In this document: piece after piece, positions 1 through 64,000 of the stretch
Position numbering within the stretch: the first letter of the stretch is position 1
Layout: every line of letters starts with the position of its first letter
Sequence record: DRR723986_6929
Reading direction: 5' to 3' (one strand)
DNA length: 64,000 nt
The notes under the pieces: model-generated
What the model saw: the letters and a program-made list of their open reading frames with translations, nothing else
What the model was told of the DNA's origin: nothing
The model's database searches: none
Translations under genes and position numbers: made by a program

Positions 1-573
1 ATGCTTCTATTGGTTCAGGGCTTCGAGACCTCCCGGTATCTCTCGAACGGGTATTCTGCCGCTATCAGAGCCAGAAGCATGTTGCTCGCTCAGCTATTAT
101 CGAGCGTTATTTACGTCGCTTTCGTTGCTTTGCTGCTGCCGTTACTGCATCACCTGGAACAAGGCAGGCCAGATGAAACATCAATAATCTTCCTCTCTTC
201 ATTTGCTGCGAGCGTTCTTCCATTGATGTTGATTGTTGCGGCGGTGATGAGCCAGTTCAGTGCTGCCGTTGCTGATACCGTCGGTTCTGGTGGACTGATG
301 GAGGAGCAGACGTCGGGCCGCATAAGCGCTGCATGGACATATTTGATTGTTGCAGCGCTTGGTATACTTTTGGTCTGGACCGCTGATATCTTCGAAATCG
401 TGGCAATTGCCTCACGTGCCTTTGCCGCATATTATTTGCTGCAAACAGGGATTTCTTTTGTTTTGCGGGCTCGCAAGCCTACAAATGGTCTTAAGGTGTT
501 ACACCTTCTGAGTTTAACAGTGCTTGGCGCCATACTATTAGCAGTTTTCTTTTTTGCTTTGCCGGTTGGTTAG
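1..573 (+). CDS. Multi-pass membrane protein, APC/permease-like (probably 5' partial)
   Basis: Several hydrophobic helices; ORF starts at window edge. Confidence 0.5.
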   Translation: MLLLVQGFETSRYLSNGYSAAIRARSMLLAQLLSSVIYVAFVALLLPLLHHLEQGRPDETSIIFLSSFAASVLPLMLIVAAVMSQFSAAVADTVGSGGLMEEQTSGRISAAWTYLIVAALGILLVWTADIFEIVAIASRAFAAYYLLQTGISFVLRARKPTNGLKVLHLLSLTVLGAILLAVFFFALPVG

Positions 574-692
574 AGTGTTTTGCTCCGGCCAAAACGTTAA
601 TCAGATACCGTAAATCATGGATAAAGCAATCTCCGTTTCTGGGACTGCGCATGTGAGTTTCCCATTAGCTGGTGGCGACTATTAAAAAGTCT

Positions 693-723
693 TTGACCTT
701 CCATCGACTGGAACCTTTATAGT
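693..723 (+). promoter_or_regulatory. CueR-type MerR promoter/operator
   Basis: TTGACC-19bp-TATAGT with dyad ACCTTCC-N7-GGAACCT. Confidence 0.8.
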
Positions 724-834
724 TCCGCTTATATGGTCGAGTAAGGCGATGCTAACGAAACTATCTGAATTCACTCAACACAAGATAAGTTCCTGTTAGC
801 ACACAATAGTCAGGGTGAAACATAGGTTGTTCAG

Positions 835-1326
835 ATGAAAGCAAGGAATGCAGTTGTTTTGGTACTTGCGTTGGCGGGCATCCTGATTGCGGCACAATAT
901 TACGCTGATGATCCTGTTTCCGAATCTGCTGAACTGGTCATTTCGTTTGAACCTAACAACATTGGTGTCGTTTCGCTCGGCCGCCAAATTTATGACCAAA
1001 ATTGCGCTTCCTGTCATGGTTTAGACCTTGAGGGAGAGCTGTCATGGCGGCAGCGGAAAAAAAATGGACGATTTCCGGCACCACCTCACGATGCATTTGG
1101 TCACACATGGCACCATACAGAAAATGTTTTGTTCAACATCACCAAATATGGCCCAGCAGCTCTCATAGGTGATCCTACATATCAAAGTGATATGCCAGCC
1201 TATAATGATATTCTTAGTGATACAGAAATTGTTGCTGCACTTTCATACATAAAAAGCCGTTGGCCGGACAACATTAGAAAGAAACATGACGCCATAACCG
1301 CTGCAAATGAAAAGCAAAACCAATAA
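835..1326 (+). CDS. Exported monoheme cytochrome c (copper-island type)
   Basis: N-terminal signal/anchor, CASCH, PAPPH..GHTWHH, distal MPAY. Confidence 0.85.
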   Translation: MKARNAVVLVLALAGILIAAQYYADDPVSESAELVISFEPNNIGVVSLGRQIYDQNCASCHGLDLEGELSWRQRKKNGRFPAPPHDAFGHTWHHTENVLFNITKYGPAALIGDPTYQSDMPAYNDILSDTEIVAALSYIKSRWPDNIRKKHDAITAANEKQNQ

Positions 1327-1385
1327 CCAACTAACTAATTTTAATACAAACTTCTTTTGAAAAAAAAAAGAAAAGGACCAAGATT

Positions 1386-1676
1386 ATGCAAGACAACCAA
1401 CCTGACCCTCCCATGATAAGAATTTCGGCGCTAGGCAATAGCATGAGCCTTTTCCTTGCAATAACTTTCATCCTCTGCGTGTCATTTGATCTCTTGATGC
1501 CCGAGATGGCAATGCACACGGCATGGGAAATATTTTTGCCTGGATTTGAGTGGTTAACTTTGACGAGTTTTGTGCTCGGCCTCGTCGAAACCTATGCCTA
1601 TGGCTGGTATATCGCCTTATTATGGGGCGCCCTCTACAATCTCTTTAACCAGCAAAAGGTAGCTCCCCCAAGTTGA
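1386..1676 (+). CDS. Small two-TM membrane protein (DUF5676-like)
   Basis: LCVSFDLL..LPGFEWLT..GLVETYAYGWY pattern; AAGGA RBS. Confidence 0.6.
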   Translation: MQDNQPDPPMIRISALGNSMSLFLAITFILCVSFDLLMPEMAMHTAWEIFLPGFEWLTLTSFVLGLVETYAYGWYIALLWGALYNLFNQQKVAPPS

Positions 1677-1735
1677 TACCAAGCGAGCGTCGCATAGCGC
1701 CAGCTTGGTATCAATGCGGAAGCCTTCGGAGACAG

Positions 1736-2155
1736 CTATTGGTACCGAACCAAGAAATCCAGTATGGGGCAATCCGGCTCTTCGTTGCCTCGACATTGAT
1801 CCGTCAGATGCTTCAGTTTTTCTTCGAGAGATCGAAGCTGTGCGATCTTCTCTCGCGTTTCTTCCAGTTGCTTTGTCGCCAGAAGCTTGACGTCCGCGCT
1901 TGTGCGGTCTTGGTTTTTATAAAGTGTCAACAACGATCTGCTGTCTTCTATAGAAAAACCCAGGCCACGAGCACCTTTAACGACAATAAGCGATTGAATG
2001 TCTTGTTTCCGAAACAGTCGGAATCCGTTTTCCGCCCTCAACGGCGAAACGAGTCCTATGCCTTCATAATATCGGATGGTTTTTTCGGGCAGGCCAACCC
2101 ATTCGGCTGCCTGGCCAATTTGCATAAGTGCGTCCATAACAATACCTCTATCCAA
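1736..2155 (-). CDS. cueR: Cu(I)-responsive MerR-family regulator
   Basis: KTIRYYEGIGL HTH, ARGLGFSIED, C-terminal C-x7-CPIL. Confidence 0.8.
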   Translation of the reverse strand: MDRGIVMDALMQIGQAAEWVGLPEKTIRYYEGIGLVSPLRAENGFRLFRKQDIQSLIVVKGARGLGFSIEDSRSLLTLYKNQDRTSADVKLLATKQLEETREKIAQLRSLEEKLKHLTDQCRGNEEPDCPILDFLVRYQ

Positions 2156-2277
2156 GCATTGAATTACATGAACCCTTTTGCAACTTTACTAACTTACCCG
2201 CTCCTGAGTGTATTTGACCAAAATCAAGGAAGGTCTTTTATATCCGGCTATAATTTGATGCTTGAAAGGCTTGGCAT

Positions 2278-2667
2278 ATGAAAGGCTGGCGTAAAATACT
2301 CTTACCGCTCCTTGCTTTTGCAGTGGCTGTTTGGCCAGTTGCGAGCCTGTCGGCGTATGCTGTCGAGACCGAGAGCAATTACGATACCTGTATCACCTCT
2401 TGGGACGGGATGTTGTCCAACCTTTCGTCACTTGCCACAAACGTTGGAGCCTCCGAGGAGGTTTTCTGCGGCCATTTTATGAGCGTTGAAGATATACCTT
2501 TGGAGAATACCGCGGCAGATTTTGTACCTGCTCCTCCTGTATTTACCCTGCAAAACCTTCGTTTTTTCGTACCTGATTTGAATTCACACATCGTGTTCAT
2601 CAATGCTGAGCATGCCCCCCACTCTCTAAATCCAGAAGTTGCTCCACACCCGCCCAAACACTGTTGA
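2278..2667 (+). CDS. Exported leader protein, CutF/DUF2946-like
   Basis: Signal peptide, Cys/His residues, ends PEVAPHPPKHC. Confidence 0.55.
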   Translation: MKGWRKILLPLLAFAVAVWPVASLSAYAVETESNYDTCITSWDGMLSNLSSLATNVGASEEVFCGHFMSVEDIPLENTAADFVPAPPVFTLQNLRFFVPDLNSHIVFINAEHAPHSLNPEVAPHPPKHC

Positions 2668-2779
2668 ACCCCATCGCACGCTCTCGACCTTTTTTTGAAT
2701 GAACCCTTTTAAGGGTCATGGCGTCTGGTTTGCCCGGCAATCGGGATCTTACATCAATTTACAGTTTTGGAGAGTTGCC

Positions 2780-4117
2780 ATGAGAGCAATTTCTTACTGG
2801 GGCGTGGCTACCAGCATGGCATGCGCTGTGTCGGCACTGGGCCTGACCCCCACATACGCTCAGAGCACGGAACAAGCTCAAATTCTGGAACGGCTAGATA
2901 CGCTCCAGGCAGAGTTGGATGCACTGAAAAAACAGCTTGCAGAAACAAAAACGCAAGCAGATCAATCAAAGAAACTTGCCGAAAAAGCGGATAACCGTGC
3001 CCAAAAGGCGGTGTTGGCCGCTGATCAAGTGCGACCAAATGCCTGGCACATGGCAGGTTACGCCGATGTGGGTATTGAGTTCAGCGACGGTGAAAACTCA
3101 GACACCTTCACCAGCGGCAAGTTCAACCCCGCATTCCATTTCCTCTATAAAGATCTGGTTCTGTTCGAATCAGAGTTTCAGGTCACCACAATGGACGGCG
3201 GCGAAACCGACCTTGAACTGGAATATAGTCAACTTGATTTTCTGCTGCACGACAACGCGGTTCTGGTAGCAGGGAAGTTTCTCAGCCCTGTCGGTCAGTT
3301 TCAGGAACGGTTACACCCGAGCTGGATCAACCGATTGACAAATGCACCCGTCGGTTTTGGTCACGGCGGTATTCAGCCGCTTAGCGATGTGGGGCTTATG
3401 CTCAGGGGCGGTATCCCTGTCGGTGAGCGATTATTCACCTACTCCGTGGCGGTCGGTAACGGTCCGCGTCTGGGGCATGACGGTGTGGAACTGGAGGGCT
3501 TTGGTCGTGACGACAATTCAAACAAAGCCATCAGTGGGCGTGCGGCCTTCTTCCCTATTGATAATCTTGAAATTGGTGGCTCCTTCCTGTTTGCCAAAGT
3601 GACAGCCGAGGGGGAAGAGGAGCCCGACGACGATCACGATGACGACGAAGTCCTAGCGAGCGTGGTAGCTGATTCCGGCGACCTACAAGACCTGCCTCTG
3701 CGAGATTACGACCTGTGGGGGTTTGACGCCGCTTTTACTAAAGGCAATTGGGACATCCGCGCGGAGTATCTTAACGCCAATCTGAAGGGCCTTGGCGACC
3801 CAGACGATGATCATGGAGATGTGATCGAACCGCTCTCGTGGGAAGCCTGGTATGCCCAGGTCGCCTATCGTATGTCGGGTGTTTCAGACTCATCGTTTTT
3901 CCAGAAGCTTGAACCCGTTGTTCGCTACGGACGGTTCACAGTGGAAGGAGACCATGACCTGGAGGACGAACTCAACGAGAAAAGGTTTAACATTGGCCTT
4001 AACTATTGGGTTTCCCCGTCTGTAGTGGTCAAGAGCGCGATTGAATTCCGCAATTATATGGCCAGCGAGCGTGAAGACGATACCCGCCTTCAGCTTCAGT
4101 TGTCCTACGGTTTCTAA
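2780..4117 (+). CDS. Outer-membrane beta-barrel porin with N-terminal coiled coil
   Basis: Signal peptide, coiled coil, C-terminal LQLQLSYGF, acidic/His loops; GGAGAG RBS before ATG 2780. Confidence 0.75.
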   Translation: MRAISYWGVATSMACAVSALGLTPTYAQSTEQAQILERLDTLQAELDALKKQLAETKTQADQSKKLAEKADNRAQKAVLAADQVRPNAWHMAGYADVGIEFSDGENSDTFTSGKFNPAFHFLYKDLVLFESEFQVTTMDGGETDLELEYSQLDFLLHDNAVLVAGKFLSPVGQFQERLHPSWINRLTNAPVGFGHGGIQPLSDVGLMLRGGIPVGERLFTYSVAVGNGPRLGHDGVELEGFGRDDNSNKAISGRAAFFPIDNLEIGGSFLFAKVTAEGEEEPDDDHDDDEVLASVVADSGDLQDLPLRDYDLWGFDAAFTKGNWDIRAEYLNANLKGLGDPDDDHGDVIEPLSWEAWYAQVAYRMSGVSDSSFFQKLEPVVRYGRFTVEGDHDLEDELNEKRFNIGLNYWVSPSVVVKSAIEFRNYMASEREDDTRLQLQLSYGF

Positions 4118-4138
4118 GAAATGAAAGGAGATATTCCG

Positions 4139-4432
4139 ATGACACGGAAAAGAGATTTTATTCCGCTTATGTTTGTAGCAGCAACGGTTGCGTTACTGGG
4201 TTTGGGCGCCGCACTTGCCCAAGCTGACAAACCTAAAGCAGATCCAATGCAATTTGCCCGCGGGGCCAAGGCCTGGGCCAAGAACTGCGCCCGCTGCCAC
4301 AATATGAGAAGCGCGCAAGACAACTCCGATGAGGAATGGCAGGTGGACATCGCCCATATGCGGGTGCGCGCCAACATTCCCGGTGATGTCGCGCGCGACA
4401 TCAGAGCCTTCTTGCAGGCGAGCAACAACTAG
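4139..4432 (+). CDS. Small monoheme cytochrome c
   Basis: Signal peptide, CARCH, HM motif; AAAGGAG RBS. Confidence 0.8.
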   Translation: MTRKRDFIPLMFVAATVALLGLGAALAQADKPKADPMQFARGAKAWAKNCARCHNMRSAQDNSDEEWQVDIAHMRVRANIPGDVARDIRAFLQASNN

Positions 4433-4442
4433 GACAACAGCC

Positions 4443-4799
4443 ATGAAAAAACGAACGATATTCAGAGTGCTCGCCACATCGACTTCCATCATACTTTTGT
4501 CTGGTGTTGCCGGTGCGCAGTTCATCGACATCGCCAACGGCAAGGAAAGATACGAGGAAACCTGCATTGCCTGTCATGGCGGAAACGGCAAAGGGGCCTT
4601 TGCCGGCATGCCCGACTTGACTAGAAAAAATGGTCCCTTTTCAAAAAGTGATGCCGAGTTGTTGCAAACCGTGACAGACGGCCTTGACCGGCCGGAGGCC
4701 GAGATGGCGATGCCACCACAAGGCGGCAATCCCGACCTAACGGAAAGCGACATAAAAGACATCCTTGCCTATATGCGCAGGTCATTTAAATGGAAGTAA
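4443..4799 (+). CDS. Monoheme cytochrome c
   Basis: Signal peptide, CIACH, MPPQGG. Confidence 0.85.
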   Translation: MKKRTIFRVLATSTSIILLSGVAGAQFIDIANGKERYEETCIACHGGNGKGAFAGMPDLTRKNGPFSKSDAELLQTVTDGLDRPEAEMAMPPQGGNPDLTESDIKDILAYMRRSFKWK

Positions 4800-4812
4800 A
4801 ATAACGCACAAA

Positions 4813-4850
4813 CAGTCGGAGTGTTGGCCTCCGAGCAAGCATTCCGACTG
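4813..4850 (+). terminator. Hairpin after cytochrome cluster
   Basis: CAGTCGGAGTG...CATTCCGACTG inverted repeat. Confidence 0.45.
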
Positions 4851-5052
4851 AAATATTATTGAAAGAGAGCCGACCAGGTGCCGGTTAGCCCGCGGACATA
4901 AAGCAAAGCAGGAACACTGAGGCAAACTTCTGTGAAAATTGGCTGTTGTCACCGGTGGATTTTGAACAGCAAACTGAAATGAAATCGTTAGGTGTCTAAC
5001 AAATCAGAGGTGGCTCGATACTCAACTATAGTGCAAACATAAGGAGCAAAGC

Positions 5053-5616
5053 ATGAAAACTAATCTTCTCTCAAAACCATTGTCAGCGGCGCTGGCGATA
5101 CTAATCACTCCAACAAAGGCATTCCCCTCCATTGTCCATGACGGCAAAAAAGAACATTCGTCCATGAAGGAACAAACGGCCGAGTACATGAAATTAAAAG
5201 GCCGCAAAGACCATATGTGCAGCATGCAAATGCATGAAAAAATGATCAAGTATATAACGAGGAGTATGACCAGCATTCTTATTGTATTCGTTGCATCAAT
5301 AAGCGTATCAGCCGATGGTGACGCCGTAAAAGGTCAAAAGGTTTTTAACAAGTGCCGTGCCTGTCACACGCTGAAGCCTGGTCGTAATATGGTAGGCCCG
5401 AGCCTTGCCGGCATTATGGGAAAGGAAGCAGGAAAAACGGAAAAGTTCAGATATTCAAAAGTGATGCTCGAATCGGGCTGGACTTGGGATGAGGCCACAA
5501 TGACCAACTACCTTGCCCAACCACAAACAGCCCTTAAAGGCACAAAAATGGCCTTCGTTGGTCTAAAAAAGCCTGAGGATATTGAAAATTTGATCGCTTA
5601 CTTGAAAGAAAACTAG
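5053..5616 (+). CDS. Cytochrome c2 (class I); true start uncertain
   Basis: GDAVKGQKVFNKCRACH, VGPSL, GTKMAFVGLK. Confidence 0.85.
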   Translation: MKTNLLSKPLSAALAILITPTKAFPSIVHDGKKEHSSMKEQTAEYMKLKGRKDHMCSMQMHEKMIKYITRSMTSILIVFVASISVSADGDAVKGQKVFNKCRACHTLKPGRNMVGPSLAGIMGKEAGKTEKFRYSKVMLESGWTWDEATMTNYLAQPQTALKGTKMAFVGLKKPEDIENLIAYLKEN

Positions 5617-5699
5617 GAATTTGTACACTGGGATATAGATTCCAGTTCTTTTAATCTCATCAATAAAGATCATCCACACTCGAAACATGCCGGCAAAGA

Positions 5700-5945
5700 G
5701 CCTAGGTCGCGTTGGCCGCCAGCACCATATAGAGGTCCCCCCTTTACCCGTAAGCGGATTAGACAAATGCACGCTCAGTGCCGCAGGTTCGCCAGTTCCC
5801 ATCGCCATCTGGTTCAGACTGATTTTCGGACCACCCGTCTCATCGACTACAATTTTCCAATTGTCATCGTCGGGGCTACGGCCCAGTGCCTGTATTTCGT
5901 CGGTATTCAAAAGAATATCGCCGAAACCTCCTCGCTTTAAACTCC
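5700..5945 (-). pseudogene. ApbE/NosX-like flavin transferase fragment
   Basis: LKRGGFGDILLNTDEIQALGRSPD..W..HLSNPLTG resembles ApbE; no intact start or end. Confidence 0.4.
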
Positions 5946-6079
5946 AGTTTATACATCAGCTTTTGGAAACCACCCACCTAGTGTAAGCGCATTTAGAAGG
6001 ACACTGATAGAACTGGGTGCCATAGTGCCACCCGCAATCATGGGGCAAGGATACATCGGAACATCTTGGGCGCAAACAT

Positions 6080-6430
6080 ATAGCCGCACAGGCATACAAG
6101 GTGGCTGAGAAACGACCATTCCGTCCTTCGGCACTGTTGACAGAACAGGTGATGGCGGCACCAGTTGAGACTCTGGAGCCCGGAGCGATGATGTCAGAAA
6201 CGTTGCGGCAATTTGGGAAAATGCCTTCCGTCATCTGCCGATAGTTTCAACCGCGGGCAGGCTAGTCGGCATTGTTTCTGAGCGCGACATCCTGCGACAT
6301 CGGGCTTAACCGCGAATTTTCAATCCAAAGCACCGACCAACCGAGACGACGTGCAGATAGAGCATATAATGACGCCAAAGGTGTTAACTGCCAGTGTGAA
6401 TACCGATGTTCGGTATATGGCGCGCTTAGT
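6080..6430 (+). pseudogene. Frameshifted CBS-domain protein
   Basis: QVMAAPVETL / FRHLPIVSTAGRLVGIVSERDIL / IEHIMTPKVLTA lie in shifting frames. Confidence 0.6.
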
Positions 6431-6653
6431 ATTACCGAAAGATGCGCTACTCTAATCTTGGCCTAATTCGCTATGTACTCGCACTCTCCCCCGTGCAGCA
6501 TATTCGTCAAATAGGATAGCCGACTATAGGTGACGTAAACTTCGGCCTTTTTACAACCATCTGGAACCGCCTGCTTTGGGCACCGTCTAATAGCTTGTGC
6601 TTAAATACTTATTTCCTATTATAGATACTTTAAAATACCAAAGGGGAGAGAAA

Positions 6654-7139
6654 ATGACGAAGCAACTGAAAAAATTTATTTGGGCAGCTATGATCATATT
6701 AACGCCTGGTCCAGCCTTCGCGGATACAGAAGGTGAGAAAGCCATCAAAGAAATTATCACGGCTATTGAATATGGCTGGGAAAATGGCGATGGCACACCC
6801 TTTAGAAAGCATTTTCTGGATTTTGATGGTGCGCGCTATATTGAGTCTGGAGGCCAGAACGAAGGGCTTGACGACCTTGTGACCCATCACGTGGAACCGG
6901 AAAAGGATGCGCTCGAATATCTAAGTATCGATTTCTCAGATATTGATATCTATTTCGAAGAAGGTTTTGCCTGGGCTATTGCCGATACACGCGTCAAAGG
7001 CAAAGTCCGCAAAAGTGGCGAGGAATTTGATAAAGCAGGCCGAGAAACATTTTTGTTCCGTATGGTGGATGGTGCATGGAAGGTAGTTCACACCCATTCG
7101 TCCAGTCGCGATTATAAACCAAAGAAGCCAGCAAACTGA
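6654..7139 (+). CDS. Exported NTF2/SnoaL-like (DUF4440-like) protein
   Basis: Signal peptide; C-terminal [12 protein letters not shown]. Confidence 0.75.
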
Positions 7140-7249
7140 TATTATGTTGCGCAAACCCGCTACGTGGTTACGGTCATCTTGATATTGAGCAAACTACATG
7201 TGGGGAGACGCCAAATGTCTCTTTCATGGTTTGCGAGAAGTGACCAGGT

Positions 7250-7520
7250 TCTGAAGTGGCCGCTTTAAGGGAGGCACTGGTCACATCTGCGCCGGCGACC
7301 ATATCTCCGCAAGTGAAAAACCGAGTGACTGCGCTTCACGAAAAAAACGCACCTTGTTTATTGTCTCGCTGCCATAGCCCCGGCAGCCGGGGGCAGCCTA
7401 TCTGGTGCAGGCAGAAAGTCGTGGCGCTCATAATAGCGAATGGTTTCGACACCGACGCCAGTTCGGGCTGCCAGCTTACCAATCGTCAAATATTTCCTGT
7501 ATTTTCTCCTACAGCCATTT
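7250..7520 (-). pseudogene. Frameshifted MerR-family regulator
   Basis: LTIGKLAARTGVGVETIRYYERH out of frame with upstream ATG and stopping early. Confidence 0.7.
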
Positions 7521-7634
7521 TTTGTAAATAGACTGCAATCTCTTTGATTCGCCTCAACTTAAGCCCTAGCGTTTACTATAAGGTCATGGCTTTAAAAGCA
7601 TAAAGAGTAGGAGACAAAGTTAAGATATTGGCCT

Positions 7635-8372
7635 TCAACGTTTTTTTCTGCCCAAGATAAAGTTGAAATCTCGGCGATAGAACCGGTAAAATAGCAGGAA
7701 AAGGCCAGATAAGGCAAAAACCAGCGCTGAAATGGAGAATGTTATCAAAAGTGGATTATTAAAATCTTGGCGTTCTTCATAATCCATAATGTGTAGCATC
7801 CAGAAAAAGTCGAAAAGACGCCAGTCGGATGAACGTCGGGCTACCACACGCGCCTGAACGGGCGAAACATATATTGATGTCTTCTCATCGTCCGCAAAAT
7901 TCACGCGCCACACCGGAAGCGGTCCACGGTAATCAATATTGTTTTCCATCATTTCAATAACGGCAGAAACAGGATAGTCAGGCGCATAATCTGCCTCTGC
8001 AATTGTTTGCGCAAGCTCCTTGGAAATTGGCGTGATCAATTGCCCCGTAATGGCATCACGAATCTCTTGCCCATCTTCGAAACGGATCTTGGCAATGGTT
8101 TTTCCAAGTAGAGTGTCATAACCAAGCTGAATTATAGGTCTTCCCGCAAGTTCAGATAGCGCTTGGAAGGAAAGTAGGTCGAGCTGGTTATCAATTGCGG
8201 GCGGTACCTTGAGTGCTACCTTATGTTCGCCCCGGACTTCTTCGATTGGAATCCAAGACATGACAACACCGCCCATGACCCAGAATACAATCTGGAGGCC
8301 AACGAACAATCCAATCCATTTGTGAGTAGTGGCCATATATTTATGGAGCTTTTGTTTCTGACTAAAAGCCAT
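7635..8372 (-). CDS. PepSY-associated TM protein
   Basis: HKWIGLFVGLQ..W and WRLFDFFWMLHIMDY motifs. Confidence 0.8.
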   Translation of the reverse strand: MAFSQKQKLHKYMATTHKWIGLFVGLQIVFWVMGGVVMSWIPIEEVRGEHKVALKVPPAIDNQLDLLSFQALSELAGRPIIQLGYDTLLGKTIAKIRFEDGQEIRDAITGQLITPISKELAQTIAEADYAPDYPVSAVIEMMENNIDYRGPLPVWRVNFADDEKTSIYVSPVQARVVARRSSDWRLFDFFWMLHIMDYEERQDFNNPLLITFSISALVFALSGLFLLFYRFYRRDFNFILGRKKR

Positions 8373-8870
8373 ACTTCCCCTTTCTATGCGTTTCCCAAGG
8401 GGATCATTTTCGTCCCCGCAATTAGTAGGCAGTATAAAGGTTGGAGTAAGAACAGGGTCAAGATCATCAATAAGAAATATTGATCCTGATATATTGTCAA
8501 AAGATCCCGGCCGCTTCTCAAGGCATGGCGATCACGCATGCTAGCGGTCTGTCATGTAATGCATATGAATATTCTTAAGTGCAATCAAGGTTTACTAGTT
8601 ACTCGCGTGTTATTGAGGTCACCACCGCTTGGCTGGTTTTCGCATGACTAACGGCATTTTAACCATATCAAGTGTACAGTTTACTCAACCCATAACTGAT
8701 AACATCGACGCCGCAGGCTCACCTTTGGCTAATTCAGAATTTGCAAAGGTGACAATCACATGGGATTGTTGAAAGGGAAAAATTCAGTAAATCATTCGAT
8801 TATCTAACCGTTTCTTGTTGTCAAAGGCGACCAGCCAGCCAGCTCTCCCGATTGATCTCGTAGTTACTCT

Positions 8871-9191
8871 TTAACGCCACCTTTCTGCAATATCATTTTT
8901 CTGAATGTCACCTGAAAGTACCTTTACGCGCGCAAAATGCTCGTTGATAACGTCCACAACTTCAATCGTACCGATTTCTTCGCGTAGCAAGTCCTCATCA
9001 GCGAACTCATCAGGAATAGAAATACGGAAAACATTCAAAACCTGCCCGGGCTGGGCGCCGTCTGCGGCTCCTATACATATGACGGTATCCGATTGAGTAG
9101 CAGAAACAACTAGACACCGCATAAAGACTCCATGAACCAAGCCGCCCCCGTAACCAAGCTTTGCGCAGCTTGCAATTGAGATTGCAAGCAC
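8871..9191 (-). CDS. Hypothetical lipoprotein-like protein
   Basis: IASC lipobox-like; small beta domain; start uncertain. Confidence 0.45.
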   Translation of the reverse strand: MLAISIASCAKLGYGGGLVHGVFMRCLVVSATQSDTVICIGAADGAQPGQVLNVFRISIPDEFADEDLLREEIGTIEVVDVINEHFARVKVLSGDIQKNDIAERWR

Positions 9192-9280
9192 AAGAGCAAC
9201 GGCGAAACCGAATTGTATTCGACTAGGTTACGCCAAATTTGACACAGTACTGTTTGCTCGAATGCCTAGAGCAGCTTCTG

Positions 9281-9715
9281 CTATGCAGTTAATTTGCTGT
9301 GCTCTTCGCATAGATTGTGATCCGCCAGCACCTTGATAATACGGCAGTCGGAAACTGTGCCGCCAGCACAGTGACTGATCATGCGCCTGAGTTCATTTTC
9401 CATAACTTTCAGCGAGGCGATTTTGCGTTCCACTTCATTCAGATGATTGCACGCGATTTCGTCCACCTCATCGCACGGCCTGTCGGGCTGGTCTGCAAGT
9501 GCCAGCAAACTCCTGATGTCATCGAGCGAAAACCCCAGCTCACGGCTATGCCGGATAAAAGTCAGACGTTCCAAATGAGTGTCGTCATACATTCGCCGAT
9601 TGTTGGCAGCACGGACGGCGGGCGGCATCACGCCGATCTCTTCATAATACCGGATTGTCTGCACCTTGCAGCCGGTACGCGCCGCGAGTTCGCCAATCAT
9701 AAAATCCTGCGACAT
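9281..9715 (-). CDS. MerR-family Cd/Zn/Pb regulator (CadR-like)
   Basis: QTIRYYEEIG, DRPCDEVD, C-x6-CRII; divergent from CDF gene. Confidence 0.85.
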   Translation of the reverse strand: MSQDFMIGELAARTGCKVQTIRYYEEIGVMPPAVRAANNRRMYDDTHLERLTFIRHSRELGFSLDDIRSLLALADQPDRPCDEVDEIACNHLNEVERKIASLKVMENELRRMISHCAGGTVSDCRIIKVLADHNLCEEHSKLTA

Positions 9716-9726
9716 GCATTTTTTCC

Positions 9727-9757
9727 TTGCTCCTACAGCAACTGTAGCATGTAGGTT
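9727..9757 (+). promoter_or_regulatory. MerR-type promoter/operator for CDF gene
   Basis: TTGCTC-19bp-TAGGTT with dyad CTACAG-CAA-CTGTAG. Confidence 0.8.
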
Positions 9758-9794
9758 CTGAGTTGTGAAACTAACAATGATTCGGAAATGACAA

Positions 9795-10445
9795 ATGTCT
9801 GACGACTGTGGCTGCAGCTCAACTCAAAATTTTGATGGTTCATCACCTGCTTATAAGCGCATCCTGATAATTATCATCGCAATCAATTTCGGTATGTTTG
9901 TGGTTGAACTTTTAGGCGGACTGTCGTCTGGCTCCATGGCTCTTCTGGCAGACTCGCTCGATTTTCTCGGTGACAGCGCGACCTATACAATTTCGTTAAT
10001 TGTCATTGGAATGCCAATCGCAACGCGGGCGAAAGCTGGTTTATTTAAAGGCCTGTCGCTTTTTATCATAGCGGCATGGGTGCTTGGAAGTACAATTTAC
10101 CGGGTATTTGTCGAAGGTGTGCCCGAGGCTTTGACTATGGGCGCAATTGGTTTTGCAGCCCTTGCCGCCAATGTGATCAGCGTGATTCTACTCCTGAAAT
10201 ATAAAGATGGAGACAGCAATGTACGCTCAGTCTGGCTTTGCAGCAGAAATGATGCGGTCGGCAATATTGCTGTGATACTCGCAGCTTCCGGGATTGCAGC
10301 TACAGATACAGCGTGGCCAGACCTTGCAGTTGCAGGCGTCATGGCGAGCTTGTTCATCCATTCTGCAACCAAAATTGTTCGGCAGTCGTGGAGTGAGCTT
10401 GAAGCTGAAAAGATACACCCGTCAACGACAACGAGCAAAAATTAA
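9795..10445 (+). CDS. Short cation diffusion facilitator (Cd/Zn/Co efflux)
   Basis: ALLADSLDFLGD, VRSVWLCSRND, N-terminal CGC. Confidence 0.85.
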   Translation: MSDDCGCSSTQNFDGSSPAYKRILIIIIAINFGMFVVELLGGLSSGSMALLADSLDFLGDSATYTISLIVIGMPIATRAKAGLFKGLSLFIIAAWVLGSTIYRVFVEGVPEALTMGAIGFAALAANVISVILLLKYKDGDSNVRSVWLCSRNDAVGNIAVILAASGIAATDTAWPDLAVAGVMASLFIHSATKIVRQSWSELEAEKIHPSTTTSKN

Positions 10446-10516
10446 TGACAGCACATGTTTCAGTCGGTACAAGTGCCGTGTTCGGCATAAACTCGAAAGT
10501 GATTTTGAAAACATAA

Positions 10517-10831
10517 ATGGCAAGTTACCTTAAAATATTACTGCTCTTTATTTTTGTCGCAGCGCCTGCTCTGGATATTGCGTTTCTGGACTCTAAGGAG
10601 CCGCCAAATCATATTGCTGAATCATTCCATGATACAGAAAACCAAACTCCGTCCGGCGATACCGATTTGCACTGTATTTGTCATGTGATCCATCACGGCA
10701 TGGCCTTTGGCAAAGCCGTGAACCGTGATATTGTCGCCCTATCAGGAGTGACATGGCCTATCGCCGATGACATTTTGCTTGGCTTACATCCAAAGCCAGG
10801 CCTGCATCCCCCTTCAACCCAACTCTCATAA
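10517..10831 (+). CDS. Exported leader protein, CzcI/CutF/DUF2946-like
   Basis: Signal peptide, HCICHVIHH, ends PKPGLHPPSTQLS. Confidence 0.6.
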   Translation: MASYLKILLLFIFVAAPALDIAFLDSKEPPNHIAESFHDTENQTPSGDTDLHCICHVIHHGMAFGKAVNRDIVALSGVTWPIADDILLGLHPKPGLHPPSTQLS

Positions 10832-10914
10832 GACCAGTAAGTTTCAACGCGCACCGCGGCAATCAATACACAGTCGCGCGCGCCTAAAACATCTATTTTT
10901 GAGAGTAATCAATC

Positions 10915-12162
10915 ATGAAAAAAATGCGCCGTACCCTTGTGGGTATTGCAGCCGTCGGCTATTGCACAGCATTTGTGCCCTGGTCCACTGCAGCATTGGC
11001 GGACGACCAAAAGCGTCCAGTCCTCTATGAGTTTATCCAACAAACAGTTGGAGACCATCCATCCCTGAAAGCTTCAGAGGCCGCATTGTCTGCGGCTCGG
11101 GCTAGAGCCCGCGGTCAGGCTCAACCCGTCTATAACCCCGCATTGGCAGTTGGGTATGAAAATGCGGAACTAACCACCAAAGAGATTGGTATCTCTCAGG
11201 CCTTTGACTGGTCCGGTAAACGCGGGGCTCGGGCGGGCGTTGGCAGGGCTGAAATTGAGGCAGCGGAAGCAGCTTATGCTTTAGCCCGTAAAACACTTTT
11301 GACGGAAATTCTCACGGCGCTGGCAAATTATCGTACCGAGTTTCAGAAACACAGCGTGGCTGCTGAAAAAGAAGCGCTCAGTGTAAAATTTTTGGCCCTT
11401 GCAAAACGATTAAGCAGCGCCGGGGAAATGCCGCGCGCAGAATTACTAACCGCGCAACTGGCGCTGGCGGAATCTCGGGCAGCCAAAAACGAAGTAGCCG
11501 CGGCACTCTCCAATGCAAACGAACGGCTGATAGCGACGGTTGGTGAAGACCGTGGCTTCTGGCCAAGACTAGACGGTGTCCCAAGCATTTCCAGCATAGG
11601 TGCAGACGGCAGTAAATTTATCGTTGAAAAACTACCTGAAATGCGGCTGGCAATTGCTAAAACAGAGATATCCCGGGCCCGTATCAAGGTGGCTAAAACT
11701 GATCGCATGCCAGACCCGACGGTTGGCTTGAGAGTTGGGGAAGAAGGAAACAGTAATCTCATCGGTCTCTCGGTTTCCATGCCCATTCCAATCCGCAATA
11801 ACTACAAGGCTGAGGTTCAGGCCGCTGGCTCAGACCTTATAGTCGCCCAGCAAGACTATTATTCGGTAAACCGACAAGTCAGGGCCCGCTTCGATGCGAA
11901 CTTGAGACGCTACATATCCGCGTCCGACGCCTGGCGTGCTTGGGAAGAGAATGGGGCCGAACCACTTGGCGAGCAAAGAGCGCTTCTTGGTCAACTATTA
12001 GAAGCCCGAGAAATAAGCGCAATTAACTATCTCGTACAACTTAATCAAACTTTCACCACAGAAACTGCATCAATAGAGCTGAACGGTCGGCTCTGGAGCG
12101 CCTGGTTCGAGTGGCTAAATGCTGGTGCCAATATCAGCACCTGGCTGGAGACAATACAATGA
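10915..12162 (+). CDS. czcC: TolC-family outer membrane factor of heavy-metal RND
   Basis: OEP-like repeats; first gene of CBA operon. Confidence 0.8.
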   Translation: MKKMRRTLVGIAAVGYCTAFVPWSTAALADDQKRPVLYEFIQQTVGDHPSLKASEAALSAARARARGQAQPVYNPALAVGYENAELTTKEIGISQAFDWSGKRGARAGVGRAEIEAAEAAYALARKTLLTEILTALANYRTEFQKHSVAAEKEALSVKFLALAKRLSSAGEMPRAELLTAQLALAESRAAKNEVAAALSNANERLIATVGEDRGFWPRLDGVPSISSIGADGSKFIVEKLPEMRLAIAKTEISRARIKVAKTDRMPDPTVGLRVGEEGNSNLIGLSVSMPIPIRNNYKAEVQAAGSDLIVAQQDYYSVNRQVRARFDANLRRYISASDAWRAWEENGAEPLGEQRALLGQLLEAREISAINYLVQLNQTFTTETASIELNGRLWSAWFEWLNAGANISTWLETIQ

Positions 12163-13301
12163 ATAAATCCTTGAAATTTTCCCTCACGCTCTTTGCCTCA
12201 GGACTTGCGCTAAATGCAGGGTCCATAGAGCTGGGCTATATGAACTCGCCGGTTTATGCCGCTGAGCAAGAAGATCACGGTGAGGAAAACGTCGTCGAGA
12301 TGACAGCAGCCCAGAGGCGAGCGAACGGCGTCGTCACTGCTCTCGTTGCACGCCAGAAACTAGTGGAAACAATTGACGCTCCAGGAGAGGTTACGCTCAA
12401 TCAATATGCCACATCACAAGTAACGCCTCGCATAACAGCGCAAGTTGTCGCGCGCCATGTCCGCATGGGCGATACGGTGCGAAAAGGCCAGCCTATTATA
12501 ACGTTGACCAGTGTCGAGATGGCGGAAGCTCAGGGCGAATTGATCCTTGCGGAGAATGAATGGAAGCGTACTTCCAGGCTAGGTAGGGATGTTGTTTCTG
12601 AACAACGTTTCATTGAAGCGCAGGTTGCAGCCCAGCAGGCACGAGCTAAAGTCCTTGCCTACGGCATGACAGAAAATGGTCTCGTCAAATTCTCCAAGAA
12701 TGGCAGCGCGTTAGCAGCAATAGGACAATTCGACCTGGTTGCACCGCAGGACGGCACGATTATTAACGATAACTTTATTGTCGGACAGTTCATTGAGCCT
12801 GGCGACCTTCTGTTTGAAGTAAGCGATGAAAGGAAGATATGGGTCGAAGCCAAACTATCTCCGGACAAAGCATCAAATATTGAGATTGGATCACTCGCTT
12901 GGATATCCGAGGATGGTAACCGAACTGCGGGACAGGTGGTGCAAGTTTTTCATCAGGTTGACGAGGTAACCCGGACGCTTGCGGTGCGAGTGCAAGTGGA
13001 CAATGAAGCAGACGATTTTCATCCTGGCGAGTTTGTTGATGTCGCTATTTCGACGGGCGAAAGCGTGCCGACGATCGCAGTTCCAAACCAAGCAATTGTA
13101 CTGATGGCCGGGAAGCAGGTTGTCTTCAAAGTCGAAGGCAATGAATTGCACCCCACACCGATTGTTGTTGGTGCCACCCTCGGCGATTGGACCTCGGTTT
13201 TATCGGGCGTTTCTTTAGACGACGAAATTGTCATCAAGAACGCCTTCTTAGTTAAATCTCTTATCTTGAAATCCGAGATGGGCGAAGGCCACGGGCATTA
13301 A
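12159..13301 (+). CDS. czcB: RND membrane fusion protein
   Basis: Lipoyl-like halves, APQDG, ends GHGH; ATGA overlap with czcC. Confidence 0.85.
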   Translation: MNKSLKFSLTLFASGLALNAGSIELGYMNSPVYAAEQEDHGEENVVEMTAAQRRANGVVTALVARQKLVETIDAPGEVTLNQYATSQVTPRITAQVVARHVRMGDTVRKGQPIITLTSVEMAEAQGELILAENEWKRTSRLGRDVVSEQRFIEAQVAAQQARAKVLAYGMTENGLVKFSKNGSALAAIGQFDLVAPQDGTIINDNFIVGQFIEPGDLLFEVSDERKIWVEAKLSPDKASNIEIGSLAWISEDGNRTAGQVVQVFHQVDEVTRTLAVRVQVDNEADDFHPGEFVDVAISTGESVPTIAVPNQAIVLMAGKQVVFKVEGNELHPTPIVVGATLGDWTSVLSGVSLDDEIVIKNAFLVKSLILKSEMGEGHGH

Positions 13302-13312
13302 AGGAGGCTATC

Positions 13313-16300
13313 ATGTTAAATAAACTTGTTGAACTTTCCCTCCAGTATAAATTTCTGGTGGTCATCGGATTTGTTGTGGTCGCACTCCTTGGCGTGCGGG
13401 CAGTTAACAATATCCCAATTGATGCCTTTCCCGATGTAACGCCTATTCAGGTGAATATTTATACGGAATCACCCGGTCTGGCAGCGGAAGACGTGGAACA
13501 GCTGCTAACCTTTCCTGTCGAATCCGGCATGGCGGGCTTGCCTGCGGTGCAAGAGATACGCTCCGTCAGTCTTTTTGGCCTTTCCTATGTCGCCGTCTAT
13601 TTTGAAGACGATATGGACATATATTTTGCCCGCCGTCTGGTGATGGAGCGGCTAGCTGAGGTGGGAGACCGTATTCCGGAAGGCTACGGCACGCCTGAGA
13701 TGGGCCCTAACACTTCGGGTCTTGGTCAGGTGTTTTGGTACACCGTTGAGCGAGCAGACGAGGAGCTCAATGCTGCTGTTACCGATATGGATTTGCGCAC
13801 GCTGCAGGACTGGACAGTACGGTTGATACTGCGCACGGCCCCTGGAGTTGACGATGTGATGTCTTGGGGCGGCCAGGAACGGCAATATCAGGTTCAGATC
13901 GACCCGCAAAGGCTTATCAAATACGGCCTTGGTTACAAGGATATTATGGAGACGATTGAGGCCAATAACCGGCAGGTTGGCGGTCAATATATCGATCAGG
14001 GGCCAGAGCAATATCTGGTGCGCGGCCTAGGTCTCGTAAAAGGTGAAACTGATATTGGTAATATTGTTGTCAAGGTCAGTGACGGTACGCCCGTCTATCT
14101 GAAAGATGTTGCTGAGGTCAAGCAAGCTGGCGGACTGCGTTTTGGCGCCGTGACGCGAGACGGCAAGGAAGTTGTGCTCGGCATGGCATTGTCCCGGGTT
14201 GGTGAGAACGCCAAAAATGTGGTGGATGCCGTGAAGGTAAAAATCGCGATCACCGAACAGGCTTTGCCTGAAGGTGTTGTGCTCAAACCAATTTATGATC
14301 GGACTGATCTTGTCGAAAAAGCGATCTCTACAGCTGAAAATGCACTTATAGAAGGCTCTATTCTCGTGGCGATTGTCTTGTTCCTGTTTCTCGGGGAAAT
14401 TCGTTCTGCAATAGTTGTGATCACAGCCTTGCCGCTGGCGATGTTAATTGCCTTTATCTTTATGGACTACGCGGGACTTTCCGCAAACCTGATGTCGCTT
14501 GCCGGACTGGCGATTGGCATCGGCATGATGGTCGACGGCGCGGTTGTCATGGTTGAAAATTCTTTCCGGGTAATGGCAGAACGCCGAGAAGCCGGTGAGA
14601 AAGTGAACCGCACAGCGGCGGTGCTGGAGGCAGCAAGAGAAGTGGCTAATCCCATATCCTTCGCCATTCTGGTAATTATCGTTGTATTCATCCCGCTCTT
14701 CTCGCTGGAGGGGCTGGAAGGCAAGCTCTTCAAACCTATGGCCTTCAATATCAGTTTTGCCATGGCGGGTTCGCTTGTGCTGACCCTCACAATCATCCCG
14801 GTGTCGGCAGCGCTGATCCTGAAACCAAAGGCAGAGCGTGATACCTTTCTGGTAGCCTCAATCAAGAAGGCCTATTTGCCGTTCCTGGCGTGGTCGCTTG
14901 ACCATAAAAAGGTAGTTGTAAGCAGTGCAGCGGCACTGTTGATTGCTAGTCTCGCGCTGTTTCCACTGTTGGGTAAAGAATTCATGCCCCAGCTTCAGGA
15001 AGGTTCGATTATGTGGAGGGTTACATCGATCCCATCTGCGTCCCTCGATCAGTCAATAAAAATATCCAAGGATATTGAAGCTGCACTAGGTGAGTTTCCG
15101 GAGGTGGAAACAACACTTGCCATGATCGGGCGCGCCGAAAAGGGTGAAACCGCCGATGTTAATTACATGGAGATATACACAGCCCTAAAACCCGATAATG
15201 AATGGACCAGTGATCGCTCAATCGAAGAACTCGCTGATGCCATGCGAGAGAAACTAGAGGTCGTTGTACCGACAGCTGTGATTGCTTTTACCCAGCCTAT
15301 CCAGATGCGGGTCGAAGAGTTGATTTCAGGTGTGCGCGCAACGCTCGCGATCAAGCTTTACGGCGAAGATCTCGGAGAGCTTGATCGTATCAGTAGCGAG
15401 TTGAAAGACGCTGTCGCAAGTGTGCCGGGCGTCGCGGATCTCTCGCTGGAAGCAAACCTGGGTAAACCCCAGGTTCGCATCGAAGTGGACCGTATGGCAC
15501 TCGCGCGGTTCGGTATGAATGCTGATGATGTGCTCACGATTGTGCGTACTGGTATTGGCAATGAGCCTGTTAGCACCTTGATATCTGGCGTGAAGCGTTT
15601 TGATATCACTGCGCGGTTGCAGGATGCCTCCAAAACTTCAGTTGCAGCCATTAAGGCAATACCGCTCTCGACCTCATCTGGGGCAATTATTACGCTTGCG
15701 GATGTGGCCGATGTCACTGTGGCAGAAGGCTATAGCTTTGTCAGACGGGAACAACTCCAGCGCTACGCGGTTATCCAGATGGATGTGCGCGGCCGTGACG
15801 TGGACGGTTTCGTTCAGGAAGCAAACGAAATCATCGAGGCAACTGTGGATATGCCTCCCGGTTACTGGGTCGAATGGGGCGGTGCCTTTGAAAACCAGCA
15901 ACGGGCGCTTACCAGGCTTTCGGTGATCGTACCGTTAACGATCTTCTTCATCTTCGTCTTGCTCTACACGGCTTTCAACTCGGTACGTTTTGCAACTCTG
16001 ATCATTGCCAATGTGCCCTTTGCAACCGCCGGTGGCCTGATTGGCTTGTTCGTTACTGGGCAATATGTGTCGGTGCCGTCGGCAATTGGGTTCATTGCCG
16101 TGTTCGGGGTGGCGATGCTCAACGGCATCGTGCTGGTGAACTTTATCAACGAGCTGCGCGCAAAGGGCATGAGCGTGCATGATGCTGTTCGCAAAGGCAC
16201 TGAACTCAGGCTCAGGCCCGTACTGATGACTGCAAGTGTCGCAATCCTCGGGCTTGTGCCCATGCTCTTGTCTAGCGGGGTCGGTGCAGAAACACAGCGC

Positions 16301-16441
16301 CCGCTAGCAACCGTGGTGGTTGGCGGACTACTCACATCCACCCTGCTAACGCTTGTCCTTCTCCCCGTCATTTACGAGTGGATGGAAACTAGAGGCAATA
16401 CTCCAATGGAAAAAACATCAAAAACCGAGGTGCTCTCATGA
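13313..16441 (+). CDS. czcA: CusA/CzcA heavy-metal RND pump
   Basis: IDAFPDVTP, GMMVDGAVVMVEN, RLRPVLMTA. Confidence 0.9.
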   Translation: MLNKLVELSLQYKFLVVIGFVVVALLGVRAVNNIPIDAFPDVTPIQVNIYTESPGLAAEDVEQLLTFPVESGMAGLPAVQEIRSVSLFGLSYVAVYFEDDMDIYFARRLVMERLAEVGDRIPEGYGTPEMGPNTSGLGQVFWYTVERADEELNAAVTDMDLRTLQDWTVRLILRTAPGVDDVMSWGGQERQYQVQIDPQRLIKYGLGYKDIMETIEANNRQVGGQYIDQGPEQYLVRGLGLVKGETDIGNIVVKVSDGTPVYLKDVAEVKQAGGLRFGAVTRDGKEVVLGMALSRVGENAKNVVDAVKVKIAITEQALPEGVVLKPIYDRTDLVEKAISTAENALIEGSILVAIVLFLFLGEIRSAIVVITALPLAMLIAFIFMDYAGLSANLMSLAGLAIGIGMMVDGAVVMVENSFRVMAERREAGEKVNRTAAVLEAAREVANPISFAILVIIVVFIPLFSLEGLEGKLFKPMAFNISFAMAGSLVLTLTIIPVSAALILKPKAERDTFLVASIKKAYLPFLAWSLDHKKVVVSSAAALLIASLALFPLLGKEFMPQLQEGSIMWRVTSIPSASLDQSIKISKDIEAALGEFPEVETTLAMIGRAEKGETADVNYMEIYTALKPDNEWTSDRSIEELADAMREKLEVVVPTAVIAFTQPIQMRVEELISGVRATLAIKLYGEDLGELDRISSELKDAVASVPGVADLSLEANLGKPQVRIEVDRMALARFGMNADDVLTIVRTGIGNEPVSTLISGVKRFDITARLQDASKTSVAAIKAIPLSTSSGAIITLADVADVTVAEGYSFVRREQLQRYAVIQMDVRGRDVDGFVQEANEIIEATVDMPPGYWVEWGGAFENQQRALTRLSVIVPLTIFFIFVLLYTAFNSVRFATLIIANVPFATAGGLIGLFVTGQYVSVPSAIGFIAVFGVAMLNGIVLVNFINELRAKGMSVHDAVRKGTELRLRPVLMTASVAILGLVPMLLSSGVGAETQRPLATVVVGGLLTSTLLTLVLLPVIYEWMETRGNTPMEKTSKTEVLS

Positions 16442-16755
16442 AGGAAATCAAAGCATTCATTCATCGCAACAGAATATCGGACGTTGTCCACGAGTTGAAA
16501 CAGGCTGGATACAAATATATCTCGGTCGTTGATGTGTTGGGGCTTCTGAGGGCACTGGATAGCCCGGAGCAGCAATATTCGGTCGAGATTGGGGACAAGG
16601 TCGTCTCCGAGGTCAAGCTGGAACTTGTCTGCGACAATGAAAAATTAAACCAGGCGATTAAGATCATTGTCGAGAATGCGCGGACCGGGCAGAAGACGGC
16701 GGGCTGGATTTACGTGACAGATATCGAGCAAACCATCAAGATTGACGGTAGTTAA
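16438..16755 (+). CDS. P-II-like protein coupled to czcA
   Basis: MKEIKAFI, KLELVC, ARTGQ..GWIYV; ATGA overlap. Confidence 0.8.
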   Translation: MKEIKAFIHRNRISDVVHELKQAGYKYISVVDVLGLLRALDSPEQQYSVEIGDKVVSEVKLELVCDNEKLNQAIKIIVENARTGQKTAGWIYVTDIEQTIKIDGS

Positions 16756-16767
16756 CTGCAGGAAACA

Positions 16768-16798
16768 CCTTGGGCCAAACATGCGTTTTGGCCCAAGG
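16768..16798 (+). terminator. Hairpin ending czc operon
   Basis: CCTTGGGCCAAA...TTTGGCCCAAGG. Confidence 0.6.
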
Positions 16799-16912
16799 CT
16801 ATTCTCGTGTTCTTCACGCCCATCCTAATGACCAAAATCAATGCGGAATGGAACCGGTGTATACTAAAATTCGACGAAGACTGGAATTATCCAGACTTAT
16901 TTATGAGGAGAC

Positions 16913-17263
16913 ATGAAAATGAATAGCTACATGGCAACGGGAGCAGGTTTGTTGGTCACCCTAGGGCTGGGCTCTCCCGCCTGGGCACAACCGGTAGACC
17001 CTCTGTGCAGGCCGTCCATGATGTGGAGTGAAGGTTGGCACGGCTGGTTTGTTGGTCCGGTTATGATGGTCCTGTTTCTCGCAATTGCAGTTGCAGTCAT
17101 CTTGCTCATTGTCCGGTGGCTCGGAGGGAGCGCTCATGGCCACTCGGCGACACCTTCAGCGCCTCCACGGCAACACGCCATCGATATTCTCAAGGATCGT
17201 TTCGCACGCGGCGAGATCGATAAAGAAGAATATGAGGAAAAGCGTCGGCTTATCGAGAAATGA
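16913..17263 (+). CDS. SHOCT-domain membrane protein
   Basis: TM helix plus AIDILKDRFARGEIDKEEYEEKR. Confidence 0.85.
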   Translation: MKMNSYMATGAGLLVTLGLGSPAWAQPVDPLCRPSMMWSEGWHGWFVGPVMMVLFLAIAVAVILLIVRWLGGSAHGHSATPSAPPRQHAIDILKDRFARGEIDKEEYEEKRRLIEK

Positions 17264-17624
17264 CTGTTTAACCACTCCAAAGTGATAAGTATTTTGGGGT
17301 GGATTAGTCAAGTCGTGCATGGCGGCGTACCTTCGGTGCCCCGGTTGACTATGTCGGTACGGCGAAATCTGATGTTTTTATAACACCAGTGTGGCCATCG
17401 GCTCTAGGTGAGCAATAAACTTGCAAAGCTTATTGTTCCGGAAATTCTTGCCGCGCTAGAAACACGGCAATTGGACAATGCCAATTGATTGTTCCAAAAC
17501 GATCAGCCTTTCGCTGGTAAATGTCAGGTTATGACCGCTCTACGTCTCATATCGTCCAAAATTCGGTCCGTACATGTCCAGCAAGATGTAGCCAATAGCG
17601 GAAAATTAAAAAGCGAGCAATGAA

Positions 17625-18227
17625 ATGAGAGATCAAGAGAAACTATTCCCTGCAACGGTCATGCCTGATCCGAACTGGTGGCAAGCTTTATGGCCTGACC
17701 CTATCGGCGTTCTCAAGAATGTTGGGCTCAAAGAGGGATTAACAGCAATTGATCTATGTTGTGGTGACGGATTATTCACAACACCAATGTCTGTCTTGCT
17801 CGACGGTAAGGTTTATGCGGTTGATCTCGACCCCGATATGCTTGCTCTTGCGGAGCAAGCTATTAAGAAGGCGGGTGCTCCTTCCTGCACTTTTATCGAA
17901 GGTGATGCTCGGGATATGACTCAGCTTATTCCAGTTCAAGTCGATATCATCCTGATAGCAAATACATTCCATGGCGTTCCGGAGCAGACGGAGCTAGCTC
18001 GCAATGCCTCAGAAGTCTTAAACAGCGACGGGAAATTTATCATTATCAATTGGCATAAGCTGCCACGCGAAAAAACGACGGTTTTAGGCGAACCAAGAGG
18101 TCCTCGTACTGAACTTCGCATGTCACCCGAAGATGTCCGCACCGTTGTCGAACCGGCAGGGTTTCAATTGGCTGACCTAGTTGAAATTCCTCCTTACCAC
18201 TATGGGGCTGTGTTTAAAAGATCATGA
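17625..18227 (+). CDS. Class I SAM-dependent methyltransferase
   Basis: IDLCCGDG motif I, YAVDLD, ANTFHG. Confidence 0.85.
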   Translation: MRDQEKLFPATVMPDPNWWQALWPDPIGVLKNVGLKEGLTAIDLCCGDGLFTTPMSVLLDGKVYAVDLDPDMLALAEQAIKKAGAPSCTFIEGDARDMTQLIPVQVDIILIANTFHGVPEQTELARNASEVLNSDGKFIIINWHKLPREKTTVLGEPRGPRTELRMSPEDVRTVVEPAGFQLADLVEIPPYHYGAVFKRS

Positions 18228-18381
18228 ATATTCGAACCAATACCAGCGATTAGCATAGTTCGAAAGGAATAAAAGCAAATGGGTATGATGGATAAGACGA
18301 TGGAAGGCTGGACGGATACTTTCGCTGAAAAGTCGGTGCAATATTAAAACCATATATTTCATGGAAACTGTTGCGAGCATT

Positions 18382-18400
18382 AATAATAATGATTATTATT
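18382..18400. promoter_or_regulatory. Fur-like box
   Basis: Perfect 9-1-9 dyad AATAATAAT-G-ATTATTATT upstream of FTR1 gene. Confidence 0.6.
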
Positions 18401-18433
18401 TGCATAAATAAAATAAAGAATGGCCGAGTATAT

Positions 18434-20347
18434 ATGAACCGCATATTCCCTTTCATTTTCCCGCTGACATTTTTGTTAGCCATCGCGACGGCAATTCAGG
18501 CAGACACCGGCGACCAGTTGGTGCAACTCGTCGACTATGTTGGTGTGGACTATTCTGAAGCTGTTTCAGAAGGCATTATCGTCAATCCGGGTGAATATGC
18601 GGAAATGGTGGAGTTCACTGCCATAATCGAAACCACTGTGGCAAGTATCGCGGATTCTCCAATCGCGAGCGAATTGATGCAGCAAGCCCGTGAATTGAGT
18701 GAACTGATTAAAAATAAAGCCCCGGCTGGTGAAGTTCGGGCACTTGCGCATACCATGCGAACTGCCATCATCCACCTTTATGACTTGAAAGTGGCCCCTG
18801 ACCAGGTGCCCGATCTGCTGCAAGGCCAGACGTTATACCAAAAAACATGTGCGGCATGTCACGGAGCCTATGGCAACGGCAATGGGGAGCTGGGGAAAGA
18901 CCTGGACCCACAACCAACTGACTTCACAGAGGTAGCCCGCTTCCGGCAACGGTCATTGTATGCATTGTTTAATACAATCACTTACGGCGTTGAAGGGACT
19001 GGAATGTCAGATTATTCACAGCTTTCGACGGTAGATCGTTGGAATTTGGCTGCCTATGTAGGCAGTATTGGTGTCGATAAAGAGCTTGCGGCTAACGGCA
19101 AAAGGGCGTGGCAACAGCTTAACGGTAACGATACCGGAGTAGATGTGAAAGCCTATGCGGGCCTTTCGCCTGATGAGGCTATCGATCAATGGACCAATGG
19201 CTATGGGTTGATGGCATATTTGAGAACAGAACCTGAAGTTCTGTTTGATTTCAAAACGCCGCCGCTCACTGTGGCAATGAATTCGCTTCAAACCAGTTTG
19301 AACGCTTATGAGCAAGGCGAGACAAAAAAGGCCTACGAGTTCGCGCTCACCGCTTACCTTGATGGATTTGAGCTTGTGGAGGCAAATCTCGCCGCATTGG
19401 ATGCCAGTCTCATGCGGGAAATTGAGAGTGAGATGCTGCTGCTGCGCAATGATATCACCACTCAAAGCCCTTTAAACAGTGTCACTGCGCGCATCCAAAA
19501 ACTCCAGTCGTTGCTGCAACAAGCGCAATCAAAAATGGCTGAAAAGGGGAGCTTGACACCAGCTGCTGCATTCGTAACCAGCCTTATCATTTTACTCCGG
19601 GAAGGCCTGGAGGCTTTACTCGTTATTGTGGCGCTTTCGGCTTTCCTGTTGAAAACCGGCCGCCGGGACGCCATGCCCTACTTGCATGCTGGCTGGATCG
19701 CAGCGTTGATTTTAGGTCTGCTTACTTGGGTTGCGTCTGAATATTTTGTGCAAATCAGCGGAGCGACGCGAGAGGTTGCTGAAGGAGTTGCAGCACTCGT
19801 AGCGTCGGGTATGCTGTTATTCGTTGGCTATTGGCTTCATAGCAAAACAAGCGCGTCTGGATGGCAGGCATTCATTCAAAAAAGTCTTAAAGCTGCTCTC
19901 AATAAACGGACCCTATGGGGGCTCGCCGGACTTTCCTTCATATCCGTCTACAGGGAAGTTTTTGAGACAATTCTCTTTTATCAGGCACTATGGGCCCAGG
20001 CGGCGTCCGGTAGTGCTGACTGGGTGATGGGCGGTTTTCTGGTTGCCACACTTATACTGGTGCTTGTCGCGGGACTGGTTATAAAATTTAGTGTGAAGCT
20101 TCCACTACGACAGTTTTTTGCAAGTACGGGCATTCTTCTCCTGATTTTGTCTTTTATTTTTGCCGGCAAAGGCATTGCAGCCCTTCAGGAAGCGGGCGAA
20201 ATACCGCAAACGATGCTGCCGTTTGACGCTGTAGAGTGGTTGGGGATATTCCCCAGCCAGGAAGGCCTGCTTTTACAGGCTACCATTCTTGTTGCATCCG
20301 CAGCTTTTTTGACCAGAGGATTTTTCGCCAGACGGCAAAAAGAGTGA
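18434..20347 (+). CDS. Cytochrome c / FTR1 iron(lead) permease, PbrT/EfeU-like
   Basis: CAACH; REGLE and REVFE motifs. Confidence 0.9.
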   Translation: MNRIFPFIFPLTFLLAIATAIQADTGDQLVQLVDYVGVDYSEAVSEGIIVNPGEYAEMVEFTAIIETTVASIADSPIASELMQQARELSELIKNKAPAGEVRALAHTMRTAIIHLYDLKVAPDQVPDLLQGQTLYQKTCAACHGAYGNGNGELGKDLDPQPTDFTEVARFRQRSLYALFNTITYGVEGTGMSDYSQLSTVDRWNLAAYVGSIGVDKELAANGKRAWQQLNGNDTGVDVKAYAGLSPDEAIDQWTNGYGLMAYLRTEPEVLFDFKTPPLTVAMNSLQTSLNAYEQGETKKAYEFALTAYLDGFELVEANLAALDASLMREIESEMLLLRNDITTQSPLNSVTARIQKLQSLLQQAQSKMAEKGSLTPAAAFVTSLIILLREGLEALLVIVALSAFLLKTGRRDAMPYLHAGWIAALILGLLTWVASEYFVQISGATREVAEGVAALVASGMLLFVGYWLHSKTSASGWQAFIQKSLKAALNKRTLWGLAGLSFISVYREVFETILFYQALWAQAASGSADWVMGGFLVATLILVLVAGLVIKFSVKLPLRQFFASTGILLLILSFIFAGKGIAALQEAGEIPQTMLPFDAVEWLGIFPSQEGLLLQATILVASAAFLTRGFFARRQKE

Positions 20348-20549
20348 CAGATTTTCTTCCCGTCCACCGATTACTATAATGAATCTACCTTGGGTCAAGG
20401 ATATTTAATTTGTTGAAATTGGGCATTCAATTAAAGTTGACGGCGCTTAGGAATTAAAGAAACCCAAGGCCGCGGACACCCGCTTCCCGGGGGTTGAGCA
20501 CAAAAAAGTGACTTATACGAGAGCGGGTAGCTTGATACCGTGTGCTGGC

Positions 20550-20888
20550 ATGACAAACTTATCCCAACATATCTCAGCACTGGTTCTTATTGCATTCGTA
20601 GCAATGATCATCGATGTGATTGGCGTTTATGAAGCTGTCGCCCATGAAGACGCAACAGCCTCTATCGTCATGGGATGTCACGGTACGGAATCGCCAAGCG
20701 ATTGGGAACATGAAGAACCCTGTACCAGTGCCAGTGTTGTGCCCTGTCACTTCTGCGCCATTCTCATCACACTATCTGTTGAAAGCTCTGCCGGAGAATT
20801 TCAAGCTTTGAACCAAGGGCACCCTCAATATTTCACTGATACCATCGCTGAGCTTGACCCTGACCCACCCAAAACACTCCTCCTCTGA
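20550..20888 (+). CDS. Exported leader protein, CutF/DUF2946-like
   Basis: N-terminal hydrophobic segment, CHFC, ends ELDPDPPKTLLL. Confidence 0.65.
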   Translation: MTNLSQHISALVLIAFVAMIIDVIGVYEAVAHEDATASIVMGCHGTESPSDWEHEEPCTSASVVPCHFCAILITLSVESSAGEFQALNQGHPQYFTDTIAELDPDPPKTLLL

Positions 20889-20949
20889 TTTTAGATATTC
20901 ACGCGGCTTAGGTGCCGCAACGTTACAATAATCAATGGAGGAAAGGCGA

Positions 20950-21630
20950 ATGAAGCCTGTTTCCAACATATGCACCTCGTTATATGAGGCCAGAGACCAC
21001 GCTGTGATTGGTGTGAGCCCTTTCAATAGCTATTTTTCCGAAGCTCGACTTACGGACCTGTTTTCATGGGCGAAGCAGCACTTCAATAGTTTCCACGTGT
21101 TCGTGCCCGACGAAGCGACCCGCTACACGCTTGAAGCTGCGGGTTATAGCCAAGCACGGGCAAAGAAAAAAGCCAGACGGCAAGCAAACTATCTTCTGAA
21201 CAAGATCAAGCGGGCGCTATTGAAAACATCTCCCAAACTTGATCTCTCGTTTGTGCTCACAAATGGAGTGCTCAGAAACAATGGCCGCTATAATGCGCTT
21301 CTGGCAAAGGTTGAGCAGCGTTTTGCAACTGACAGGGTGTTCAGGCAGCAATGTCTGGAATGTACCCGCTGGGTCCTTGAAAATCAGGTCGAAGAAATCG
21401 ACACAATTGATGAGGCTGCGTTGTTACATGCTGTTCAGTATTTCCTCGAGGAAATGCCGCTCTTTATGGACAGTGCCAGCATCGTCAGCGCGCACACATC
21501 GGTGTTCTGCTATCATCAATGTCCTGCAGTCTTGCAAGGACTTTATGAGGACCGCTCAGACGGCCTCATAGATGAGCAACAGGGCTTCTTAATAGTCAAA
21601 AAGCCCATGCTGGCAACAAAAGTAACCTAA
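20950..21630 (+). CDS. tRNA-dependent cyclodipeptide synthase (NYH subfamily)
   Basis: HAVIGVSPFNSYF, YFLEEMPLF, CYHQ, QGFLIV; GGAGG RBS. Confidence 0.9.
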   Translation: MKPVSNICTSLYEARDHAVIGVSPFNSYFSEARLTDLFSWAKQHFNSFHVFVPDEATRYTLEAAGYSQARAKKKARRQANYLLNKIKRALLKTSPKLDLSFVLTNGVLRNNGRYNALLAKVEQRFATDRVFRQQCLECTRWVLENQVEEIDTIDEAALLHAVQYFLEEMPLFMDSASIVSAHTSVFCYHQCPAVLQGLYEDRSDGLIDEQQGFLIVKKPMLATKVT

Positions 21631-21664
21631 CACCCATAATATGTAGGGGCGTCTCCGGACGTCT

Positions 21665-22075
21665 CTATTCTTCCAACAAACGATCAATAATAGCGCAGTC
21701 CGGGGTTTCACCGCCGCTGCATTCAGCAGCCATGCCTTCCAGTGCAGCTTGCATTTTGGCGAGGTCGTTGATTTTGCCAGCAATGACACCGGCATTGACG
21801 AGAGCAATATCTCTTACTTCATCGCAAGCGTATGACCCATCAACCATTTCCAATAGCCCTGTCACTTCCTGATTGGTAAAACCGAGTTCGCGCGACCTGC
21901 GGATAAACTTCAATCGCTTCAGATGATCCATTGAATAGCACCGATAGCCAGCTTCTGAGCGCGGCGGATCAGGCATAAGGCCAATTTTCTCATAAAAACG
22001 TATGGTCTCCAAGTTTACGCCAGCCTCTTTCGCCAGCTTGCCTCTCGTGTATTCACGTTTTTGAGATATGGTCAT
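21665..22075 (-). CDS. merR: Mercury-responsive regulator
   Basis: MerR HTH, three Cys, divergent from merTPA. Confidence 0.8.
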   Translation of the reverse strand: MTISQKREYTRGKLAKEAGVNLETIRFYEKIGLMPDPPRSEAGYRCYSMDHLKRLKFIRRSRELGFTNQEVTGLLEMVDGSYACDEVRDIALVNAGVIAGKINDLAKMQAALEGMAAECSGGETPDCAIIDRLLEE

Positions 22076-22082
22076 TTTTCTC

Positions 22083-22113
22083 TTTACCCTGTATTTAATA
22101 CAGGGTGTAGGCT
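22083..22113 (+). promoter_or_regulatory. mer promoter/operator
   Basis: TTTACC-19bp-TAGGCT; perfect dyad ACCCTGTATT-T-AATACAGGGT. Confidence 0.85.
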
Positions 22114-22199
22114 ACATGAAATTCAGCCGTAACGCAAATAGCATTTTGAACGAACACATAGACAAGAATGAAGTTAGTAATCAAAGAAAGACGACAGTA

Positions 22200-22574
22200 A
22201 TGAGTGATGTTAAACAGCCGGTGGACAGTAGCAAAAACTGGAGCACCAGCCTTGGTGCCGTTGGTGCAATATTGGCTTCGTCATGCTGTATTTTACCGTT
22301 TGTCTTCCTGATGCTGGGTGTTAGCGGCTCATGGATTGGCAACCTTACAGTTATGGAGCCTTATAAGGATTATTTTGCATTGATTGCGCTTGGGTTTTTG
22401 GGCGTCGGTTTTTGGCAGGTTTACTTCAAGCCAAAGAAACAATGCGATGAAGGCTACTGTGCAACGCCGAAGTCTGAGCGTGTCATCAAATCGGTTTTAT
22501 GGGTTTCCACAGTGCTGGTTTTGCTGGCGCTGACGGTTGATTTTTGGGCACCGATCCTCGGTGAATATATTTAA
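22200..22574 (+). CDS. merT: Mercuric transport protein
   Basis: ASSCCILP, WIGNLT, C-x4-CA, three TMs. Confidence 0.9.
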   Translation: MSDVKQPVDSSKNWSTSLGAVGAILASSCCILPFVFLMLGVSGSWIGNLTVMEPYKDYFALIALGFLGVGFWQVYFKPKKQCDEGYCATPKSERVIKSVLWVSTVLVLLALTVDFWAPILGEYI

Positions 22575-22589
22575 ACGTAAACAAGGAGA

Positions 22590-22931
22590 ATGAAGATGAA
22601 ACGATTGATCAAAGCATGTGCTATCGCCGTTGTACTCGGCGTGGCTATGCCGGTTACCGCTGTTATGGCGGATGATGCCAGCACGACGACACAGCAAGTT
22701 GCCGAAAAGAAAGTAACTTTCGATATTGAAAAAATGACCTGCGCCATGTGCCCGATCACAGTGCGCAAAGCGATGGAGAAGGTTGACGGTGTTTTATCTG
22801 TTGTAACTGATTATGACGCCAGAACAGCAGTTGTGACTTTTGACCCGGCAAAGGCAAATGTTGAAGCTATTGCCAAGGCCTCTGAAAATGCCGGTTACCC
22901 TGCTATTCTCGATGATAGCCAAGGCTCATAA
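22590..22931 (+). CDS. merP: Periplasmic mercury-binding protein
   Basis: Signal peptide, MTCAMCPITV. Confidence 0.9.
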   Translation: MKMKRLIKACAIAVVLGVAMPVTAVMADDASTTTQQVAEKKVTFDIEKMTCAMCPITVRKAMEKVDGVLSVVTDYDARTAVVTFDPAKANVEAIAKASENAGYPAILDDSQGS

Positions 22932-22933
22932 AT

Positions 22934-24379
22934 ATGGCGTTTGACAGACCAGAGAGCAGTTGCTGCTCACCGGAAAACACCGAAACCAAAACAAGTGTTA
23001 TGGTGATTGGTGCTGGCTCGGCAGGATTCTCAGCCGCAATTACGGCTGCAGAAGCAGGTGCAGTGGTAACACTTGTCGGCGCGGGCACCATTGGCGGCAC
23101 CTGCGTTAACGTTGGCTGTGTGCCGTCTAAAACCATGATCCGGGCTGTTGAAGCGCTTTATCAGGCCCCTCATGCCGCACGGTTTAATGGCATCACCTCC
23201 ACGGCTAAGGTGCTCGACTGGCAGGCCGTTGTCGCGCACAAGCAACAGCTTGTGGAAGAGTTACGCCAAGCCAAATATATTGACGTTCTGCCTGCCCATC
23301 CAGACGTGCATTATATAGAAGGTCGCGCACAGCTTACTGAAGACGGCGTTATGGTCGACGGCAAGCTTCATACGCCTGACAAGATTATCATAGCCACGGG
23401 TTCATCAAACATGGTGCCTCCGATCCCCGGTATTGAAACGGTTGATCATCTGGACAGTACGTCGGCCCTCGACCTTGAAACCCTCCCGAGTTCCATGATC
23501 ATCATTGGCGGCGGTGTAATCGGATGCGAACTTGGTCAAATGTTTGCCCGTGCTGGCGTTAAGGTCACAATATGCTGTCGCAGTCGTTTGGTGCCAGATA
23601 TGGAGCCCGAGATTAGCCAAGCTCTGCAAACCTATCTGGAGGCTGAAGGCATCACTGTATGCGCTGGCATTGGCTACCAAGCGATTGAACAGCACGGCGA
23701 CGGCATTAGGCTTCACTGTGAAAACAAAGGTCAGGCCAATATACTTGAGGCGGAAAAAGTTTTACTGGCCGCTGGGCGCAAACCAAACACGGCTGGCCTT
23801 GGACTTGAAGACGCGAGCGTTTCACTTGCCAGGAACGGCGGTATTGAAGTTGACGCTTTGATGCGCTCGACCAATCCCAATATTTATGCCGCTGGCGATG
23901 TTACGGGCACGGATATGTTTGTTTATATGGCGGCCTACGGAGCAAAGCTCGCCGCCCAGAATGCAACAGGCAGTGACACGCGGCCCTATAATAATGCTGC
24001 CATGCCTTCGGTTGTTTTTACTGACCCGCAAGTCAGCAGCGTTGGCCTGACGGAATCTCAGACTAAAGAGCAAGGCCACAGTGTGAAAACAAGCGTGATC
24101 ACGCTTGACCATGTACCGCGCTATCTGGCGGCGCGCGATACACGTGGTTTGATCAAGCTTATAGCTGACAGGGAGACGGACAAACTGCTGGGAGCCCATA
24201 TATTGGCACCCGAAGGCGGCGAACTCATTCAAACCGCTGTGATTGCCTTAAAGGCTAACATGACCGCAACAGAGCTGGGACAGACCATATTCCCGTACCT
24301 TACAGGGGTTGAAGGGCTCAAACTGGCCGCACAAACCTTCGATAAGGATGTCAGTACGCTATCTTGCTGCGCCGGATAA
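22934..24379 (+). CDS. merA: Mercuric reductase (no NmerA domain)
   Basis: GGTCVNVGCVPSK, C-terminal LSCCAG. Confidence 0.95.
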   Translation: MAFDRPESSCCSPENTETKTSVMVIGAGSAGFSAAITAAEAGAVVTLVGAGTIGGTCVNVGCVPSKTMIRAVEALYQAPHAARFNGITSTAKVLDWQAVVAHKQQLVEELRQAKYIDVLPAHPDVHYIEGRAQLTEDGVMVDGKLHTPDKIIIATGSSNMVPPIPGIETVDHLDSTSALDLETLPSSMIIIGGGVIGCELGQMFARAGVKVTICCRSRLVPDMEPEISQALQTYLEAEGITVCAGIGYQAIEQHGDGIRLHCENKGQANILEAEKVLLAAGRKPNTAGLGLEDASVSLARNGGIEVDALMRSTNPNIYAAGDVTGTDMFVYMAAYGAKLAAQNATGSDTRPYNNAAMPSVVFTDPQVSSVGLTESQTKEQGHSVKTSVITLDHVPRYLAARDTRGLIKLIADRETDKLLGAHILAPEGGELIQTAVIALKANMTATELGQTIFPYLTGVEGLKLAAQTFDKDVSTLSCCAG

Positions 24380-24422
24380 AAGCTGAACCTAAATAACAAA
24401 ACCTCAAACCGAGAAGAAACTG

Positions 24423-24965
24423 ATGGCGACCACCGACCTTAAACTTGAAGAGCAAGGAAGCCTGGCCAAGCCGGGACCGATTGGCCGTCTTGTCAGGCTT
24501 GCATTGGGGTTGCTTTGCATCTCGTATGTTTATGGGCTTTGGCAACTGCAGGGTGATTTCTTAACAGAAGCTGGTTCGATCAGGCCGCTCGTGTGGAACG
24601 GTATTTTACCAAGCTTGTTTTTGATCAGCTATGCTATCAACATCGGCTTTTCCCGCGCATGGAAAAAGTGGCCTGCAATCATAAGTCTTTTATTCCTCAC
24701 AGGCATCGCTGTGTTGGGATACATGCAGTCCGGCTCAATTGGAACAGTGTTATTGGCAAAGACAATTCACTGGTGGGAGCTATATCTCTACACGCATCTT
24801 GGTCTGGCTTTCGTTCTGTCAGCAACAATCGCGACTCCCGGCTGTGAGATGCGGGCGTTTCATCACCTGTATTCGCTAATAACCGGCACTTCCACCAAAG
24901 AGCACCACTGTCCGGTTGGGCCGCTCCAGCCTATTGATCGGTGGGAGGCAACACGGCTGAGCTAA
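24423..24965 (+). CDS. Membrane protein downstream of merA
   Basis: About four TMs; TPGCEMRA and HHCPVG. Confidence 0.65.
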   Translation: MATTDLKLEEQGSLAKPGPIGRLVRLALGLLCISYVYGLWQLQGDFLTEAGSIRPLVWNGILPSLFLISYAINIGFSRAWKKWPAIISLLFLTGIAVLGYMQSGSIGTVLLAKTIHWWELYLYTHLGLAFVLSATIATPGCEMRAFHHLYSLITGTSTKEHHCPVGPLQPIDRWEATRLS

Positions 24966-25453
24966 TCTTTTATCATTGAGGTCGAACAAGTTTGACATTT
25001 GGTTCGCGGGAACCATCTACGGCTTGATTGGTCGCGTTAGCATCATAAGGCTAAATACAACCAAACGGGGTGATTGGACAAACTGCGTCGACTATTTTCG
25101 AGTTTGTTTCGACGTTCATGCAATCGCTCCAGCATTTTTTCAATACATGAGGACATAAGCTCAAACAGTGCAATTAGCGATTGCTTGAGCTGAGGTAAAT
25201 GCATCGACACCTGGCACCAAAACAGGCTTGATTTTTCTCGTCGTCTCAAGCGAAAAAAGCGAAACAGCGCTCAAAACTCTTTCATAAAATTTCCAATAGG
25301 GGAAAAGCCTTTCCCCTGACCTCAGTCAGCGCAAATGCGCAGTCTTCGCTACCCCTTTCGAGCGGGGACACCCCGCAACGCCCCGCGAAGCTTCCCAAGT
25401 TCATATGACGATCGCTACCGGTCATCGCAGTCCCTGCGATGTCTTTGTTTGAA

Positions 25454-25632
25454 TTCTTTCCCACGGCGGAGCGGGCTTCACCTCCCTTGTAGGGGCAAGC
25501 GGCCCTGCAGCAACCGTCAAGGGTCAACAAGGTTCAACAATACGCTACCCCGCAACCCAGACAATTGCAGCAGTTCCTGATGCTTGCCCCTCCGAGGAGG
25601 TTTCAAGAAGCCCCCTCCGCAGGGGGAAAGAA
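25454..25632. promoter_or_regulatory. Long imperfect hairpin upstream of ardC (ssDNA promoter/ssi-like)
   Basis: 25454-25500 pairs with 25582-25632. Confidence 0.5.
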
Positions 25633-25661
25633 CGGCGGTTTTTTGGACGGAGGGTTAGGCT

Positions 25662-26380
25662 ATGCCAGAGATAATCAGGAAAGAGATAAACAATAAAGAG
25701 ATAAACCCGAGAGAGCAAAACGGGAAAGAAAAAAGTCGAAAAGACGCAAGCCAATCAGATACGTCAAAGCTGACGGTTTATAGCGAGGTCACGGGCCGGA
25801 TTATCGCTGAACTGGAAGCCGGTCGGGTGCCATGGGTTCAACCGTGGTCGAGCACCTCGCACGGGGCACGCGTGGGCTTGCCGGTCAATGCCCAGACGGG
25901 CAAAACCTATAGCGGCATCAATATTTTGCTGCTTTGGGGTCAAGTGCTGAAGCGCGATTTTTCGGCACAAAGCTGGCTCACCTACAGGCAAGCCCAAACG
26001 CTCGGCGGCAATGTGCGCAAGGGCGAAACATCAACAACCATTGTATATGCCGACAGCTTTACCCCCAAAGATGAACGTAAAGCCGCATGGGAAGAAGGTC
26101 GCGATCCGCAGCGCATCCCGTTCCTCAAGCGCTACCGGGTTTTCAATCTCGATCAATGCGACGGTCTGCCCCGCGATCTCTACGCCCAAGCACCCGACCT
26201 GCCCCCATGCGAGCAACTGCCCATCGCTGAAAAGCTGATCAAGGCAACCGCCGCAGATTTCAGGATTGGCGGCAACCGCGCCTTTTATGTACCGAGCGAA
26301 GACTATATCCAAGTGCCGCCGCAACCACTTTTCCACGCCCAAATCGACTATTACCGCACCTGTTTTCACGAATTGGGCCA
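25662..26380 (+). pseudogene. ardC: ArdC antirestriction protein, 5' part (interrupted)
   Basis: PWVQPW, YSGINILLL, WLTYRQA, VFNLDQ, ends FHELGH at insertion. Confidence 0.9.
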
Positions 26381-26405
26381 TAATGCCGCGCTTCGGATTA
26401 TGCCG
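26379..26405. repeat. RIT left inverted repeat
   Basis: CATAATGCCGCGCTTCGGATTATGCCG. Confidence 0.9.
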
Positions 26406-26463
26406 CGCTGACCCATCAATCTTTCGGTAACATAGATCTTTCAGCGCGGCACATCGGCATAAT

Positions 26464-27462
26464 CTACAGGGCCTCCAAGAACGACAACAGCTCGTCGCCG
26501 GGTCGATAACGCCCATTTGGAGCATTGACAGGTTTCGTCAAAGCCATCGCTTTTTCCTTCAGTTCGATATCAGCGTGGATATAGACCTGCGTCGTCTCGA
26601 CGGATTCATGGCCCAGCCAAAGGGCGATGATGGTTCGATCTACACCGCTTTGTAGAAGCTGCATTGCAGCAGTGTGGCGCAGAACATGTGGTGTGACGCG
26701 CTTCAATCTAAGGGTCGTGCTATTCAGCGCTGCCTTGGCCGCATTTTTCCGAACAATTCGCTCAATCGCGTCCCTGCTCAAAGGCGTGCCTCGGATCGTC
26801 GCAAACAGCGGATCGTTGGATGCCGCACAGGTTTCGGCCAACCACACTTTCAATGCGTTTCGGCTGTCTGTCCTTAGAGGTGTTGCGCGCTCCTTTCGGC
26901 CTTTGCCCACGCATCTGACATGAGACCCCGTTCCGAGTTCAACATCAGCCACGCGCAGGCCGATCAATTCCGAGACACGCAAGCCCGTCTGGAGCGTGGT
27001 CAGCAGTAGGACCCGATCACGCCGACCGAACCAAGTCGACTGATCGGGTGCCTTCAGCAATGCCTCCATCTCATCGCGTGTCAGAAAGTCCACAACACGT
27101 TTTTCGTGCCGCTTGGACGGCATCGCCAGCACCCTTTGGCAATGATGCAACAATTGAGGTTCACAACCTGCCACATATTTGAAGAATGACCGAATGGCGG
27201 CAAGGCGCGTGTTTCGACTTCGTGCGCTATTGCCTCGTTCTTCTTCGCAAAAAGTTAAAAAATCCCCGATGATGTCGGCGTCGATATGTGCAACATGTAG
27301 GTCTGTTGGGGGCCGCTTGGTTTGCGCTTCCGCGTATTTGAGCAAGAGCCTGAAGGTGTCACGATAGCTGGCAATCGTGTTCGGGCTTGCCTGCATTTGC
27401 GTCAAGAGCCGCTCGGTAAAGAACCGTTGCACGAACACTGGCAATGGATAGGTCGCAATCAT
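26464..27462 (-). CDS. ritC: RIT tyrosine recombinase C
   Basis: TGLRVSE, HVLRH, LGH..TTQVY. Confidence 0.9.
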   Translation of the reverse strand: MIATYPLPVFVQRFFTERLLTQMQASPNTIASYRDTFRLLLKYAEAQTKRPPTDLHVAHIDADIIGDFLTFCEEERGNSARSRNTRLAAIRSFFKYVAGCEPQLLHHCQRVLAMPSKRHEKRVVDFLTRDEMEALLKAPDQSTWFGRRDRVLLLTTLQTGLRVSELIGLRVADVELGTGSHVRCVGKGRKERATPLRTDSRNALKVWLAETCAASNDPLFATIRGTPLSRDAIERIVRKNAAKAALNSTTLRLKRVTPHVLRHTAAMQLLQSGVDRTIIALWLGHESVETTQVYIHADIELKEKAMALTKPVNAPNGRYRPGDELLSFLEAL

Positions 27463-28403
27463 GATGCATCCTCCAAAACCCGCTGTTCGGCCCGCGCGGC
27501 GGCGAGCTGCATGAGTTCTGGCACGGCTTCGATGTACCAGAATGTGTGCTCCGGCTTAGAGTGTCCGAGATACGTGCTGAGCTTGTACATTTCGCATTCA
27601 ATGTCCCTGCCATCGCGGAACCAATCCAGAATGGTGTGGACGGCAAAGCTATGTCTCAAATCGTGAATGCGAGGTCCGTGACCGTGGCGGTTGAAGGATT
27701 GAGGGGATCGCAACCCGATATTTTGGCTAACTTGCGCGAAGTTGTAACGCGCCCCGCAATCGCCAGCCGGTTCACCATCTTCCTTGATGAAGAACCGTCG
27801 CGACTGATCGTCGACCAACCGATCTCTCAAATTGGCATAGGATGCTAGCCGCGTGGCGGTATCCTTGTTGATCGGAAGCTGTCGATCTTTTCCGTTCTTG
27901 GTGTTCCTGACGACCAGAACAGCGTTGTCCAGATCAATATCATGTTGATCCAAAGACAGTGCTTCATTGACCCGCATTCCTGTCACAGCGATCAATCCGA
28001 AGAGGGTTTGCCACAATGCAGCCCGCAGGCCATACGGTGACGTTAGTCGACCGGCCTCAGCGACGATATCTGCAATTTGCTTGGGTGCATATATGTACGG
28101 GACACGCCTTCTATAGCGGCCTGCAACAAGCTGGCTGGGCGGGATCTCGGTCTCATCGTCGTGTTCCGCAAGCCAGAAGGCAAATCTACGAACCATGCCG
28201 AGGCGACCAAACCACGTGTTGTTGTCCGCACTGCCATAGTTCTCTTTCCAGTCGAGGAACAAGGTTGTTGAGATCAGATGACGCCCGCTCTCATCGCCGT
28301 AAGTCGCGAACTTGCGTAGGACTCGTTCTTCGAAAGATAGGTCAAAACCCATCGCGCGGCGCAGTGCCAGATATTCGTCAAGCCGTTGTGAGAGCGTCTT
28401 CAT
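27459..28403 (-). CDS. ritB: RIT tyrosine recombinase B
   Basis: TGMRVNE, HDLRH, LSTYLGH..TFWY. Confidence 0.9.
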   Translation of the reverse strand: MKTLSQRLDEYLALRRAMGFDLSFEERVLRKFATYGDESGRHLISTTLFLDWKENYGSADNNTWFGRLGMVRRFAFWLAEHDDETEIPPSQLVAGRYRRRVPYIYAPKQIADIVAEAGRLTSPYGLRAALWQTLFGLIAVTGMRVNEALSLDQHDIDLDNAVLVVRNTKNGKDRQLPINKDTATRLASYANLRDRLVDDQSRRFFIKEDGEPAGDCGARYNFAQVSQNIGLRSPQSFNRHGHGPRIHDLRHSFAVHTILDWFRDGRDIECEMYKLSTYLGHSKPEHTFWYIEAVPELMQLAAARAEQRVLEDAS

Positions 28404-29647
28404 TGCACGTCCCCCGCAGTTGGCCAAGGGCGCGAGATTGAGCCCAGGGCATCCACATCGTGTTGCGCATAAATCGTCGTGGTCAGCGGAGACCGGTGAC
28501 GCAGCACGTCCCCAATGTCAGAGAGCGATGCACCCTTACGCAACATGTCAGTGGCAAGGCTGTGTCGTAGAATATGGGTGCCGATATAGGCTTGTGGCGG
28601 GCTGATTCCTGTTGCGTCATAAGCGTCACGCAAAATCCAGCGCAGGATTTGAGCATCCTTAAACCTCTTGAATGGCGGTTTTACCGAGACAAACAACGCA
28701 CGGGCCTGCCCCCGGCGTTCGTTCTGAATGTAATCCACAATCGCTTCGCCAACCTCTGCGGACATCGGCATCCGGTCTTGCAACTGTCCTTTGCCCCGGA
28801 TCAGTATCTCACCCGCACGCCAATCGATGTCATCTAACTCTATCGCTGTCACCTCTGGGGCTCGAAGGCCCAGACGGGCGATAAGCATCAGCATTGCATA
28901 GTTGCGTCGGCCTGTTTTCTTGTGACCTCGAACCACATCTAACAGGCGGTTGACTTGGTCTGGCTCGAGATATCGGGGGATGCCGGTCGGCTTTGGTTGC
29001 CGCGCCTTTGGCACCGATTTGCTCAGGTTCCGTTCTGTTTTTCCGCTCCAAAACAAGAATTGGAAGAGATTGCGAAGATGTGACGGACCAGTTTTGTCGC
29101 GCGGCGCATTTTGCTCTTCGCGTAGTCGGAGAATGAAGCCCGATATGTCGTCGGGTTTGATCGCATTCAAATCACCCAAACCCATACCGAATTTTGCAGT
29201 CAAAAAACGCTCGTAGAAGCGAAGGCAATGATAGATCGTATCGCTGGACAGCCCACGCTGAACGCGGAGATAGGTCTCGTACTCGCGTTTAAGGCAGGCT
29301 CTAGGGGTCATGTCCAACGGAGGGGGCAGACGTGTAGGGGCATCTGCGTTCTCAATCAAATAGTCCCTGAACCGATTCAGGCGGTATCGACAATGTTTTT
29401 GGTCTTTCGGAGAAGCGGCGTTGATGATCGGCAAGGCAAGTTGGTCCATGCGGTCATTGGTCAAATCAGCGGGACCAAGCTTGGCCGCATCCATTACAGA
29501 CCAAAGGGTCCCGGCTGTGGTGCCGTATTTGGCAACGGAACCCTGACTGTAACCCTCAGCCTCAATCTGTGACGCGAAGCGCTCCGAGTGGTTGCCCGTG
29601 TGCTTACTTGTCTTCGTCGGGCGATCTGATTGCGTGTCGTTTTCCAT
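28400..29647 (-). CDS. ritA: RIT tyrosine recombinase A
   Basis: LGLRAPE, HILRH, LRH..TTIY. Confidence 0.9.
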   Translation of the reverse strand: MENDTQSDRPTKTSKHTGNHSERFASQIEAEGYSQGSVAKYGTTAGTLWSVMDAAKLGPADLTNDRMDQLALPIINAASPKDQKHCRYRLNRFRDYLIENADAPTRLPPPLDMTPRACLKREYETYLRVQRGLSSDTIYHCLRFYERFLTAKFGMGLGDLNAIKPDDISGFILRLREEQNAPRDKTGPSHLRNLFQFLFWSGKTERNLSKSVPKARQPKPTGIPRYLEPDQVNRLLDVVRGHKKTGRRNYAMLMLIARLGLRAPEVTAIELDDIDWRAGEILIRGKGQLQDRMPMSAEVGEAIVDYIQNERRGQARALFVSVKPPFKRFKDAQILRWILRDAYDATGISPPQAYIGTHILRHSLATDMLRKGASLSDIGDVLRHRSPLTTTIYAQHDVDALGSISRPWPTAGDVQ

Positions 29648-29992
29648 AGGTATTTCCTTCATTTGGTTGAAGGGTAAACTTATCACAGATCACGAATGCA
29701 GACGCTCAGCGCGTGAACTTGGAGGTGCACACTGCGGACGAAGCGGACATCCTCAGTTCATACTTGAACGTCTGGATTTCGCCAGAAGCGGAAGGTCATC
29801 GGAGTCAAAATCACGACAGTTGAAAGGCTCGAACCGACCCAACGCGGACAGTTTTAATCCCCGGTATAAGGGTGTGTGTGGGCAAAAACATTTAACCCAT
29901 GTGCCAAATAAAAAAGCCACCGCTCGTCTGTGCTTATTTGTTTAGGCATTCCTTGGATTTCAAACCTATCAATACCAGGATTTGCTTAAATA

Positions 29993-30424
29993 TCAGTAAG
30001 GATTTGCTTTGTGGCAACTGATACAGGCACCAGTAACGCGGCCTGCCATATAGTAACGTTCTCTCTGAGCATACCGTATAGCCATATCCACATCAGAAAG
30101 GAATTCATCCATTCCGTCTGCCAAGAACTCATGCCTGGAACGGATGTCACCGTATCTTAGGTTCCTTCCGATACGCTCAATTCTATTAAGGCTATCAATA
30201 ACGGATTGCTGAAAAAATGGGGTCTCATCATATTCGTCTGAAAGAGCGCCATCGAGCCTTTGTAGTGCATATGCAAGCTGGTGCATACCCGAGCGTAATT
30301 CCTCGCCGTCCTCGTAATCAAAAGCAGGAGGGTTTGCGACCTGAGGAAAACTGCCATTATTGCTTGCGCACCCCGCTAAGGTTAGACACATGCAAGCGCC
30401 TATGGATAAAGACAAATATTTCAT
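29993..30424 (-). CDS. Lipoprotein cytochrome c'-like (four-helix) protein
   Basis: LAGC lipobox; C-terminal CISCH. Confidence 0.7.
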   Translation of the reverse strand: MKYLSLSIGACMCLTLAGCASNNGSFPQVANPPAFDYEDGEELRSGMHQLAYALQRLDGALSDEYDETPFFQQSVIDSLNRIERIGRNLRYGDIRSRHEFLADGMDEFLSDVDMAIRYAQRERYYMAGRVTGACISCHKANPY

Positions 30425-30712
30425 ATCAAACGCTCTACCTGTTTATGTTGAACTCCAAGCCTATTAAAACACAAATGGTGTGAAATTACTGCTCGATAAA
30501 AGGTTTAGGGGCGCCTTACGGCCTGCATGAACACTCTACCCACCAACCTTACTGTCCGCTCATGGCGAGAAGCGCATTTAGTACGGGTGGTAGTGTCGTT
30601 AACTCAAAAAAAAAGTGACCGGGCGCATCTGTGGGAAGGATGACCTGCTTACAGGAGAGAAAACGGGATTTTCTCGTCGCCCGATCACTAGCTGGGTAGA
30701 CTAACAAATAAT

Positions 30713-30728
30713 TGTTTCCATGGAAACA
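30713..30728. promoter_or_regulatory. Candidate MarR operator 1
   Basis: Perfect palindrome TGTTTCCATGGAAACA. Confidence 0.6.
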
Positions 30729-30780
30729 TATAATTGATATGACCATGTGGTGACGCATTTTTCCAAATATCGAGGTGTAA

Positions 30781-31668
30781 ATGACAAATTCAGGTCAGTT
30801 TGAGCAATCCTTCGACGACAACTCCCATTCTTTGTTTTCTCTGCTAAAGCTTCGCGATGTTAGCGCAGGCGGCGCACAGGTGTGCGCATGCCTTCCCTAT
30901 CAAGAGAGCTTCAGTGGCGGAGCGGACAGGGGACTAGCCAAAGGATGGTCGGTTATCACGCTGGATACACTTCTTGGCATGGCCGTCTATGGCCGATTGC
31001 AAGAAACCAGACCGATTGCGACCATCGATCTTGCTGTAGATTATCTGGAGCCTGCCGGTAAAGGGGCAGATTTAATTTGTGAGGCAAATTGCCACGACAT
31101 CAAAGGCAATATTGCCTTTGTCAGCGGCTGTATCAGCGATGCACGGGATGGTTATCAAATCGCCAAAGTCAACGCCAAATTCATCATTAAAAACTCTCCA
31201 AAACCGCAAGGAGAGCGGGGTTCATCGCAGTATATATCGCAGCCATGGGAATTGCCGCAGGCAGAGCTGTGCCCTGGCTTCGAAAAACTGAAGTCCACTG
31301 TCCCTTTTGCCAGCTGGCTCAACCCAGAGCGATACACTTTCGACGGTAAATCTGTTTTCGCTCTTGAATTCAACGACAGCCATATCGGCGACCCTTACGC
31401 TCGTACCGTCCATGGCGGCATCTTGACAAGCCTGATGGAAACGGCCGCGGTAGGTACTCTTGCGATTGATAAGAACGCCGAGGAACTTGCTGATCCTCTG
31501 TCGCTAAAAGTACAGTTCCTGCGTCCGACTGGAGCGCGGAACACCTATGCATCTGCCTCCATCATACGCGCCGGGAAAAATATTATTATAGTTGATGCGC
31601 ACGCATGGCAGGAAAGTCCCGACAAACCGGCAGCCAGAGCCACATTTCTGTTCAAGGCGGGCACTTGA
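30781..31668 (+). CDS. Tandem PaaI/hotdog thioesterase
   Basis: ATIDLAVDY and VHGGILTSLME in two hotdog domains. Confidence 0.8.
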   Translation: MTNSGQFEQSFDDNSHSLFSLLKLRDVSAGGAQVCACLPYQESFSGGADRGLAKGWSVITLDTLLGMAVYGRLQETRPIATIDLAVDYLEPAGKGADLICEANCHDIKGNIAFVSGCISDARDGYQIAKVNAKFIIKNSPKPQGERGSSQYISQPWELPQAELCPGFEKLKSTVPFASWLNPERYTFDGKSVFALEFNDSHIGDPYARTVHGGILTSLMETAAVGTLAIDKNAEELADPLSLKVQFLRPTGARNTYASASIIRAGKNIIIVDAHAWQESPDKPAARATFLFKAGT

Positions 31669-31686
31669 AACTGGATTCGGTCCTGT

Positions 31687-32133
31687 TTAACCCTTCTCAA
31701 CTTCACTCAATAGCCGCATTTTGGCGTCTGCCAGAAAATCAATGATTTCTTCTCTTTTTTCTTCTGCCAAGTCGCCCCAAATATAAGCGAACAAATCCTC
31801 TGCTTCGTTCTGTAATGTGGGCAGGATATGCTGGATTTTGTCTGTTAGATAAATTCGATTTGCTCGCTTGTCGATGGCATCAGGCAAGCGTTTTACCCAG
31901 TCACCTTTTTCAAGTCGCGACAGCATTTTTGAAAGTGGTGCACGGGCCATGTCCATCTGATCAGCCAGCTGCTGCTGGGTCAATCCATCACACCGGCGCA
32001 GGTTCGCCAGCGCAAACCACTGTGCCGGTGTCAACCCAGCATCTTTAATGCGGCGGTCAAAGGCACATTTCATCAGACGGGCGACATCCTGGATAAGGAA
32101 GCCCAAATTTCTGTCATAATTTTCCATAATCAA
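31687..32133 (-). CDS. MarR-family regulator
   Basis: LTPAQW, LTQQQLA, DKRANRIYLT. Confidence 0.9.
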   Translation of the reverse strand: MIMENYDRNLGFLIQDVARLMKCAFDRRIKDAGLTPAQWFALANLRRCDGLTQQQLADQMDMARAPLSKMLSRLEKGDWVKRLPDAIDKRANRIYLTDKIQHILPTLQNEAEDLFAYIWGDLAEEKREEIIDFLADAKMRLLSEVEKG

Positions 32134-32152
32134 TCTATATCATTAAACATAT

Positions 32153-32168
32153 TGTATCCATGGAAACA
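32153..32168. promoter_or_regulatory. Candidate MarR operator 2
   Basis: TGTATCCATGGAAACA, one mismatch to operator 1. Confidence 0.6.
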
Positions 32169-32216
32169 GTATTATAGTCTGCTAACAAAATAAACACATA
32201 TCAGGAACGACAGCCA

Positions 32217-33080
32217 ATGTACCCCTTTTCCCGACTAGCGCTTGCTTTGCTGATCTCCGGGGCCTTTATTATATTGCCTTATGGTCCCATAACTGCCGTA
32301 GCGAGCCAAGCTCAAGACGCCTTTAACTCTGTGCAGAGCGAAGAAATAATCGTCGCGACCGGCGTCATGAAATCCAGGCGTACAAGTATGCTTGGCCCGG
32401 TTGTGCCCGGTGTACTGGAACAAACCTTTGTGAAGGTCGGCGACATTGTTACAAAAGGCCAAGCCCTGTTCCGCATCAGGCCGGTCGACTATGAAATTGC
32501 GGTTCGAAAGGCAAAAGCCGCACTGGACCTGGCGCGAGCTCGTGTCGAGCTGCAAAACAAACGTTTTGACCGCGTATCAGAGCTATTTAAAGATAAAAAC
32601 GTGAGTGAAAGTGCGCTCGAAGAAGCTAGAGCCAGCCTTGATGTCGCTTTGGCCGAGCAAGCGCTTGCCCAGACTGATCTGGATAATGCAGAGCAAATAT
32701 TGTCCGACACCACCATTCGAGCTCCTTACGACGGCGTGATTACGAAAAAAGTAGCGGACGAAGGCGTTTTCAAGACGGTACAGGCCTTCTCCGGCAACGG
32801 CGGCGTTGTTGAGCTTCAGGAAGCCGGGATTATGGTAGCTATTCTATTTGTACCCGTCAGCCAGACCGCGCGCATTGAACTAGGTCAGAAAACATTGCTT
32901 TCCATCGACGGCCTGGATCAGAGATTTGCAGGTGAGATTGCCGTTATCAACCATCAGGCCCACGTGAGCTCCAATATGCTTGAGGTTCGGGTAGCTGTCA
33001 TCAATGACGGTCTCGCCATCAAAGACGGCCAAACGGTGATTGCTCGTATTTATGCGGCGGAAAAGGTGAGCCAGCAATGA
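32217..33080 (+). CDS. RND efflux membrane fusion protein
   Basis: VKVGDIV.KGQ, IRAPYDGVI. Confidence 0.85.
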   Translation: MYPFSRLALALLISGAFIILPYGPITAVASQAQDAFNSVQSEEIIVATGVMKSRRTSMLGPVVPGVLEQTFVKVGDIVTKGQALFRIRPVDYEIAVRKAKAALDLARARVELQNKRFDRVSELFKDKNVSESALEEARASLDVALAEQALAQTDLDNAEQILSDTTIRAPYDGVITKKVADEGVFKTVQAFSGNGGVVELQEAGIMVAILFVPVSQTARIELGQKTLLSIDGLDQRFAGEIAVINHQAHVSSNMLEVRVAVINDGLAIKDGQTVIARIYAAEKVSQQ

Positions 33081-36000
33081 GTCTTTCCGATGTTTCAATT
33101 AAAAGGCCTGTGCTCGCCGTTATGCTGATCGGTGCGCTTGTTGTTTTGGGCTGGCTTTCCTTACCCCGGCTCGGTGTTGATCTGTTTCCGGATGTGGAGT
33201 TTCCCTACATTTCTGTAACCACAACCCTTGAAGGGGCATCACCGGATACGATTGAGAGCGAAGTTACCGATGTCATCGAGGAATATGTTAGTACAATCTC
33301 AGGGCTGCGCCAGGTGCGCTCGACCAGCACGGAAGGCGTTTCGCAGGTCGTACTTGAGTTTGAACTTGATGAAGATATCGGCGAGAAGTCGGAAGACGTA
33401 AGGGATAAAATCGCGCGCGCCGTTTCTGACTTACCGGCGGATGCAAACGCACCGATAGTAGAAAAAGTTGATCCCGATTCCGCCCCTATCATGACACTGA
33501 TTATCTCTGGCGACGCCGATGTCGGCGCTTTGACAACCTACGTTGACGAGAAAATTGTTGCCGATCTGGAACGGCTGCCCGGTGTTGGCTCCGCCAAAAT
33601 CCTCGGAGGCCGCTTGCGGGAAATGCGAATCTGGCTTGACCTTTACCGCATGCGTGCCTTTGGTGTTACCTCTTCCGACATCAGAAATGCGCTGAACCAA
33701 GAACATGTAGAGCTGCCCGGCGGCAGGCTTGAGGTAGGCGGAGGCGAGCGCGAATATATCGTAAAAACTGACGCAGAGGCCAGCACGACCAAAGAATTTG
33801 CTGATTTAGTTGTCTCCTTCCGTACCGGCACAAGGCCAGTGAAGCTGGGGGATATAGCAACAATTGAGGACGGGCTGGAAGATGAAAGAAGTGTAGCGTT
33901 TCTCAATGGCCGTCCGAGTATTGCCGTTGAACTACGCCGCCAATCCGGTAAAAACACCGTTGCTGTCGCCAATCTTGTCAAAGACTATATCACCCAGAGC
34001 AGTGAGCGGCTCCCGGACGGCATGTCAATTGAAGTTTCGAGGGACGTATCCCGTTTTATTGAGTCCTCAATCGAAGACGTGCAAAAAGACCTGGTTATCG
34101 CCATCCTGCTAGTGGTGGCGGTTACATTCTTCTTTGTGCTCAATCTAAAGGCTACTTTGATCGTGGCCCTCGCCATTCCAACATCGCTCATCGCAACATT
34201 TTTTGCGCTGTATGTCTCAGATTTCACATTGAATACTCTGACATTGCTGGCATTGACGGTTGCGATTGGTCTCTTGGTAGATGATGCGATTGTAGTGGTT
34301 GAATCTATTCAGAAAGAACTGGACAAGGGCCTAGAGCCACACGAGGCCGCTTCGGGGGGCACCAGGAAAGTTTGGCTTGCGGTTATGGCGGGCACAGCAG
34401 CGACGCTCGCTGTTTTTCTGCCTATCGCTTTCATGTCCGGGATCGTAGGGCGGTTTTTCATGCAATATGGGCTCGCGATTGTATTTTCCGTTTCGGTTTC
34501 ACTTTTGGTTGCGCTTACCCTCACACCCATGCTCGCGTCCCGGTTTATGGCGAAAGCTTCGATTGGCGGCGGTCTGCTACATCCTATCGAGCGGTTTCAT
34601 GAATGGCTTGTCCGCAGTTACGCATCCGCTCTCAAAACAGCTATTCGCTTCCGCTATATTGTCATGGTTATTGCGTTTCTATCGTTTGCTGGCGGTATAT
34701 TGATCGCCCAGCAAATACCGACCGGATTTTCTCCTCTAGCCGACCGTTCCGAATTCCTCGGGCAGGTCGAACTACCGCTCGGTATTGGTATTGAAGAAGT
34801 GAAGCGAGCCGCAAACACGCTCAACGAGGCTCTTCATACTGTCGATGAGGTGACGTATGTGCTGATTACCGCTGGCGGGGGTGCGCAGCAAAAAATCAAC
34901 CTGCTTGATTTCTATGTCGCGCTGACCCCCAAACAAAGCCGCGAACTTACCCAGCTTACCCTGATGTCCGATGCGCGAAAGGCGATTGCGAGCGCTATGC
35001 CGTCTGCCCTGAAAACATCCGTGTCCGAGGTGCCGTGGGTTTCAGGTGGCGGGGTATCGAGCAGTAAGATGGAATACGTTATTCAAGGGCCAGTGCTTGA
35101 GCAAACAAATGCCTATGCGAATACGCTGGTTGAGAAAATGAGAGCCTCCCCCTTGTTCGCTGATGTGCGCACCAGCTATGAAGCTGGAAAACCAGAGTTG
35201 AAACTGCGGCTCAACCGTCGCTTGTCAGGGGAACTGGGGATCAGTGCGCGCGCTATCGCTCAGGATAGTCAATTGATGATTGGTGGTTCCGATGTGGGCA
35301 CGTTCGAAGCGGGAGGACGCAGGTATGACGTGCGGGCCCGGCTGCGCGCGGATCACCGCGACGAGCCTGGTGACTTGCAATTGATGCAGTTTCGCGGTGC
35401 TTCGGGTGACCTGTTGGATGCTGGTGTTTTGCTTACCTTTGAAACGGGGACTGGCCCGTCTCAGATTGACCGCGTTGACCGCGGGCGTAAAATTTCCCTT
35501 TTCGCAAACCCAGCTGGCGGCGTTTCACTGGGCACGGCATCCGATGCCTTTGCTCAGGAGATGCTGGAAACACCTTTACCAGATGGCATGACGCTTATTG
35601 TTGAGGGAGAAGCACGCCGCCTTACGGAAACCGTTGAGGCAATCAGCTTTGCGTTCATTTTGGCAATCATCGCGCTTTACATGGTTCTTGCCGTTCAGTT
35701 CGACAGCTTTGGCCAGCCCATTATAGTTATGCTGACGGCGCCTCTGTGTTTTTCAGGTGCTTTCGCCGGTCTTTATCTCGCGGATTTGGAAATATCACTT
35801 TTTTCCCAGATCGGCCTAATCGCCCTGATGGGGATTGTGATGAAAAACGGTATTCTTCTGGTAGACCGGGCAAACCAATTGCGTGCAGACGGCCTGACAC
35901 GGCTTGAAGCCATCAAACTTGCCGGTCCGGAGCGACTAAGGCCGGTATTGATGACGGCCCTGTCTGCGGTGTTTGGCATGATGCCAATTGCTTTCGCCAC

Positions 36001-36184
36001 CTCTGACGGTGCTGAATGGCGCAACAGTATGGGCTTCATTATTATGGGTGGGTTGTCATCCTCGACAATCCTCACCCTGTTTGTGATCCCTGCGGCATAC
36101 GGAATCATCACCGATGCCGACAAGGCCGTAGGTAAAGTACGTATGTATTTCGCGGGCAAAAAAAGCATGCCCATAGGTGACTAA
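33077..36184 (+). CDS. AcrB/MdtC-family RND permease
   Basis: GLLVDDAIVVVE, RLRPVLMT. Confidence 0.9.
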   Translation: MSLSDVSIKRPVLAVMLIGALVVLGWLSLPRLGVDLFPDVEFPYISVTTTLEGASPDTIESEVTDVIEEYVSTISGLRQVRSTSTEGVSQVVLEFELDEDIGEKSEDVRDKIARAVSDLPADANAPIVEKVDPDSAPIMTLIISGDADVGALTTYVDEKIVADLERLPGVGSAKILGGRLREMRIWLDLYRMRAFGVTSSDIRNALNQEHVELPGGRLEVGGGEREYIVKTDAEASTTKEFADLVVSFRTGTRPVKLGDIATIEDGLEDERSVAFLNGRPSIAVELRRQSGKNTVAVANLVKDYITQSSERLPDGMSIEVSRDVSRFIESSIEDVQKDLVIAILLVVAVTFFFVLNLKATLIVALAIPTSLIATFFALYVSDFTLNTLTLLALTVAIGLLVDDAIVVVESIQKELDKGLEPHEAASGGTRKVWLAVMAGTAATLAVFLPIAFMSGIVGRFFMQYGLAIVFSVSVSLLVALTLTPMLASRFMAKASIGGGLLHPIERFHEWLVRSYASALKTAIRFRYIVMVIAFLSFAGGILIAQQIPTGFSPLADRSEFLGQVELPLGIGIEEVKRAANTLNEALHTVDEVTYVLITAGGGAQQKINLLDFYVALTPKQSRELTQLTLMSDARKAIASAMPSALKTSVSEVPWVSGGGVSSSKMEYVIQGPVLEQTNAYANTLVEKMRASPLFADVRTSYEAGKPELKLRLNRRLSGELGISARAIAQDSQLMIGGSDVGTFEAGGRRYDVRARLRADHRDEPGDLQLMQFRGASGDLLDAGVLLTFETGTGPSQIDRVDRGRKISLFANPAGGVSLGTASDAFAQEMLETPLPDGMTLIVEGEARRLTETVEAISFAFILAIIALYMVLAVQFDSFGQPIIVMLTAPLCFSGAFAGLYLADLEISLFSQIGLIALMGIVMKNGILLVDRANQLRADGLTRLEAIKLAGPERLRPVLMTALSAVFGMMPIAFATSDGAEWRNSMGFIIMGGLSSSTILTLFVIPAAYGIITDADKAVGKVRMYFAGKKSMPIGD

Positions 36185-36219
36185 ATCCCTCACGCCACCC
36201 AAAGACTGAGGTTTTTTAT

Positions 36220-36297
36220 TGGTTGCGAGAGTAGGATTTACCACTGCGGGGCTTCGCCTCCTCGTGATGACCTACGACCTTCAGGTTATGGGCCTGA
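36220..36297 (-). pseudogene. 3' half of tRNA-Met(CAT) with a 29-nt insertion in the T-loop
   Basis: Minus strand TCAGG-CCCATAA-CCTGAAGGTCGTAGGTC[insert]AAATCCTACTCTCGCAACCA; 5' half absent. Confidence 0.75.
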
Positions 36298-36614
36298 ATG
36301 GCGCCATCAAAGGGTCTGATGTGTAATTACAAGAGCGGAACGCGTGGTGTTCGCTCTTGGCCGAAGGTTGCCCTCTCTATCCGGTCGGGCTGAATGACCG
36401 CAAAGGGTCAGGGAACGACCGTTAGCCTATAAGCCGAGACTGGTGGGTCTCTCGCCACAAGCGGACATTCGCTGCGCCGCAGAAGTCTGGTGAATTGGGC
36501 TCTGAGTCAGCTTTCGCTGCTTTCTGTTTGAATGACTGCTGTTGCCGAATTTCAATCTTATGCAGTTACGGATTTGCGAAAACCTAGTCAAACAAGCCCC
36601 CTACAGCCAAGGCA

Positions 36615-36665
36615 CGGCATAATCCGAAGCGCGGCATTATGAATATTATGCCGACATCGGCATAA
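36615..36665. repeat. RIT right inverted repeat plus terminal palindrome
   Basis: CGGCATAATCCGAAGCGCGGCATTATG then TTATGCCGA-CA-TCGGCATAA. Confidence 0.9.
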
Positions 36666-36978
36666 GGGCCACTGGACCGGAGCCAAGCACCGGCTTGACC
36701 GCCCTATGGAGACCAGCAAAGGCAGCAAACTCTACGCCCGCGAAGAACTGGTTGCCGAAATGACCAGCGCCTTTGTCTGCGCCTCCCTCGGCATTGTCCC
36801 AACCGTGCGCCACGCCGATTATATCGGCGCGTGGCTCGACGTCCTGCGCGCAGACGATAAAGCCATTTTTCGCGCCGCCAGCAAAGCCTCCAAAGCCGCC
36901 GATTATATCCTTGCGTTTCACCTTGAGGCTGGCCCGAAAAACGACCCAGAAAGCACCCCGGAACGGGGGCCAGCATGA
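36666..36978 (+). pseudogene. ardC: ArdC 3' part
   Basis: GHWTG..RLDR, YAREELVAE, HADYIGAW, AIFRAASKA. Confidence 0.9.
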
Positions 36979-37181
36979 GCAAGCAAGCCATGAAAAAACC
37001 CATGACTTACGAACAAACCGATCAGGGCGCGCAAGCGCTCATGCCCATCCTCAAGCCGATCTCGCAGCGGCAGCGTCTGGAAGCTCTGGCCAGTGGTCCT
37101 CTCAGGCCGCGCCGCCAGCAAAAACCACTCACCATTGGCCTCTTTAATGAGGACGCCAGAAACCAGTTGGCACTTTTTTAA
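36975..37181 (+). CDS. Small hypothetical protein
   Basis: ATGA overlap with ardC; YEQTDQGAQ..GLF..NQLALF. Confidence 0.55.
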   Translation: MSKQAMKKPMTYEQTDQGAQALMPILKPISQRQRLEALASGPLRPRRQQKPLTIGLFNEDARNQLALF

Positions 37182-37197
37182 CCTTAAGGAATAGCCG

Positions 37198-37635
37198 ATG
37201 AAACTCATACCCCAAGAACTGGAGGCCCGACTGATCGCCAATTGGCGCAAAGGCGAAAGCTTGGACGAAAACCAAGCCAACAGAGCCGCGCATGACCCGG
37301 TGCCGGTGATTAAATTCTTCGACCCGACCGGCCCTGCCACATGGCTGGTCACCGAGATGGTGGCACACAACCGTGACATTCTCTTTGGCTTGTGTGATCT
37401 GGGTCTGGGCATGCCCGAACTTGGTTATGTGAGCGTGAGCGAGCTTGAGAGCATCCGGGTCGCTGGTGGCAGGCTCGGTATCGAGCGCGATATCCATTTC
37501 ACCGCCAGCTATCCCATCTCGGTTTACGCCCACGCGGCCCGCTCTCATGGGGCCATTACCTTCGATGCACAAACATTGGCGCAAGCCCAAGCCGCGCTCG
37601 AACGCGAAAAACGCTCAAAAGGCGGACACCCGTGA
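37198..37635 (+). CDS. DUF2958 protein
   Basis: PVIKFFDP.GPATWL, LFGLCDLGLG.PELGYVS, IERD. Confidence 0.85.
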   Translation: MKLIPQELEARLIANWRKGESLDENQANRAAHDPVPVIKFFDPTGPATWLVTEMVAHNRDILFGLCDLGLGMPELGYVSVSELESIRVAGGRLGIERDIHFTASYPISVYAHAARSHGAITFDAQTLAQAQAALEREKRSKGGHP

Positions 37636-37744
37636 AGGTTTCGCCGCTCCGGCGAAACCGGCCCCGCCTTCCCCATCGAGCAAAAAGGCGGGGCCACCCC
37701 CAAACAAGACCCAGACAACCCCAAACACCAAAAGGAGAGACACC

Positions 37745-39472
37745 ATGCACTTAGAGCATATCAAACTGGAACAACTCACACCCTGCGCCGTTAACATGCG
37801 CCACACCGGCAAAACCCCCGATGTCAGCGACATCCTGCCCAGTATCCGCGCACGCGGGGTGATCGTGCCCCTGATTGTGCGCGCGGGTACCGATCCCGAC
37901 AGCTATGAGGTAGTGGCCGGTGAGCGCCGGATGAGCGCTGCCAAGATTATCGCCGAGGAAGCCGGCGGGATCGAGCCCCTGCCCTGCGCGGTGATGGAAA
38001 AAGGCGATGATGCTGCCGCGCTGGAGATTTCCATTCTGGAAAACTGCGCCCGGCTCGATCCCGACCCCATGACCCAGTATGAAGCCTTCGCGGCGCTCAA
38101 AGAGCAAGGCCGGACACTCGCTGATATTGCTGACACCTTCGGCGTCACCGAGCTCACCGTCAAACGCCGCCTTGCGCTCGGTAGCCTCATCCCGGCCATA
38201 CGGAGGGCCTACAGGCTTGAGAAAATCGACAATGAAAGCATCAAATCTCTGACCATGGCGACAACCAAGCAGCAACGGGACTGGATCAAGCTTTTTAACG
38301 ACAAAGACGCCTTCACCCCAACAGGTATGCGGCTGAAAAGCTGGCTCTTTGGCGGCAAAGAAATTGAGGTGGGCGTCGCGCTCTTTGACCTCAACAAATA
38401 CCAAGGAACGCGGGTCAGCACCCTGTTCGGCGACGATGAATATTTCTCCGATACCGACCAGTTCTGGGCGCTGCAAAATCAAGCCATTGCTTCACTAAGC
38501 GAGACCTATAAGAAAACCGGCTGGCAAGAAGTGCATGTCTTGGATCTAGGCAAAAGCTTCTATGATTGGGAGCATGTGGCGACCAGCAAACAAGACGGCG
38601 GCCATGTCTATATTGCTGTGGCGCAGTCGGGTGCAGTCAAAGCCTATGAAGGCTATATCACCGAGAAGGAAGCCAAGGCCCGGCTCAGAGCCAAAGCGAC
38701 CATGGACGGCGGCGTTGCAGCGAAAACCCTGCGGCCCGAGATAAGCCAAGTGATGCAAAATTATCTTGCCCTGCACCGGCACGCCGCCGTGCAAGTCGAA
38801 CTGGCCGCCGCGCCCAAACTGGCGCTCAGGGTCGCGGTGGCCCATATGATCATCGGCACCGACAAATGGCGCACCGAGGCCGATGCACCCCGCCCGAAAA
38901 ATGATGCCATCGCCGCTTCTCTGAAAAATGCTGCCGCACGCAAGGTGTTTGCCGTCCAGCGCAAGGCCGTCCTGAAAGCGGCGAAACTGCCCGAACACCA
39001 GCACACGTTGATCAGCCGCACGCCAGATGCCGTTGCCACCACCCAAATCCTGGCACATCTACTGACGCTCTCTGACGCTGCAGTAATTAAGATCATGGCC
39101 TTCGCCATGGCGGAAACCCTCGCTGCCGACACGCCGATGGTCGAAGCCATCGGTAATCACCTATCCGTCGATATGAGCAAATACTGGAAGCCCGAGCAAA
39201 CCTTCTTTGATCTGATCCGCGAGAAAGCAACTGTCAACGCGATCTTGCGCGAGGTTGGTGGCAAGGCCGCAGCAGACGGTAATGTCTCGTCCACCGCCAA
39301 AGCGCAAAAAGCGATCATCGGTGACTTTCTTGAAGGCCGACAGGGTCGCAAACAGGTCAGCCCGTGGATGCCCCGCTTCCTGCAGTTTCCGTTTAAAAGC
39401 TACACCAAAAACGGCGGCATTGGCATCCAAGAGGGCTGGGAGCAAGTGAAGGGATATTTTAAAGGCAAATGA
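37745..39472 (+). CDS. ParB/RepB/Spo0J-family long protein
   Basis: SIRARGV, VVAGERR, ILEN; AAGGAG RBS. Confidence 0.85.
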   Translation: MHLEHIKLEQLTPCAVNMRHTGKTPDVSDILPSIRARGVIVPLIVRAGTDPDSYEVVAGERRMSAAKIIAEEAGGIEPLPCAVMEKGDDAAALEISILENCARLDPDPMTQYEAFAALKEQGRTLADIADTFGVTELTVKRRLALGSLIPAIRRAYRLEKIDNESIKSLTMATTKQQRDWIKLFNDKDAFTPTGMRLKSWLFGGKEIEVGVALFDLNKYQGTRVSTLFGDDEYFSDTDQFWALQNQAIASLSETYKKTGWQEVHVLDLGKSFYDWEHVATSKQDGGHVYIAVAQSGAVKAYEGYITEKEAKARLRAKATMDGGVAAKTLRPEISQVMQNYLALHRHAAVQVELAAAPKLALRVAVAHMIIGTDKWRTEADAPRPKNDAIAASLKNAAARKVFAVQRKAVLKAAKLPEHQHTLISRTPDAVATTQILAHLLTLSDAAVIKIMAFAMAETLAADTPMVEAIGNHLSVDMSKYWKPEQTFFDLIREKATVNAILREVGGKAAADGNVSSTAKAQKAIIGDFLEGRQGRKQVSPWMPRFLQFPFKSYTKNGGIGIQEGWEQVKGYFKGK

Positions 39473-39680
39473 GCAAAAAACCGCGTGAGGCGGTCCCAAA
39501 AATCGCCTCATAGTATCTTTTCGACTTAGGCGGCGGGCGCATGCTCAACAATGATGAGGTTTTGAAGTAGCCTGCCCTTAGCATTTGTGGGTAGGTTTTC
39601 TATGTCTCTGGCTTTTAACGTGGCTTTTAATCTGGAATTTGATCTGGATTTCTTGACAAAATACGGGTATCCCGTATACC

Positions 39681-39965
39681 ATGATAGGTGATGACTTTGA
39701 ATGGGATGATGAGAAAGCCACGTCAAATGCTGAAAAGCATGGCGTTACTTTTGAACAAGCCCTTTCGGTATTTAGTGATCCGTTTGCAATTGAACTCTTG
39801 GATGATAGGGAGAATTATAACGAGGATCGTTATATCCTTATTGGGATGGCAGCGGTCACTTTACTCGTCATTGTCTATACAGAACGGAACGACAAAAATC
39901 GAATAATATCTGCTCGAAGCGCAGAAGCTAACGAACGGCGATTTTACCATGAACAAAACAAGTGA
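39681..39965 (+). CDS. brnT: BrnT-family toxin
   Basis: FEWDDEK..N.EKHGVTF, EDRY, RIISAR. Confidence 0.9.
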   Translation: MIGDDFEWDDEKATSNAEKHGVTFEQALSVFSDPFAIELLDDRENYNEDRYILIGMAAVTLLVIVYTERNDKNRIISARSAEANERRFYHEQNK

Positions 39966-40215
39966 TCTTGACAATATGCCATTAAGTGATGGTGATTTGA
40001 AACGGATGAAAAGAACACCGCAAGCTAAAATTATCCGCAGAGCATTAAAGCTTAACCAGCACGAATTTGCAGCCCAGTTTCATATAGCTATAGGTACGTT
40101 GCGGGACTGGGAACAAAATCGCGCAGAACCGGACGGTGCAGCGAAAGCATATCTTAGAGTGATAGCCCGTGAACCAGATATGGTTCGTAGAGCTTTATCC
40201 AAACCATACAGCTAA
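39949..40215 (+). CDS. XRE/HTH antitoxin
   Basis: LNQHEFA, TLRDWEQNR.EP; overlaps toxin. Confidence 0.8.
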   Translation: MNKTSDLDNMPLSDGDLKRMKRTPQAKIIRRALKLNQHEFAAQFHIAIGTLRDWEQNRAEPDGAAKAYLRVIAREPDMVRRALSKPYS

Positions 40216-40782
40216 AGATAAGAATACACGACGCAGAAGAAATGCCCGCCACCACTCTATCGACCATTAGTCGCTAGAGGGCAGTTTTGGCTTCCGTAAC
40301 ACCCTCCTGCCTATTTCATGCAGGGCCCGTTCAACAACCTGCAATCATCAGCACCCCAACAATATAGACGGTACCAAGGTCCATTGCTCCGGGCGTTGGC
40401 TTTGCTTTCAATTGGCGCGCCTTCATTCACACGGTACCTTATAGCCTGTCTTTGTCGCAGCTACCTTGATGGGTGGCACAAGCCCAAATACAGTCTATTC
40501 ATCCAATCTTATATTTAGCCCTGAGCGCCACTTCCTCTGCCCCGCCTTGATGACCTATCACTGACGAACACGGGCCGAAACTCGTCGCCGTGATTATTTT
40601 CCCCGTCGCTAGCGCGCCTCCTCGCGCAGCAAAATAACCCCGCCTCAGGGTCATGCACCGCCCTGAACAATCGTGTCTTTTTTTTCACTACGGCGTTCAG
40701 GGCGCTGTTCAGCCCGCAACCCTCCGCAATTGGTCAGGCTTGCCGAGAGGGATTGGCCCTCCGGACAACAATAAGGAGATGA

Positions 40783-41106
40783 ATGATGACTGCTATTGGA
40801 TATGTGAAACGTCAGGGAAACGGCTACAAAGGCCAGCTCAAAACCCTGTCAATTGAGGCCGACATTGAAGTTGTGCCAAACAGCGACAAAAGCCACGACA
40901 ACCAACCTGATTACCGCGTGTTTGCGGGCCGCGCCGAAATCGGTGCAGGCTGGATCAGGAAAGGTGAACGTTCCGGCAAGGAAGGGGTTTCGCTTTCGTT
41001 TGCCGCCCCTGAGTTTGGCCAGCGCAAGCTTTATGCAAACCTGGGTCAAGCTGCGGGTCAGGATGACCCTGATGTCTTCGCCGTAATCTGGAATCCGGCT
41101 GACTAA
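40783..41106 (+). CDS. DUF736 protein
   Basis: PDYRV..EIGAGW, APEFG..LYANL, IWN. Confidence 0.85.
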   Translation: MMTAIGYVKRQGNGYKGQLKTLSIEADIEVVPNSDKSHDNQPDYRVFAGRAEIGAGWIRKGERSGKEGVSLSFAAPEFGQRKLYANLGQAAGQDDPDVFAVIWNPAD

Positions 41107-41211
41107 ACCCAGCATCAAAACCCTCGCCTCGGCACTGCGGTGCCGGGGCATCAATCCCAACAAACAAGGCCCCCTATCGCCTCCCGGGGCATACTATTGT
41201 ATAGTGACCTG

Positions 41212-41610
41212 ATGGAACGCTTTTATCTGACATCCATCAAAACCTGCATCAAAAGCGGCGGTCTTTTGTTTATCGCCGGGGTTTTGATTGTAGTGGCGGT
41301 CCGGGCCGCCGAGTGGTCGGTAATTGGCGGCGTGGTTGCTATCGTCATCGGCGCGGTTGTTTACGGCCGTTCCCTTGCCCGCGCGGGCTTTGACGCCCTT
41401 TTGGTGCGGCTGAGCCAATATAGCCGCACCAGATCCCTGCTCATCCTGTTAGGCGCACTCTTGCTCAATGGTTTTGGCTATATCGCCCTATCGGTTATCG
41501 GCTATCTGGGCTTGGGGCTGGCGCTTGATCTGTCCCGCATCATCGCGCTGATTGCCGCTATCGTTTTTTTGCCAATGTCGGTGTTGATCATCACCACTTC
41601 CCGCGACTGA
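41212..41610 (+). CDS. Hypothetical four-TM protein
   Basis: Hydrophobic helices. Confidence 0.5.
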   Translation: MERFYLTSIKTCIKSGGLLFIAGVLIVVAVRAAEWSVIGGVVAIVIGAVVYGRSLARAGFDALLVRLSQYSRTRSLLILLGALLLNGFGYIALSVIGYLGLGLALDLSRIIALIAAIVFLPMSVLIITTSRD

Positions 41611-41612
41611 TA

Positions 41613-42251
41613 TTACGGATTGGCGAACCAATCTTCAGCGTTATCGATCACATGAAGACGGACCAGATAGCACAGGCGAGTGAGATCGCCGGTCTCCAAG
41701 GCATCGATGATGGCGGCATGTTCCCCGTATGATTTGAAAACCTGTTCCTCATCCTGAAAGTTGGCCACATCGTAGAAACCTTTAAGCTGGTAAAGCTGGC
41801 CCAGCTGCCGCGACAAGGGCCCCTCGTCGACGGACTCCACCATACTTTGGTGGAACTCCCGGTTAAGCCGTGCCACACGGTCGTATTCGCCGTCGAGACA
41901 GGCCTGCCACATCTGACGATTGAGGGTGTGCAGGCGCTTGAGGAAAGGCGCTGTAATCATCGGAACCAGCTTCTTGACCGCATACACTTCAAGCAGCGCC
42001 CGCAGTTCCACAGCCTGCATCAACGTGCCTGCGCTCGTCTCCGCAACCGTCCGGGTGCCGTCCTCCGCCAGATCGAGCCAGCCGCTTGCTTCCAGTTCTT
42101 CGAGGACCTTCATCGCTACCCAGCGACCACAGCCATAAAGGGCGTGAAGGCGGCGCTGGGATAGTTGTTCTCCGGGCTTGAAGATACCTTTGTTAATGTC
42201 GGCAATGATAGCCTCAACAAAGTGCTTTTTCTGGTCGGAACCGGCACCCAT
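41613..42251 (-). CDS. GntR-family regulator (FCD)
   Basis: wHTH FKPGEQLSQ; NREFH; EHAAIIDAL. Confidence 0.8.
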   Translation of the reverse strand: MGAGSDQKKHFVEAIIADINKGIFKPGEQLSQRRLHALYGCGRWVAMKVLEELEASGWLDLAEDGTRTVAETSAGTLMQAVELRALLEVYAVKKLVPMITAPFLKRLHTLNRQMWQACLDGEYDRVARLNREFHQSMVESVDEGPLSRQLGQLYQLKGFYDVANFQDEEQVFKSYGEHAAIIDALETGDLTRLCYLVRLHVIDNAEDWFANP

Positions 42252-42258
42252 ACTCACC

Positions 42259-42477
42259 CTAACGGGAGAGCAAAGAGATAGATTTTTCCGGCCCGTGCAG
42301 GGCCACCAAATCAGCGAGCGGGGCCGCATCTTCTAGCGTAAAACTATCCTCGATCTTGGCAATAAACGGCACACCAACAGAACTGGTATGCGCCTCTTTG
42401 CGGTAAACAATATCGGCGACTGGTTTGCAGTGTTTTTCCAGAAGGGTGGTGAGGCTTTGGGTGCGGTTGCGCGGCAT
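42259..42477 (-). CDS. Small hypothetical protein upstream of GntR
   Basis: GAAAGGA RBS; abuts gntR. Confidence 0.4.
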   Translation of the reverse strand: MPRNRTQSLTTLLEKHCKPVADIVYRKEAHTSSVGVPFIAKIEDSFTLEDAAPLADLVALHGPEKSISLLSR

Positions 42478-42529
42478 GATTATTCCTTTCTCTGTTTTGC
42501 GCAATACACGGTATAGAAGATTAGATGTA

Positions 42530-42780
42530 CAGTGTGTGAACGCCGCCCTTTTGTGAGCAGGTAGCGCAAGCGTCAAGCCGCCTGCGAAAAAAGTGAACAC
42601 ACCTGATGCACAAACTGCGTTCTTTTTTAGCTATATATTTCATGTAGTTATGGAACAAAAAAAAATCCATGTTCAGTAAACCGGGCATACTTGGAATACC
42701 GAAATAAAAAAGAATCCAGTATCTTCAATGCACTAAGAACGGCATACAGAATACCGAGAACAAAAAATTTGAACTCAGGC
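42530..42780 (-). other. Candidate oriT
   Basis: Non-coding region upstream of mob operon; minus-strand TTTGTGCATCAGGTGT/GTTC resembles F-type nic; GGCATAC..GAATACCGA direct repeats. Confidence 0.4.
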
Positions 42781-42844
42781 AATGGTTGTGTTTTAATGAT
42801 CTTGCTCGAAAAGAACGGCATGGACCTTCGAAAGAAGGATAAAC

Positions 42845-43165
42845 ATGTTAGTGCCGCTCTCTACCAAAGTGACCGCAGAGTGCCGCGACGAGTTCACCGC
42901 ACTCGCCGAAGCGCAGAACACAAATCCGTCAGCCCTTGTTCGCTCGCTTATCAACCGCTACATCGACGGAGTTGATAATGCTGACACCACTCTCCTGCCC
43001 CTGATTCAAGCCAGTTTTGAAGATGTAACCCGCGCCCTCGTCCTGATCCGTTTCCTCGCTGAAGGCGTCGATAAGGACACAACCGACCTTCTCCTCGAGC
43101 GTACCGACGCCTATCTGGCCTCCCGCATCCCGTCAGCCGGCAGGCAAATTGACGGGAGCGTGTGA
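42845..43165 (+). CDS. Relaxosome accessory RHH protein (TrwA-like)
   Basis: LSTKVT beta strand plus two helices; first gene before T4CP. Confidence 0.55.
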   Translation: MLVPLSTKVTAECRDEFTALAEAQNTNPSALVRSLINRYIDGVDNADTTLLPLIQASFEDVTRALVLIRFLAEGVDKDTTDLLLERTDAYLASRIPSAGRQIDGSV

Positions 43166-45270
43166 TGGCGAACTTCTTCAACACGCCCCTGTCCACCTTC
43201 ATCCGCGGCGCGCAAACCACAATCCACGAATGGCAAATGATGCTGCAAAGCCTGAAGCAAACCGTACTCGCCGGGCTGATCATTGTCGCAATGCTCGCCG
43301 GCTGGCAAGTCTACACCAAAACGTCCGTGCATGACCGCTATGTGCTAGAGCGCTGGGTCACCGCAGGCGCTAAAGCCGCTTTTTTTGGCCCCGAAAGCGC
43401 TATCGACTTTGTCGACAAAAACGGCAAGACCTACAAGCTTTATACTGGCAAATATCTGCGCTCAACCATGGCAAAGAAGGTCTGGTTGAAGGCGGGCCGG
43501 GCGAGCCTGGTTGGGGTCAAAGTGGGCTCAGCTTTAAGTTCGCTCATTCTTCTGTTTGTGCTCCTGTTCTTTTACCTGAATGGCCGCCGCCAGGGCCGCG
43601 ACTTTCATGTGCGCGGCGCACAGCTCGGGACTACCGGTGATCTTGCGGGAGCACTCAAGAAAGTCGGCAAGCCCGGCACAATTTCGCTGGGAGGTATCCG
43701 GCTTCCTGCCGAGATGGAGCCCACCAATATCGCCATGATCGGGGCACCGCGCACCGGCAAGTCTGTTCAGATCAGCGCCATCCTCGAGGAAGTCCGGGCC
43801 GTCGGTCAGCGCGCGATTGTCTATGATTACGGCGGTCTCTTCACGCGGCATTTTTACCGCGAGGGGATCGACACCATCCTCAACCCGATGGATGAACGAT
43901 CTGCCGAATGGCGGCCCTGGTATGATGCATACGAGCCCGCCCATTTTGAACAGCAGGCGGTAAGCTTGATCCCGGACGATAAGTCCATGGAAGACTTTTG
44001 GCCGAAGGCAGCCCGCACCGTTTATGTAGCCCTCACTCGCAAGATTGCAGCAACGGTCGACAATCCCGATCTGAGCGATCTTCTCTTCTGGGGCCTGCAA
44101 CAAAACGCCAACGAGGTTGCAAAGTTTCTGGCGGGCACCGAGGCCACCAGTGCTTTCGGTCAGGATAAAACCGCAGCCTCTATCATGTCGCATCTGGCAA
44201 CCTACCTGAAAGCCTTCAACTATCTGCGAACCAGCGGTACGCCCTTCTCGATCCGCCAGTGGGTTGCCGGTGAAAGTGATGATAGCTGGCTGTTTATTGC
44301 CACCAACGAAGCGCACATTGACACAGTGCGTCCCCTGATTAGCTTATGGGTCGACATTGCGGTTTCGGCGATCCTGTCCTTGCCGGAAAATCTCAATCGA
44401 CGCATATGGTATGCCGTTGATGAACTGACCTCAATGCAGGCGGTTCCCTCGCTCGCCAAAGCTCTCACCCATGCGCCCAAATACGGTGGCTGCGGTCTGA
44501 TCGGCTATCAGTCGAAACCTATCCTTGAGAAGATTTATGATGACCGAACGGCCGCGGCACTTTCAGGTGGCTGCGCCATCCACTGTATTTTCCGGGCCAA
44601 CGATGTGGAAACAGCAGAATGGGCCGAACGGGCTCTGGGTAAAACCGAAGTGGCGGAAACCAATGAAGGCATCTCTTACGGTGTGACCCAGCTCCGCGAC
44701 GGGCGGACGGCCAACATCAACCGCACCCTCAGACCGCTGGTATTGGCGAGCGAAATACGCGCATTGGAGAAGTTCCAATATTTCCTGTCCATGGGTTCAG
44801 GCTTGCCGACAGTCCCGGTCCAGCTCAGCTACAAACCCCGCCCCGAAATCGCGGCTGCTTACATCCCTCACGTGTCGCAGCAACTGGTCATCGAACAGTC
44901 TGCAGAGCGGTTCCCGCCTGACACTATTGTGCCGCTCACCATTGAGCCCAATGACCCTCAAAGAAATCACCCAACCGCGCCGCGACAACCAGCAGGTCCG
45001 GCAGCAACCAGCGGCGAGTTGGCGCTTGAAGGTGGGTCCGGTAAAAAACCGCCAAAACAACATCTGCGCCGACGCCGTAGTCCCCAAAAAAGCCGCTCAA
45101 AGAGCAATACAGCCGCCAACCGACTGAACCGGTCGTCTGCCAACGGAAACAACAAAATCGAATTTGAACAGATTTTTGACCCAGCGGCGAAACCAGCCAA
45201 CGCCCCTCCCTCCAGCGCCCAACCTGCAAAAAAAGGTGAAGGCGGGCACCCAAAGCGCGAAGGGTCCTAA
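43162..45270 (+). CDS. traD: Type IV coupling protein (TraD/TrwB)
   Basis: Two TMs, GAPRTGKS, WYAVDEL, KYGGC. Confidence 0.9.
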   Translation: MMANFFNTPLSTFIRGAQTTIHEWQMMLQSLKQTVLAGLIIVAMLAGWQVYTKTSVHDRYVLERWVTAGAKAAFFGPESAIDFVDKNGKTYKLYTGKYLRSTMAKKVWLKAGRASLVGVKVGSALSSLILLFVLLFFYLNGRRQGRDFHVRGAQLGTTGDLAGALKKVGKPGTISLGGIRLPAEMEPTNIAMIGAPRTGKSVQISAILEEVRAVGQRAIVYDYGGLFTRHFYREGIDTILNPMDERSAEWRPWYDAYEPAHFEQQAVSLIPDDKSMEDFWPKAARTVYVALTRKIAATVDNPDLSDLLFWGLQQNANEVAKFLAGTEATSAFGQDKTAASIMSHLATYLKAFNYLRTSGTPFSIRQWVAGESDDSWLFIATNEAHIDTVRPLISLWVDIAVSAILSLPENLNRRIWYAVDELTSMQAVPSLAKALTHAPKYGGCGLIGYQSKPILEKIYDDRTAAALSGGCAIHCIFRANDVETAEWAERALGKTEVAETNEGISYGVTQLRDGRTANINRTLRPLVLASEIRALEKFQYFLSMGSGLPTVPVQLSYKPRPEIAAAYIPHVSQQLVIEQSAERFPPDTIVPLTIEPNDPQRNHPTAPRQPAGPAATSGELALEGGSGKKPPKQHLRRRRSPQKSRSKSNTAANRLNRSSANGNNKIEFEQIFDPAAKPANAPPSSAQPAKKGEGGHPKREGS

Positions 45271-45273
45271 GCG

Positions 45274-48168
45274 ATGCTATCCATGAGCCCCATCAAAGCC
45301 TCGCCGACCATTGCTACCCGCTATTATGTCAAAGGCGATTATTACACCAAAGGCGGAGACGAGCCCAGCGCCTGGGCGGGCTCGGGCGCTGCCGCACTCA
45401 GCCTTGAAGGCAAAATCGACGCCGATGATTTTAAGGCAATACTCGAAGGCAACTTGCCGAGCGGGCACCGGGCGGGATGGCGCGAGGCAAAGGCCGATCA
45501 TCATCCCGGTTGGGACCTAACCTTCAATGCCCCCAAAACTGTCAGCGTTCTGGCAGCACTCGGCGCTGACACCCGGCTTGTGAATGCGCATATGGAAGCT
45601 GTCGGGGACGCCCTCGGTTTTATGGAAAGCTATGCGCATGTGCGCGTACGAGCCGAAGACGGGACACTTCAACACCGCGCCACCGGTAACCTTGTGGCGG
45701 CACAGTTCACCGAGTTTTTCTCCCGCTCTCTCGATCCGCATCTGCACACCCACTGCCCGGTTGCCAACATGACGTATGACAAGGAACGCAGCGCCTGGTA
45801 TGCGCTCGACAGCTACCCGCTGTTTCGCATGAAGATGGCGGCCGGCCAGATTTACCGGAGTGCGCTTGCAGCAAGCGTCAAGGGACTGGGCTATGAAATC
45901 AATTCCGCCGCCGACACAGGCCTCTTTGATATCAAGGGCCTGCCCGACGAGCTCTTGAGTATCTTCTCGCAGCGCCGGGAGCAAATCGAAGACTATGCCA
46001 AGGAAAATGGCTGGGCGTCCGCTGCCGACTATGCCCTCGCGACACTTCTTACCCGACCAAACAAACAGATCACCAACCACCAGCAGGTCGTCGAGGATTT
46101 GGGCGAACGCGCCGGCCCGCATATGCAAAGCGTTTTTCGGCTGATTGAGCGCGCGCGCGAGCAAGCATCACCGCACAAACCGGATCCAAAACAAGCCATT
46201 GAGGCCATGCGGCACGGTCTGTATCATCTCTCGACCCGAGAAGCCGTCTTTGAACACGGCCACCTCCTCCTGGAAGCGCTCAAGGTCAGCGTCGGCGAGG
46301 TGACCGGGGATGATATTGAGAAGACACTGGTGGCCACAGAGGGCGCGGAAACCTACCATAGGACCGCGCTGCAGACTGGCGGCAGACGATTGTATCACGG
46401 ACGGACAATCGACCGATCGGTGGGCTGGGAACTGCGCCTGGCGGAGCAACTGCTCGAACACAGAGCCCGGGTTCGCCCCCTTGCGAGCCCGGATAAAATA
46501 ACAAATATTCTAAAATCCCGTTCGCTCACCGACGAGCAGGCAAAAGCGGCCAGCCATGTGCTGAGAACCCGCGACCGTATTGTCTCGGTGGTCGGTGTTG
46601 CAGGTGCTGGCAAATCCCATCTGGTCAAAAGTATCGTCGCCGCAACGCCGAGCCGGGACCATTTGGCGCTTGCGCCCACATCAACCGCCGCCATTGATCT
46701 AGGACGCAGTGCTGACATTAGAGCGCAAACACTGACGGGTTTTCTGCAAACCGGCGGCCATCATGTCTCCAGAAACTCGCTCCTGTTTGTCGACGAATCG
46801 TCCATGACCAGCACACGCCAGGCAAGCCGCCTGATGGATATTGCCCGAGAGAGGAAAATCCGCGTGATTATGATCGGCGACACCCGGCAGGCGGAAGCGA
46901 TTAATCAGGGTAAACCCTTCGCCCTGATGGTCAGGCAAGGCCTGCGCGGTCCCTTCATCATGAAAAGCTTCCGGCAAAAAAACACCAATATGCGCGAGCT
47001 CGTAGGCGCCGTTCGCAGCGGCAACATGCGGGCTGCCTTTACCATTCTTGGCAGGCGGCTTGTTTCATACGGTGCCGACGAGCTGGTGGCCAGGGTCGCC
47101 GACCACTGGATAGGTCACCCAAACCGAGACACGATACAGATAGCCGCTCTCGATAACGCCAGCAGGATTGCGCTCAACGCTGAGATACGCAGCCACCTGC
47201 AAGCTGAGGGCGTGATAGGAAAGGCGGAAAACGACTTTCATATTCTATCGTCAAAAGCACTGACACCGCACCAGCTGCGCTATCCAGACTATTATAAAAA
47301 AGGCGACGCGCTGGTTTTCCATAGTGGCAACAAAGCGCTCGGCATTGAGCGGGACAGCCGGTGGTATGTGGAAAAAACCAGCAAGCAGTCGGTCTTCCTG
47401 CTCGCCGCCGGATCGAAGATGCAACTGGCATTTAACCCTGCGAGAATCCGCAAAGACGGCATGACCCTCTATGATGTGCAGGAGCGCAGGCTTGCTATCG
47501 GTGACAAAATTCAATGGCGGCAGAATCTCAAAGGCGAAGAGGCTGTTAAAAATGGCCACACTGGCACCGTTGAAGGCCTTAAAGGCAAGCGTGCAACCAT
47601 CGCCTTCGACCACGGCGTAAAGCGTAACCTGGATCTGGCAAAGCACCCTTACTGGGATCATGGCTACGCCCTGACCGTTTACAAGCAGCAAGGCAAAACC
47701 ACACCGGTTAACTGGGTCATTGCCAATACCAGAAAAGCGGGTGAAATTACCCAGACATCCCTCTATGTAGCGCTCACCCGCGCCCAGCGGTCTGTGAAGA
47801 TTTTCACTGAAGACCGGGAGAAATTTCAGCGGGCGGTACAAATGAACCCGGGCGGCAAAACATCCGCTTTGGAGGGGCGCGGCGTCACCCCGAACTTGCA
47901 GGATGCTGAAAAACACCGCACGCCGTCAACCATCGAGTTGCTCGCCGACCGTCTGCCTGAAAACCTGCGCGCTAAAGTGCTCAATATCCTCGATTGGCGC
48001 GACGACCGGCGACGCGACCGAGAGGCTTACGAGCGTGATCCGCGGATCGAAGCAGCGGTCCATCTACACGCTGCACAAAGCAAAACCCAAGAACACGCGG
48101 GCCAAACACGCGCGGCTGATGCTGCCAAGGAAGCTGTCAAAGATATGGCAAGAGAGGCGTCACGGTGA
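45274..48168 (+). CDS. trwC: MOBF relaxase-helicase (TrwC/TraI)
   Basis: YY..DYY, DLTFNAPK, PHLHTH, GVAGAGKS, YVALTRA. Confidence 0.92.
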   Translation: MLSMSPIKASPTIATRYYVKGDYYTKGGDEPSAWAGSGAAALSLEGKIDADDFKAILEGNLPSGHRAGWREAKADHHPGWDLTFNAPKTVSVLAALGADTRLVNAHMEAVGDALGFMESYAHVRVRAEDGTLQHRATGNLVAAQFTEFFSRSLDPHLHTHCPVANMTYDKERSAWYALDSYPLFRMKMAAGQIYRSALAASVKGLGYEINSAADTGLFDIKGLPDELLSIFSQRREQIEDYAKENGWASAADYALATLLTRPNKQITNHQQVVEDLGERAGPHMQSVFRLIERAREQASPHKPDPKQAIEAMRHGLYHLSTREAVFEHGHLLLEALKVSVGEVTGDDIEKTLVATEGAETYHRTALQTGGRRLYHGRTIDRSVGWELRLAEQLLEHRARVRPLASPDKITNILKSRSLTDEQAKAASHVLRTRDRIVSVVGVAGAGKSHLVKSIVAATPSRDHLALAPTSTAAIDLGRSADIRAQTLTGFLQTGGHHVSRNSLLFVDESSMTSTRQASRLMDIARERKIRVIMIGDTRQAEAINQGKPFALMVRQGLRGPFIMKSFRQKNTNMRELVGAVRSGNMRAAFTILGRRLVSYGADELVARVADHWIGHPNRDTIQIAALDNASRIALNAEIRSHLQAEGVIGKAENDFHILSSKALTPHQLRYPDYYKKGDALVFHSGNKALGIERDSRWYVEKTSKQSVFLLAAGSKMQLAFNPARIRKDGMTLYDVQERRLAIGDKIQWRQNLKGEEAVKNGHTGTVEGLKGKRATIAFDHGVKRNLDLAKHPYWDHGYALTVYKQQGKTTPVNWVIANTRKAGEITQTSLYVALTRAQRSVKIFTEDREKFQRAVQMNPGGKTSALEGRGVTPNLQDAEKHRTPSTIELLADRLPENLRAKVLNILDWRDDRRRDREAYERDPRIEAAVHLHAAQSKTQEHAGQTRAADAAKEAVKDMAREASR

Positions 48169-48593
48169 GCGGCAAGGGGCAAAAATGTATCTCTGTCACT
48201 GAAGTGGCCGGGCTCGGCATCTGTGAGCAGCAAGTCCTCCTCGACCAGCGGTTCGGCAAGGCACGAAGTGCATGCCTTCGGGAAAAGGCAAAGAGAGGTA
48301 TCAAAGCCCATACTCAATTTGACCGGCAAGTACGGGGGATAAGCGACCCCCGCTGTTTCATTGCCAGCGCGCTGTATGGGCCCAATGCCGCCGAGACCCG
48401 GTGCTTGCGCGAGTTTAGAGACCAGTATCTCCTCGCCTACCCTGCTGGGCGCTGCTTCTGCAATCTCTATTACCGGGTGAGCCCAACCCTGATCCCGGCG
48501 CTCAGGCGCTGTCCGCATCTGGCGGGCCTGCTGCGGGCAAGCCTGAATATTGCCGTCAGCTGGATCGAGCGCAGACCCAAGGGAGGCCGCTGA
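48165..48593 (+). CDS. CFI-box-CTERM protein with Cas4-like N-terminal segment
   Basis: RCFIASALYG..LREFRDQYL; ISVTEVAGLGICEQQ. Confidence 0.75.
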   Translation: MSGKGQKCISVTEVAGLGICEQQVLLDQRFGKARSACLREKAKRGIKAHTQFDRQVRGISDPRCFIASALYGPNAAETRCLREFRDQYLLAYPAGRCFCNLYYRVSPTLIPALRRCPHLAGLLRASLNIAVSWIERRPKGGR

Positions 48594-49159
48594 TGATGGG
48601 TAACCTTTCAAGCGTCAGCGGCTATCTGCTGACTGCTCTAGTTATAGCCGTGCTTATTGTTGCCGCCCATCAAATCCGCTTGGGACGGCTACAAACCATA
48701 GTGGACGAACTGCCGCGCCAGCTTGAACGAGCGATCCTCCTCTATAGCGAACGGCTGTTGGTGATTGAGCGTCCTTTTGAACTCTTTGGCCGGGTGGATC
48801 AGGTATGGGCACGCGAGGGCGGTCAACTCATTATCGCAGATACCAAAACCCGCGAGGTTGTTCGCTATTATTACTCAGACCGGCTCCAACTCACCGGCTA
48901 TGCGTTTTTGCTAAAATATCACCCTGACACCAGAGCAGGCCGTATCGCCTCCTACGGCTTCCTGCGCATCCCGAAAGGCCAGAAAGCCATCTATATCAAA
49001 GTGCCGCTCTTGAGCGAACGGGCATACCGTGCCCACCTGCAGCATCACCGTGCGCTCACCCTCGGCAGGGCACGCCCGCGTCCTGCCACGTCGCCGCTCA
49101 TTTGTCGGAGCTGCGGCCATGTGAAGCGTTGCCCCGTTTCTCTCATCAACCCCCAATAG
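48593..49159 (+). CDS. Membrane-anchored PD-(D/E)XK Cas4-like nuclease
   Basis: GRVD, ADTK, QLTGY, CRSC-x5-C. Confidence 0.8.
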   Translation: MMGNLSSVSGYLLTALVIAVLIVAAHQIRLGRLQTIVDELPRQLERAILLYSERLLVIERPFELFGRVDQVWAREGGQLIIADTKTREVVRYYYSDRLQLTGYAFLLKYHPDTRAGRIASYGFLRIPKGQKAIYIKVPLLSERAYRAHLQHHRALTLGRARPRPATSPLICRSCGHVKRCPVSLINPQ

Positions 49160-49169
49160 GAGATCGTCC

Positions 49170-50072
49170 ATGTCCCCCTTATCCAAATCCTTCCTCGCCG
49201 CTACCCTTTACCTAAGCAACGTTACAAATCTGGCGCTTGCGTCCGAAGGAGGCGCACAAGTAACATTTTTTGACGTTGGCAATGATATTTGCGCACTGGC
49301 TGAGACGCCGAGCGTCAGCGTTATCTATACCGATACGCTTGACCCCAAAGGGCTATGCTTCAAAAGCCTGACCGCGCATGGCGGCCAAGTGAGCAACCCT
49401 ATTTTGGTGAACCTGTCCGGGCAGACGGGCGATAGCAAAGCCTGGGATAAAGCCTTTAACCTTAGCCGTGTGGTCGATGTGAAAAGTGTCACTGAAGCTA
49501 TGGTTGATGAAGAGCTGACGCTCTTCGGGAACACCCGGCTTCTCACCGTGCCGCTCGCTAAATTGCACCAGAGGGGTACCGGTTTTATCAGCAAACTCAC
49601 TTTCGCTCATTTGAGCCTTTTGTTTGCCAGCAACAATGCCGGTGACGGCGCCTCTGACATCAATGCTGGCTGCGCGCAGTCCAGGCATGCCTACGACGCG
49701 GATACGGCTCACGATCTGGATTCAGACCTGATGCTTGTGCCAAACTCAGGCCGCGCACCCTTGCTTTCCCGCTGTTTTCTTGAGACCGTTTCGCCGCATT
49801 TTGCCGTATTCAGTGCCGGCAGTGGTCACAGCCTGCCTACAGCCAGCGTTGCCAACCATTATCTTCAGCTTGGCCTGCAGCGCTATAATATGCTGCGCAC
49901 CGACCGGGGCGACGATGAAAGTGGCGAAGAGTGGAAAGACGATCATACTGTTAGCGGTTGCATTGATAAGCCGGGCGACGACACCATCATTGCAACCCTC
50001 AGCCCGTCTGGATCACTTGCAGTGGCATATGCAACGCCGGAGCGGGCGTGCGGGGGCCCGTCAGATGGATAG
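49170..50072 (+). CDS. Exported ComEC-like MBL-fold protein with degenerate metal site
   Basis: VTFFDVG, AVFSAG..H.LP, LRTD; lacks HxDxDH and HHG. Confidence 0.55.
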   Translation: MSPLSKSFLAATLYLSNVTNLALASEGGAQVTFFDVGNDICALAETPSVSVIYTDTLDPKGLCFKSLTAHGGQVSNPILVNLSGQTGDSKAWDKAFNLSRVVDVKSVTEAMVDEELTLFGNTRLLTVPLAKLHQRGTGFISKLTFAHLSLLFASNNAGDGASDINAGCAQSRHAYDADTAHDLDSDLMLVPNSGRAPLLSRCFLETVSPHFAVFSAGSGHSLPTASVANHYLQLGLQRYNMLRTDRGDDESGEEWKDDHTVSGCIDKPGDDTIIATLSPSGSLAVAYATPERACGGPSDG

Positions 50073-50766
50073 AGCCGAGCGTGCTGCTTATATCCTGTGC
50101 AAACTCGGCGACGCCTATCTCTGGCAACCACGGATAAAATGGGCACAGCAAATCACGCCCGGCACAAACCTATATTTCCGTGTGGGGCGTGGGAGACGGA
50201 CGTGCCACAGCGTGCGCGGCGTTGCCCATAGCATCACGATTGGCACTGAGTGCTTGGCTGAGGCTATGCATAGCCTGCGCAGGGCGAGCAGTTGGCTCAG
50301 CTATGATGAAATCAAGCAAAGAGGGTATTTTAACCATCGTATCCGCCCCGCAGAATTGATGGTACACACCCTTTGTCATGAGTATGGGCACTTTGTTCAG
50401 TCCGTCTTGGGGCGCCGCGCGCCCGGCCAGCAACATGACGATGTGTTTTATGCCATTCTTGACCGCATTCACAGCGGCGGCCATGCAGGCGCGCTTTTGA
50501 ACCAATTCCAAAAACAATGTCAAACTGCAGGCCTATCCCTCGCCTTTGAAGACACAACACGCAACCTCATTCAGGGGAGGATCGGCGAGCGCATTCTTGC
50601 GCGAACTGCCAATCACATTCTCACCGGGCGAGTGATCAAACGAAACAGGAAATCAGTGACGGTTAGCATCACCCACCGGGGAGGTCAGCACAAAATCAGG
50701 GTCAGCCGCTGCCTAATCGAGCCAGACAGTGGCAGCACGCCCTTAGAGCAATCTGAGTGGCATTGA
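50065..50766 (+). CDS. Zincin (SprT-like) metalloprotein
   Basis: HTLCHEYGH..QHDDVF. Confidence 0.6.
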   Translation: MDRAERAAYILCKLGDAYLWQPRIKWAQQITPGTNLYFRVGRGRRTCHSVRGVAHSITIGTECLAEAMHSLRRASSWLSYDEIKQRGYFNHRIRPAELMVHTLCHEYGHFVQSVLGRRAPGQQHDDVFYAILDRIHSGGHAGALLNQFQKQCQTAGLSLAFEDTTRNLIQGRIGERILARTANHILTGRVIKRNRKSVTVSITHRGGQHKIRVSRCLIEPDSGSTPLEQSEWH

Positions 50767-50774
50767 AATTATAT

Positions 50775-51107
50775 CTAATCTTCGGTCGCAAGCTTGATTT
50801 GATCGCGCATCCGCTTGACTTCCCGCGGTGGGAGCTTTTTCAACATGGTGACAATTTCAAAGATAAGCGCGTGGGTCTCAGGTGATCGGTCATCACCGTC
50901 CACACCGTCAAACAGCTCGGAAACAGGATAGTCCAGCGCCATACAGAGCTCTTCCAGCATATCGAGCGCCGCGCCTGTAAGGCCGCGTTCAAGTTCGGAA
51001 ATAGTATCATGCGAGCGGTCCATGCTTTGCGCCAGCTGCTCTTGCGTAAGCTTGCGCTCGGTTCGCAATACTTTGATCCGACTACCAATTTTCGATTTCA
51101 AATCCAT
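50775..51107 (-). CDS. XRE-family regulator
   Basis: LTQEQLA..ISELERG. Confidence 0.85.
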   Translation of the reverse strand: MDLKSKIGSRIKVLRTERKLTQEQLAQSMDRSHDTISELERGLTGAALDMLEELCMALDYPVSELFDGVDGDDRSPETHALIFEIVTMLKKLPPREVKRMRDQIKLATED

Positions 51108-51222
51108 GAGAGATTTGTACTGGTATTCGCAATCTCTTTACATAGGATTAATCCCGATTATAATATATTATTCGGCTTATTACCGATTTATGTTCATAAC
51201 TTCACCAGTTACCATATATACA

Positions 51223-51651
51223 ATGGAAGAGTTGAGATTGGCGGGCACCAAAGGACATCAGAAAAATAACAATGTTCAGGGCGAAACAAGGATTAGTCCC
51301 GACCCTATAGATATCTATGTCGGGCTACGTGTTCGCGAAAGACGCAAGGTACTCAGCATGTCCCAGTCTTCACTTGGCGGCATAGTTGGTGTTACGTTTC
51401 AGCAAATACAAAAATATGAGCGCGGTACAAACAGGATAGGCTCAAGCAGATTGTTCCGCCTCGCAAACGCGCTCGACGTTCCCGTTTCTTACTTTTTTGA
51501 AGGCGCTGCAAATCACCTGCAAGAACCAATGGAGTCGAACTCATCGCTCTACGACCTAAAAGAAACACAAGAATTAATCGGTGTATATTATGGAATCCAG
51601 GATACTTTTGTCCGGCAGAAGGTGATGAAAGTTATTGAACTGTTGGGCTAG
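51223..51651 (+). CDS. XRE-family regulator
   Basis: VGVTFQQIQKYERGTNRI. Confidence 0.85.
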   Translation: MEELRLAGTKGHQKNNNVQGETRISPDPIDIYVGLRVRERRKVLSMSQSSLGGIVGVTFQQIQKYERGTNRIGSSRLFRLANALDVPVSYFFEGAANHLQEPMESNSSLYDLKETQELIGVYYGIQDTFVRQKVMKVIELLG

Positions 51652-51958
51652 CCTACGTCAAGTTAAGCGCGTCAGCCTGATATTAGCTATAATGTATAAT
51701 GATCAGGATCTAATCTGAATGACGGTGTCAAATATTCCCTGAAGCAGGCGTTCGAGGTACGGGGCACCACTGCCGCAGTCGACTGTGATCTCAACCGATA
51801 ATTATAAGATAACGAGGTCACCACATGCTTTGCTAAACTTTTTCTATTTGCAGCATCAGCGGAGGCAGCGACAGTTGGTGCCCCTTTTGTTTAGCGCTTA
51901 CAGTTTCAATACTTCCACTAAACTTCAATGCAACCTTTGCGGAAGAGAACAATATTGT

Positions 51959-53131
51959 TCATAGCCCTGGGTAGTATGTCTCAAGTAAGTTTCTTGTCAG
52001 CTGTTCGCCGCGAAGAGAAATTCTATCTACATCTTTTTCACTCATGGGATTAAAGTCCGTGGGATAATCGAAAGTCTCTTTACGTGGAACTAAATCGGGG
52101 GGCGGGCATGGGAGACTCTCATCTTGTTGGCCCAGGTATGGCAGAACAAATCCTTTGATCTCGCCCGCCCTTGCAAGCCTGTGCAGCAAATCAAATGACA
52201 TGGAGTGCGTCCGCCGATGAGTTGTGGATACTGTCGCTAGCATACGGGAATCCCAGTGGTAGGGGATTTGGGAGGCGTCTGGAAGTCCTTGCCCAGCCAC
52301 ACAACAGATAATAAAATCGACATCTGAGACGTTGGCGCTGAATTTAGCGTCGCGTCCAGGTAGCAAACAACTTATCCCAAGATTGTCGTATACGCCGCCA
52401 TCCGTAATAACTGTGCGATGTGAGGTTGTTTTGCCATGTTTTGAGAAGAGTTGGAATTCGTCGAATGCCGGCAAAAATACAGGGAATGCCGCTGATGCCG
52501 CTACAGCTTTGGCGACAGAAACTGGTTCCACAAGCTTCCCGAAACGCCATGATCCGCATTCTTTTGTACCATACCGAAAAGCAGTTCCTGTTCTTAGTTC
52601 AGTTGCATTAATCACGACTTCGAGATTGCGTCGCTTAACTTCTGGAATCAACTTCTTATGAAAAACGATCTCATTCAAATACTTGGCGAAGGCCGTCGTT
52701 CTGCTTGCATACCTTGGCAATGGCGCCTGCATTGCAAGAGTGGCTTTTTTGATGAGAGCGCTCTTGATACCTAACAATCCCAACAATGCAAAAAACACTG
52801 AAAGTAATTTCCCTGCCAACGCCAGCACGCCCGATGTCAAAATAGTACCAACTATCTTCGGTGTTTCAGAAGAATACAAAGTTTTTTGCGCTATACCGAT
52901 AAGCAGACCTTTTTTTAAAAGTGCTTCGGTTCGTTTTTCGAACTGATCAAAGGGTTCGTCAAAATATGCATAAAGTGCGGCAATTACGCTTCCACCAGAA
53001 ATTGAAGAGATTAGATTTACGCGGTCAAGGACTCCCTGATCATGCAGCGCTCTCATACACCCCAAGTGGAATGCAATAGCACGTGCCCCACCACCTGAAA
53101 GAGCCAATCCAATTTTAAGTTTCCTTGCCAC
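51959..53131 (-). CDS. Patatin-like phospholipase
   Basis: LSGGGARA, SISGG, ASAAFP, DGGVYDN; GTG start 1 nt after upstream stop. Confidence 0.9.
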   Translation of the reverse strand: MARKLKIGLALSGGGARAIAFHLGCMRALHDQGVLDRVNLISSISGGSVIAALYAYFDEPFDQFEKRTEALLKKGLLIGIAQKTLYSSETPKIVGTILTSGVLALAGKLLSVFFALLGLLGIKSALIKKATLAMQAPLPRYASRTTAFAKYLNEIVFHKKLIPEVKRRNLEVVINATELRTGTAFRYGTKECGSWRFGKLVEPVSVAKAVAASAAFPVFLPAFDEFQLFSKHGKTTSHRTVITDGGVYDNLGISCLLPGRDAKFSANVSDVDFIICCVAGQGLPDASQIPYHWDSRMLATVSTTHRRTHSMSFDLLHRLARAGEIKGFVLPYLGQQDESLPCPPPDLVPRKETFDYPTDFNPMSEKDVDRISLRGEQLTRNLLETYYPGL

Positions 53132-53132
53132 T

Positions 53133-55418
53133 TTACTCTTCCGATTCCTCGACACTAACCTCGCGAAATGTAAATTCTTTTCGACGAAATAGATAGTATT
53201 TCCAAACGGGTTTCGTTGCAGCATAACCAATAATCAGCATCACGACATGCCTCGGCGTGCTCTCTTGAAAATGAAGAATGTTTAGCATGGCACCAAGATC
53301 GACTTGGCTCGGTCTCGGAGGAGAAACTGGGTGTGTATGCCAGACTCCAACAAATCCAGACGAACCTTGTGTTTTTATTTTATGATGTTTTGATATTTCT
53401 GCAGTGCCTACCATTCCACACTCAAACAGTTCTGGGCTTTTCAAACTATCCGGTGGTGGCCCGCTTGCAGCATCGATCCAAATCCTTTCGATACTGTCGT
53501 CTATGGTACCAAAAAGTAGCCCACCAGTTTCATTTAGTTCACTGCCCGTTCTTCTATTTCGTGCAATTTCGCTATTGATACTAACAATTGCGCTGGGGGC
53601 AGTCAGAGCACTATAGCGATACCTAACTTCTTTAAGGCGCTTTACTGCGCCGACGGTGAAGGAAAAACTTGTGTCGCAATCTTTTGCACTAGAATACGGT
53701 GGCATGGAAACAAAGTCTGCGCTCGCTTCATTTTGCTTTAATTCTGACATTCGCACCAAGGAAATATTTAGGAGAGCTGAAGAATAAAAGGCCACATCGG
53801 AAGCCGACGCAATGAATGTTGGTTCAGAACAACCCGGTTCTGGCTGAAACAGGTTAAAGTTTTTTGAGGGCGGCCAAAAATCTTTGACAAAATGGGCCGC
53901 GCCTTCAGACTGAAGCGCTGCGATTTTCGCGCGCCGTCCGATGTCGATTGGACCACCGACAAACTTTGGCATTCGCACAGTTAACATTCCATTCTTGGCC
54001 TTTGCGCTAATCGAAAAAGACGCAATTGGCGGTGCGTTTTTTGTTTTGGAAAGCTCTTTTTCGAGTATGCTTGAAACCGTTCGTGACGCTGTGGCATCTA
54101 TAATAAAATCATACTCATCTGGTGCAAATGCATCCAACACACCGCGATGTAAGCTTTTGAATTCAGGAATAATTTCTGTTCCAAGAGCTAGTTCATCCAG
54201 CCGGAGTTTGAGGGCGCTCACCTTGGTATAGCCGATGCTATGGTCACGAAATAACTGCCGAACTAAAATGCCTGGACTAACCGTGTCATTGTCGACAAGG
54301 ACTAATTTACTTGCCCCAGCCCGTACAATGTATTCTGCCAAGAACGAACCAAGAGCTCCGCAGCCAAGCAATAGAATTCGTTTACCTTGTAGCCAGCTCG
54401 CGCCAGTATCGACGTCGCGTCGAATTGTTGTTTCATTTCTATTTTCGAATATTCGGCACCATTCAGTTTTAGCAGTAGCCGCCCATGCAATAAATTTTTT
54501 CCTTGATTTTGCAGCGTCTTCCGGACTGGAAAGGGCTTCGAATGTAGACCGCAAATCTGCCGCAGAATCTGCTGAAATTCGCCACGAAGCTAAATGCTGA
54601 TTTAGCTGCCCACCTGGTTCAACCCTGCGCATTGGCGCACCGATTATCACGAAAAGATCTTTGGCCTCTTTTAAGAAAAGAGCGTACAGACGTACAAGGC
54701 GGTAGAGCAGAGAAAATGGCATTCCTCTCTCCTCAAATTCGGTTATTAGTTTGAAAACCGTATCAGGATATTCCATTGGTAGCGGTTGGTTCAGAAGGAT
54801 TGCAATCCCACACTGAACGTCTGGTGGTAGTTCCTGGTAAAGTTCGGTCCAGCCTGTCAATTCAAAACAGTGTTGGTTCTTTTGAACTAGATGCGCTGCG
54901 CCCACCCAACTGATTTCACCTTTGGCAATATCTGGTGCATTGGCACTTGCAACAATTTTGAAATCCGAACTTGTGTATGCGATGGGCGGGTGAAGTGGAG
55001 CATTATCTGGGTCCAACTCCCCCAATGCCGCTCGGCCAAACCATTCATTTAGCCGTTGAACAAAACCATACATTCCATCCGAGGCTACCCATTCGATTTC
55101 GGACGATTGATAAAGGCAGATACTTTTACCCCACTGAACGTGAGGGAAGCCAGCAAAGCGAGAATGCGCAAAGTGTACTAAGGGTGGGGTGAGTGGAAAG
55201 TTAGGTGGCAAGTAAACCAATAGAGGCTCGCGCGCGTTAAACCGAAACCCTTTTCTCGCTCTTTTCAAATGCCCTGTTCCAACTGAGAGTCTAACTGTTA
55301 AGTATCCACTTTCATCGGCAGGGGGCTGCGAACTCACAATATCTAGGTCGCCGCCAGAGGCTTTAGAAATCTCCGTTATCTGTTCAAACGCAAGACGTTG
55401 ACCATCCGAGCATTTCAC
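53133..55418 (-). CDS. E2-E1(ThiF)-JAB fusion (Cap2/Cap3-like)
   Basis: E2 FPHV..ICLY; E1 GCGALGS, IIDATA, EPGCSEPTF; JAB ETGG..WHTHP..PSQVD. Confidence 0.9.
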   Translation of the reverse strand: MKCSDGQRLAFEQITEISKASGGDLDIVSSQPPADESGYLTVRLSVGTGHLKRARKGFRFNAREPLLVYLPPNFPLTPPLVHFAHSRFAGFPHVQWGKSICLYQSSEIEWVASDGMYGFVQRLNEWFGRAALGELDPDNAPLHPPIAYTSSDFKIVASANAPDIAKGEISWVGAAHLVQKNQHCFELTGWTELYQELPPDVQCGIAILLNQPLPMEYPDTVFKLITEFEERGMPFSLLYRLVRLYALFLKEAKDLFVIIGAPMRRVEPGGQLNQHLASWRISADSAADLRSTFEALSSPEDAAKSRKKFIAWAATAKTEWCRIFENRNETTIRRDVDTGASWLQGKRILLLGCGALGSFLAEYIVRAGASKLVLVDNDTVSPGILVRQLFRDHSIGYTKVSALKLRLDELALGTEIIPEFKSLHRGVLDAFAPDEYDFIIDATASRTVSSILEKELSKTKNAPPIASFSISAKAKNGMLTVRMPKFVGGPIDIGRRAKIAALQSEGAAHFVKDFWPPSKNFNLFQPEPGCSEPTFIASASDVAFYSSALLNISLVRMSELKQNEASADFVSMPPYSSAKDCDTSFSFTVGAVKRLKEVRYRYSALTAPSAIVSINSEIARNRRTGSELNETGGLLFGTIDDSIERIWIDAASGPPPDSLKSPELFECGMVGTAEISKHHKIKTQGSSGFVGVWHTHPVSPPRPSQVDLGAMLNILHFQESTPRHVVMLIIGYAATKPVWKYYLFRRKEFTFREVSVEESEE

Positions 55419-56560
55419 TGGCCAAAGCCGACTTTTTCGCTGGGCGGTTCGTCCGAACCACGTGATGCCGCGACAGCTGCTGCAATCTTGTCGACTGAAA
55501 CGTCGGCAGCAGCTTCTTCACCAACAAATGTGATTCCGTTTTCATCAACGTCAAAAACTAGTGGTTCGCTATCTTGACTATTCTCATGCGTACATAAGAA
55601 TTGACCCTCAGCGACTTCTTCGTAACGCCGCTTGGCTTTTGCATGCGGGGGGTTGTCGCCTTTTTTATTCTGGGCAGGTACTGCCTCACTGCTAGAAACA
55701 ATGCAACCTGCGCCAACCTGAAACTCCGCTAGGTCGTCCAACATATCCTGTTTTAACACCTCCGAACCATCTTCGTCCTGGTACATTGCCGATTTGCTAC
55801 AATGGTGGGGCGCCAAGAAAATCTTCCACGCAAGAAACTGCTCGTTTCCGGCCTCTTTAGTGAAATCGAAAATTTTTCGTATACGCGGATACGCTATGTC
55901 GCCAAAAAGCAATGCACCACCGGCGCTTGGATCATCGCCCAGCACCACCTGCATCGCGAGGCTGGTATTATTCCTATCCCCATCGCCCTCGTCCTTAAAC
56001 GGAGCATGAATAAAGGCGTTAAACTCTCCGTCGTGATCTTCACCATCAAGTTCCGTGATCGAATTTCCGGGAATTGTGAGTTTGTCTTCGGGAAACCCGT
56101 TAAACTCATCCTCTTCGAGAATACTATCGTGGCCGATCACGCGTACCTTGTCGCCTGAGTCCACTGTGCCATCTTGGTCTATCATTGCTTTGATCCGTCG
56201 TTCGGCTTCTTCTTTGAAAGCTATAGCGTCATCACAAAGATCAATATCAGATTCGAGAAAAACTCTAGGCGTGAACCAAAGTTCACCAATCATCACTCGA
56301 TCAAGGAGATCAGCAAATCCAAGGATATGATCTTGATCTGGATGAGTTAGTGCAAAGCCAGCCAAATAGGGATTTCCATCTATTTCAGGCAGCTCTTCAA
56401 CAAGCTTATCAACTAGAGAAACATGATCATCACCTGCATCGTCTGACTTGCTCAAGTCACGGAGGTCAACCTGCAAAACAACTCCATCTTTTATTACAAC
56501 TGATGTACTGTCTCCGGTGCCAACGGGCCAAAATAGAAACTGCGGGTGTTCAAACATCAT
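55415..56560 (-). CDS. ComEC-like metallo-beta-lactamase-fold hydrolase
   Basis: VGTGDS, THPDQDH, FGD, PHHCS; tail KVGFGQ. Confidence 0.85.
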   Translation of the reverse strand: MMFEHPQFLFWPVGTGDSTSVVIKDGVVLQVDLRDLSKSDDAGDDHVSLVDKLVEELPEIDGNPYLAGFALTHPDQDHILGFADLLDRVMIGELWFTPRVFLESDIDLCDDAIAFKEEAERRIKAMIDQDGTVDSGDKVRVIGHDSILEEDEFNGFPEDKLTIPGNSITELDGEDHDGEFNAFIHAPFKDEGDGDRNNTSLAMQVVLGDDPSAGGALLFGDIAYPRIRKIFDFTKEAGNEQFLAWKIFLAPHHCSKSAMYQDEDGSEVLKQDMLDDLAEFQVGAGCIVSSSEAVPAQNKKGDNPPHAKAKRRYEEVAEGQFLCTHENSQDSEPLVFDVDENGITFVGEEAAADVSVDKIAAAVAASRGSDEPPSEKVGFGQ

Positions 56561-57159
56561 AAATTCCTCATTACAGTTTACGCCATCGAAGCCTTCATGC
56601 CGTTTGGCATTGGTTTCACAACTCCAATAAACAAAGAGGCTAGAGCAGTTATATGGGTTGATAATAAAAGATGTGGGGTTAAGTAGCAAGGATTCGTCGG
56701 AATCTAACAACAAATGAAGTCACAGAGAGAATTCAAATTTTTTGGTGTTCGCAAAAGCTCAAGGCAGGTGACCATGGTAGGTTTTCATAAGTAAGCCAAG
56801 TTTCGTAAGACATCTTTTACCCGTTCCCCAAAACGACAATGTTGCTCTATTTTTCATTGCTGTAAATTTTAAAAGACGAGCGGAGCGAGGGCAACAGGTT
56901 GAATACTTTTATGCATTAGTGTTGCCGAAAATAGTTCCGCTGTTTCCGAATAATTCAGAAAATCTATATTGATTTCATTGTCCGACCACATAATTTTAAT
57001 CTACCGTTTCGACCGCGCCGCGCCGATAGTAAATTGTGTTGCTTAGAACTTAACCCAAGCCCATTTGCTGAAAACGAAACCTGTTGGAGACAATTTTTAT
57101 GTTAACCCAAATTCAGAACCCTCTCAAATTATCTCGCCGTGTAACCTATATGAACACCG

Positions 57160-57993
57160 CTAAAAATTTACTCCAGGCAAAGTACGCAGATCATCAAGGG
57201 ATACTTCGCAGGCATCAATATCTGCTTTCGGCAAGCACCCGAATGAATAACCAAACATGCTCTCTTGGAAAAACAAGTATGCCGTTGTTTTGTTGCCGTC
57301 ATACATGACTTTAAAAAGAGCGTCCGGAACGGCAATCTCCAGTCCTCCGTTTTGAATACGTTTCGGGCTTTCACTCAAAAATAGATTACCAGCTATAACC
57401 TGGAAAGCCGCTCCTTGATCAACCTCTCCTCTTGTCCTGGTTTCTAGGTCATACCATGCTCCGCCTTGGCTGTTGAAATGGGGCAACTGAGGGCTCATAT
57501 TGGTCATATAATTAATTTCAAAAACGGTGCAGGCGTCATCAATGTCTTCAATCGGCAAGCCGGGCTTATCTTCAAACTCTGCATCCAGTCCGTCGCCGTC
57601 TCGGTCACCACCAGAAACAAAGAAGGGAGCAATGTGGCCACGATGGTAGCCGCTATTCGTATAGTCACTGGTTACCACGCGCTGGCCTTCAGGGACGCTA
57701 GGGTCAGGGCGAAATCGAGACCATTTTCCAGTTCTTTTAGGTGTGTCCCTAAAATCCGGCTCAACACGCCATGCGACCCAGTTTGGTACCAACTTGTCTG
57801 AATTGAAATTAAATGCGTAAGGCCGATGAACAATAACGCTACCCGATGGTGAAAATGGGCCCAGGTGTTGCTTTGAAAGTGCCGCCTGCTCGCTAACGCT
57901 CAAGACTGGGCAATCTTGAGAATTTGCCGCTTGGCAAAAGCCCAAGGCTAATAAAGAAAATGAAATACCTATTGGCCGTATTCTTTTAAACAT
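57160..57993 (-). CDS. Exported DNA/RNA non-specific endonuclease (NucA-like)
   Basis: Signal peptide, YHRGHIAP, NMSPQ..FN..W..LE. Confidence 0.9.
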   Translation of the reverse strand: MFKRIRPIGISFSLLALGFCQAANSQDCPVLSVSEQAALSKQHLGPFSPSGSVIVHRPYAFNFNSDKLVPNWVAWRVEPDFRDTPKRTGKWSRFRPDPSVPEGQRVVTSDYTNSGYHRGHIAPFFVSGGDRDGDGLDAEFEDKPGLPIEDIDDACTVFEINYMTNMSPQLPHFNSQGGAWYDLETRTRGEVDQGAAFQVIAGNLFLSESPKRIQNGGLEIAVPDALFKVMYDGNKTTAYLFFQESMFGYSFGCLPKADIDACEVSLDDLRTLPGVNF

Positions 57994-58103
57994 AAAATTT
58001 ACCTCAGCTGCAACTAATGTCGTTTACTATACACTTATCATTATAAAAACTCAAACGTGTTGTGTATAGTTAGACGTGAGCTATTCTTGTAATCGGAGGA
58101 TCT

Positions 58104-59213
58104 ATGTCTAGAAATATAATAATTTGCTGTGATGGTACAGGTAATGAGATAGAAGCAGACCTTTCGAATGTCCTTAAACTCTATCAAATTGCTGATCGCA
58201 ATGATGGTCAGATTATTTTTTATGATTCTGGTGTGGGCACTATTGGTCGCCAGAACGGCTGGACCAAGTTCAGAGATAAAATAAAAGAAACAGTCACTGG
58301 CGCTACAGGGCAAGGGTTGGACCAAAATGTCCTTGATGCCTATAAGTTTCTCGCCAAAATCTACCAAGATGGTGACAAGATATTTCTCTTTGGGTTTAGT
58401 CGCGGAGCATATACAGCGCGCGTATTAGCCGGTTTTATTAGAGCCTTAGGCCTATTACACCCTGAGCAAATGAACTTGGCGAATTACGCCCTAAAATGGT
58501 ATAAACAGATTTCCATTACTGGTAATTTTGAAAATATCGGGCGCTTTTCGGAAGTGACAAGAGCACGAGATGTTACCATACACTTTCTGGGTGTGTGGGA
58601 TACAGTGAGTTCGGTCTTTCGACCTAGCGGCAAGCTGTTCTCATTAGGCCTCACCAGTAAAAAGTATCCGTTCACGTTGAACAATGATGCAATCAAAATT
58701 GTCCGTCATGCTGTTGCCATAGATGAAAAACGACGTGTCTTTCCCGCTGATTTGTGGGGTCCTACCCGGAAGTTTAAATCCCATCGGTTCGATAAAACAG
58801 CTGAAGTCCAGGATGTTAAAGAAGTTTGGTTTGCTGGTGTACATAGTGATATTGGTGGAGGTTACCCTGAAGCTGAGAGTGGCCTCGCGAAGCTGCCTTT
58901 GAAGTGGATGGTAGTTGAGGCTGTCTCCGCAGGCTTAGAAATATCGAAGCGACGCTACAACAGATTGGTGCTCGGGACCTCCAGTAGTCGCAGTAAAAGA
59001 GTATATATGGCACCCGACCCGCATGGGATGCAACACAACTCATTTAAGCTTCCAACTAGTGCTTTCGGCTCTCGACTAAGGGTTATTCCTGAAAATACAA
59101 TGGTTCATGAGTCTGTAAAAACAAGACTGGGTGAAAACAAAAACGATTACAATCCAAAAAATCTCAACACGGATCAAGTCGAGTGGGAGTCGGACATAGA
59201 CTTGACTGGCTAA
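58104..59213 (+). CDS. DUF2235 (Tle1-like) alpha/beta hydrolase
   Basis: CCDGTGN, GFSRG, GVWDTV, WFAGVHSDIGG. Confidence 0.9.
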   Translation: MSRNIIICCDGTGNEIEADLSNVLKLYQIADRNDGQIIFYDSGVGTIGRQNGWTKFRDKIKETVTGATGQGLDQNVLDAYKFLAKIYQDGDKIFLFGFSRGAYTARVLAGFIRALGLLHPEQMNLANYALKWYKQISITGNFENIGRFSEVTRARDVTIHFLGVWDTVSSVFRPSGKLFSLGLTSKKYPFTLNNDAIKIVRHAVAIDEKRRVFPADLWGPTRKFKSHRFDKTAEVQDVKEVWFAGVHSDIGGGYPEAESGLAKLPLKWMVVEAVSAGLEISKRRYNRLVLGTSSSRSKRVYMAPDPHGMQHNSFKLPTSAFGSRLRVIPENTMVHESVKTRLGENKNDYNPKNLNTDQVEWESDIDLTG

Positions 59214-59525
59214 TCACTTCTGTTATTCAAAAGCAACACATTTGGAACGTAAAACTGCAATTAACAAAAGCCAAAAAATTCTAATAGCACAGGATTTTCT
59301 TTGTAAATATTTGCAATATATATTTCGCATACTTCGATTGGTGTTTTCCCTTCAAACAACGGTTGCCATGTGAGTCTATAAATTATTATATATAGCGCTG
59401 GGCCTATATTTGTGCCGAGGCAAATACATATTTGACTAACATCACACTTTTGCGACTACTTGTTTTTCTAGCTATCGGCACTTAAAAAGACCTACAATAG
59501 TCGTAGAAAAAGTTGGATTAAGAGT

Positions 59526-59672
59526 ATGGCTGCAAAAAAAGATGTCGTTCAGGTAAAAAACCCTCGAACAGGGCGCTATGTTAAGATTGACCGCGCCCAA
59601 GGTAAAATCGTGACATCTAAGAAATCGCCAGGACCTTACAAAAATATCCCGGTAGCCCGTAAGAAAAAATGA
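59526..59672 (+). CDS. 48-aa basic protein missed by ORF track
   Basis: MAAKKDVVQVKNPRTGRYVKIDRAQGKIVTSKKSPGPYKNIPVARKKK; ATGA overlap with next gene. Confidence 0.7.
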   Translation: MAAKKDVVQVKNPRTGRYVKIDRAQGKIVTSKKSPGPYKNIPVARKKK

Positions 59673-60319
59673 TTATTTACAATCCAACGGATGGGCTTTC
59701 ACTTCAGGGGAATGTCGATTATCAGCCTCGTCACTGCTTCCTTATGACACGATTGGGAGCCCCAATTCATCCCGAAGTTCAGGCCGTTCGAGAATGTGTT
59801 ACGCACCTTTCAGACAATTTGGATTACGGCGTAATTGATGCGAGTGCGCGAGTAACAGGCCGGGACTTGCTGATTAAGATTTGGAAATTAATAGCCGCAA
59901 CTCCGGTCTCAATTGGTGTAGTGCATAGCGAAATCCCGGCGAAAACGCAGGCGAATATTTATTACGAACTTGGGATAGCCCAGGCTTTAGGAAAAGAAAC
60001 TTTAATTATTAAATGTCCAAACTCAGAGATACCCTCCGACTTTGTCAGAACTGAATATGTGAGTTTCGACGATAATTTTGATGAACAATTTAATCGCTAT
60101 ATGGAAGGTTTGGTTGATCAAGCGTATTCCTATGAAACGATAGCAGATCAGTTAGATCGTAATCCTGTTTTGGCAATTGACTATCTTAAAAGAGCATATT
60201 TGATCACCGGTGACGAAAACATGAAGAACAAAGCACGCCAGTTGCTAGTTGAAGCAGGGCTGGAAAATCGAGCAAAAAACAGTGTTGAATTATTGGCTGC
60301 TTCTTTCGCCGCTGAATAG
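59669..60319 (+). CDS. Nucleoside deoxyribosyltransferase/TIR-like domain protein
   Basis: CFLM, NIYYELGIAQALGKETLII, IPSD. Confidence 0.65.
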   Translation: MIIYNPTDGLSLQGNVDYQPRHCFLMTRLGAPIHPEVQAVRECVTHLSDNLDYGVIDASARVTGRDLLIKIWKLIAATPVSIGVVHSEIPAKTQANIYYELGIAQALGKETLIIKCPNSEIPSDFVRTEYVSFDDNFDEQFNRYMEGLVDQAYSYETIADQLDRNPVLAIDYLKRAYLITGDENMKNKARQLLVEAGLENRAKNSVELLAASFAAE

Positions 60320-60457
60320 ACCAGTTTTATTTCGCTACGCATGTATTTGTTAGACACATGGCCAAAGTTTCTGGTTGGTATAAAATCAGAACCTATCAGA
60401 TTGAAATCGCAGCCCGTAGCATGTGTAATTAACCTAACTAATGTCAGCTAGTTTTCG

Positions 60458-61204
60458 TTATATTAAGTTATCATCTGAGTTTAAACGTGGATCGCCAAAA
60501 TCACTCGCGAGGAATTCTAAAGACGCTTTTGGAAAATCGCGTACAGCAATCACACGGTCCTGGCGTGTATAGATGTTCCAGGATTGTCTCTGGTTCGAGC
60601 CTTTTGCCGCAAACGCTATTAATGACAGTACGTTCATATTGCTTCCGGCCTGAGGGCACCTCACTGAGCGACTAATAATGACATCCACTTCAACTTGCCG
60701 AGCAGCATCAGCAAGTGCCTGAGTTGCTGAATAATCTGACTTGTCGCTATATCGTGGATCATCTCCGAAAGGCGGTTTCGTGATATCCAGCGCTCTATCG
60801 GTTTCGATAGACGCTTGAAATGCCGTATGTTCACAAAGTGCTTCAGGATATATAACACCTTCAGCCTGATTGAAGAACAATAGCCTATAAAATGCTATTT
60901 CTGCCATAGCTGTATGAAGATCGCGCGAACTATAAAATACGCCTTCCCGTTGGCTCGCGCGCCTAAACCGCGATCCGTATGGGTACGGAAAATACCGGTA
61001 AGGTGTGGCAATAAGATAATCGAAGCCTGCCGCTTCCTCTGGGAAACTCGGTTTTACAGCCTCTAGCATATCCTCAAGGATTTCTTGATCTTCAAGGCTC
61101 CCTGCCAGTTTCATCGTTGAAGAGTTATATTGTCCTTCTACAACTCGCCAAACATTGCCCTTAAACCGAGTTAAGCTAGATTTTAGCTCTGTAAGTATCG
61201 ACAT
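60458..61204 (-). CDS. RES-domain toxin
   Basis: WRVVE, GSRF..GVFY, AEIAFY, SVR. Confidence 0.9.
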   Translation of the reverse strand: MSILTELKSSLTRFKGNVWRVVEGQYNSSTMKLAGSLEDQEILEDMLEAVKPSFPEEAAGFDYLIATPYRYFPYPYGSRFRRASQREGVFYSSRDLHTAMAEIAFYRLLFFNQAEGVIYPEALCEHTAFQASIETDRALDITKPPFGDDPRYSDKSDYSATQALADAARQVEVDVIISRSVRCPQAGSNMNVLSLIAFAAKGSNQRQSWNIYTRQDRVIAVRDFPKASLEFLASDFGDPRLNSDDNLI

Positions 61205-61559
61205 ACGCTACTGTATCGACTAGGCCTTTTATGCTCTTTATGAGTTCAATCGGTGTCTTCCTCAATACCTTATTGGGCACCCGAAGCCAGCTCCGACTGG
61301 TCCGATCATCACCGCCAGAAATCGCGTCGATACCGCGAAACAAACGCACAAATTCAAGGCCTAGTTCAAACTCCTTTTTATTCGACCGCAAGGTATAGCT
61401 CCCGCTATTCATCCTGCTGATCGTCGCCATTGACAAACCCAAGACTTCAGAAAGCTCGGACGCCTTGATATTTAGGTGGCCAGCAGCTCTACAAACAGCA
61501 TCGGTTAAGACCTGTTCCTGCTTAGTTGCTGAGACCTCAGTTTTCTCGTTCTGTTTCAT
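61176..61559 (-). CDS. Xre/MbcA/ParS antitoxin
   Basis: LGLSMATISR HTH; WL..PN..L..TP. Confidence 0.9.
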   Translation of the reverse strand: MKQNEKTEVSATKQEQVLTDAVCRAAGHLNIKASELSEVLGLSMATISRMNSGSYTLRSNKKEFELGLEFVRLFRGIDAISGGDDRTSRSWLRVPNKVLRKTPIELIKSIKGLVDTVAYVDTYRAKI

Positions 61560-61692
61560 TTTCTTTTGCGTTTTCGGTTTCTATATTTTGCGATTTCACG
61601 TTCTTTGGTTTTCAGATTTTTATACTTTGATATTTCGCATTCTTCGGTGTTTCAAATATTCTTTTTTTTAATTCTCTTTAATGCAGCAAGTC

Positions 61693-61733
61693 ATTTCTAT
61701 AGAAATAAAATTTAACATTATTTTCTGTAGAAA
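61693..61733. promoter_or_regulatory. Paired palindromes, probable Xre-RES operator
   Basis: ATTTCTATAGAAAT and TTTCTGTAGAAA. Confidence 0.5.
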
Positions 61734-61851
61734 TCAAGCATCACATACGACGCCGCCATTCTAGTCAAAACACGACCTCGCTACTGCATCAACTCCAACC
61801 TATTAATTTCCGATAATTTATGCTACTATAAATTGAAATCGGAGAAGAATT

Positions 61852-62151
61852 ATGGCACGTCAAAATCAAAGCTATGTGGAAGGCTTGGCGAAGATCACAA
61901 CCGAAGAAGGTCAACTGGCTTACGGCATTCAACGCTATATTCTTGGCGTGATTGCCGTCGCTCTCTGGGTAGTCTTTTTCGCCTATACATTTACGGATGC
62001 TCAAATGCCATTTAAATGGCAAGGTGAGACGTCCTTCGGAGCTATTACAGTATTCGCTTTACTCGCAGTCGGCTTTACAATCGGCAGCTGGTGGGCAAAT
62101 CGTATCCACGACAAACTCGCCGACTTGCGCGAGCGAAACACCAACCAATAA
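61852..62151 (+). CDS. Small two-TM protein convergent with traG (entry-exclusion candidate)
   Basis: GGAG RBS, two TMs, stop 3 nt from traG stop. Confidence 0.55.
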   Translation: MARQNQSYVEGLAKITTEEGQLAYGIQRYILGVIAVALWVVFFAYTFTDAQMPFKWQGETSFGAITVFALLAVGFTIGSWWANRIHDKLADLRERNTNQ

Positions 62152-62154
62152 CCC

Positions 62155-63999
62155 TCAATGGCGTCGGTATCCACTCCAGCGACTATCATAATACCCTTTA
62201 GGCGTCGCAGTCGGGTCTGACGGTTTTTCTTCCACCTGTTCTGCAGCCTTTTGTCCACTGACTTGATGATCGTCGGCACCCTGCTCCTTGACCCACTCCT
62301 TGATTTCATGCGCCTGACCGCGCAGATCGGACACGCCGGACAGGAAAGCGCCGACTTGATCGACACGATCACCTTCAAAATCTTTATTACCAATTGTTTC
62401 ATCCCAGATATCCCGGACTTCATCGTTCCAATAATCATAGCTATTTACACTTTGACTTGTATCCACATCAGATTCCGAAAGAGAACTCCTAGCACCAGCC
62501 TCGCCACTGACATCCACAAGGCCAAAGAACTTAAACCCACCACCTATCTTGGTTCCCGCATAAATCTCGCTACTTCCCGTATGCGAATCCGAGGAAAAAT
62601 AACTCACCTGTTTACCGGCAATTCCAGACAGATAGTTCGACGATTGCTGGGCTACGCTATCCAGGAAAGTTTCCGTTGACCCTTCATTCTGGTGTTTCTC
62701 GAGCAAACGCCCAAAGCTAGCTGTGCCGCTATTATTGCCTGCTTCTGCAAGGTCCGCATACCGGAAGATCGTTTGACCGCCTTCAGTACCTTGACGCGCA
62801 TCAACCCGGAGGCCGTCTGATACATACACACTGTCATCCTGCGAGCCGCTAAGCCCTGATCGCACGTCCACCCTGCCCACTTCATTGGTGATCGGATCGA
62901 AAGTGAAAGCAAGCGATGAACCTGGCCGTGCAATATCCGTTTGGTCCGGCGACAAATACTGTCCAAACGCCTCAAGCGTCCGGTCATTAATCGCTGTCTC
63001 AAGGTTAGCACCGCGCGCATTCTGAATATCAGAAACACTAATGCCGTGCGCATCAGCAAAATTGGCAAGCCGTTCATTCTCAATAAGCCTGCCTCCAGCA
63101 TCAATGCGTGCTGCTTGCAACGATAGGTCTTGCGGGCTCTCACCGGTGTAAGCACTTGCATCGCGCACCCCCGCAGCTTCACCAGACGCTCGCTCGCGTC
63201 TAAGCTCCCCGCCAAGAGTAAGATTATCAAAATCACCTTCGCTAGCTTTGCCGGCAAACCGCGTATCACCTGAACTATAGAGCGTATCCAAAAACGAGCC
63301 CGCCCGTGATATCTGCTCGGGCGATAACCCTGCCCTTGTCGCTGCGACCCGAATTCCTTCTGCTCCGCCGAGGCGCTGACTTTCCTCTTGCCGGGCGGCC
63401 CCGAAGGTTCTGCTCAAATCACCACCCGTGCCAGCCACACGTCCAGCTGCAAGCTGGTTACCGTATCCTGCGATCAATTCCTTCGCGGTCCCCGTATCAA
63501 CGCCGAGGTCGGACGCCAATGTTTGAGCGCCGGTCTCAAAAGTTTGCGCATCCAAAAAACCCCGCTCTGCGCCCGTTGCAGCAGCATCATGCGCGCCGGT
63601 CGCCAACCCCGCTTCAGAAAAACCAGTCCACTCCCCGAGACCACTTACGCGTCCCGCCGCTACACCGCCCGCAGTTGCTCCTGCAAACCGGTATATATCC
63701 GCGCCGTTAACGCCCGCATCTGCACCAGCTCCAGAAAATGCCCGATGATGGGAAAGGTTCTGAAGCCATTGCCCTGTTGATTGCTGAGCAATCCCGGAAA
63801 ACCCGCCTGAGCCCGTTGCCCCAAGGCCGCTTAATGCACCTGCCGCCTGGGCTCTCGACTGGGTATCACCTGCCAGCCGCGTCGGGTTGAGACGGCTTTC
63901 CGCTGCCTCAGAGCCAATGGCTTCACCCTGCCGCGCAAACGAACCAGTAAGCTGCGCGAAACTGGCACCAGAGAAGCGGAAGATAGCGACAACAGCAAT
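62155..63999 (-). CDS. traG: Probable F-type TraG C-terminal region (5' partial)
   Basis: Frame open to window edge; end of TM segment followed by long G/A/S-rich region; conjugative context. Confidence 0.55.
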   Translation of the reverse strand: MAVVAIFRFSGASFAQLTGSFARQGEAIGSEAAESRLNPTRLAGDTQSRAQAAGALSGLGATGSGGFSGIAQQSTGQWLQNLSHHRAFSGAGADAGVNGADIYRFAGATAGGVAAGRVSGLGEWTGFSEAGLATGAHDAAATGAERGFLDAQTFETGAQTLASDLGVDTGTAKELIAGYGNQLAAGRVAGTGGDLSRTFGAARQEESQRLGGAEGIRVAATRAGLSPEQISRAGSFLDTLYSSGDTRFAGKASEGDFDNLTLGGELRRERASGEAAGVRDASAYTGESPQDLSLQAARIDAGGRLIENERLANFADAHGISVSDIQNARGANLETAINDRTLEAFGQYLSPDQTDIARPGSSLAFTFDPITNEVGRVDVRSGLSGSQDDSVYVSDGLRVDARQGTEGGQTIFRYADLAEAGNNSGTASFGRLLEKHQNEGSTETFLDSVAQQSSNYLSGIAGKQVSYFSSDSHTGSSEIYAGTKIGGGFKFFGLVDVSGEAGARSSLSESDVDTSQSVNSYDYWNDEVRDIWDETIGNKDFEGDRVDQVGAFLSGVSDLRGQAHEIKEWVKEQGADDHQVSGQKAAEQVEEKPSDPTATPKGYYDSRWSGYRRH

Positions 64000-64000
64000 G

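Follow-up and report, generated by a model that had tools for sequence, protein, structure and literature searches.

The window analysed here, a stretch of 64,000 nucleotides from sequence record DRR723986_6929, is a czc/mer island. Within it, a short leader open reading frame (ORF) precedes the gene of a tRNA-dependent cyclodipeptide synthase (CDPS) and is separated from the CDPS start codon by 61 nt (Table 1). The corresponding gap measures 60–63 nt in close relatives and 46–107 nt in distant ones, where the start codons were chosen by the analyst. The leader ends in a proline motif, and the intervening RNA is predicted to fold over the CDPS gene's Shine-Dalgarno (SD) sequence.

Table 1. Positions of the features of the leader-CDPS locus and of two further CutF-like ORFs in the window.
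Feature	Position	Strand	Remarks
CutF-like ORF	2278–2667		before porin-like gene
CutF-like ORF	10517–10831		before czcC; CzcI position, followed by czcCBA
Conserved upstream box, GAGCAC-N6-GTGACTTA	20496–20515	+	35–54 nt before leader ATG
Leader ORF, 112 aa	20550–20888	+	ATG at 20550, stop TGA at 20886–20888
Signal-peptide-like N-terminus, residues 1–31	20550–20642	+	alignments inspected by eye
Cys cluster of the mature part	20676–20756	+	C43 (GCH), C58 (EPC), C66-H-F-C69 (PCHFCA)
C-terminal proline motif, D103-P-D-P-P-K108	20856–20873	+	PP codons at 20865–20870
Anti-SD arm, TCCTCCTCTGATT	20878–20890	+	spans last leader codons and stop codon
Inner hairpin, GCGGC/GCCGC	20903–20918	+	GCGGC 20903–20907, GCCGC 20914–20918
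SD arm, AATCAATGGAGGA	20930–20942	+	SD GGAGGA at 20937–20942, 7 nt before CDPS ATG
tRNA-dependent cyclodipeptide synthase (CDPS), 226 aa	20950–21630	+	PF16715, TIGR04539

The downstream gene is, by its sequence, a canonical, bona fide CDPS. Its product matches PF16715 with an E-value of 4.6e-62 (210 bits against a cut-off of 27, residues 2–217 of 226) and TIGR04539 with an E-value of 7.2e-70 (234.9 bits against a cut-off of 45). The alignment to AlbC runs at an offset of 14 (query 13–222, chain 27–236). The counterparts of the catalytic AlbC residues S37, Y178, E182, and Y202 are kept in this CDPS: across 16 relatives, S23, E168, and Y188 show no variation, and conservation of Y164 is 90% or higher. 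The closest solved relative is BtCDPS (E 5.7e-27), reported to make cyclo(Leu-Leu); BtCDPS is too distant for this activity to identify the product here. The biological roles of CDPS products are mostly unknown.

The leader ORF is a real coding sequence under purifying selection, and its product is a small Cys-rich pre-protein. Six close homologues share 68–82% identity with it, seven of nine matches among 1.84 billion representatives bear the leader motifs and add seven more distant homologues, and a metagenome scan yielded two loci; neither Pfam nor NCBIfam contains a match to the protein. The dN/dS ratio of the leader is 0.17–0.30, that of the CDPS 0.11–0.16. In pairs that include locus L002, whose CDPS is decayed while the neighbouring leader ORF is intact, the leader ratio reaches 0.38–0.52. 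AlphaFold2 (AF2) gives a model with a mean pLDDT of 59.7 that is confident only for an N-terminal helix (residues 5–38), a pattern also reported for CruR, and predicts the mature part to be unstructured.

Two alignments, A3 with 14 family members and the wider A6 with 15, define what is conserved in the peptide. As judged by eye in both, residues 1–31 resemble a signal peptide, in which a short n-region is followed by a hydrophobic core and by an A-x-A site (AVA) before HED, and distant family members carry classic n-regions rich in K/R. Four cysteines follow, CHFC among them. C58, C66, and C69 are invariant in A3, whose 14 sequences all keep the CXXC formed by C66-H-F-C69, and C43, C58, and C66 are invariant in A6. 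The second Cys of the CXXC has moved in the wider family, giving C-x3-C or C-x4-C, and is lost in L008, which has CQYA instead of CxxC. The peptide ends in DPDPPKTLLL; P106 and P107 are invariant, D103, P104, D105, and K108 each reach 90% conservation or more, and the PP motif is preserved through synonymous codon changes between loci. The family order in A6 is a signal-peptide-like N-terminus, GCH, C, C-x2-4-C, about 36–40 residues, [D/R/P]PP[K/R], one to four residues, and the stop. The distance from C69 to P106 is 36 residues, and in A6 it varies by a few residues only.

The two outer arms, TCCTCCTCTGATT and AATCAATGGAGGA, form a stem of 6 bp, a 2-nt mismatch, and 5 bp, with the leader stop codon inside the left arm and GGAGGA inside the right one. 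The minimum-free-energy (MFE) fold of 20860–20965 is this very structure, at -30.3 kcal/mol and a z-score of -3.06, and one in 200 dinucleotide shuffles folds as well. Pairing of the five SD bases with the segment that starts at the PP codons and extends six nucleotides past the stop has a probability of 1.0, against a shuffle mean of 0.29 (0/100 shuffles reach 1.0). A preliminary description of the locus, made from the letters of the window, had proposed that a hairpin covers the GGAGG of the CDPS gene, and these values bear it out; the positions that it gave, the hydrophobic N-terminus, CHFC, DPDPPK, and the inner GCGGC/GCCGC hairpin were likewise recovered as described.

The predicted masking recurs in the related loci. 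In a local partition-function test, pairing between the SD core and the PP-to-stop+6 segment is kept in all 16 loci, with probabilities of 0.42–1.0 in the predicted structures; the same pairing has means of 0.07–0.30 in shuffles, zero to five of 50 of which match the observed value. The MFE structures agree in seven of the eight close loci; L008 is the exception, with the SD paired to the PP codons themselves. DPP codons make the anti-SD in L040, L042, and L038. Across loci the SD pairing is upheld by differing sequences, and the inner hairpin of L008 reads GCAGC/GCTGC, a compensatory change. The local test was adopted in place of a cruder scan for the best duplex between the SD region and any part of the leader, which placed the PP/stop segment first in only 3/15 loci and, at the locus in the window, scored a site at 20643 best. 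We conclude that a predicted hairpin locks the CDPS SD, its partner arm lying between the PP codons and a point shortly after the leader stop. The structure alone requires neither stalling nor a ligand, because simple termination of a ribosome at 20886 would be enough to open it.

The leader accompanies the CDPS in 16 distinct loci of Alpha- and Gammaproteobacteria, which are related and represent about nine lineages rather than 16 independent cases. Among 80 CDPS loci scanned, 12 have a leader-like ORF upstream, and they belong to Kordiimonadaceae, Parvularculaceae, Lysobacterales, Kangiella, and Pleionea; four actinobacterial upstream ORFs in the same scan were rejected as chance ORFs. The pair lies behind an FTR1-cytochrome c gene in the window and in L001, behind an unrelated opposite-strand gene in L006, behind a P-type ATPase in L007, and in yet another context in L008. 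The linkage of the leader is with the CDPS rather than with the other genes around it. Genes of mer systems lie within 2.5 kb of six of the 12 leader loci: merRTPA in L031–33, and merB, alone or together with merA, in L038, L039, and L042.

The upstream box is the sole block before the leader that is common to the window, L001, L006, L007, and L008; the genes farther upstream differ. It could serve as a promoter or operator element or belong to the 5' UTR; a promoter scan placed no sigma-70 consensus at it and gave no usable hit ahead of the leader. A perfect TATAAT with a poor -35 was seen by eye at 20376–20381 and is not relied on here. A terminator scan detected no terminator between the leader and the CDPS. 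Rfam returned two chance-level matches for 20200–21100 (E 5.5 and 9.4, far under the gathering score), and we therefore assign this region to no known riboswitch or leader family. Control of the leader by MerR was considered and rejected, as the mer operator palindrome ACCCTGTATT/AATACAGGGT (22086–22106) has no counterpart in 20340–20560.

Among known leaders, the closest parallel is CutF of the Rhodobacter capsulatus cutFOG operon. CutF, a protein of 118 aa, carries a Sec signal, a pair of upstream Cys plus a CxxxC, and the C-terminus PEPEGPPPRL, and a stem-loop shields the SD of cutO (PMC9973294; bioRxiv 10.1101/2025.02.05.636593). The likeness extends to almost every feature: both are small pre-proteins, with a Sec-type signal in CutF and a signal-peptide-like N-terminus in the leader; both have two upstream Cys followed by CxxxC (CutF) or CxxC (leader), and some 36–40 residues from there to the prolines. 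PEPEGPPPRL and DPDPPKTLLL share the alternation of acidic residues and proline, PP(P), a basic residue, and a few residues before the stop, and in both the gap to the next gene is short and carries a stem-loop (predicted in our case) over the next SD, in a metal-resistance context. The operational criteria published for CutF-like upstream ORFs ask for a length under 150 aa, a PP among the final 15 residues, an N-terminal signal peptide, a same-strand gene close downstream, and a stem-loop over its SD (PMC9973294). The leader agrees with this in length and in the position of P106-P107, five and six residues from its end, and by eye its N-terminus is signal-peptide-like; it also agrees in the short gap to a gene on the same strand and in the predicted SD-shielding stem-loop. 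The differences concern the prolines, PPP in CutF and PP in the CDPS leader family; the target, a periplasmic copper oxidase for CutF and a cytoplasmic tRNA-dependent biosynthetic enzyme here; and the metal, copper for CutF, whereas the neighbours of the CDPS leaders point to mercury. Two prolines stall less strongly than three.

The preliminary description had likened the locus to both CutF and CruR, and the likeness to CutF stands, including the C-terminus, while the PP motif and spacing of CruR differ. CruR (Bp2923 of Bordetella pertussis; PF11162/DUF2946) shares with the leader an upstream ORF, a CXXC, a C-terminal motif that contains PP, a conserved CXXC-to-PP spacing, a 3' end with a C>G stretch, and poor predicted structure (PMC9426467). 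CruR has RAPP, a spacing of 45 residues, an unstructured intergenic region of 162 nt, and a Rho-dependent read-out, and it acts independently of its signal peptide (PMC9426467); the leader differs in having DPPK, a spacing of 36 residues, and a 61-nt region with an SD-hiding hairpin. RAPP is never present in the leader family, which has [D/R/P]PP[K/R]; 14 comparison DUF2946 ORFs all end in RAPP plus two to five residues, but were chosen by that motif. The comparison with the DUF2946 profile that had been proposed was negative: PF11162 did not match the leader in the window at E 0.1 or any of 14 family members at E 10, and a six-frame search of genome G001 hit two other places and none at the CDPS locus on contig C22. 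A profile comparison (hhalign) of A3 with 14 local DUF2946 ORFs gave a non-significant probability of 13% (P 0.002), in an alignment that keeps the hydrophobic helix, the first Cys, and the CxxC in the same order, and the wider A6 gave 1.5%. By features, the nearest named Atlas cluster has DUF2946 in 26% of its members at a score of 0.95, which serves as a lead only.

The architecture also recalls SecM, VemP, and MifM, in which an exported nascent chain carries a C-terminal arrest motif and the stalled ribosome opens an SD-hiding hairpin; these proteins monitor how active secretion is and regulate components of Sec or YidC. The leader resembles them in its putatively exported chain, its C-terminal arrest-type motif, and the hairpin over the next SD. 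Unlike them, it bears a Cys cluster and precedes a metabolite synthase.

Two more ORFs in the window show the CutF-like design. Like the CDPS leader, they have a signal-peptide-like N-terminus, a Cys/His motif, and a PP ending, in their case HPPK.. or HPPS..; unlike it, they lie before genes of an outer-membrane efflux protein and a porin-like protein, which CutF-like genes usually have as neighbours, and their sequences are unrelated to it. The SD of the gene after 10517–10831 pairs with the PP-to-stop segment with a probability of 0.99 (0/100 shuffles), which upholds the earlier proposal that the design recurs three times in the island; for 2278–2667 the pairing is weaker (probability 0.52, 7/100 shuffles) and the fold z-score only 0.10. 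Comparisons of the three leader peptides gave no significant mutual similarity, in keeping with that proposal.

These observations make it moderately probable that the translated leader acts in cis as a CutF-type sensor and governs CDPS translation. The nascent leader would be exported co-translationally, its Cys cluster would meet a putative ligand outside the cytoplasm, and the ribosome would then dwell on D-P-P-K near the end of the ORF. With P106/P107 in the decoding centre, the ribosome would cover about 11–15 nt downstream, reaching into TCCTCC at 20878–20883; it would thereby melt the anti-SD arm and free GGAGGA, so that another ribosome could initiate on the CDPS. Without the ligand, the leader would be finished quickly, the hairpin would re-form, and little CDPS would be made. 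The putative ligand might either increase or decrease stalling. We infer a metal dependence of the leader from its setting: the ligand is probably a thiophilic metal, since half of the leader loci lie beside mer genes, with Hg(II) or another such metal, for example Cu(I), most likely. A more specific proposal, possible but rather doubtful, is that a transmembrane arrest peptide, from a sequence family missed by current models, senses periplasmic Hg(II) or another thiophilic metal via its four Cys and switches the CDPS on when needed, with the diketopiperazine as a hitherto unrecognised accessory of mercury or metal defence and the pair as a mobile module of mer operons.

Plain translational coupling would account for part of the same data. 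The leader would be a stable secreted or membrane protein with a metal-handling role of its own, and the hairpin would tie the CDPS to leader translation without ligand-dependent stalling. A stop codon inside the anti-SD arm means that every terminating ribosome opens the stem, and both the purifying selection on the leader protein and the intact ORF in L002, retained although the CDPS is decayed, suit such a protein. We nevertheless consider coupling rather unlikely. It leaves unexplained the invariant PP and the K/R placed one to four codons before the stop and kept through synonymous changes, the conserved Cys-to-PP distance, and a signal peptide (judged by eye) on the partner of a cytoplasmic enzyme; moreover, the mature part is predicted by AF2 to be unstructured, and selection on the ORF relaxes when the CDPS is lost. 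A polarity mechanism of the CruR type, acting either alone or together with SD masking, seems improbable to us. In it, a ribosome paused on the PP motif would protect a site for Rho loading within the leader's C-rich 3' third, and once the pause ended Rho would stop transcription ahead of the CDPS. A C>G stretch extends from about 20714 to 20921, with a GC skew down to -0.47 at 20818–20895, which resembles the C>G bubble mapped as the cruR rut region (PMC9426467). The intergenic region here, however, is short and structured, whereas that of cruR is longer and must be unstructured (PMC9426467); the feature conserved across the 16 loci is the SD pairing, and no terminator-like site lies between leader and CDPS.

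It is very improbable that the Cys-rich peptide is a substrate, scaffold, or carrier of the CDPS-like enzyme, as in a RiPP-like pathway. Only the tight, conserved pairing of the genes speaks for such a role; the enzyme is a canonical CDPS that keeps the residues aligned with the catalytic ones of AlbC, an export signal (judged by eye) lies on the peptide and none on the enzyme, and the conserved C-terminal feature is the PP motif over the anti-SD. To a functionless chance ORF with a chance hairpin we give hardly any credence: nothing but the absence of database annotation favours it, and the frame, the motifs, and the pairing are conserved in 16 loci at a leader dN/dS below 0.3. Sensory control of the CutF type remains the reading that we prefer.

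The leader is probably of a known kind, CutF-type, and we regard the leader family and the class of its putative target, a biosynthetic enzyme, as new. The preliminary description had called such a leader unfamiliar on biosynthetic enzymes, and a literature search gave no counterpart: it retrieved no CDPS linked to such a leader or to metal genes, although the supplementary neighbour lists of two surveys may hold rare cases (PMC9973294, PMC9426467). To our knowledge, control by leaders of this type has been shown experimentally for copper only, in the CutF and CruR systems, and the catalogued targets of CutF/CruR-type leaders are envelope transport or detoxification proteins. If our preferred reading is true, the CutF principle would extend to a leader family not recognised by the DUF2946 model, so that surveys built on that model would undercount such switches; it would extend probably to another metal, and also to a cytoplasmic enzyme of secondary metabolism. 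CDPSs would gain a testable physiological setting, with a whole proteobacterial group of them beside mercury and heavy-metal genes. Should the more specific proposal of a periplasmic metal sensor also be true, the diketopiperazine would act as a chelator, shuttle, or signal in the defence against mercury or other metals.

The leader is an open frame of 112 codons that begins at ATG 20550 and ends at TGA 20886–20888, upstream of the cyclodipeptide synthase (CDPS) gene. Its translation contains every element named in the preliminary description: a hydrophobic N-terminus, the motif C66-H-F-C69, and the terminal DPDPPK, within the C-terminus D-P-D-P-P-K-T-L-L-L. The peptide has no family match in Pfam or NCBIfam. 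Six close homologues (112–117 residues) are 68–82% identical to it, and a profile run against 1.84 billion representatives returned nine hits, seven of which show the family motifs; the long repeat proteins P0012 and P0015, also among the nine, were judged false relatives. Residues C58, P65-C66, C69-A70, and P106-P107 are invariant in 14 leader members, and conservation is 90% or higher at G42-C43-H44, D103-P104-D105, and K108. Pairwise dN/dS is 0.17–0.30 for the leader versus 0.11–0.16 for CDPS, and the proline-motif codons vary synonymously between loci (CCT/CCG/CCC, GAC/GAT, CCA/CCT). Given the low dN/dS and a proline motif that survives silent codon changes, the ORF is, judged by its sequence, translated and selected as a protein. 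P0009, a 222-residue protein called from a metagenome, has a leader-like part that reads stop-free through the intergenic region into the CDPS start and carries PWHMC in place of PCxxC; either gene decay or a sequencing error explains it. Upstream of the leader, the 202 nt of window 20348–20549 are 87–93% identical in the five closest loci, versus 80–87% for the leader ORF, and include no obvious Shine-Dalgarno (SD) sequence ahead of the leader ATG. Across differing genomic contexts, only GAGCAC-N6-GTGAnTTA (20496–20515) and TTGATAC (~20531–20537) persist in this upstream region.

Computation shows a selected small ORF, obligately paired with CDPS, whose PP-to-stop segment sequesters the CDPS SD in a conserved way. 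The pairing that had been proposed for the window, two arms closing over the SD around an inner GCGGC/GCCGC hairpin, lies where it was placed and is the minimum free energy fold. The arms form 6 bp followed, after a 2-nt mismatch, by another 5 bp, and the optimal structure of 20860–20965 is exactly this stem plus the inner hairpin (−30.3 kcal/mol, z −3.06; one of 200 shuffles is as stable). Base-pair probabilities were computed in 16 distinct loci over a region reaching 12 nt upstream of the PP codons and 12 nt beyond the CDPS start. In 16/16 loci, which represent about nine lineages rather than 16 independent cases, the five bases of the SD pair with a stretch that opens at the first PP nucleotide and closes 6 nt after the leader stop (P 0.42–1.0); shuffling the 5' part gives means of 0.07–0.30, and 0–5 of 50 shuffles reach the observed value. 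The pairing sequences vary by locus: TCCTCC/GGAGGA in the window, CTTTC/GAAGG in L006, CCGCCUC with GAGGC in L042, the DPP codons themselves in L040 (GAUCCUCC with GAGGAU), and an arm that includes the stop in Kangiella (UUAAUUUUA). Across eight close loci, RNAalifold retains three elements (outer stem, TGA:TCA stem, inner hairpin), with modest covariation (double changes in 3 of 17 pairs). A cruder scan, ranking duplexes between the whole leader and the SD region by strength, placed the PP/stop window on top in only 3 of 15 loci and does not support the design.

Features of the leader–CDPS region and of the porin-like locus (window coordinates)
Feature	Position	Remark
Cytochrome c domain + FTR1/EfeU-type permease fusion, 658 aa	18371–20347	Precedes leader
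Anti-SD arm TCCTCCTCTGATT	20878–20890	Complementary to SD arm
Inner hairpin GCGGC/GCCGC	20903–20907 / 20914–20918	Enclosed by SD stem
SD arm AATCAATGGAGGA	20930–20942	Complementary to anti-SD arm
SD GGAGGA	20937–20942	7 nt ahead of CDPS ATG 20950
Porin-like gene	2780–4117	Porin_O_P, E 3.8e-5

The gene after the leader encodes a full-length CDPS (PF16715, E 4.6e-62; TIGR04539, E 7.2e-70), and the residues aligning with the catalytic Ser, Tyr, Glu, and Tyr of AlbC are conserved. Both the window and Kordiimonas aquimaris (L001) have the leader–CDPS pair 3' of the FTR1-cytochrome c gene. This fusion gene is retained in L001 and in the MAG L002 and is absent from three more diverged relatives in the genus of K. 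aquimaris, L006, L007, and L008, with CDPS 73%, 68%, and 62% identical to the window's; there the upstream neighbour is an unrelated opposite-strand gene (L006) or a P-type ATPase (L007), and L008 presents yet another context. In L002, CDPS is a remnant (2388–2500) in which ATG has become ATA and the frame is lost after ~40 codons. The leader of this MAG is still open, the hairpin and downstream mer operon are retained despite the CDPS decay, and leader dN/dS is highest in pairs with this locus (0.38–0.52).

A scan of 700 nt upstream in each of 80 loci around CDPS relatives flagged 16 by script, and a leader-like ORF was accepted in 12: four Kordiimonadaceae (genomes shared with L001 and L006–L008), five Marinicaulis/Parvularculaceae, one Lysobacterales MAG, one Kangiella, and Pleionea mediterranea. 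L068, L074, L080, and L087 were rejected as GC-rich actinobacterial frames without a signal peptide or Cys pattern. The distant leaders are 15–20% identical to the window leader and have its plan in common: a K/R-rich classic signal peptide, GCH, an acidic stretch closing in C, C-x2-4-C, ~36–40 residues, [D/R/P]PP[K/R], 1–4 residues, and the stop. A quick tree built from 81 CDPS rows places every one of the 13 leader-associated rows inside one 20-row proteobacterial group (aLRT 94, branch not starred), and leader presence requires at least four label changes; the leader-associated CDPS may have a single origin. Two genes past the pair in Pleionea lies a gene for a class II aminoacyl-tRNA synthetase of the D/K/N type (L058 4060–5460, minus strand; E 1.1e-60), which might bear on the CDPS substrate.

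The main-text account of CutF, the Rhodobacter capsulatus leader, describes 118 residues with a Sec signal, C41xxxC45 (mature numbering) preceded by two further Cys, the C-terminus P109-EPEGPPPRL-118, and a stem-loop that covers the SD of cutO; copper on the exported nascent chain holds the ribosome at PPP, and the stem-loop melts (PMC9973294; bioRxiv 10.1101/2025.02.05.636593). The window leader has equivalent parts in identical order: a ~31-residue signal-like N-terminus, judged by eye, C66xxC69 with C43 and C58 ahead of it, a 36-residue interval before P106-P107, a run of acidic residues and prolines leading into PP, one basic residue, four more residues, the stop, and a 61-nt hairpin hiding the SD. 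As in the operational definition of CutF-like proteins, it is shorter than 150 residues, has PP within its last 15, carries a Cys motif, and lies a short distance ahead of a same-strand gene. The CutF/CruR-like layout first suggested for it thus agrees with CutF as published there. AlphaFold is confident only for the N-terminal helix, as the main text reports for CruR, the Bordetella pertussis DUF2946 (PF11162) leader (PMC9426467). The suggested comparison with DUF2946 itself turned out negative: the HMM finds no match in the 14 leader members even at E 10, and a six-frame search of genome G001 finds nothing at its homologous leader locus. The leader differs from this family in having no RAPP and a Cys-to-PP spacing of 36 residues versus 45, and profile-profile probabilities against 14 DUF2946 ORFs of related genomes are 13% and 1.5%. 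In a protein-language-model atlas, the nearest named cluster (score 0.95) carries DUF2946 in 26% of members, a proximity we treat as a lead only. By the sequence criteria of membership, the leader is outside DUF2946.

The remaining steps of the mechanism would follow the CutF precedent and ribosome geometry. A ribosome reaches roughly 11–15 nt 3' of its P-site codon; therefore, one held at P106/P107 (20865–20870) would unwind TCCTCC (20878–20883) and free GGAGGA. Plain translational coupling, in which the terminating ribosome opens the hairpin with no sensory pause, is the main rival because that ribosome would likewise unwind TCCTCC and free the SD, briefly. Four features favour a sensory pause over coupling: PP plus K/R is invariant, the distance from Cys to PP is conserved, the partner of a cytoplasmic enzyme carries an apparent export signal, and selection on the leader relaxes where CDPS is lost. 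A Rho-dependent component like that of CruR may also operate: C exceeds G over 20714–20921 (the last third of the leader plus the intergenic start), with GC skew down to −0.47, and this stretch resembles the Rho-loading region described for cruR in the main text of PMC9426467.

The window is a metal island, with a MerR-family regulator, a CDF transporter, czcCBA (assigned from translations), and merR-merTPA immediately 3' of CDPS. Six of the 12 leader loci have mercury genes within 2.5 kb, arranged either as merRTPA (L031–33) or as merB with or without merA (L038, L039, and L042); the leader locus L043 encodes a CzcA with 82% identity to that of the window, and two short contigs and two gammaproteobacterial leader loci show none of these. 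Given the four cysteines and this neighbourhood, Hg(II) would be the first candidate signal and Cu(I) the second. Between merR and merT, a perfect 10-nt inverted repeat, ACCCTGTATT/AATACAGGGT (22086–22106), is likely the mer operator. Even where no leader is present, the CDPS group related to the window's repeatedly adjoins mercury or heavy-metal genes (L031–L110; window 21665–24379), namely merB (L036, L037, L041, L055, L096), MerA at 45% identity (L049), MerR and MerT (L050), and, as efflux genes, a CDF transporter or CzcA (L047, L048, L085). At least one window metal protein is matched in 24 of the 80 loci, many by MerR-family matches only. Three adjacent minus-strand ORFs of 332, 322, and 428 aa (26464–29686), tyrosine-recombinase-like by eye and each with an LRH box, suggest that the island is part of a mobile element.

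Two further ORFs in the window support the earlier proposal that the design occurs three times in the island. The ORF at 10517–10831 (104 aa) occupies the CzcI position before czcC (10915), with a signal-like N-terminus, CICHVIHH, and the C-terminus HPPSTQLS; its TAA stop lies in a hairpin arm pairing with GAGAG ahead of the czcC ATG (z −3.18; SD pairing P 0.99, reached by 0 of 100 shuffles). The ORF at 2278–2667 (129 aa) has a signal-like N-terminus and the C-terminus APHPPKHC and lies 112 nt upstream of the porin-like gene; the SD of this gene pairs with the PP-to-stop segment at P 0.52 (reached by 7 of 100 shuffles), and with a fold z of 0.10 this is a weaker case of the design.

Targets given in the main texts for CutF/CruR-type leaders are efflux, TonB-dependent, chaperone, and oxidase genes (PMC9973294, PMC9426467). 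The word cyclodipeptide is absent from these main texts, and the literature search returned no paper tying CDPS to mer or heavy-metal resistance or to uORF stalling or coupling, in line with the initial remark that no such leader was known on a biosynthetic enzyme. Because none of these sources makes the link, we rate as new an apparently CutF-like architecture, itself already known, that occurs in a sequence family outside DUF2946 and would act on a new class of target.

Follow-up and report, generated by a model that had tools for sequence, protein, structure and literature searches.

Why would a gene for a stand-alone cyclodipeptide synthase (CDPS) lie on a heavy-metal island, immediately next to a mercury-resistance operon? 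Few bacterial detoxification systems have been studied as thoroughly as mercury resistance, whose known accessory genes code for transporters, lyases, and regulators; canonical mer operons consist of merRTPA plus the optional merB, C, D, E, F, and G. We know of no described mer accessory gene that encodes an enzyme of small-molecule biosynthesis, our literature search yielded none, and it retrieved no paper tying CDPSs to mer or copper loci. We have addressed the question for a 64,000-nucleotide stretch of DNA (sequence record DRR723986_6929; "the window" hereafter designates this whole stretch), comparing its genes with those of related loci and genomes.

The synthase gene and its mer neighbours

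The gene at positions 20950-21630 (+ strand) encodes an intact CDPS of the NYH subfamily, 226 amino acids long, recognized by family profiles, by solved structures, and by a structure model. The product of the corresponding program-listed open reading frame (ORF; 20935-21630, + strand, 231 aa) matches PF16715 (E 2.9e-62, 210.7 bits for a cut-off of 27, residues 6-222 of 231 covered) and TIGR04539 (E 4.1e-70, 235.7 bits for a cut-off of 45). The shorter gene, already delimited in the initial annotation, is likely the true one because all close homologues are 226 aa long with an MKP N-terminus and because a Shine-Dalgarno-like GGAGG read from the sequence (20937-20941, + strand) lies 8 nt 5' of the ATG at 20950. 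The protein aligns without gaps to AlbC chain 3oqv_A, which identifies its catalytic and NYH residues as S23, N26, Y114, Y164, E168, Y188, and H189 (226-aa numbering), which we take to be AlbC S37, N40, Y128, Y178, E182, Y202, and H203. In the alignment of homologues, S23, Y114, Y164, E168, and Y188 are invariant or nearly so, and the NYH signature (N26, Y188, H189) is complete. When the AlphaFold2 model (pLDDT 91.2, pTM 0.88) was searched with Foldseek, the top matches were solved CDPSs throughout, the best being 7azu (TM 0.85, E 2.7e-18). The dN/dS of 0.14-0.16 against 88%-identical relatives implies, moreover, purifying selection on the gene. Profile scores, catalytic residues, and fold model thus bear out the initial view of an intact NYH enzyme, and the neighbouring genes agree with its statement that no tailoring enzyme adjoins the CDPS.

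The CDPS sits on a conjugative heavy-metal island. The window codes for ArdC, three tyrosine recombinases, a T4CP, and a TrwC relaxase and, as initially described, the CDPS gene is next to mer, placed between a small Cys/His ORF and a convergent merR, beyond which follow merT, merP, and merA. The merR gene (21665-22075, - strand; Cys84, Cys119, and Cys127 in its product), whose stop codon is 34 nt from that of the CDPS, matches Pfam MerR_1, MerR, and MerR-DNA-bind, its best NCBIfam match being TIGR02051 with a score under the cut-off. The mer operator, a perfect dyad ACCCTGTATT-T-AATACAGGGT (22086-22106) that is unique in the window with 0 chance matches expected, lies within a promoter made of TTTACC, a 19-nt spacer, and TAGGCT (hexamers read by eye). 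The + strand then carries merT (22200-22574; Pfam MerT, matching from residue 60 of the longer ORF, the start having been re-set to MSDVK), with a CC pair in its first membrane helix; merP (22590-22931), for an HMA-domain protein with MTCAMC; and merA (22934-24379; 481 aa), which lacks the NmerA domain and codes for a CVNVGC redox pair and a C-terminal CC. This mer system is complete, from merR and its operator to merA, with the hallmark cysteines present. After merA, a conserved membrane-like protein of 180 aa (24423-24965, + strand), which gave no family match and no PDB match and was left without family assignment, is kept at the same place 3' of merA in L001-3, L107, L008, and L095 and in the CDPS-less operons L174-L179.

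The CDPS of the window is convergent with merR, on the far side of the operator, and lies outside the merTPA transcript. We found no MerR-controlled promoter for it: the operator at 22086-22106 is the sole MerR operator in the window, and a search 5' of the small ORF and the CDPS revealed no MerR-type operator. Searched by blastn, plasmids yielded no match to the locus.

A small Cys/His protein and an optional two-gene module

Upstream of the CDPS, the ORF list contains a gene for a small secreted Cys/His protein of 112 aa (20550-20888, + strand), the start of which was re-set from alignments, ATG 20550 being probably the true one. The protein has a signal-peptide-like N-terminus, a GCH motif, additional Cys residues, and DPPK at the C-terminus; its predicted location is the periplasm, that of the CDPS the cytoplasm. 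It has no Pfam match up to E = 1, no NCBIfam match, and no PDB relative, and its structure model is poor (pLDDT 57). Using a custom HMM, we found this small ORF directly 5' of the CDPS, and co-oriented with it, in the window and 21 other loci, and nowhere else among 157 sources; the search for such pairs suggested in the initial annotation therefore shows that they recur. The "metal-type leader" that the same annotation had recognized here is a separate, signal-peptide-bearing protein: we reject a leader or precursor peptide because of the signal-peptide-like N-terminus, the protein-like dN/dS (0.25-0.28), and the use by CDPSs of aminoacyl-tRNAs, not peptides, as substrates. The small Cys proteins of DUF2946 (PF11162), carried by 26% of the members of one of the nearest Atlas clusters, resemble it in size, N-terminal hydrophobic segment, and scattered Cys/His residues; affiliation to that family is unsupported by the profile search, in which two distant relatives reach only E 0.13-0.16.

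A conserved non-coding motif, GAGCAC-N3-A-N2-GT.A.TTA (20496-20515, + strand), precedes the small ORF by 35 nt. A single copy is present in the window, 4 of 80 loci also have the motif, and it is invariant in the window and L001-L004 although their flanks diverge. It may be a promoter or an operator, and it fitted none of the recognisable promoter types against which it was matched.

The CDPS is optional and dispensable for mer. In a locus of the same genus (L178), 135 bp separate the cytochrome c-FTR1 gene from the merR that comes next; both the small ORF and the CDPS are missing, suggesting that the two genes behave as a unit. Across 61 related genomes, merA was present in 14 and the CDPS in 4, and the CDPS was found in 4 of the 32 genomes of the genus. 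All five mer-only loci inspected, with MerA proteins 73-88% identical, lack the CDPS, and one genome keeps only a remnant of it, with ATG changed to ATA and ~38 codons remaining. The related mer operons without CDPS, this decayed copy, and the 45 of 77 homologue loci that lack metal genes (see below) all attest to its optional character.

The substrate pocket and the question of cysteine

The NYH CDPSs reportedly include a cCC/cCX specificity group, for which work by Jacques in 2015 is named as the source; the window CDPS has the Pfam family and the NYH signature in common with it. Read through the AlbC alignment, its P1 pocket is V19 G21 F51 P53 N105 L171 F172 F186 (VGFPNLFF), which matches the pocket initially picked out by eye (V,G,F,P..L,F,F) and supplies the missing N. 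A characterized enzyme for comparison is CDPS 102 from Algicola sagamiensis, like ours stand-alone without a tailoring enzyme nearby, with the P1 pocket VGYPSIFF and the products cCG (73%) and cCC (27%) (Gondry 2018, Table 2; PMC5816076). Compared with this one enzyme rather than with the cCC consensus logos, the P1 pocket of the window protein is identical at 5 of 8 positions, with 3 conservative replacements. The P2 pocket (CWVNQPA in the window, SAIKDPT in CDPS 102) shares 1 of 7 positions, again in a comparison with this cCG maker rather than with the cCC-group consensus. The mer-linked relatives have the P1 pockets VGYPSLFF, VGYPSFFF, or IGYPSIFF. A profile search for the Algicola protein did not find it among the best 120 of 452 matches, and the pocket motifs printed for CDPS 102 were in none of the 188 proteins screened.

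Genes for cysteine synthesis accompany the CDPS in some relatives. Two loci (L108 and L116) have the order HMA-CDPS-CysK, their CysK proteins scoring 459 and 448 bits against TIGR01139 (cut-off 351); CysK adjoins the CDPS in this lineage only. A metal-resistance plasmid of Streptomyces mirabilis carries three genes in succession, for a cysteine-synthase-family protein, an MFS protein, and the CDPS; the first of these, a PLP enzyme, scores under every NCBIfam cut-off and has an SbnA-family model as its best match.

The initial suggestion of a likeness to the cyclo(Cys-Cys)-forming group is therefore partly supported: P1 resembles that of CDPS 102 and CysK adjoins the CDPS in one clade, while P2 has a single residue in common with CDPS 102. 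The product could, alternatively, be free of cysteine, a Pro-, Leu-, or Met-type cyclodipeptide whose enzyme resembles the Cys group only superficially. The most common P1 pocket in the family, CGFPWLFF, also resembles the Pro-accepting LGLPWLFF and LGFPWFMF of the same Table 2 (PMC5816076), motifs of the form xG[FL]PW[LF]xF being printed for Pro- and Leu-accepting CDPSs; the unlike P2 pocket points in the same direction, and Gondry 2018 (PMC5816076) itself describes predictions of this kind as uncertain. We nonetheless consider a cysteine-free product rather doubtful: the fifth P1 position is not W but N in the window enzyme and S in CDPS 102 and many mer-linked relatives, and CysK adjoins the CDPS in one clade. 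Furthermore, the printed P1 motifs of the Tyr-, Trp-, and Phe-accepting NYH enzymes are absent from this large, Actinomycetota-rich family and the cLL group is described as Firmicute, so that, by elimination, the cCC group with its 60 members fits best.

Recurrent linkage of the synthase family to metal-resistance genes

We compared window proteins with 80 genome loci by tblastn, and 25 queries with 156 loci. According to these searches, mer genes adjoin CDPS homologues that are only 37-48% identical, in Sphingomonadales, Marinicaulis/Parvularculaceae, Bdellovibrionota, Streptomyces/Nocardia, and several metagenomic lineages; MerB, MerT, MerF, and NmerA-MerA beside these homologues were confirmed with Pfam. 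Starting from 110 representatives at 90% identity, we counted the 77 non-redundant loci with at least 5 kb of flanking sequence. Sixteen of them have mer structural genes and 10 have other metal-efflux genes, part of these last assignments being RND matches at 30-38% identity only, so that some could hold non-metal pumps. A MerR-family or HMA gene was the only match in 3 loci and CysK or MFS in 3 others. In the remaining 45, 22 of which belong to named Actinomycetota genomes, the query set used revealed no metal gene; the CDPS neighbours there include LysR regulators, permeases, and PAS proteins.

When mer linkage is mapped onto a tree of 143 CDPSs, the label changes 12 times, as compared with a mean of 25.0 after shuffling and with no shuffle as low among 500; at least 8 of the 12 changes are forced by the starred branches, which amounts to 8 or more separate origins of mer linkage within the family. 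In addition, five genomes of 3.4-6.0 Mb contain exactly one CDPS and one MerA each (at 45% identity or more), and the two lie 357, 776, 1333, 3663, and 3700 nt apart. The initial annotation had held homologues without links to metal genes to count against a metal role; the linkage is far above chance and goes beyond co-residence on an island.

Gene order in several relatives is even more intimate. In L106, the genes of the series merR-merT-merP-CDPS-NmerA/merA all have the same orientation and are never more than 30 nt apart, an arrangement from which the CDPS would be transcribed from the MerR-controlled promoter, and in L020 the stop codon of the CDPS overlaps the start of merA. In four Streptomyces-type loci, the interval that separates the CDPS from a divergent MerR-family regulator contains TTGACC and a perfect CueR-like dyad, ACCTTGCCCT-A-AGGGCAAGGT; a fifth has a degenerate copy, and a heavy-metal P-type ATPase gene lies 3' of the CDPS in loci of this type. 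Metal control of the CDPS is thus something that we infer only for relatives of the window enzyme. The linkage of the CDPS family with mer, copper, and Czc loci is, in sum, recurrent and independently arisen, and it extends to positions within mer operons.

These data bear on the possibility that the diketopiperazine has nothing to do with metals and that the CDPS merely shares mobile islands with mer, czc, and cop genes. The conjugative nature of the element in the window, the patchy distribution of the CDPS in its genus, the close mer operons devoid of it, its decayed copy, and the loci without metal genes are all in keeping with such passive travel. We nevertheless find it unlikely, given the CDPS within mer operons in one lineage, the overlap of its stop codon with the merA start, the metal-sensor-type dyad directly 5' of it in Streptomyces-type loci, the multiple independent associations with differing gene orders, and the distance of at most 3.7 kb between single CDPS and single merA in all five genomes.

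A second possibility, which we judge equally improbable, accepts the link with metals and sees in the diketopiperazine, with or without Cys, a signal or a redox/antioxidant molecule of metal stress, for instance a regulator ligand or a thiol/disulfide buffer. In two Legionella plasmids, the CDPS overlaps a response-regulator gene of ~680 aa, which points to signalling; in Sphingomonadales, the gene 5' of the CDPS encodes NrsF, an anti-sigma-F-type membrane protein tied to metal stress; and no exporter adjoins the CDPS in the window. By contrast, the MFS transporter and cysteine-synthase-family genes on the S. mirabilis plasmid and the CysK directly 3' of the CDPS in one clade fit bulk production better than signalling, and the position between merP and merA suggests a role in the Hg path itself. 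In the Sphingomonadales loci, the two ORFs between CDPS and merB had no Pfam match, and one of them, of 232 aa (L006, 11009-11704), had no PDB match.

We therefore come back to a role in metal binding. The CDPS and the small secreted Cys/His protein would make up an accessory module of two genes, inserted with a cytochrome c-FTR1 gene on one side and merR on the other, on the conjugative heavy-metal island of what appears to be a marine, Kordiimonas-like alphaproteobacterium. The enzyme would join Cys-tRNA(Cys) to a second aminoacyl-tRNA, probably also charged with Cys, yielding a small neutral thiol or dithiol diketopiperazine able to bind soft metals, among them Hg(II), Cu(I), and Cd(II). 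This compound might buffer metals in the cytoplasm, pass Hg(II) to MerA, or be exported, while the periplasmic Cys/His protein would act outside; the optional module would thereby add to a complete merRTPA system. For the window, we regard this whole reading, an active stand-alone CDPS and a Cys/His protein as a metal-linked accessory module with a Cys-diketopiperazine as soft-metal ligand, as evenly poised between right and wrong. More tentatively, the stand-alone family as a whole could be devoted to producing a soft-metal ligand, cyclo(Cys-Cys) or a Cys diketopiperazine akin to it, having been repeatedly slotted into mer and cop operons and partnered in one branch with the periplasmic, hitherto unnamed Cys/His protein.

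The recurrence of the linkage with mercury and copper operons in unrelated bacteria suggests an undescribed small-molecule helper for metal detoxification. If so, a thiol-diketopiperazine enzyme in mer and copper operons would be a component of a new kind, extending mercury, copper, and cadmium resistance by a small-molecule arm, and would suggest how cells provide themselves with a thiol suited to binding Hg(II) or Cu(I). It would also give a first physiological role to the orphan cCC group, a large group whose products have no known one. The hypothesis is directly checkable by ordinary expression, LC-MS, and metal-tolerance assays. Within the mer system of the window, the CDPS behaves like an optional accessory gene. 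The main text of Gondry 2018 (PMC5816076) makes no mention of metals, mercury, copper, chelation, or thiols, so that, as far as that text goes, a metal-gene context is not part of the known picture of the cCC/cCX group.

Two known systems offer partial parallels. On the Streptomyces lividans SLP3 island, which carries mer, an aminoacyl-tRNA-using peptide enzyme has been proposed to serve metal homeostasis (Cruz-Morales 2013; PMC3698927). It shares with our locus the use of aminoacyl-tRNAs for peptide formation and the location on a mobile metal-related island with mer but, unlike it, involves a hybrid of an NRPS and a leucyl/phenylalanyl-tRNA transferase and not a CDPS; in that article, CDPSs are named in the reference list only (PMC3698927).

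The second parallel is the pulcherrimin pathway (YvmC CDPS, CypX P450), in which a CDPS product also becomes a metal chelator, pulcherriminic acid being a CDPS-derived iron chelator, and the cluster includes a regulator and an MFS transporter. That pathway requires the P450 for its iron-binding groups, targets Fe(III), and lies outside resistance operons, whereas the window CDPS has no tailoring enzyme and the metal-binding groups of its proposed product would be the Cys thiols themselves. A CDPS-P450-MarR-MFS cluster was also what we found at a Bacillus plasmid locus used as a control.

The cyclodipeptide synthase gene and its island

Our strongest new result is comparative: loci for mercury and copper resistance have repeatedly taken up members of one family of cyclodipeptide synthases (CDPSs), and some lineages carry the gene within the operon itself. 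In the window, the ORF at 20935-21630 (+) matches the CDPS family along its whole length (PF16715, E 2.9e-62; TIGR04539, E 4.1e-70). Because its close homologues are all 226 aa long with an MKP N-terminus, and a GGAGG lies 8 nt upstream of the ATG at 20950, the gene spans 20950-21630 (+), as first annotated. An ungapped phmmer alignment to the reference enzyme AlbC (3oqv_A, offset +14) locates the catalytic and NYH residues S23, N26, Y114, Y164, E168, Y188 and H189. The best structural matches of the AlphaFold2 model (pLDDT 91.2) are all solved CDPSs, with a TM of 0.85 to 7azu, and dN/dS is 0.14-0.16 against 88%-identical relatives.

The surrounding region is a conjugative heavy-metal island. 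Upstream lie a CDF transporter (9795-10445), a czcCBA-type RND system (10915-16441), a SHOCT protein (16913-17263), a SAM methyltransferase (17625-18227), a cytochrome c-FTR1 fusion (18371-20347, +) and a small Cys/His ORF (20550-20888, +). On the other side, merR (21665-22075, -) is convergent with the CDPS and is followed by a perfect 10+10 dyad (22086-22106; one match in the window, none expected), merT, merP and merA with their hallmark cysteines (22200-24379), a conserved ORF of 180 aa (24423-24965, +), ArdC (25662-26411), three tandem tyrosine recombinase genes (26464-29686, -) and a T4 coupling protein with a TrwC relaxase (43162-48168). The full-length family match and the adjoining merR-merTPA confirm the observation of a CDPS beside mer in a metal island. 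Its description as stand-alone also holds: no tailoring enzyme is adjacent, and the methyltransferase, 2.7 kb upstream, is missing from the otherwise syntenic locus L001. Among named organisms, Kordiimonas aquimaris has the closest locus (CDPS 88-89% and CzcA 99% identical).

Several neighbours have features of their own. The 658-aa fusion directly upstream of the small ORF joins a cytochrome c domain to an FTR1/EfeU-type iron permease and has counterparts of 89-90% identity in L001, L081 and L177 and a more distant one (63%) in L178. The membrane-like 180-aa protein carries Cys141 and Cys163 (PGCEMRAF ... HHCP), and its gene is also 3' of merA in L001-3, L107, L008, L095 and the mer operons L174-L179, which lack an intact CDPS; nothing in Pfam, NCBIfam or PDB matches it, which makes it a candidate for an as yet unnamed mer accessory gene. 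A trio resembling the recombinases, which adjoin ArdC in the window, precedes merR-merT-merP-CDPS in L021. Farther away (53133-55418, -), Prok-E2_A, ThiF (E1-like) and Prok-JAB domains are united in a single 760-aa protein, with a 431-aa ORF without family match after it; the arrangement has the appearance of a ubiquitin-like conjugation module as known from defence islands.

Association of the family with metal resistance genes

We compared 80 species-level genome loci, 74 metagenome loci and 2 plasmid loci, using the proteins of the window as queries, supplemented by others for mer, copper and cysteine. Genes for mercury resistance adjoin CDPS homologues only 37-48% identical, in several different orders. 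Sphingomonadales have NrsF-CDPS-x-x-MerB-MerT-MerP-MerF-MerA-MerB on one strand, Marinicaulis/Parvularculaceae the small ORF and CDPS followed by convergent MerB ... merA-merP-merT-merR, and locus L110 merB-A-P-T-R adjoining the small ORF and CDPS. Among Bdellovibrionota-type loci, L106 has merR-merT-merP-CDPS-NmerA/merA with no gap above 30 nt, and in L020 the CDPS stop overlaps the merA start. Other relatives lie beside czcCBA (L013), a CDF and RND pump (L018), a CsoR-like regulator, copper ATPase and RND system on a Legionella plasmid, or a cysteine-synthase-family gene and MFS transporter on a Streptomyces mirabilis plasmid, whose host strain is described as highly nickel-tolerant in the abstract of its paper.

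Clustering at 90% identity gave 110 representatives, 77 with at least 5 kb of flank. Within these loci, 16 of the 77 had mer structural genes and 10 other metal-efflux genes; three had only a MerR-family or HMA gene, three only CysK or MFS, and 45 none of these, 22 of them from named Actinomycetota genomes. A tree of 143 CDPSs, leaving out 14 of 156 loci with matches below 190 aa or interrupted (L076, L107, L123, L126, L128, L132, L142, L145, L147, L149-L153), required 12 changes of the mer label, and well-supported branches impose at least 8 of these; shuffled labels required a mean of 25.0, and none of 500 shuffles was as low as observed. Each of five whole genomes (3.4-6.0 Mb) contains a single CDPS and a single MerA at least 45% identical, with all other matches at or below 35%. 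Between 357 and 3700 nt separate the two genes, a closeness with a chance of about 0.2% per genome by our arithmetic, assuming random placement of single-copy genes. The control, a cLL-type CDPS from a Bacillus plasmid, lay in its expected P450-MarR-MFS cluster, without resistance genes.

Among the matches listed for open-access papers and bioRxiv, no title or abstract linked CDPSs to metal resistance (mercury, MerR, heavy metal, copper). The main text of two broad CDPS surveys is without metal, mercury or cysteine terms, and that of Gondry 2018 (PMC5816076) without metal, chelation, thiol or neighbourhood terms.

Two further arrangements accompany these loci. In Sphingomonadales, a 114-aa and a 232-aa ORF (L006 10668-11707) separate CDPS and merB and are kept in eight loci; neither has a Pfam match, nor the longer one a PDB match. 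On two Legionella plasmids (L155 7965-10737; L181 7971-10725), the 5' end of a ~680-aa gene with a response-regulator annotation overlaps the CDPS, a hint that in that branch the diketopiperazine may serve signalling.

Substrate pockets and predicted product

The AlbC alignment gives VGFPNLFF for the substrate pocket P1 and CWVNQPA for P2. The chosen columns reproduce the printed cYY motifs VGVTMLFN / LAYSQLP in two distant Streptomyces proteins (VGVT-LFN / LTYTQLP) and thus agree with the literature positions. According to Gondry 2018 (PMC5816076), CDPS 102 of Algicola sagamiensis (P1 VGYPSIFF, P2 SAIKDPT) makes cCG (73%) and cCC (27%) and is assigned from P1 to a 60-member cCC group. Compared with it, the window P1 is changed at three positions, all conservatively, whereas P2 is identical at one position only. 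Mer-linked relatives have VGYPSLFF, VGYPSFFF or IGYPSIFF as P1, and one clade (L108, L116, L078) has the order HMA-CDPS-PLP enzyme; the two PLP enzymes scored against NCBIfam (L108 and L116) reach 459 and 448 bits against a CysK equivalog cut-off of 351. The resemblance to Cys-using enzymes proposed in the initial annotation is supported in part by P1 and by the CysK next to the CDPS in one clade, and weakened by P2 and by the commonest P1 of the family, CGFPWLFF, which also resembles printed Pro-accepting motifs; the tree, holding no characterised cCC enzyme, likewise counts against it. On balance, Cys incorporation by the window CDPS seems somewhat more likely than not. Our reasoned hypothesis is that the enzyme would make a Cys diketopiperazine, which would act by binding soft metals.

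The upstream ORF, regulation and patchy distribution

The small ORF likely starts at ATG 20550 (112 aa). Across 157 sources, an HMM made from eight of its members detected it in the window and in 21 loci, in every case immediately 5' of the CDPS and in the same orientation, and gave no further matches; the initial annotation had suggested looking for such pairs. The family is tiny, with 13 proteins in a word-indexed search of 5.8 billion clusters and 27 (E up to 0.001) in a full HMM scan of 1.84 billion representatives, and has no match in Pfam, NCBIfam or PDB. Its members have a basic N-terminus and a hydrophobic segment, often closing in an A-x-A-like site; two Cys are invariant, one of them within G-C-H, with more Cys besides, and the C-terminus carries PP[KR]. 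We read the encoded protein as a putative secreted metal-binding protein, in preference to the leader peptide initially annotated. Overall, the original interpretation is upheld in part: it keeps its metal linkage and loses its leader. The metagenomic protein P0107 (222 aa), which fits the small-ORF profile over residues 44-147 and likewise the CDPS N-terminus, represents either two genes fused in the gene call or a product of read-through.

The window CDPS lies outside the merTPA unit, and no MerR-type dyad of its own was found. Upstream of the small ORF, a 20-nt motif (GAGCAC-N3-A-N2-GT.A.TTA, 20496-20515) that matched no recognisable promoter or operator type is invariant in five Kordiimonadaceae-type loci (window, L001-L004) while its flanks diverge. 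Four Streptomyces-type loci have TTGACC followed by the perfect 10+10 dyad ACCTTGCCCT-A-AGGGCAAGGT (L023 9921-9941; L047 7892-7912; L051 9924-9944; L120 9927-9947), and a fifth has a degenerate copy. The element sits between the CDPS and a divergent MerR-family regulator (best NCBIfam matches CueR and CadR, below cut-off), with a heavy-metal P-type ATPase downstream of the CDPS, a layout that we take to resemble a CueR-controlled promoter. As judged from sequence, this arrangement suggests metal control of the CDPS in these relatives, to which we confine the suggestion.

Among 61 genomes around the nearest relative genome, merA occurs in 14; the CDPS occurs in four, which belong to a single genus represented by 32 genomes. 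Both are present and adjacent in three; the lone CDPS-only genome is 78% complete. Locus L177 (G031 contig C122) retains a CDPS remnant (2388-2495), with its start changed to ATA and homology ending after ~38 codons, followed by ~3.7 kb of other DNA and an intact merR-merTPA. The module of small ORF and CDPS is missing from all five mer-only loci inspected. Given this patchy presence, the remnant and the mer-only loci, the CDPS is an optional add-on. In L178, from a genome of the same genus, only 135 bp separate the cytochrome c-FTR1 gene from merR, and the small ORF and CDPS are therefore gained or lost together, as a unit.

What the first reader, a model, noticed from the sequence alone, without database searches (positions are those of the whole stretch)
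26375..36671. Cargo-carrying 10.3 kb RIT element splitting ardC at its HExxH motif
Seen: perfect 27-bp IRs at 26379 and 36615, a 20-bp terminal palindrome and GGGCCA on both flanks. Removing the element restores FHELGHWTG in frame. I see no inner IR next to ritA, so cytochrome, thioesterase, MarR and RND genes lie inside the element. Known: RITs are typically about 3.5 kb with only three recombinases and have been reported in DUF1738/ardC genes. Inference: the RIT acts as a gene-capture vehicle, and excision would restore antirestriction.
Basis: partly seen in the sequence, partly recalled or inferred. Interest (0 to 1): 0.75.

Follow-up and report, generated by a model that had tools for sequence, protein, structure and literature searches.

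The report
Recombinase-trio transposon with swappable cargo slot
A little-understood jumping element with three recombinase genes carries 6.8 kb of host genes in a fixed slot and moves as one piece, while its relatives hold quite different genes in the same slot, swapped at the same two cut points, much as integrons swap gene cassettes.

Summary
In detail: a 10.3-kb RIT element splits ardC at HELGH, and no inner inverted repeat was found. It moves whole. One run holds all 10,267 bp (1 SNP) with different junctions, another has it flipped in ardC, and a MAG has its left 4.8 kb in a traE-like gene.

The cargo is not a one-off. Of 45 metagenomic relatives with a locatable ritA-side end, 21 carry cargo (12 unrelated types), always between that end and ritA; a Yoonia plasmid carries 34 kb there. 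Elements with 99-100% identical backbones carry unrelated cargo, and the breakpoints fall inside two conserved ~90-bp sites. These sites bound the window's cargo exactly and occur in 41 of 61 roseobacter genomes. The enzyme that swaps cargo is unknown.

Two corrections. GGGCCA is a crossover spacer, matching on both flanks in only 3 of 20 insertions. Restored antirestriction is unsupported: no empty site was seen, and ArdC's protease is dispensable in plasmid R388.

The parts
25662..26380 (+). ardC 5' part (ArdcN domain plus protease start up to HELGH); reads on into the element to a stop at 26411 (249 aa)
26375..26380 (+). outer 6-bp crossover spacer GGGCCA (NNNNCA type) at the 5' target junction
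26379..26462 (+). ritC-side end: 27-bp inverted repeat (two T(A/T)ATGCCG boxes) and a third, inverted box at 26454-26462
26464..27462 (-). ritC, 332 aa tyrosine recombinase
27459..28403 (-). ritB, 314 aa tyrosine recombinase
28400..29647 (-). ritA, 415 aa tyrosine recombinase (ATG 29647, as in relatives)
29692..29783 (-). ritA-side cargo-border site (R type); conserved CC core at 29736-29737
   Evidence: models in 50 and 70 trained without the window; 32 bits against at most 10.7 in 10 shuffles
29738..36497 (.). cargo segment, 6.76 kb, between the two site cores
   Evidence: R core read 9 nt further in than the script's first match
29993..30424 (-). 143-aa putative c-type cytochrome (CxxCH); 75-85% DNA homologues in six same-genus genomes, none of which gave a RIT match
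30781..31668 (+). double hot-dog thioesterase
31687..32133 (-). MarR regulator
32217..33080 (+). RND periplasmic adaptor
33077..36184 (+). AcrB-family RND permease, below the cut-off of every named NCBIfam drug-pump family
36220..36297 (-). 3' half of a tRNA-Met(CAT) gene with a 30-nt insert: att-like remnant, also found just after the same RND block in G026
36458..36543 (-). IR-side cargo-border site (L type); CC core at 36498-36499
   Evidence: 38 bits, held out
36558..36641 (-). ritA-side end: third box at 36558-36565 and 27-bp inverted repeat 36615-36641, spaced as in compact relatives
36640..36645 (-). inner 6-bp spacer (TATTCA read inward), inferred record of an earlier target
36646..36665 (.). 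terminal palindrome: two back-to-back binding boxes, on the 3' side of the target
36666..36671 (+). outer 6-bp spacer GGGCCA at the 3' target junction
36667..36978 (+). ardC 3' part (rest of the metalloprotease domain)

Best explanation
This is an intact, recently mobile RIT transposon with two separate sets of recombination sites. (1) Outer set: RitABC are inferred to act on ends built of T(A/T)ATGCCG boxes around 6-bp NNNNCA spacers. A circle would carry two back-to-back cores around the palindrome; using either core, or inverting between the two IR cores, puts the element in either orientation with the palindrome on the target's 3' side. The preferred target is the second His codon of HExxH in ardC-type genes, and spacers travel along from earlier sites. 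(2) Inner set: between the ritA-side end and the ritA leader lies a cargo slot bounded by two directly oriented ~90-bp sites (L and R). Gene modules are exchanged there at fixed crossover points, from a pool of L...R-bounded modules common in roseobacter genomes. In this copy the slot holds 6.76 kb of DNA most similar to genomes of the host's own genus and family. Shown: anatomy, unit mobility, both orientations, slot position, different cargo on identical backbones, breakpoints in the sites. Inferred: circle, core choice, site-specific catalysis of the swap. Catalyst of the swap, my odds: a Rit protein 0.35, the recombinase or HUH enzyme of IS91-like elements in trans 0.3, another host or island recombinase 0.35.
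For: Unit mobility: run X1 has one 10,294-bp contig covering 26375-36641 with 1 difference, the palindrome at the ritC end and a non-ardC sequence behind 36641; X3 has a joint 26376/36645 on opposite strands (79 nt side); X2 has both ardC junctions in the window's orientation; X4 has RIT plus cytochrome and the tail at equal depth (about 63) with almost no flank cover. L003 is 99.96% identical over 4,763 bp and sits in a traE-like gene. Slot: ritC-to-IR distance is 60-63 nt in 33 of 34 metagenomic loci; IR-to-ritA is 93-249 nt in 24 and 765-3,067 nt in 21 of 45. Yoonia NZ_CP151764.1 has a 34.4-kb slot in a 37.6-kb element between ardC halves. Cargo also in complete plasmids of Pukyongiella, Sinorhizobium fredii, Sphingobium baderi, Martelella and Roseivivax. 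Swap: L094 and L072 are 100% identical outside the slot and unrelated inside (BLUF against WYL regulator); L074 (chromate transporter) 99.96%; L083 against L084 99.5%; L098 95.6%; all break in the same cores. Held-out site models hit the window only at its two cargo ends, and Yoonia and G760 at theirs. Targets: 33 of 37 5' junctions read H-[E/Q]-x-x-H; palindrome at ritA in 11 and at ritC in 9 of 20.
Against: No circle, empty site or swap was observed; all runs were contigs. X1 is flagged as a possible source of the window, so it may not be independent. The identical-backbone pairs are metagenomic contigs and could in part be misjoined; only L080 was confirmed in an isolate. Both sites are clear in only 5 of the 12 metagenomic cargo types, all five in the training set; L055 has only the R site and six types show none; four distant plasmid RITs with cargo gave no site hit. 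The R2 model found no site in 28 genomes of the host-like genus, so how this cargo got between the sites is unexplained. The sites also occur in genomes without a close RitA and do not resemble the RIT end boxes. G039 holds one IR only, and its RND contig continues into IS66, not into the element's tail. L055, L061 and L073 have no palindrome at either end and L103 has two.
Confidence: 0.75

Rival explanations
1. The RIT tolerates insertions upstream of ritA, and the L/R sites are only dispersed repeats that act as landing pads or short homologies; cargo changes by RecA or chance events, not by a dedicated cassette reaction.
For: The sites lie beside many kinds of integrases, resolvases and IS, occur in genomes lacking a close RitA, show no attC-like hairpin and are missing from about half of the cargo types.
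Against: Sites are only about 52% alike by column, too low for easy RecA exchange; independent breakpoints fall at the same invariant CC; L is always upstream and R downstream in the 15 modules aligned (modules chosen because both sites were present); cargo genes are whole.
Confidence: 0.17
2. The L...R modules are non-autonomous passengers of IS91-like elements that carry a tyrosine recombinase plus a Y2 HUH transposase; the RIT supplies only a landing site. This is compatible with the slot and changes only the catalyst.
For: The upstream end of these elements mirrors the R-type module end, several sit inside R sites, and an R-like motif follows their downstream end above the random 95th percentile in 6 of 10 loci.
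Against: They occur in 10 of 61 genomes against 41 of 61 with sites; site-rich G531, G554 and G556 gave no hit. The L end does not resemble their downstream end. Earlier unchecked notes describe such elements as parasites of cassette sites in other taxa.
Confidence: 0.3
3. The 10.3 kb is a fossil composite: a one-ended compact RIT next to host genes, with a second IR left by another copy; the cargo does not travel.
For: The RND block also exists without a RIT in G001 and G026 (94-95%), and in G039 the RND contig lacks the tail.
Against: The full unit with 1 SNP has other junctions in X1; RIT and tail have equal depth in X4; the right end keeps the native three-box spacing; relatives have the same layout.
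Confidence: 0.03

Closest known systems
RIT elements (ritABC; Van Houdt 2012, PMC3414803, passages read; Ricker 2013, not held, recalled)
   Same: Three overlapping tyrosine recombinase genes in A-B-C order, 28-29 bp terminal inverted repeat and a palindrome; insertion into genes of other mobile elements.
   Different: Described as about 3.5 kb with no convincing further sites. Here 10.3 kb, up to 37.6 kb in a relative, with a variable slot and a second set of sites. The only passenger precedent I read is one sentence on four-gene elements with a TetR gene (PMC2864759 passage).
GInts and SEs (PMC5385486, PMC10214605, passages read)
   Same: Multi-recombinase elements with variable cargo; SEs and Tn554 carry a 6-bp footprint from site to site.
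   Different: Four core genes with cargo downstream of the operon; no cargo-border exchange sites in the passages read; this element has three RIT-type genes and cargo upstream of ritA.
Integrons (recalled)
   Same: Whole-gene modules exchanged at a fixed site next to a tyrosine recombinase gene; a wider pool of free-standing modules.
   Different: No IntI (TIGR02249 scores 44-89 against a cut-off of 265), no attC-like hairpin, two distinct site types per module, modules in either gene orientation and up to 34 kb.
IS91-family elements with an upstream tyrosine recombinase (ISAzo26 group, name recalled)
   Same: Their ends resemble and abut the R sites.
   Different: Not found in the window or the ten nearby loci searched; may be parasite or catalyst of the sites.

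Membership tests
RIT element | three adjacent tyrosine recombinase genes, A-B-C, with 4-8 bp overlaps | tested here: met
   Phage_integrase in all three, 415/314/332 aa, ATGA overlaps; definition
RIT element | catalytic residues in all three proteins | tested here: met
   motif search
RIT element | terminal inverted repeat of about 28-34 bp plus palindrome | tested here: met
   definition
RIT element | proteins fall in the curated RitA/RitB/RitC subfamilies | not tested
   no subfamily profiles on hand; assigned by size, order and similarity to annotated trios
RIT element | length about 3.5 kb (typical, not required) | tested here: not met
   10.3 kb; 21 of 45 relatives also longer
Integron | IntI-type integrase | tested here: not met
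   far below the TIGR02249 cut-off
Integron | attC hairpin with co-varying arms | tested here: not met
   1 of 9 sites near z -2; predicted module junctions mean z -0.6, matched against mismatched halves p 0.67, n 15
Integron | modules exchanged at a fixed site beside the recombinase gene | tested here: met
   (comparative only)
Integron | exchange catalysed by the adjacent recombinase | not testable with these tools
   needs an experiment
GInt / SE | four core genes, with a GinC/Tfp-type and a small helper protein | tested here: not met
   only three recombinase ORFs between the ritC-side IR and the slot
SE / Tn554 | copy-out movement without an empty site | tested here: inconclusive
   spacers differ between flanks in 17 of 20, which fits; no circle or empty site seen in contigs

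The most novel reading that the evidence does not exclude
RITs of this clade are self-mobile, integron-like platforms of a new chemistry: one or more Rit proteins move the element between HExxH codons while another loads and unloads L...R-bounded modules from a large, undescribed roseobacter cassette pool. This would explain why the element needs three recombinases.
Probability: 0.3. Interest if true: 0.9.

Novelty: new variant of a known kind. Interest (0 to 1): 0.74.

Why it matters
RITs are widespread but treated as empty 3.5-kb units whose movement had not been reproduced (PMC10214605) and whose need for three recombinases is unexplained (PMC3414803). This clade gives exact outer cores, a target rule and a second, inner pair of sites, so both questions become direct experiments. 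It also points to a route by which marine Alphaproteobacteria shuffle efflux, metal-resistance, regulatory and catabolic genes on conjugative elements, and to a cassette-like repeat family in roseobacters that I could not find in print.

Tried and rejected
Inner IR near 29.7 kb: none at up to 8 mismatches. GGGCCA as target duplication: rejected, 3 of 20; Yoonia is one more matching case. Border sites as attC-like hairpins or known RNAs: not supported. Internal site within the window's cargo: no hit above shuffled scores; a motif at 30565, where homology to the cytochrome's native flank ends, stays a guess. RitC search of 401 genomes of the class at E 1e-100: 0 hits, uninformative. Y2_Tnp family search in 5 genomes: 0 hits with a silent control, uninformative. 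Viral contigs: 1 weak hit. Promoter scan of the ritA leader: none. Lack of flank cover in X1 and X4, and of an empty-site joint in all four runs, proves nothing by itself. Literature: no paper on RIT cargo or these sites in searches; Ricker 2013 is not held and may already mention passengers; the DUF1738 target is recalled from it. Supplements were not read.
Full report
Observation. The 27-bp inverted repeat (26379-26405, 36615-36641), the palindrome (36646-36665, 9-bp arms) and GGGCCA on both flanks are present, and no further copy of the repeat exists in the window at up to 8 mismatches. The two ardC parts carry adjoining halves of the MPTase-PolyVal profile, and the nearest genome G001 has the uninterrupted FHELGHWTG allele in a syntenic conjugative region. 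The window's neighbourhood encodes ParB, a TrwB-type coupling protein and a TrwC relaxase. The three recombinase genes overlap by ATGA and keep their catalytic motifs. The host is probably Kordiimonadaceae-like, inferred from the named near-identical locus L003.

The unit moves whole. In four sequencing runs, all contigs (4 of 23 listed), X1 holds 26375-36641 in one contig with one difference, with the palindrome at the ritC end and a non-ardC sequence behind the other end. X1 is flagged as a possible source; if so, the element has a second configuration in the same strain. X3 shows the element flipped next to the same ardC 3' part (one contig, depth 5.9, 79 nt on the short side, laid at 90% likeness). 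X2 shows both ardC junctions as in the window. X4 has the recombinases, cytochrome gene and tail at equal depth. L003 is 99.96% identical over 4,763 bp to its contig end and interrupts a traE-like gene. Against: G039, which holds the same stretch as L003 and is counted once, has only one IR, and its RND contig runs into IS66 as in G001.

The ends. Across relatives the layout is target-[NNNNCA]-IR ... IR-[NNNNCA]-palindrome-[NNNNCA]-target. Among 20 loci with both ends resolved (window included; 11 others dropped for contig ends or odd layouts), the palindrome is at ritA in 11 and at ritC in 9, and the outer 6-mers match in 3. L071 and L076, one element at two sites, show spacers carried over. 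33 of 37 5' junctions read H-[E/Q]-x-x-H. I infer tyrosine-recombinase cores with 6-bp spacers, and a circle with two usable cores or in-place inversion. The 6-bp footprint of SEs and Tn554 is the nearest precedent (PMC10214605 passages). Earlier unchecked notes reached the same idea for other RITs.

The cargo slot. Of 80 metagenomic loci found with RitA, 45 had a locatable ritA-side IR; the other 35 were too short, too distant or had no IR in range. The ritC-to-IR distance was 60-63 nt in 33 of 34. The IR-to-ritA distance was 93-249 nt in 24 and 765-3,067 nt in 21, forming 12 unrelated cargo types, for example LysR, LysE, BioY, GrpB and a WYL regulator. In Yoonia plasmid NZ_CP151764.1 the slot is 34.4 kb, in a 37.6-kb element between ardC halves. 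Of 8 further plasmid records fetched, 5 carry cargo (Roseivivax, Pukyongiella, S. fredii, S. baderi, Martelella) and 3 are compact. On a RitA tree of 50 rows the cargo label needs 6 changes, at least 4 forced by supported branches.

Cargo is swapped at fixed points. L094 and L072 are 100% identical up to a GAGCCC core on the IR side and again from a GTCC(C)GC core on the ritA side, with unrelated genes between. L074 (99.96%), L083 against L084/L097 (99%) and L098 (95.6%) break at the same ritA-side core. The cores lie in two related ~90-bp sites in direct orientation with an invariant CC. Models trained without the window hit it at exactly two places above shuffled scores, its cargo ends, and also both ends in Yoonia and G760, where an internal site suggests several modules. 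By eye, compact elements keep a degenerate fused site. Limits: these pairs are metagenomic, with one isolate check (L080 equals the Roseivivax plasmid at 99.5%); both sites are clear in 5 of 12 cargo types, all used in training; distant RITs with cargo gave no hit.

The sites are wider than RITs. Model R2 matched 41 of 61 genomes of the Jannaschia family sample, up to 39 times, with only 69 candidates scored per genome, whereas a close RitA was found in 7 of 301. In 18 stretches fetched, the sites often bound one-to-three-gene modules beside assorted integrases, resolvases and IS. They matched 1 of 46 relatives of G001 and 0 of 28 in its genus. They do not fold like attC and match no Rfam family. 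IS91-like elements with a tyrosine recombinase mirror and enter R sites, which makes them a candidate catalyst or a parasite.

Origin of this cargo. The thioesterase-MarR-adaptor-RND block is 94-95% identical to copies without a RIT in G001 and G026. In G026 it is followed by the same kind of tRNA-Met 3' remnant that lies in the window's tail, so it probably came from the edge of a tRNA-Met island. The cytochrome gene has separate homologues in other contexts. A 71-bp piece of the tail matches a repeat-like stretch on G001's contig C22. The cargo is therefore a mosaic of host-lineage DNA; how it entered the slot is not resolved.

ardC. The insertion leaves HExxH and ArdcN in a 249-aa product and removes the glutamate helix. 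In R388 the E229A mutant still overcomes restriction (PMC7213743 passages), so loss and recovery of antirestriction are both unshown. No empty-site joint appeared.

What is known. Passages read: PMC3414803 (about 3.5 kb, 28-29 bp IR, palindrome, role of three enzymes unclear), PMC10214605 (RIT movement not reproduced), PMC2864759 (four-gene elements with TetR), PMC5385486 (GInt cargo), PMC5737581 (raised mobilome coverage of RITs, no circle resolved), PMC8138268 (Rit subgroups). Ricker 2013 was not held. Searches found no description of a RIT cargo slot or of these sites; most subscription papers are outside the library. An earlier unchecked note reports a 25-kb cargo RIT in another phylum; none on cargo swapping came up.

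Verdict. A true RIT, of a variant that works like an integron-style platform but fails integron membership. Unit mobility 0.9, site-specific exchange at the slot 0.75, a Rit protein as the exchange enzyme about 0.3. Interest 0.74.

Noticed in passing
G521-G580 sample; L221-L238: L...R-bounded small gene modules are common in roseobacter accessory DNA (41 of 61 genomes), including a chromosomal TetR plus RidA-like module in L178; no description found in print.
   Followed up: partly
L233:11850-14500; L239-L253: IS91-like elements (tyrosine recombinase plus Y2 transposase) whose upstream end mirrors the R site and which sit inside R sites.
   Followed up: partly
window 36220-36297; L135, L140, L147, L150: Repeated tRNA-Met 3' remnants, several with the same ~30-nt hairpin insert, separate gene modules in G026 and G023.
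   Followed up: partly
L184:9635-11829; L086-L088, L107: A RIT lineage carries an HNH nuclease plus SMI1/KNR4 pair, a likely bacterial toxin-immunity module, in its slot; L107 lacks about 470 bp of it.
   Followed up: no
L055, L061, L073, L103, L171: Elements with 5' target halves and no palindrome at both ends, or a palindrome at both ends: rearrangement between two copies or misassembly.
   Followed up: no
window 51959-56713: Patatin, E2-ThiF-JAB fusion and a 432-aa gene without a Pfam hit: looks like a CBASS type II system (system name recalled); this stretch has no match in the G001 loci compared.
   Followed up: no
window 20935-24379: Cyclodipeptide synthase gene next to a MerR, merT/merP-like and mercuric-reductase-like cluster.
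   Followed up: no
window 57160-61204: Non-specific endonuclease, Tle1-like phospholipase domain protein and a RES-domain gene.
   Followed up: no

Follow-up and report, generated by a model that had tools for sequence, protein, structure and literature searches.

In type II CBASS, bacteria tag a signalling enzyme by ubiquitin-like chemistry, and in 6A-MBL the same machine acts on a different enzyme. 6A-MBL corresponds to the type 6a operon in Iyer, Burroughs and Aravind 2006 (PMC1779556). The accessible part of that paper gives such operons as 'usually with two genes', and the word 'patatin' occurs in it 0 times. According to the accessible portion of a review (PMC13276650) citing van den Berg 2024, the system was validated in Pseudomonas aeruginosa, and a further source, in its available part, counts it among known jumbo-phage defences (10.1101/2025.09.30.679545). 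Within the mainly open-access main texts that it covered, our literature search joining patatin with Cap2, JAB or MBL returned no relevant paper.

Here, we describe an operon from a window of 64,000 nucleotides, by which we mean the whole stretch of DNA analysed. With a probability of roughly 70%, we read it as a three-gene anti-phage 6A-MBL operon of a patatin-linked clade, situated within a low-GC island of cargo genes on a conjugative element, with a lipase that would be gated via conjugation or complex formation. The 6A-MBL core is known; what is added here is the patatin-linked clade, with its near-fixed and often fused lipase.

Operon layout and core proteins

Three minus-strand reading frames of the window form the operon (Table 1), and their coordinates bear out the tight coupling, GTGA overlap and 1-nt gap described in the original prediction. 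The MBL gene begins with an ATG at 56560, with GAGGA 5 nt upstream, and stops with a TGA at 55415-55417, which the GTG at 55418 of the E2-E1-JAB gene overlaps as GTGA. The latter gene ends in a TAA at 53133-53135 and, 1 nt further on, the patatin gene runs from a GTG at 53131, a start that agrees with the aligned N-termini of 23 homologues, to a TGA at 51959-51961. The promoter-like site listed in Table 1 matches 9 of 12 positions and is weak evidence, since the scan yielded 14 sites in total against 8.9 expected; the promoter, terminator and repeat scans gave no result above chance.

Table 1. Features of the operon and its upstream region, in window coordinates
Feature	Position	Strand	Basis
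MBL-fold protein, 381 aa, 6A-MBL 'enzyme', ComEC-type phosphodiesterase fold	55415..56560	-	NF058524, AlphaFold model, fold match
MBL C-terminal tail, residues ~350-381, proposed Ubl-like handle	55418..55513	-	pLDDT, conserved motif
Cap2_3, one 761-aa chain with E2, E1 and JAB domains	53133..55418	-	NF058523, PADLOC
E2-like domain, residues ~30-155, with Cys101	54954..55331	-	Pfam Prok-E2_A
E1 adenylation domain, residues ~338-540, GCGALG and Cys530	53799..54407	-	Pfam ThiF, invariant columns
JAB/JAMM peptidase domain, residues ~614-748	53175..53579	-	Pfam Prok-JAB, PADLOC JAB
Patatin-like phospholipase, 390 aa, proposed effector	51959..53131	-	Pfam Patatin, model, synteny
Patatin hydrophobic helical insert, residues ~88-120, candidate membrane anchor or lid	52772..52870	-	pLDDT, hydropathy
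Promoter-like site ~100 nt upstream of MBL start, pattern match only	56661..56689	-	TTGCTA-17-TATTAT

That the operon is a member of the 6A-MBL family, and hence of an already named anti-phage system, is very likely. Its core counts as known because both proteins exceed the curated NCBIfam cut-offs for 6A-MBL, in agreement with the earlier assignment to a system of this type: NF058524 scores 280.8 bits on MBL (cut-off 220) and NF058523 scores 365.7 bits on residues 56-729 of the E2-E1-JAB fusion, Cap2_3 (cut-off 320). Within Cap2_3, Pfam recognizes Prok-E2_A (83.1 bits, residues 30-155), ThiF (70.0 bits, residues 343-453) and Prok-JAB (36.7 bits, residues 627-731), while the PADLOC models give 276.8 bits for E1-E2 and 70.6 bits for JAB (residues 625-748); the closest solved relative of the E1 part is Cap2 itself (7to3, E 3.5e-17). 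Pfam has no match on the MBL protein, for which the ComEC beta-lactamase-like domain (9ic4) is the top match both by profile and, starting from the AlphaFold model (pLDDT 86.9), among solved folds (E 3.2e-14).

Alignments of homologues bring out a consistent set of invariant columns. In 20 Cap2_3 sequences, these comprise E2 Cys101, the E1 positions GCGALG (352-357), D376, D437 and Cys530, and the JAMM positions E630, H694, H696, S704 and D707; in the MBL homologues, H73, D75, D77, H78, D221, H252 and H253; and in 24 patatin sequences, G13-G14-G15-x-R17, Ser45 and Asp244-Gly-Gly (D244-G246). Going by the catalytic residues of the respective families, we take these columns to be the catalytic ones, and on this reading the set of predicted catalytic residues is complete in all three proteins, as the original prediction of intact motifs had it.

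The C-terminus of MBL reads ...ARGSDEPPSEKVGFG-Q and belongs to a tail that the AlphaFold model leaves disordered (pLDDT <50 across residues 350-381). MBL homologues conserve in it the pattern ARG..PP..VG[F/Y]G and end after 0-5 further residues, and the eight canonical-clade tails examined end at a Gly or at most 6 residues past one. By analogy, this glycine-ended tail resembles the CD-NTase tail of type II CBASS. Among ORFs of 100 aa or more in 81 loci, none is conserved beside the three genes, and so no separate Ubl gene was found; the earlier description of a system without Ubl is nonetheless only formally true, and the missing gene is explained by the MBL protein bringing its own glycine-ended tail. 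Neither the patatin nor the MBL alignment has an invariant lysine, hence no fixed acceptor site is visible.

A cyclic-nucleotide source was likewise sought. Pfam identified no nucleotidyltransferase or beta-grasp gene among the ORFs of at least 100 aa in 49.7-64 kb, no CD-NTase is conserved across 80 related loci, and the SMODS cyclase (PF18144) was found in none of five carrier genomes, all other than the source genome. The claim that the operon contains no cyclic-nucleotide synthase thus holds in the scanned ORFs, and a cognate CD-NTase acting in trans, which the original prediction had set forth as one of its possible refutations, did not turn up as SMODS in any of those five genomes. The operon stands by itself: neither a cyclase nor a Ubl gene is conserved with it.

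The patatin-linked clade

Because a single-protein locus search returned only one full-length relative, an alignment-based search was needed to collect the 80 species-representative loci with the nearest Cap2_3 relatives. A patatin homologue lies directly downstream of Cap2_3 in 47 of these loci and is fused to the Cap2_3 C-terminus in another 23, so that the synteny check for co-conservation came out at 70/80 adjacent or fused. Three more loci carry patatin elsewhere; it is absent from the remaining seven, two of which have a flank too short to judge, and one of which has another enzyme in its place. An MBL homologue sits directly upstream in 72/80, and no other flanking gene is conserved in these loci, the next real cluster being integrase-like (7 loci). 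In the fusions, a full Cap2_3 is joined by a linker of ~15-25 aa to a full patatin. This arrangement recurs when approached from the lipase, as 51 of the 150 top-scoring representatives of its family have Cap2_3 in the same chain, and the fused state changes at least four times on a Cap2_3 tree built with FastTree only, which gave long-branch warnings.

Patatin is therefore a conserved or fused third component of this clade, and the loci linked to it make up a large and clearly separated clade across many phyla, with patatin often fused to the ligase. The Cap2_3 of the window scores 366 bits, against 435-673 for eight canonical-clade matches of a phylum sample. Carriage is patchy (9/401 genomes of that sample; 1/61 relatives), and identical proteins occur across different genera. 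The earlier notion of a three-gene variant with an added phospholipase thus survives as to the third gene, but the variant is not a singular one. The two-gene composition of the 2006 description and of the NCBIfam modelling does not fit this locus, with its third coupled and co-conserved patatin gene; we do not treat that composition as defining, because 14/42 canonical-clade loci also carry a distant patatin beside Cap2_3. In canonical-clade loci, the slot after Cap2_3 can also hold a second MBL, an Endonuclease_NS or a gene without assigned function. Separately, locus L089 has a Metallophos fusion there; such a swappable slot fits the expectation for an effector position. Since no ORF of 100 aa or longer directly follows Cap2_3 in 8/42 canonical-clade loci, the 6A-MBL core is probably functional without the lipase.

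The third gene exceeds the Pfam Patatin cut-off (PF01734, 67.1 bits; cut-off 27.7) and passes no NCBIfam model for a third 6A-MBL component. Its predicted model (pLDDT 87.7) folds like patatin, PlpD, CapE and CapV, with lower pLDDT in helices 89-119 and 124-134; the insert reaches a top 19-residue Kyte-Doolittle mean of 2.33, and values of at least 1.6 occur in 18/23 clade members. The modelled likeness to CapV and CapE may point to a cyclic-nucleotide-activated effector, while the CBASS_lipase model (NF041079) gives it only 16.4 bits (cut-off 200). A complex prediction without controls, with Cap2_3 residues 160-761 and patatin, scored 0.00 and gives no indication either way.

The operon occupies a low-GC cargo region adjoining a TrwC relaxase, where Pfam identifies nearby genes for a RES-Xre toxin-antitoxin pair, for a lipase of Tle1-like type and for a DNA/RNA non-specific endonuclease. 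We considered the last two as parts of the system and rejected them because each recurs in only one related locus. The window holds two XRE HTH genes downstream of the operon, and also an ORF with a weak SprT/WLM-like HExxH match (19.3 bits, below the cut-off); these are not claimed as a CapH/CapP-type regulator pair, being convergent or outside the operon and not co-conserved. The other island genes of the window are not co-conserved with the operon either.

Lipase control and alternative explanations

We propose that the operon encodes a ComEC-like MBL phosphodiesterase with a disordered tail ending in Gly plus one residue (Q), which the JAB domain would cut back to expose the Gly. E1 would then adenylate this Gly and pass MBL to its Cys530, from there to E2 Cys101 and finally to a lysine of some target, the kind of conjugation by which Cap2 handles CD-NTases in type II CBASS. 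JAB may also undo the conjugation and so keep the system quiet in uninfected cells. Upon infection, conjugation would prevail, and both the nuclease-like MBL and the patatin, retained at the ligase (to which it is fused in a third of relatives) and bearing its hydrophobic helix, would become active, with damage to nucleic acid and membrane leading to aborted infection. How the lipase is switched on we infer here as control by complex or conjugation; that such control operates without a diffusible nucleotide strikes us as nearly an even bet. More tentatively, we suggest that the patatin-linked clade is a distinct, widespread defence family in which E1-E2-JAB directly gates a membrane phospholipase, by conjugation or by an assembly of MBL, ligase and lipase, with no nucleotide messenger; the path from sensing to membrane killing would then run through proteins alone.

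A diffusible signal could instead connect the parts, if a conjugated and thereby primed MBL made or processed a nucleotide-type activator of patatin, in which case MBL would take the place that the CD-NTase has in CBASS, or if a cyclase elsewhere in the genome fed it. In layout, the operon parallels a type II CBASS operon whose effector is a patatin, the lipase model resembles CapE and CapV, both activated by cyclic nucleotides, and PMC11601596, in its accessible part, says of MBL pathways that they conjugate 'their respective signaling enzymes'. However, the nearest relatives of MBL are the ComEC nuclease domain and hydrolases, with no synthase among them, the CBASS_lipase score and the absence of SMODS from the five carrier genomes searched both run against this route, and a diffusible signal needs no repeated end-to-end fusion of patatin to Cap2_3; we regard such a relay as unlikely. 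That the lipase acts as a second killing module of its own, sharing only the promoter and escaping regulation by conjugation, seems very unlikely to us: it would accord with the variable third slot and with the canonical-clade loci that have no adjacent ORF of 100 aa or longer there, yet a phospholipase whose Ser-Asp dyad is intact would be toxic if left unregulated, translational coupling is tight (1-nt gap), and this patatin family is tied to Cap2_3 both by locus (70/80) and by fusion (51/150).

The setting beside a TrwC relaxase, with RES-Xre, Tle1-like lipase and endonuclease genes nearby, would also suit a module of conjugative-element conflict or maintenance (addiction or rival exclusion), and housekeeping protein modification may be added to the functions other than phage defence. 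Against these stand the scores of both core proteins, above the cut-offs of equivalog models that bear the name of an anti-phage system, the patchy and horizontal spread typical of defence genes, and the lack of co-conservation between the operon and the other island genes, and we consider this reading very unlikely as well.

Comparison with known systems

The patatin-linked clade adds to 6A-MBL a clear read-out enzyme, joined to the ligase in a third of relatives, and is thus suited to asking what conjugation does to an effector without a second messenger. For annotation, two-gene definitions of 6A-MBL overlook a component found in most relatives of this clade. Set against the described systems, the locus compares as follows:

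(i) With the bacterial ubiquitination-like systems Bil and Bub, it shares the use of E1, E2 and JAB activities, by which proteins are conjugated in defence against phage, as given in the accessible part of PMC11601596. A separate Ubl is encoded there, whereas none is conserved here and the MBL tail is the proposed substitute.

(ii) With type II CBASS, it shares E2-E1 and JAB enzymes homologous to Cap2 and Cap3, a substrate enzyme with a flexible C-terminal tail, and a patatin-fold lipase in the effector position, which CapV or CapE takes in CBASS. It differs in having no CD-NTase in the operon, the 80 related loci or the five carrier genomes, in the fusion of the Cap2 and Cap3 counterparts into one chain, and in a lipase that falls below the CBASS_lipase cut-off and carries a hydrophobic insert.

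(iii) With 6A-MBL, it shares an MBL-fold gene and, after it, a gene for E2-E1-JAB in a single chain, with scores above the NF058524 and NF058523 cut-offs, respectively, and a glycine-ended MBL tail, which occurs in the canonical and patatin-linked clades alike. Unlike the canonical form, the operon of this window belongs to a separate clade in which patatin is present almost throughout, often as a fusion.

An intact 6A-MBL operon and its surroundings

The operon, three minus-strand genes, is a genuine and intact member of the named defence system 6A-MBL. The tight coupling claimed in the original prediction is plain in the ORF coordinates: GAGGA lies 5 nt upstream of the ATG of the MBL-fold gene, whose TGA overlaps the GTG of Cap2_3 (the E2-E1-JAB protein) as GTGA, and a single base separates the Cap2_3 TAA from the patatin GTG. 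In the Pfam scan, Cap2_3 matches Prok-E2_A (83.1 bits), ThiF (70.0) and Prok-JAB (36.7), with which the PADLOC E1-E2 and JAB models are concordant; the 390-aa protein matches Patatin (67.1 bits), and the MBL-fold protein has no match. Both core proteins exceed their NCBIfam cut-offs, with 280.8 bits against 220 for NF058524 ('6A-MBL system MBL-fold protein') and 365.7 against 320 for NF058523 ('6A-MBL system cap2_3 protein'), which bears out the 6A-MBL-type identity. The catalytic motifs, likewise predicted to be intact, are invariant alignment columns: H73, D75, D77, H78, D221, H252 and H253 in MBL; E2 Cys101, E1 GCGALG and Cys530, and JAMM E630, H694, H696, S704 and D707 in Cap2_3; GGGxR, Ser45 and Asp244-Gly-Gly in patatin. 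Their catalytic roles we presume from family knowledge. Wherever it could be checked, the original prediction described the three genes correctly.

The operon lies inside a stretch of about 50.5-62.5 kb with a GC content of 0.42-0.50, against about 0.56-0.59 on either side; this stretch follows a TrwC-type relaxase-helicase and is therefore read as cargo of a conjugative element. A 702-aa ORF precedes the relaxase gene (both within 43162-48168). The neighbouring endonuclease and Tle1-like lipase are not co-conserved with the operon, each occurring in only one related locus, and the RES-Xre pair and the two XRE HTH genes show no co-conservation in related loci either. Beside the XRE genes stands an ORF that encodes an HEYGH motif and matches SprT/WLM below threshold (49735-51651 together), an arrangement unlike the usual CapH/CapP layout.

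Features of the operon and its surroundings (window positions)
Feature	Position	Strand	Remarks
TrwC-type relaxase-helicase	45274-48168		964 aa; TrwC 264 bits, AAA_30
XRE-family HTH gene	50775-51107	minus	overlaps the next ORF
XRE-family HTH gene	51022-51651	plus
Patatin	51959-53131	minus	GTG 53131, end 51959; 390 aa
Cap2_3 (E2-E1-JAB)	53133-55418	minus	GTG 55418, TAA 53133-53135; 761 aa
MBL-fold protein	55415-56560	minus	ATG 56560, TGA 55415-55417; 381 aa
DNA/RNA non-specific endonuclease	57160-57993	minus	hydrophobic N-terminus
Tle1-like phospholipase	58104-59213	plus	278 bits; adjoins the endonuclease
216-aa ORF	59669-60319		no Pfam/NCBIfam family; faint PADLOC PDC-S35 match, 14.1 bits
RES toxin and Xre/MbcA/ParS-type antitoxin	60458-61559	minus	overlapping gene pair; RES 87.5 bits

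Patatin linkage and the slot after Cap2_3

Using an alignment of Cap2_3 homologues as query, we collected 80 loci (L-numbers) from species-representative genomes of many phyla, with 34-51% identity to the window protein in the best-matching segment. A patatin homologue is a separate gene directly downstream of Cap2_3 in 47 loci, is fused to its C-terminus in 23 (whole Cap2_3 joined to whole patatin through about 15-25 linker residues), stands elsewhere in three, and was not found in seven. The three are a tandem of two systems (L044, Cap2_3-patatin-MBL-Cap2_3, 1216-8298), a patatin gene split by an IS110-family transposase (L053, 8282-10782 and 8926-9963, respectively) and a patatin 1.2 kb downstream (L059). 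Among the seven, L087 and L088 have less than 260 bp of downstream flank, and L052, L054, L074 and L091 are followed by other ORFs or by ORFs without a Pfam family; L089 (2315-5791) is an effector swap inside the patatin-linked clade, an E2-E1-JAB protein with a C-terminal calcineurin-like phosphoesterase fusion (Metallophos, 32 bits). L052, L087 and L088 form a planctomycete Cap2_3 subclade, in which the upstream MBL match reaches a weak 126 bits in L052 and is missing from the other two. Overall, an MBL homologue lies directly upstream of Cap2_3 in 72 of the 80 loci, the rest being weak or truncated (4), beyond the contig end (2) or not found (2).

When ORFs of at least 100 aa from 81 loci were clustered all against all, no further neighbour proved to be conserved; the largest genuine cluster beyond the three genes was integrase-like (7 loci). 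From the patatin side, 199 clusters (50% identity) match at E <= 1e-30, and among the best 150 representatives, 51 are single chains that also contain a Cap2_3 segment; every one of the 49 representatives that reach 480 aa belongs to these 51. Two actinobacterial plasmids (Cap2_3 identity 32-33%) have an annotated patatin directly downstream; in a third, the ORF at this position is a patatin that lacks annotation. Because of these co-occurrence and fusion counts and the patatin-side search, we regard patatin as an integral component and not a chance neighbour. The synteny check upheld the coupling of an added patatin in a three-gene variant; the arrangement is not a one-off, but belongs to a large clade and is often fused.

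Cap2_3 exceeds the cut-off in 1 of 61 close relatives and in 9 of 401 genomes sampled evenly across the phylum. Eight of these nine score 435-673 bits and have no patatin-profile match within 1.5-kb flanks; the ninth (339 bits) scores like the window protein and has the full three-gene form. On a FastTree phylogeny, a quick tree with long-branch warnings, 83 rows that include the window protein form a patatin-linked clade (support 100), which stands against eight canonical rows, and the fused state changes at least four times within the former. The same Cap2_3 protein is identical across different genera (three Sulfitobacter records and Chachezhania antarctica; L017, L018, L019, L027), and one Acidobacteriota row falls inside a group of Rhodocyclales rows, which points to recent horizontal transfer.

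The canonical clade is itself not strictly two-gene. Among 42 of its loci around L099, 14 hold a distant patatin (11 directly downstream, one as fourth gene, two upstream), three a 264-aa gene without known family, and about ten an ORF of about 290 aa (of two scanned, one matches MBL below threshold and the other has no Pfam match); in eight, including Pseudomonadaceae and Stutzerimonas records, Cap2_3 is not directly followed by an ORF of at least 100 aa. In the phylum sample, the slot is taken by a second MBL-fold gene (one passing the Pfam cut-off, two just below), an Endonuclease_NS gene or ORFs without a Pfam family. The site that follows Cap2_3 behaves as an exchangeable effector slot would. 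A gene of about 264 aa without a Pfam family occurs in L099 (656-1450), L108 (6253-7047), L125 (7355-8245) and L132 (7531-8361), after Cap2_3 or a second MBL-like ORF; in L099 and L108 it overlaps with the stop codon of Cap2_3.

Folds, the MBL tail and a possible mechanism

The nearest fold to the MBL model is the ComEC beta-lactamase-like domain (9ic4; Foldseek E 3.2e-14, TM 0.73 on target), which also came first in the sequence-profile search, followed by phosphorylcholine esterase Pce, ElaC-type proteins and RNase J; from its predicted fold, we take the protein to be a phosphodiesterase, probably a nuclease. The E1 part of Cap2_3 is closest to Cap2 (7to3, E 3.5e-17). The patatin contains an inserted hydrophobic helix, which may serve as a membrane anchor or lid; its best 19-residue hydropathy is 2.33, and 18 of 23 clade members reach at least 1.6.

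MBL proteins share a conserved C-terminal motif, ...ARGS..PP...VG[F/Y]G, at which many homologues stop, whereas others continue for 1-5 unconserved residues; the window's MBL protein ends VGFG-Q, and eight canonical-clade tails end at, or at most six residues past, a Gly. The MBL model (pLDDT 86.9 overall) falls below 50 over residues 350-381, with the last ~30 residues disordered. Since the extension after the Gly varies, the sequences suggest that the JAB domain may trim the tail. In type II CBASS, Cap2 adenylates and conjugates the CD-NTase's own C-terminus (discussion in PMC11601596, and general knowledge), and the MBL tail has the same arrangement as that conjugated tail.

We infer each biochemical step of the following model, together with its trigger, acceptor and lipase switch-on. 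The substrate of conjugation would be the MBL enzyme, attached through its terminal Gly and carried onward by E1 Cys530 and E2 Cys101; the JAB domain would trim its tail and reverse conjugation. Infection may tip the balance toward conjugation, upon which the ComEC-like enzyme and patatin would act as effectors, the latter controlled through a protein complex rather than by a diffusible ligand. Neither the patatin nor the MBL alignment has an invariant lysine, which counts against a fixed acceptor site.

Alternatively, a diffusible nucleotide-type product, from the MBL protein or a cyclase elsewhere, might switch on the patatin, whose model (pLDDT 87.7) matches patatin, PlpD and, in line with such a relay, the CBASS lipases CapE and CapV. 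We consider this improbable. In a test that is indirect for the window's own genome, the SMODS cyclase (PF18144) was found in none of five genomes carrying the system, four of them with patatin.

Relation to described systems

Operon type 6a usually has two genes (Iyer, Burroughs and Aravind 2006, PMC1779556), and the word 'patatin' does not occur in that paper. A review (PMC13276650) names 6A-MBL among anti-phage systems, and 10.1101/2025.09.30.679545 lists it with the jumbo-phage defences. Our search of the accessible literature for links between patatin and Cap2, JAB or MBL found nothing relevant. The 6A-MBL system is thus already known; the operon belongs to a large clade with patatin as a third component, which is absent from the curated definitions examined.
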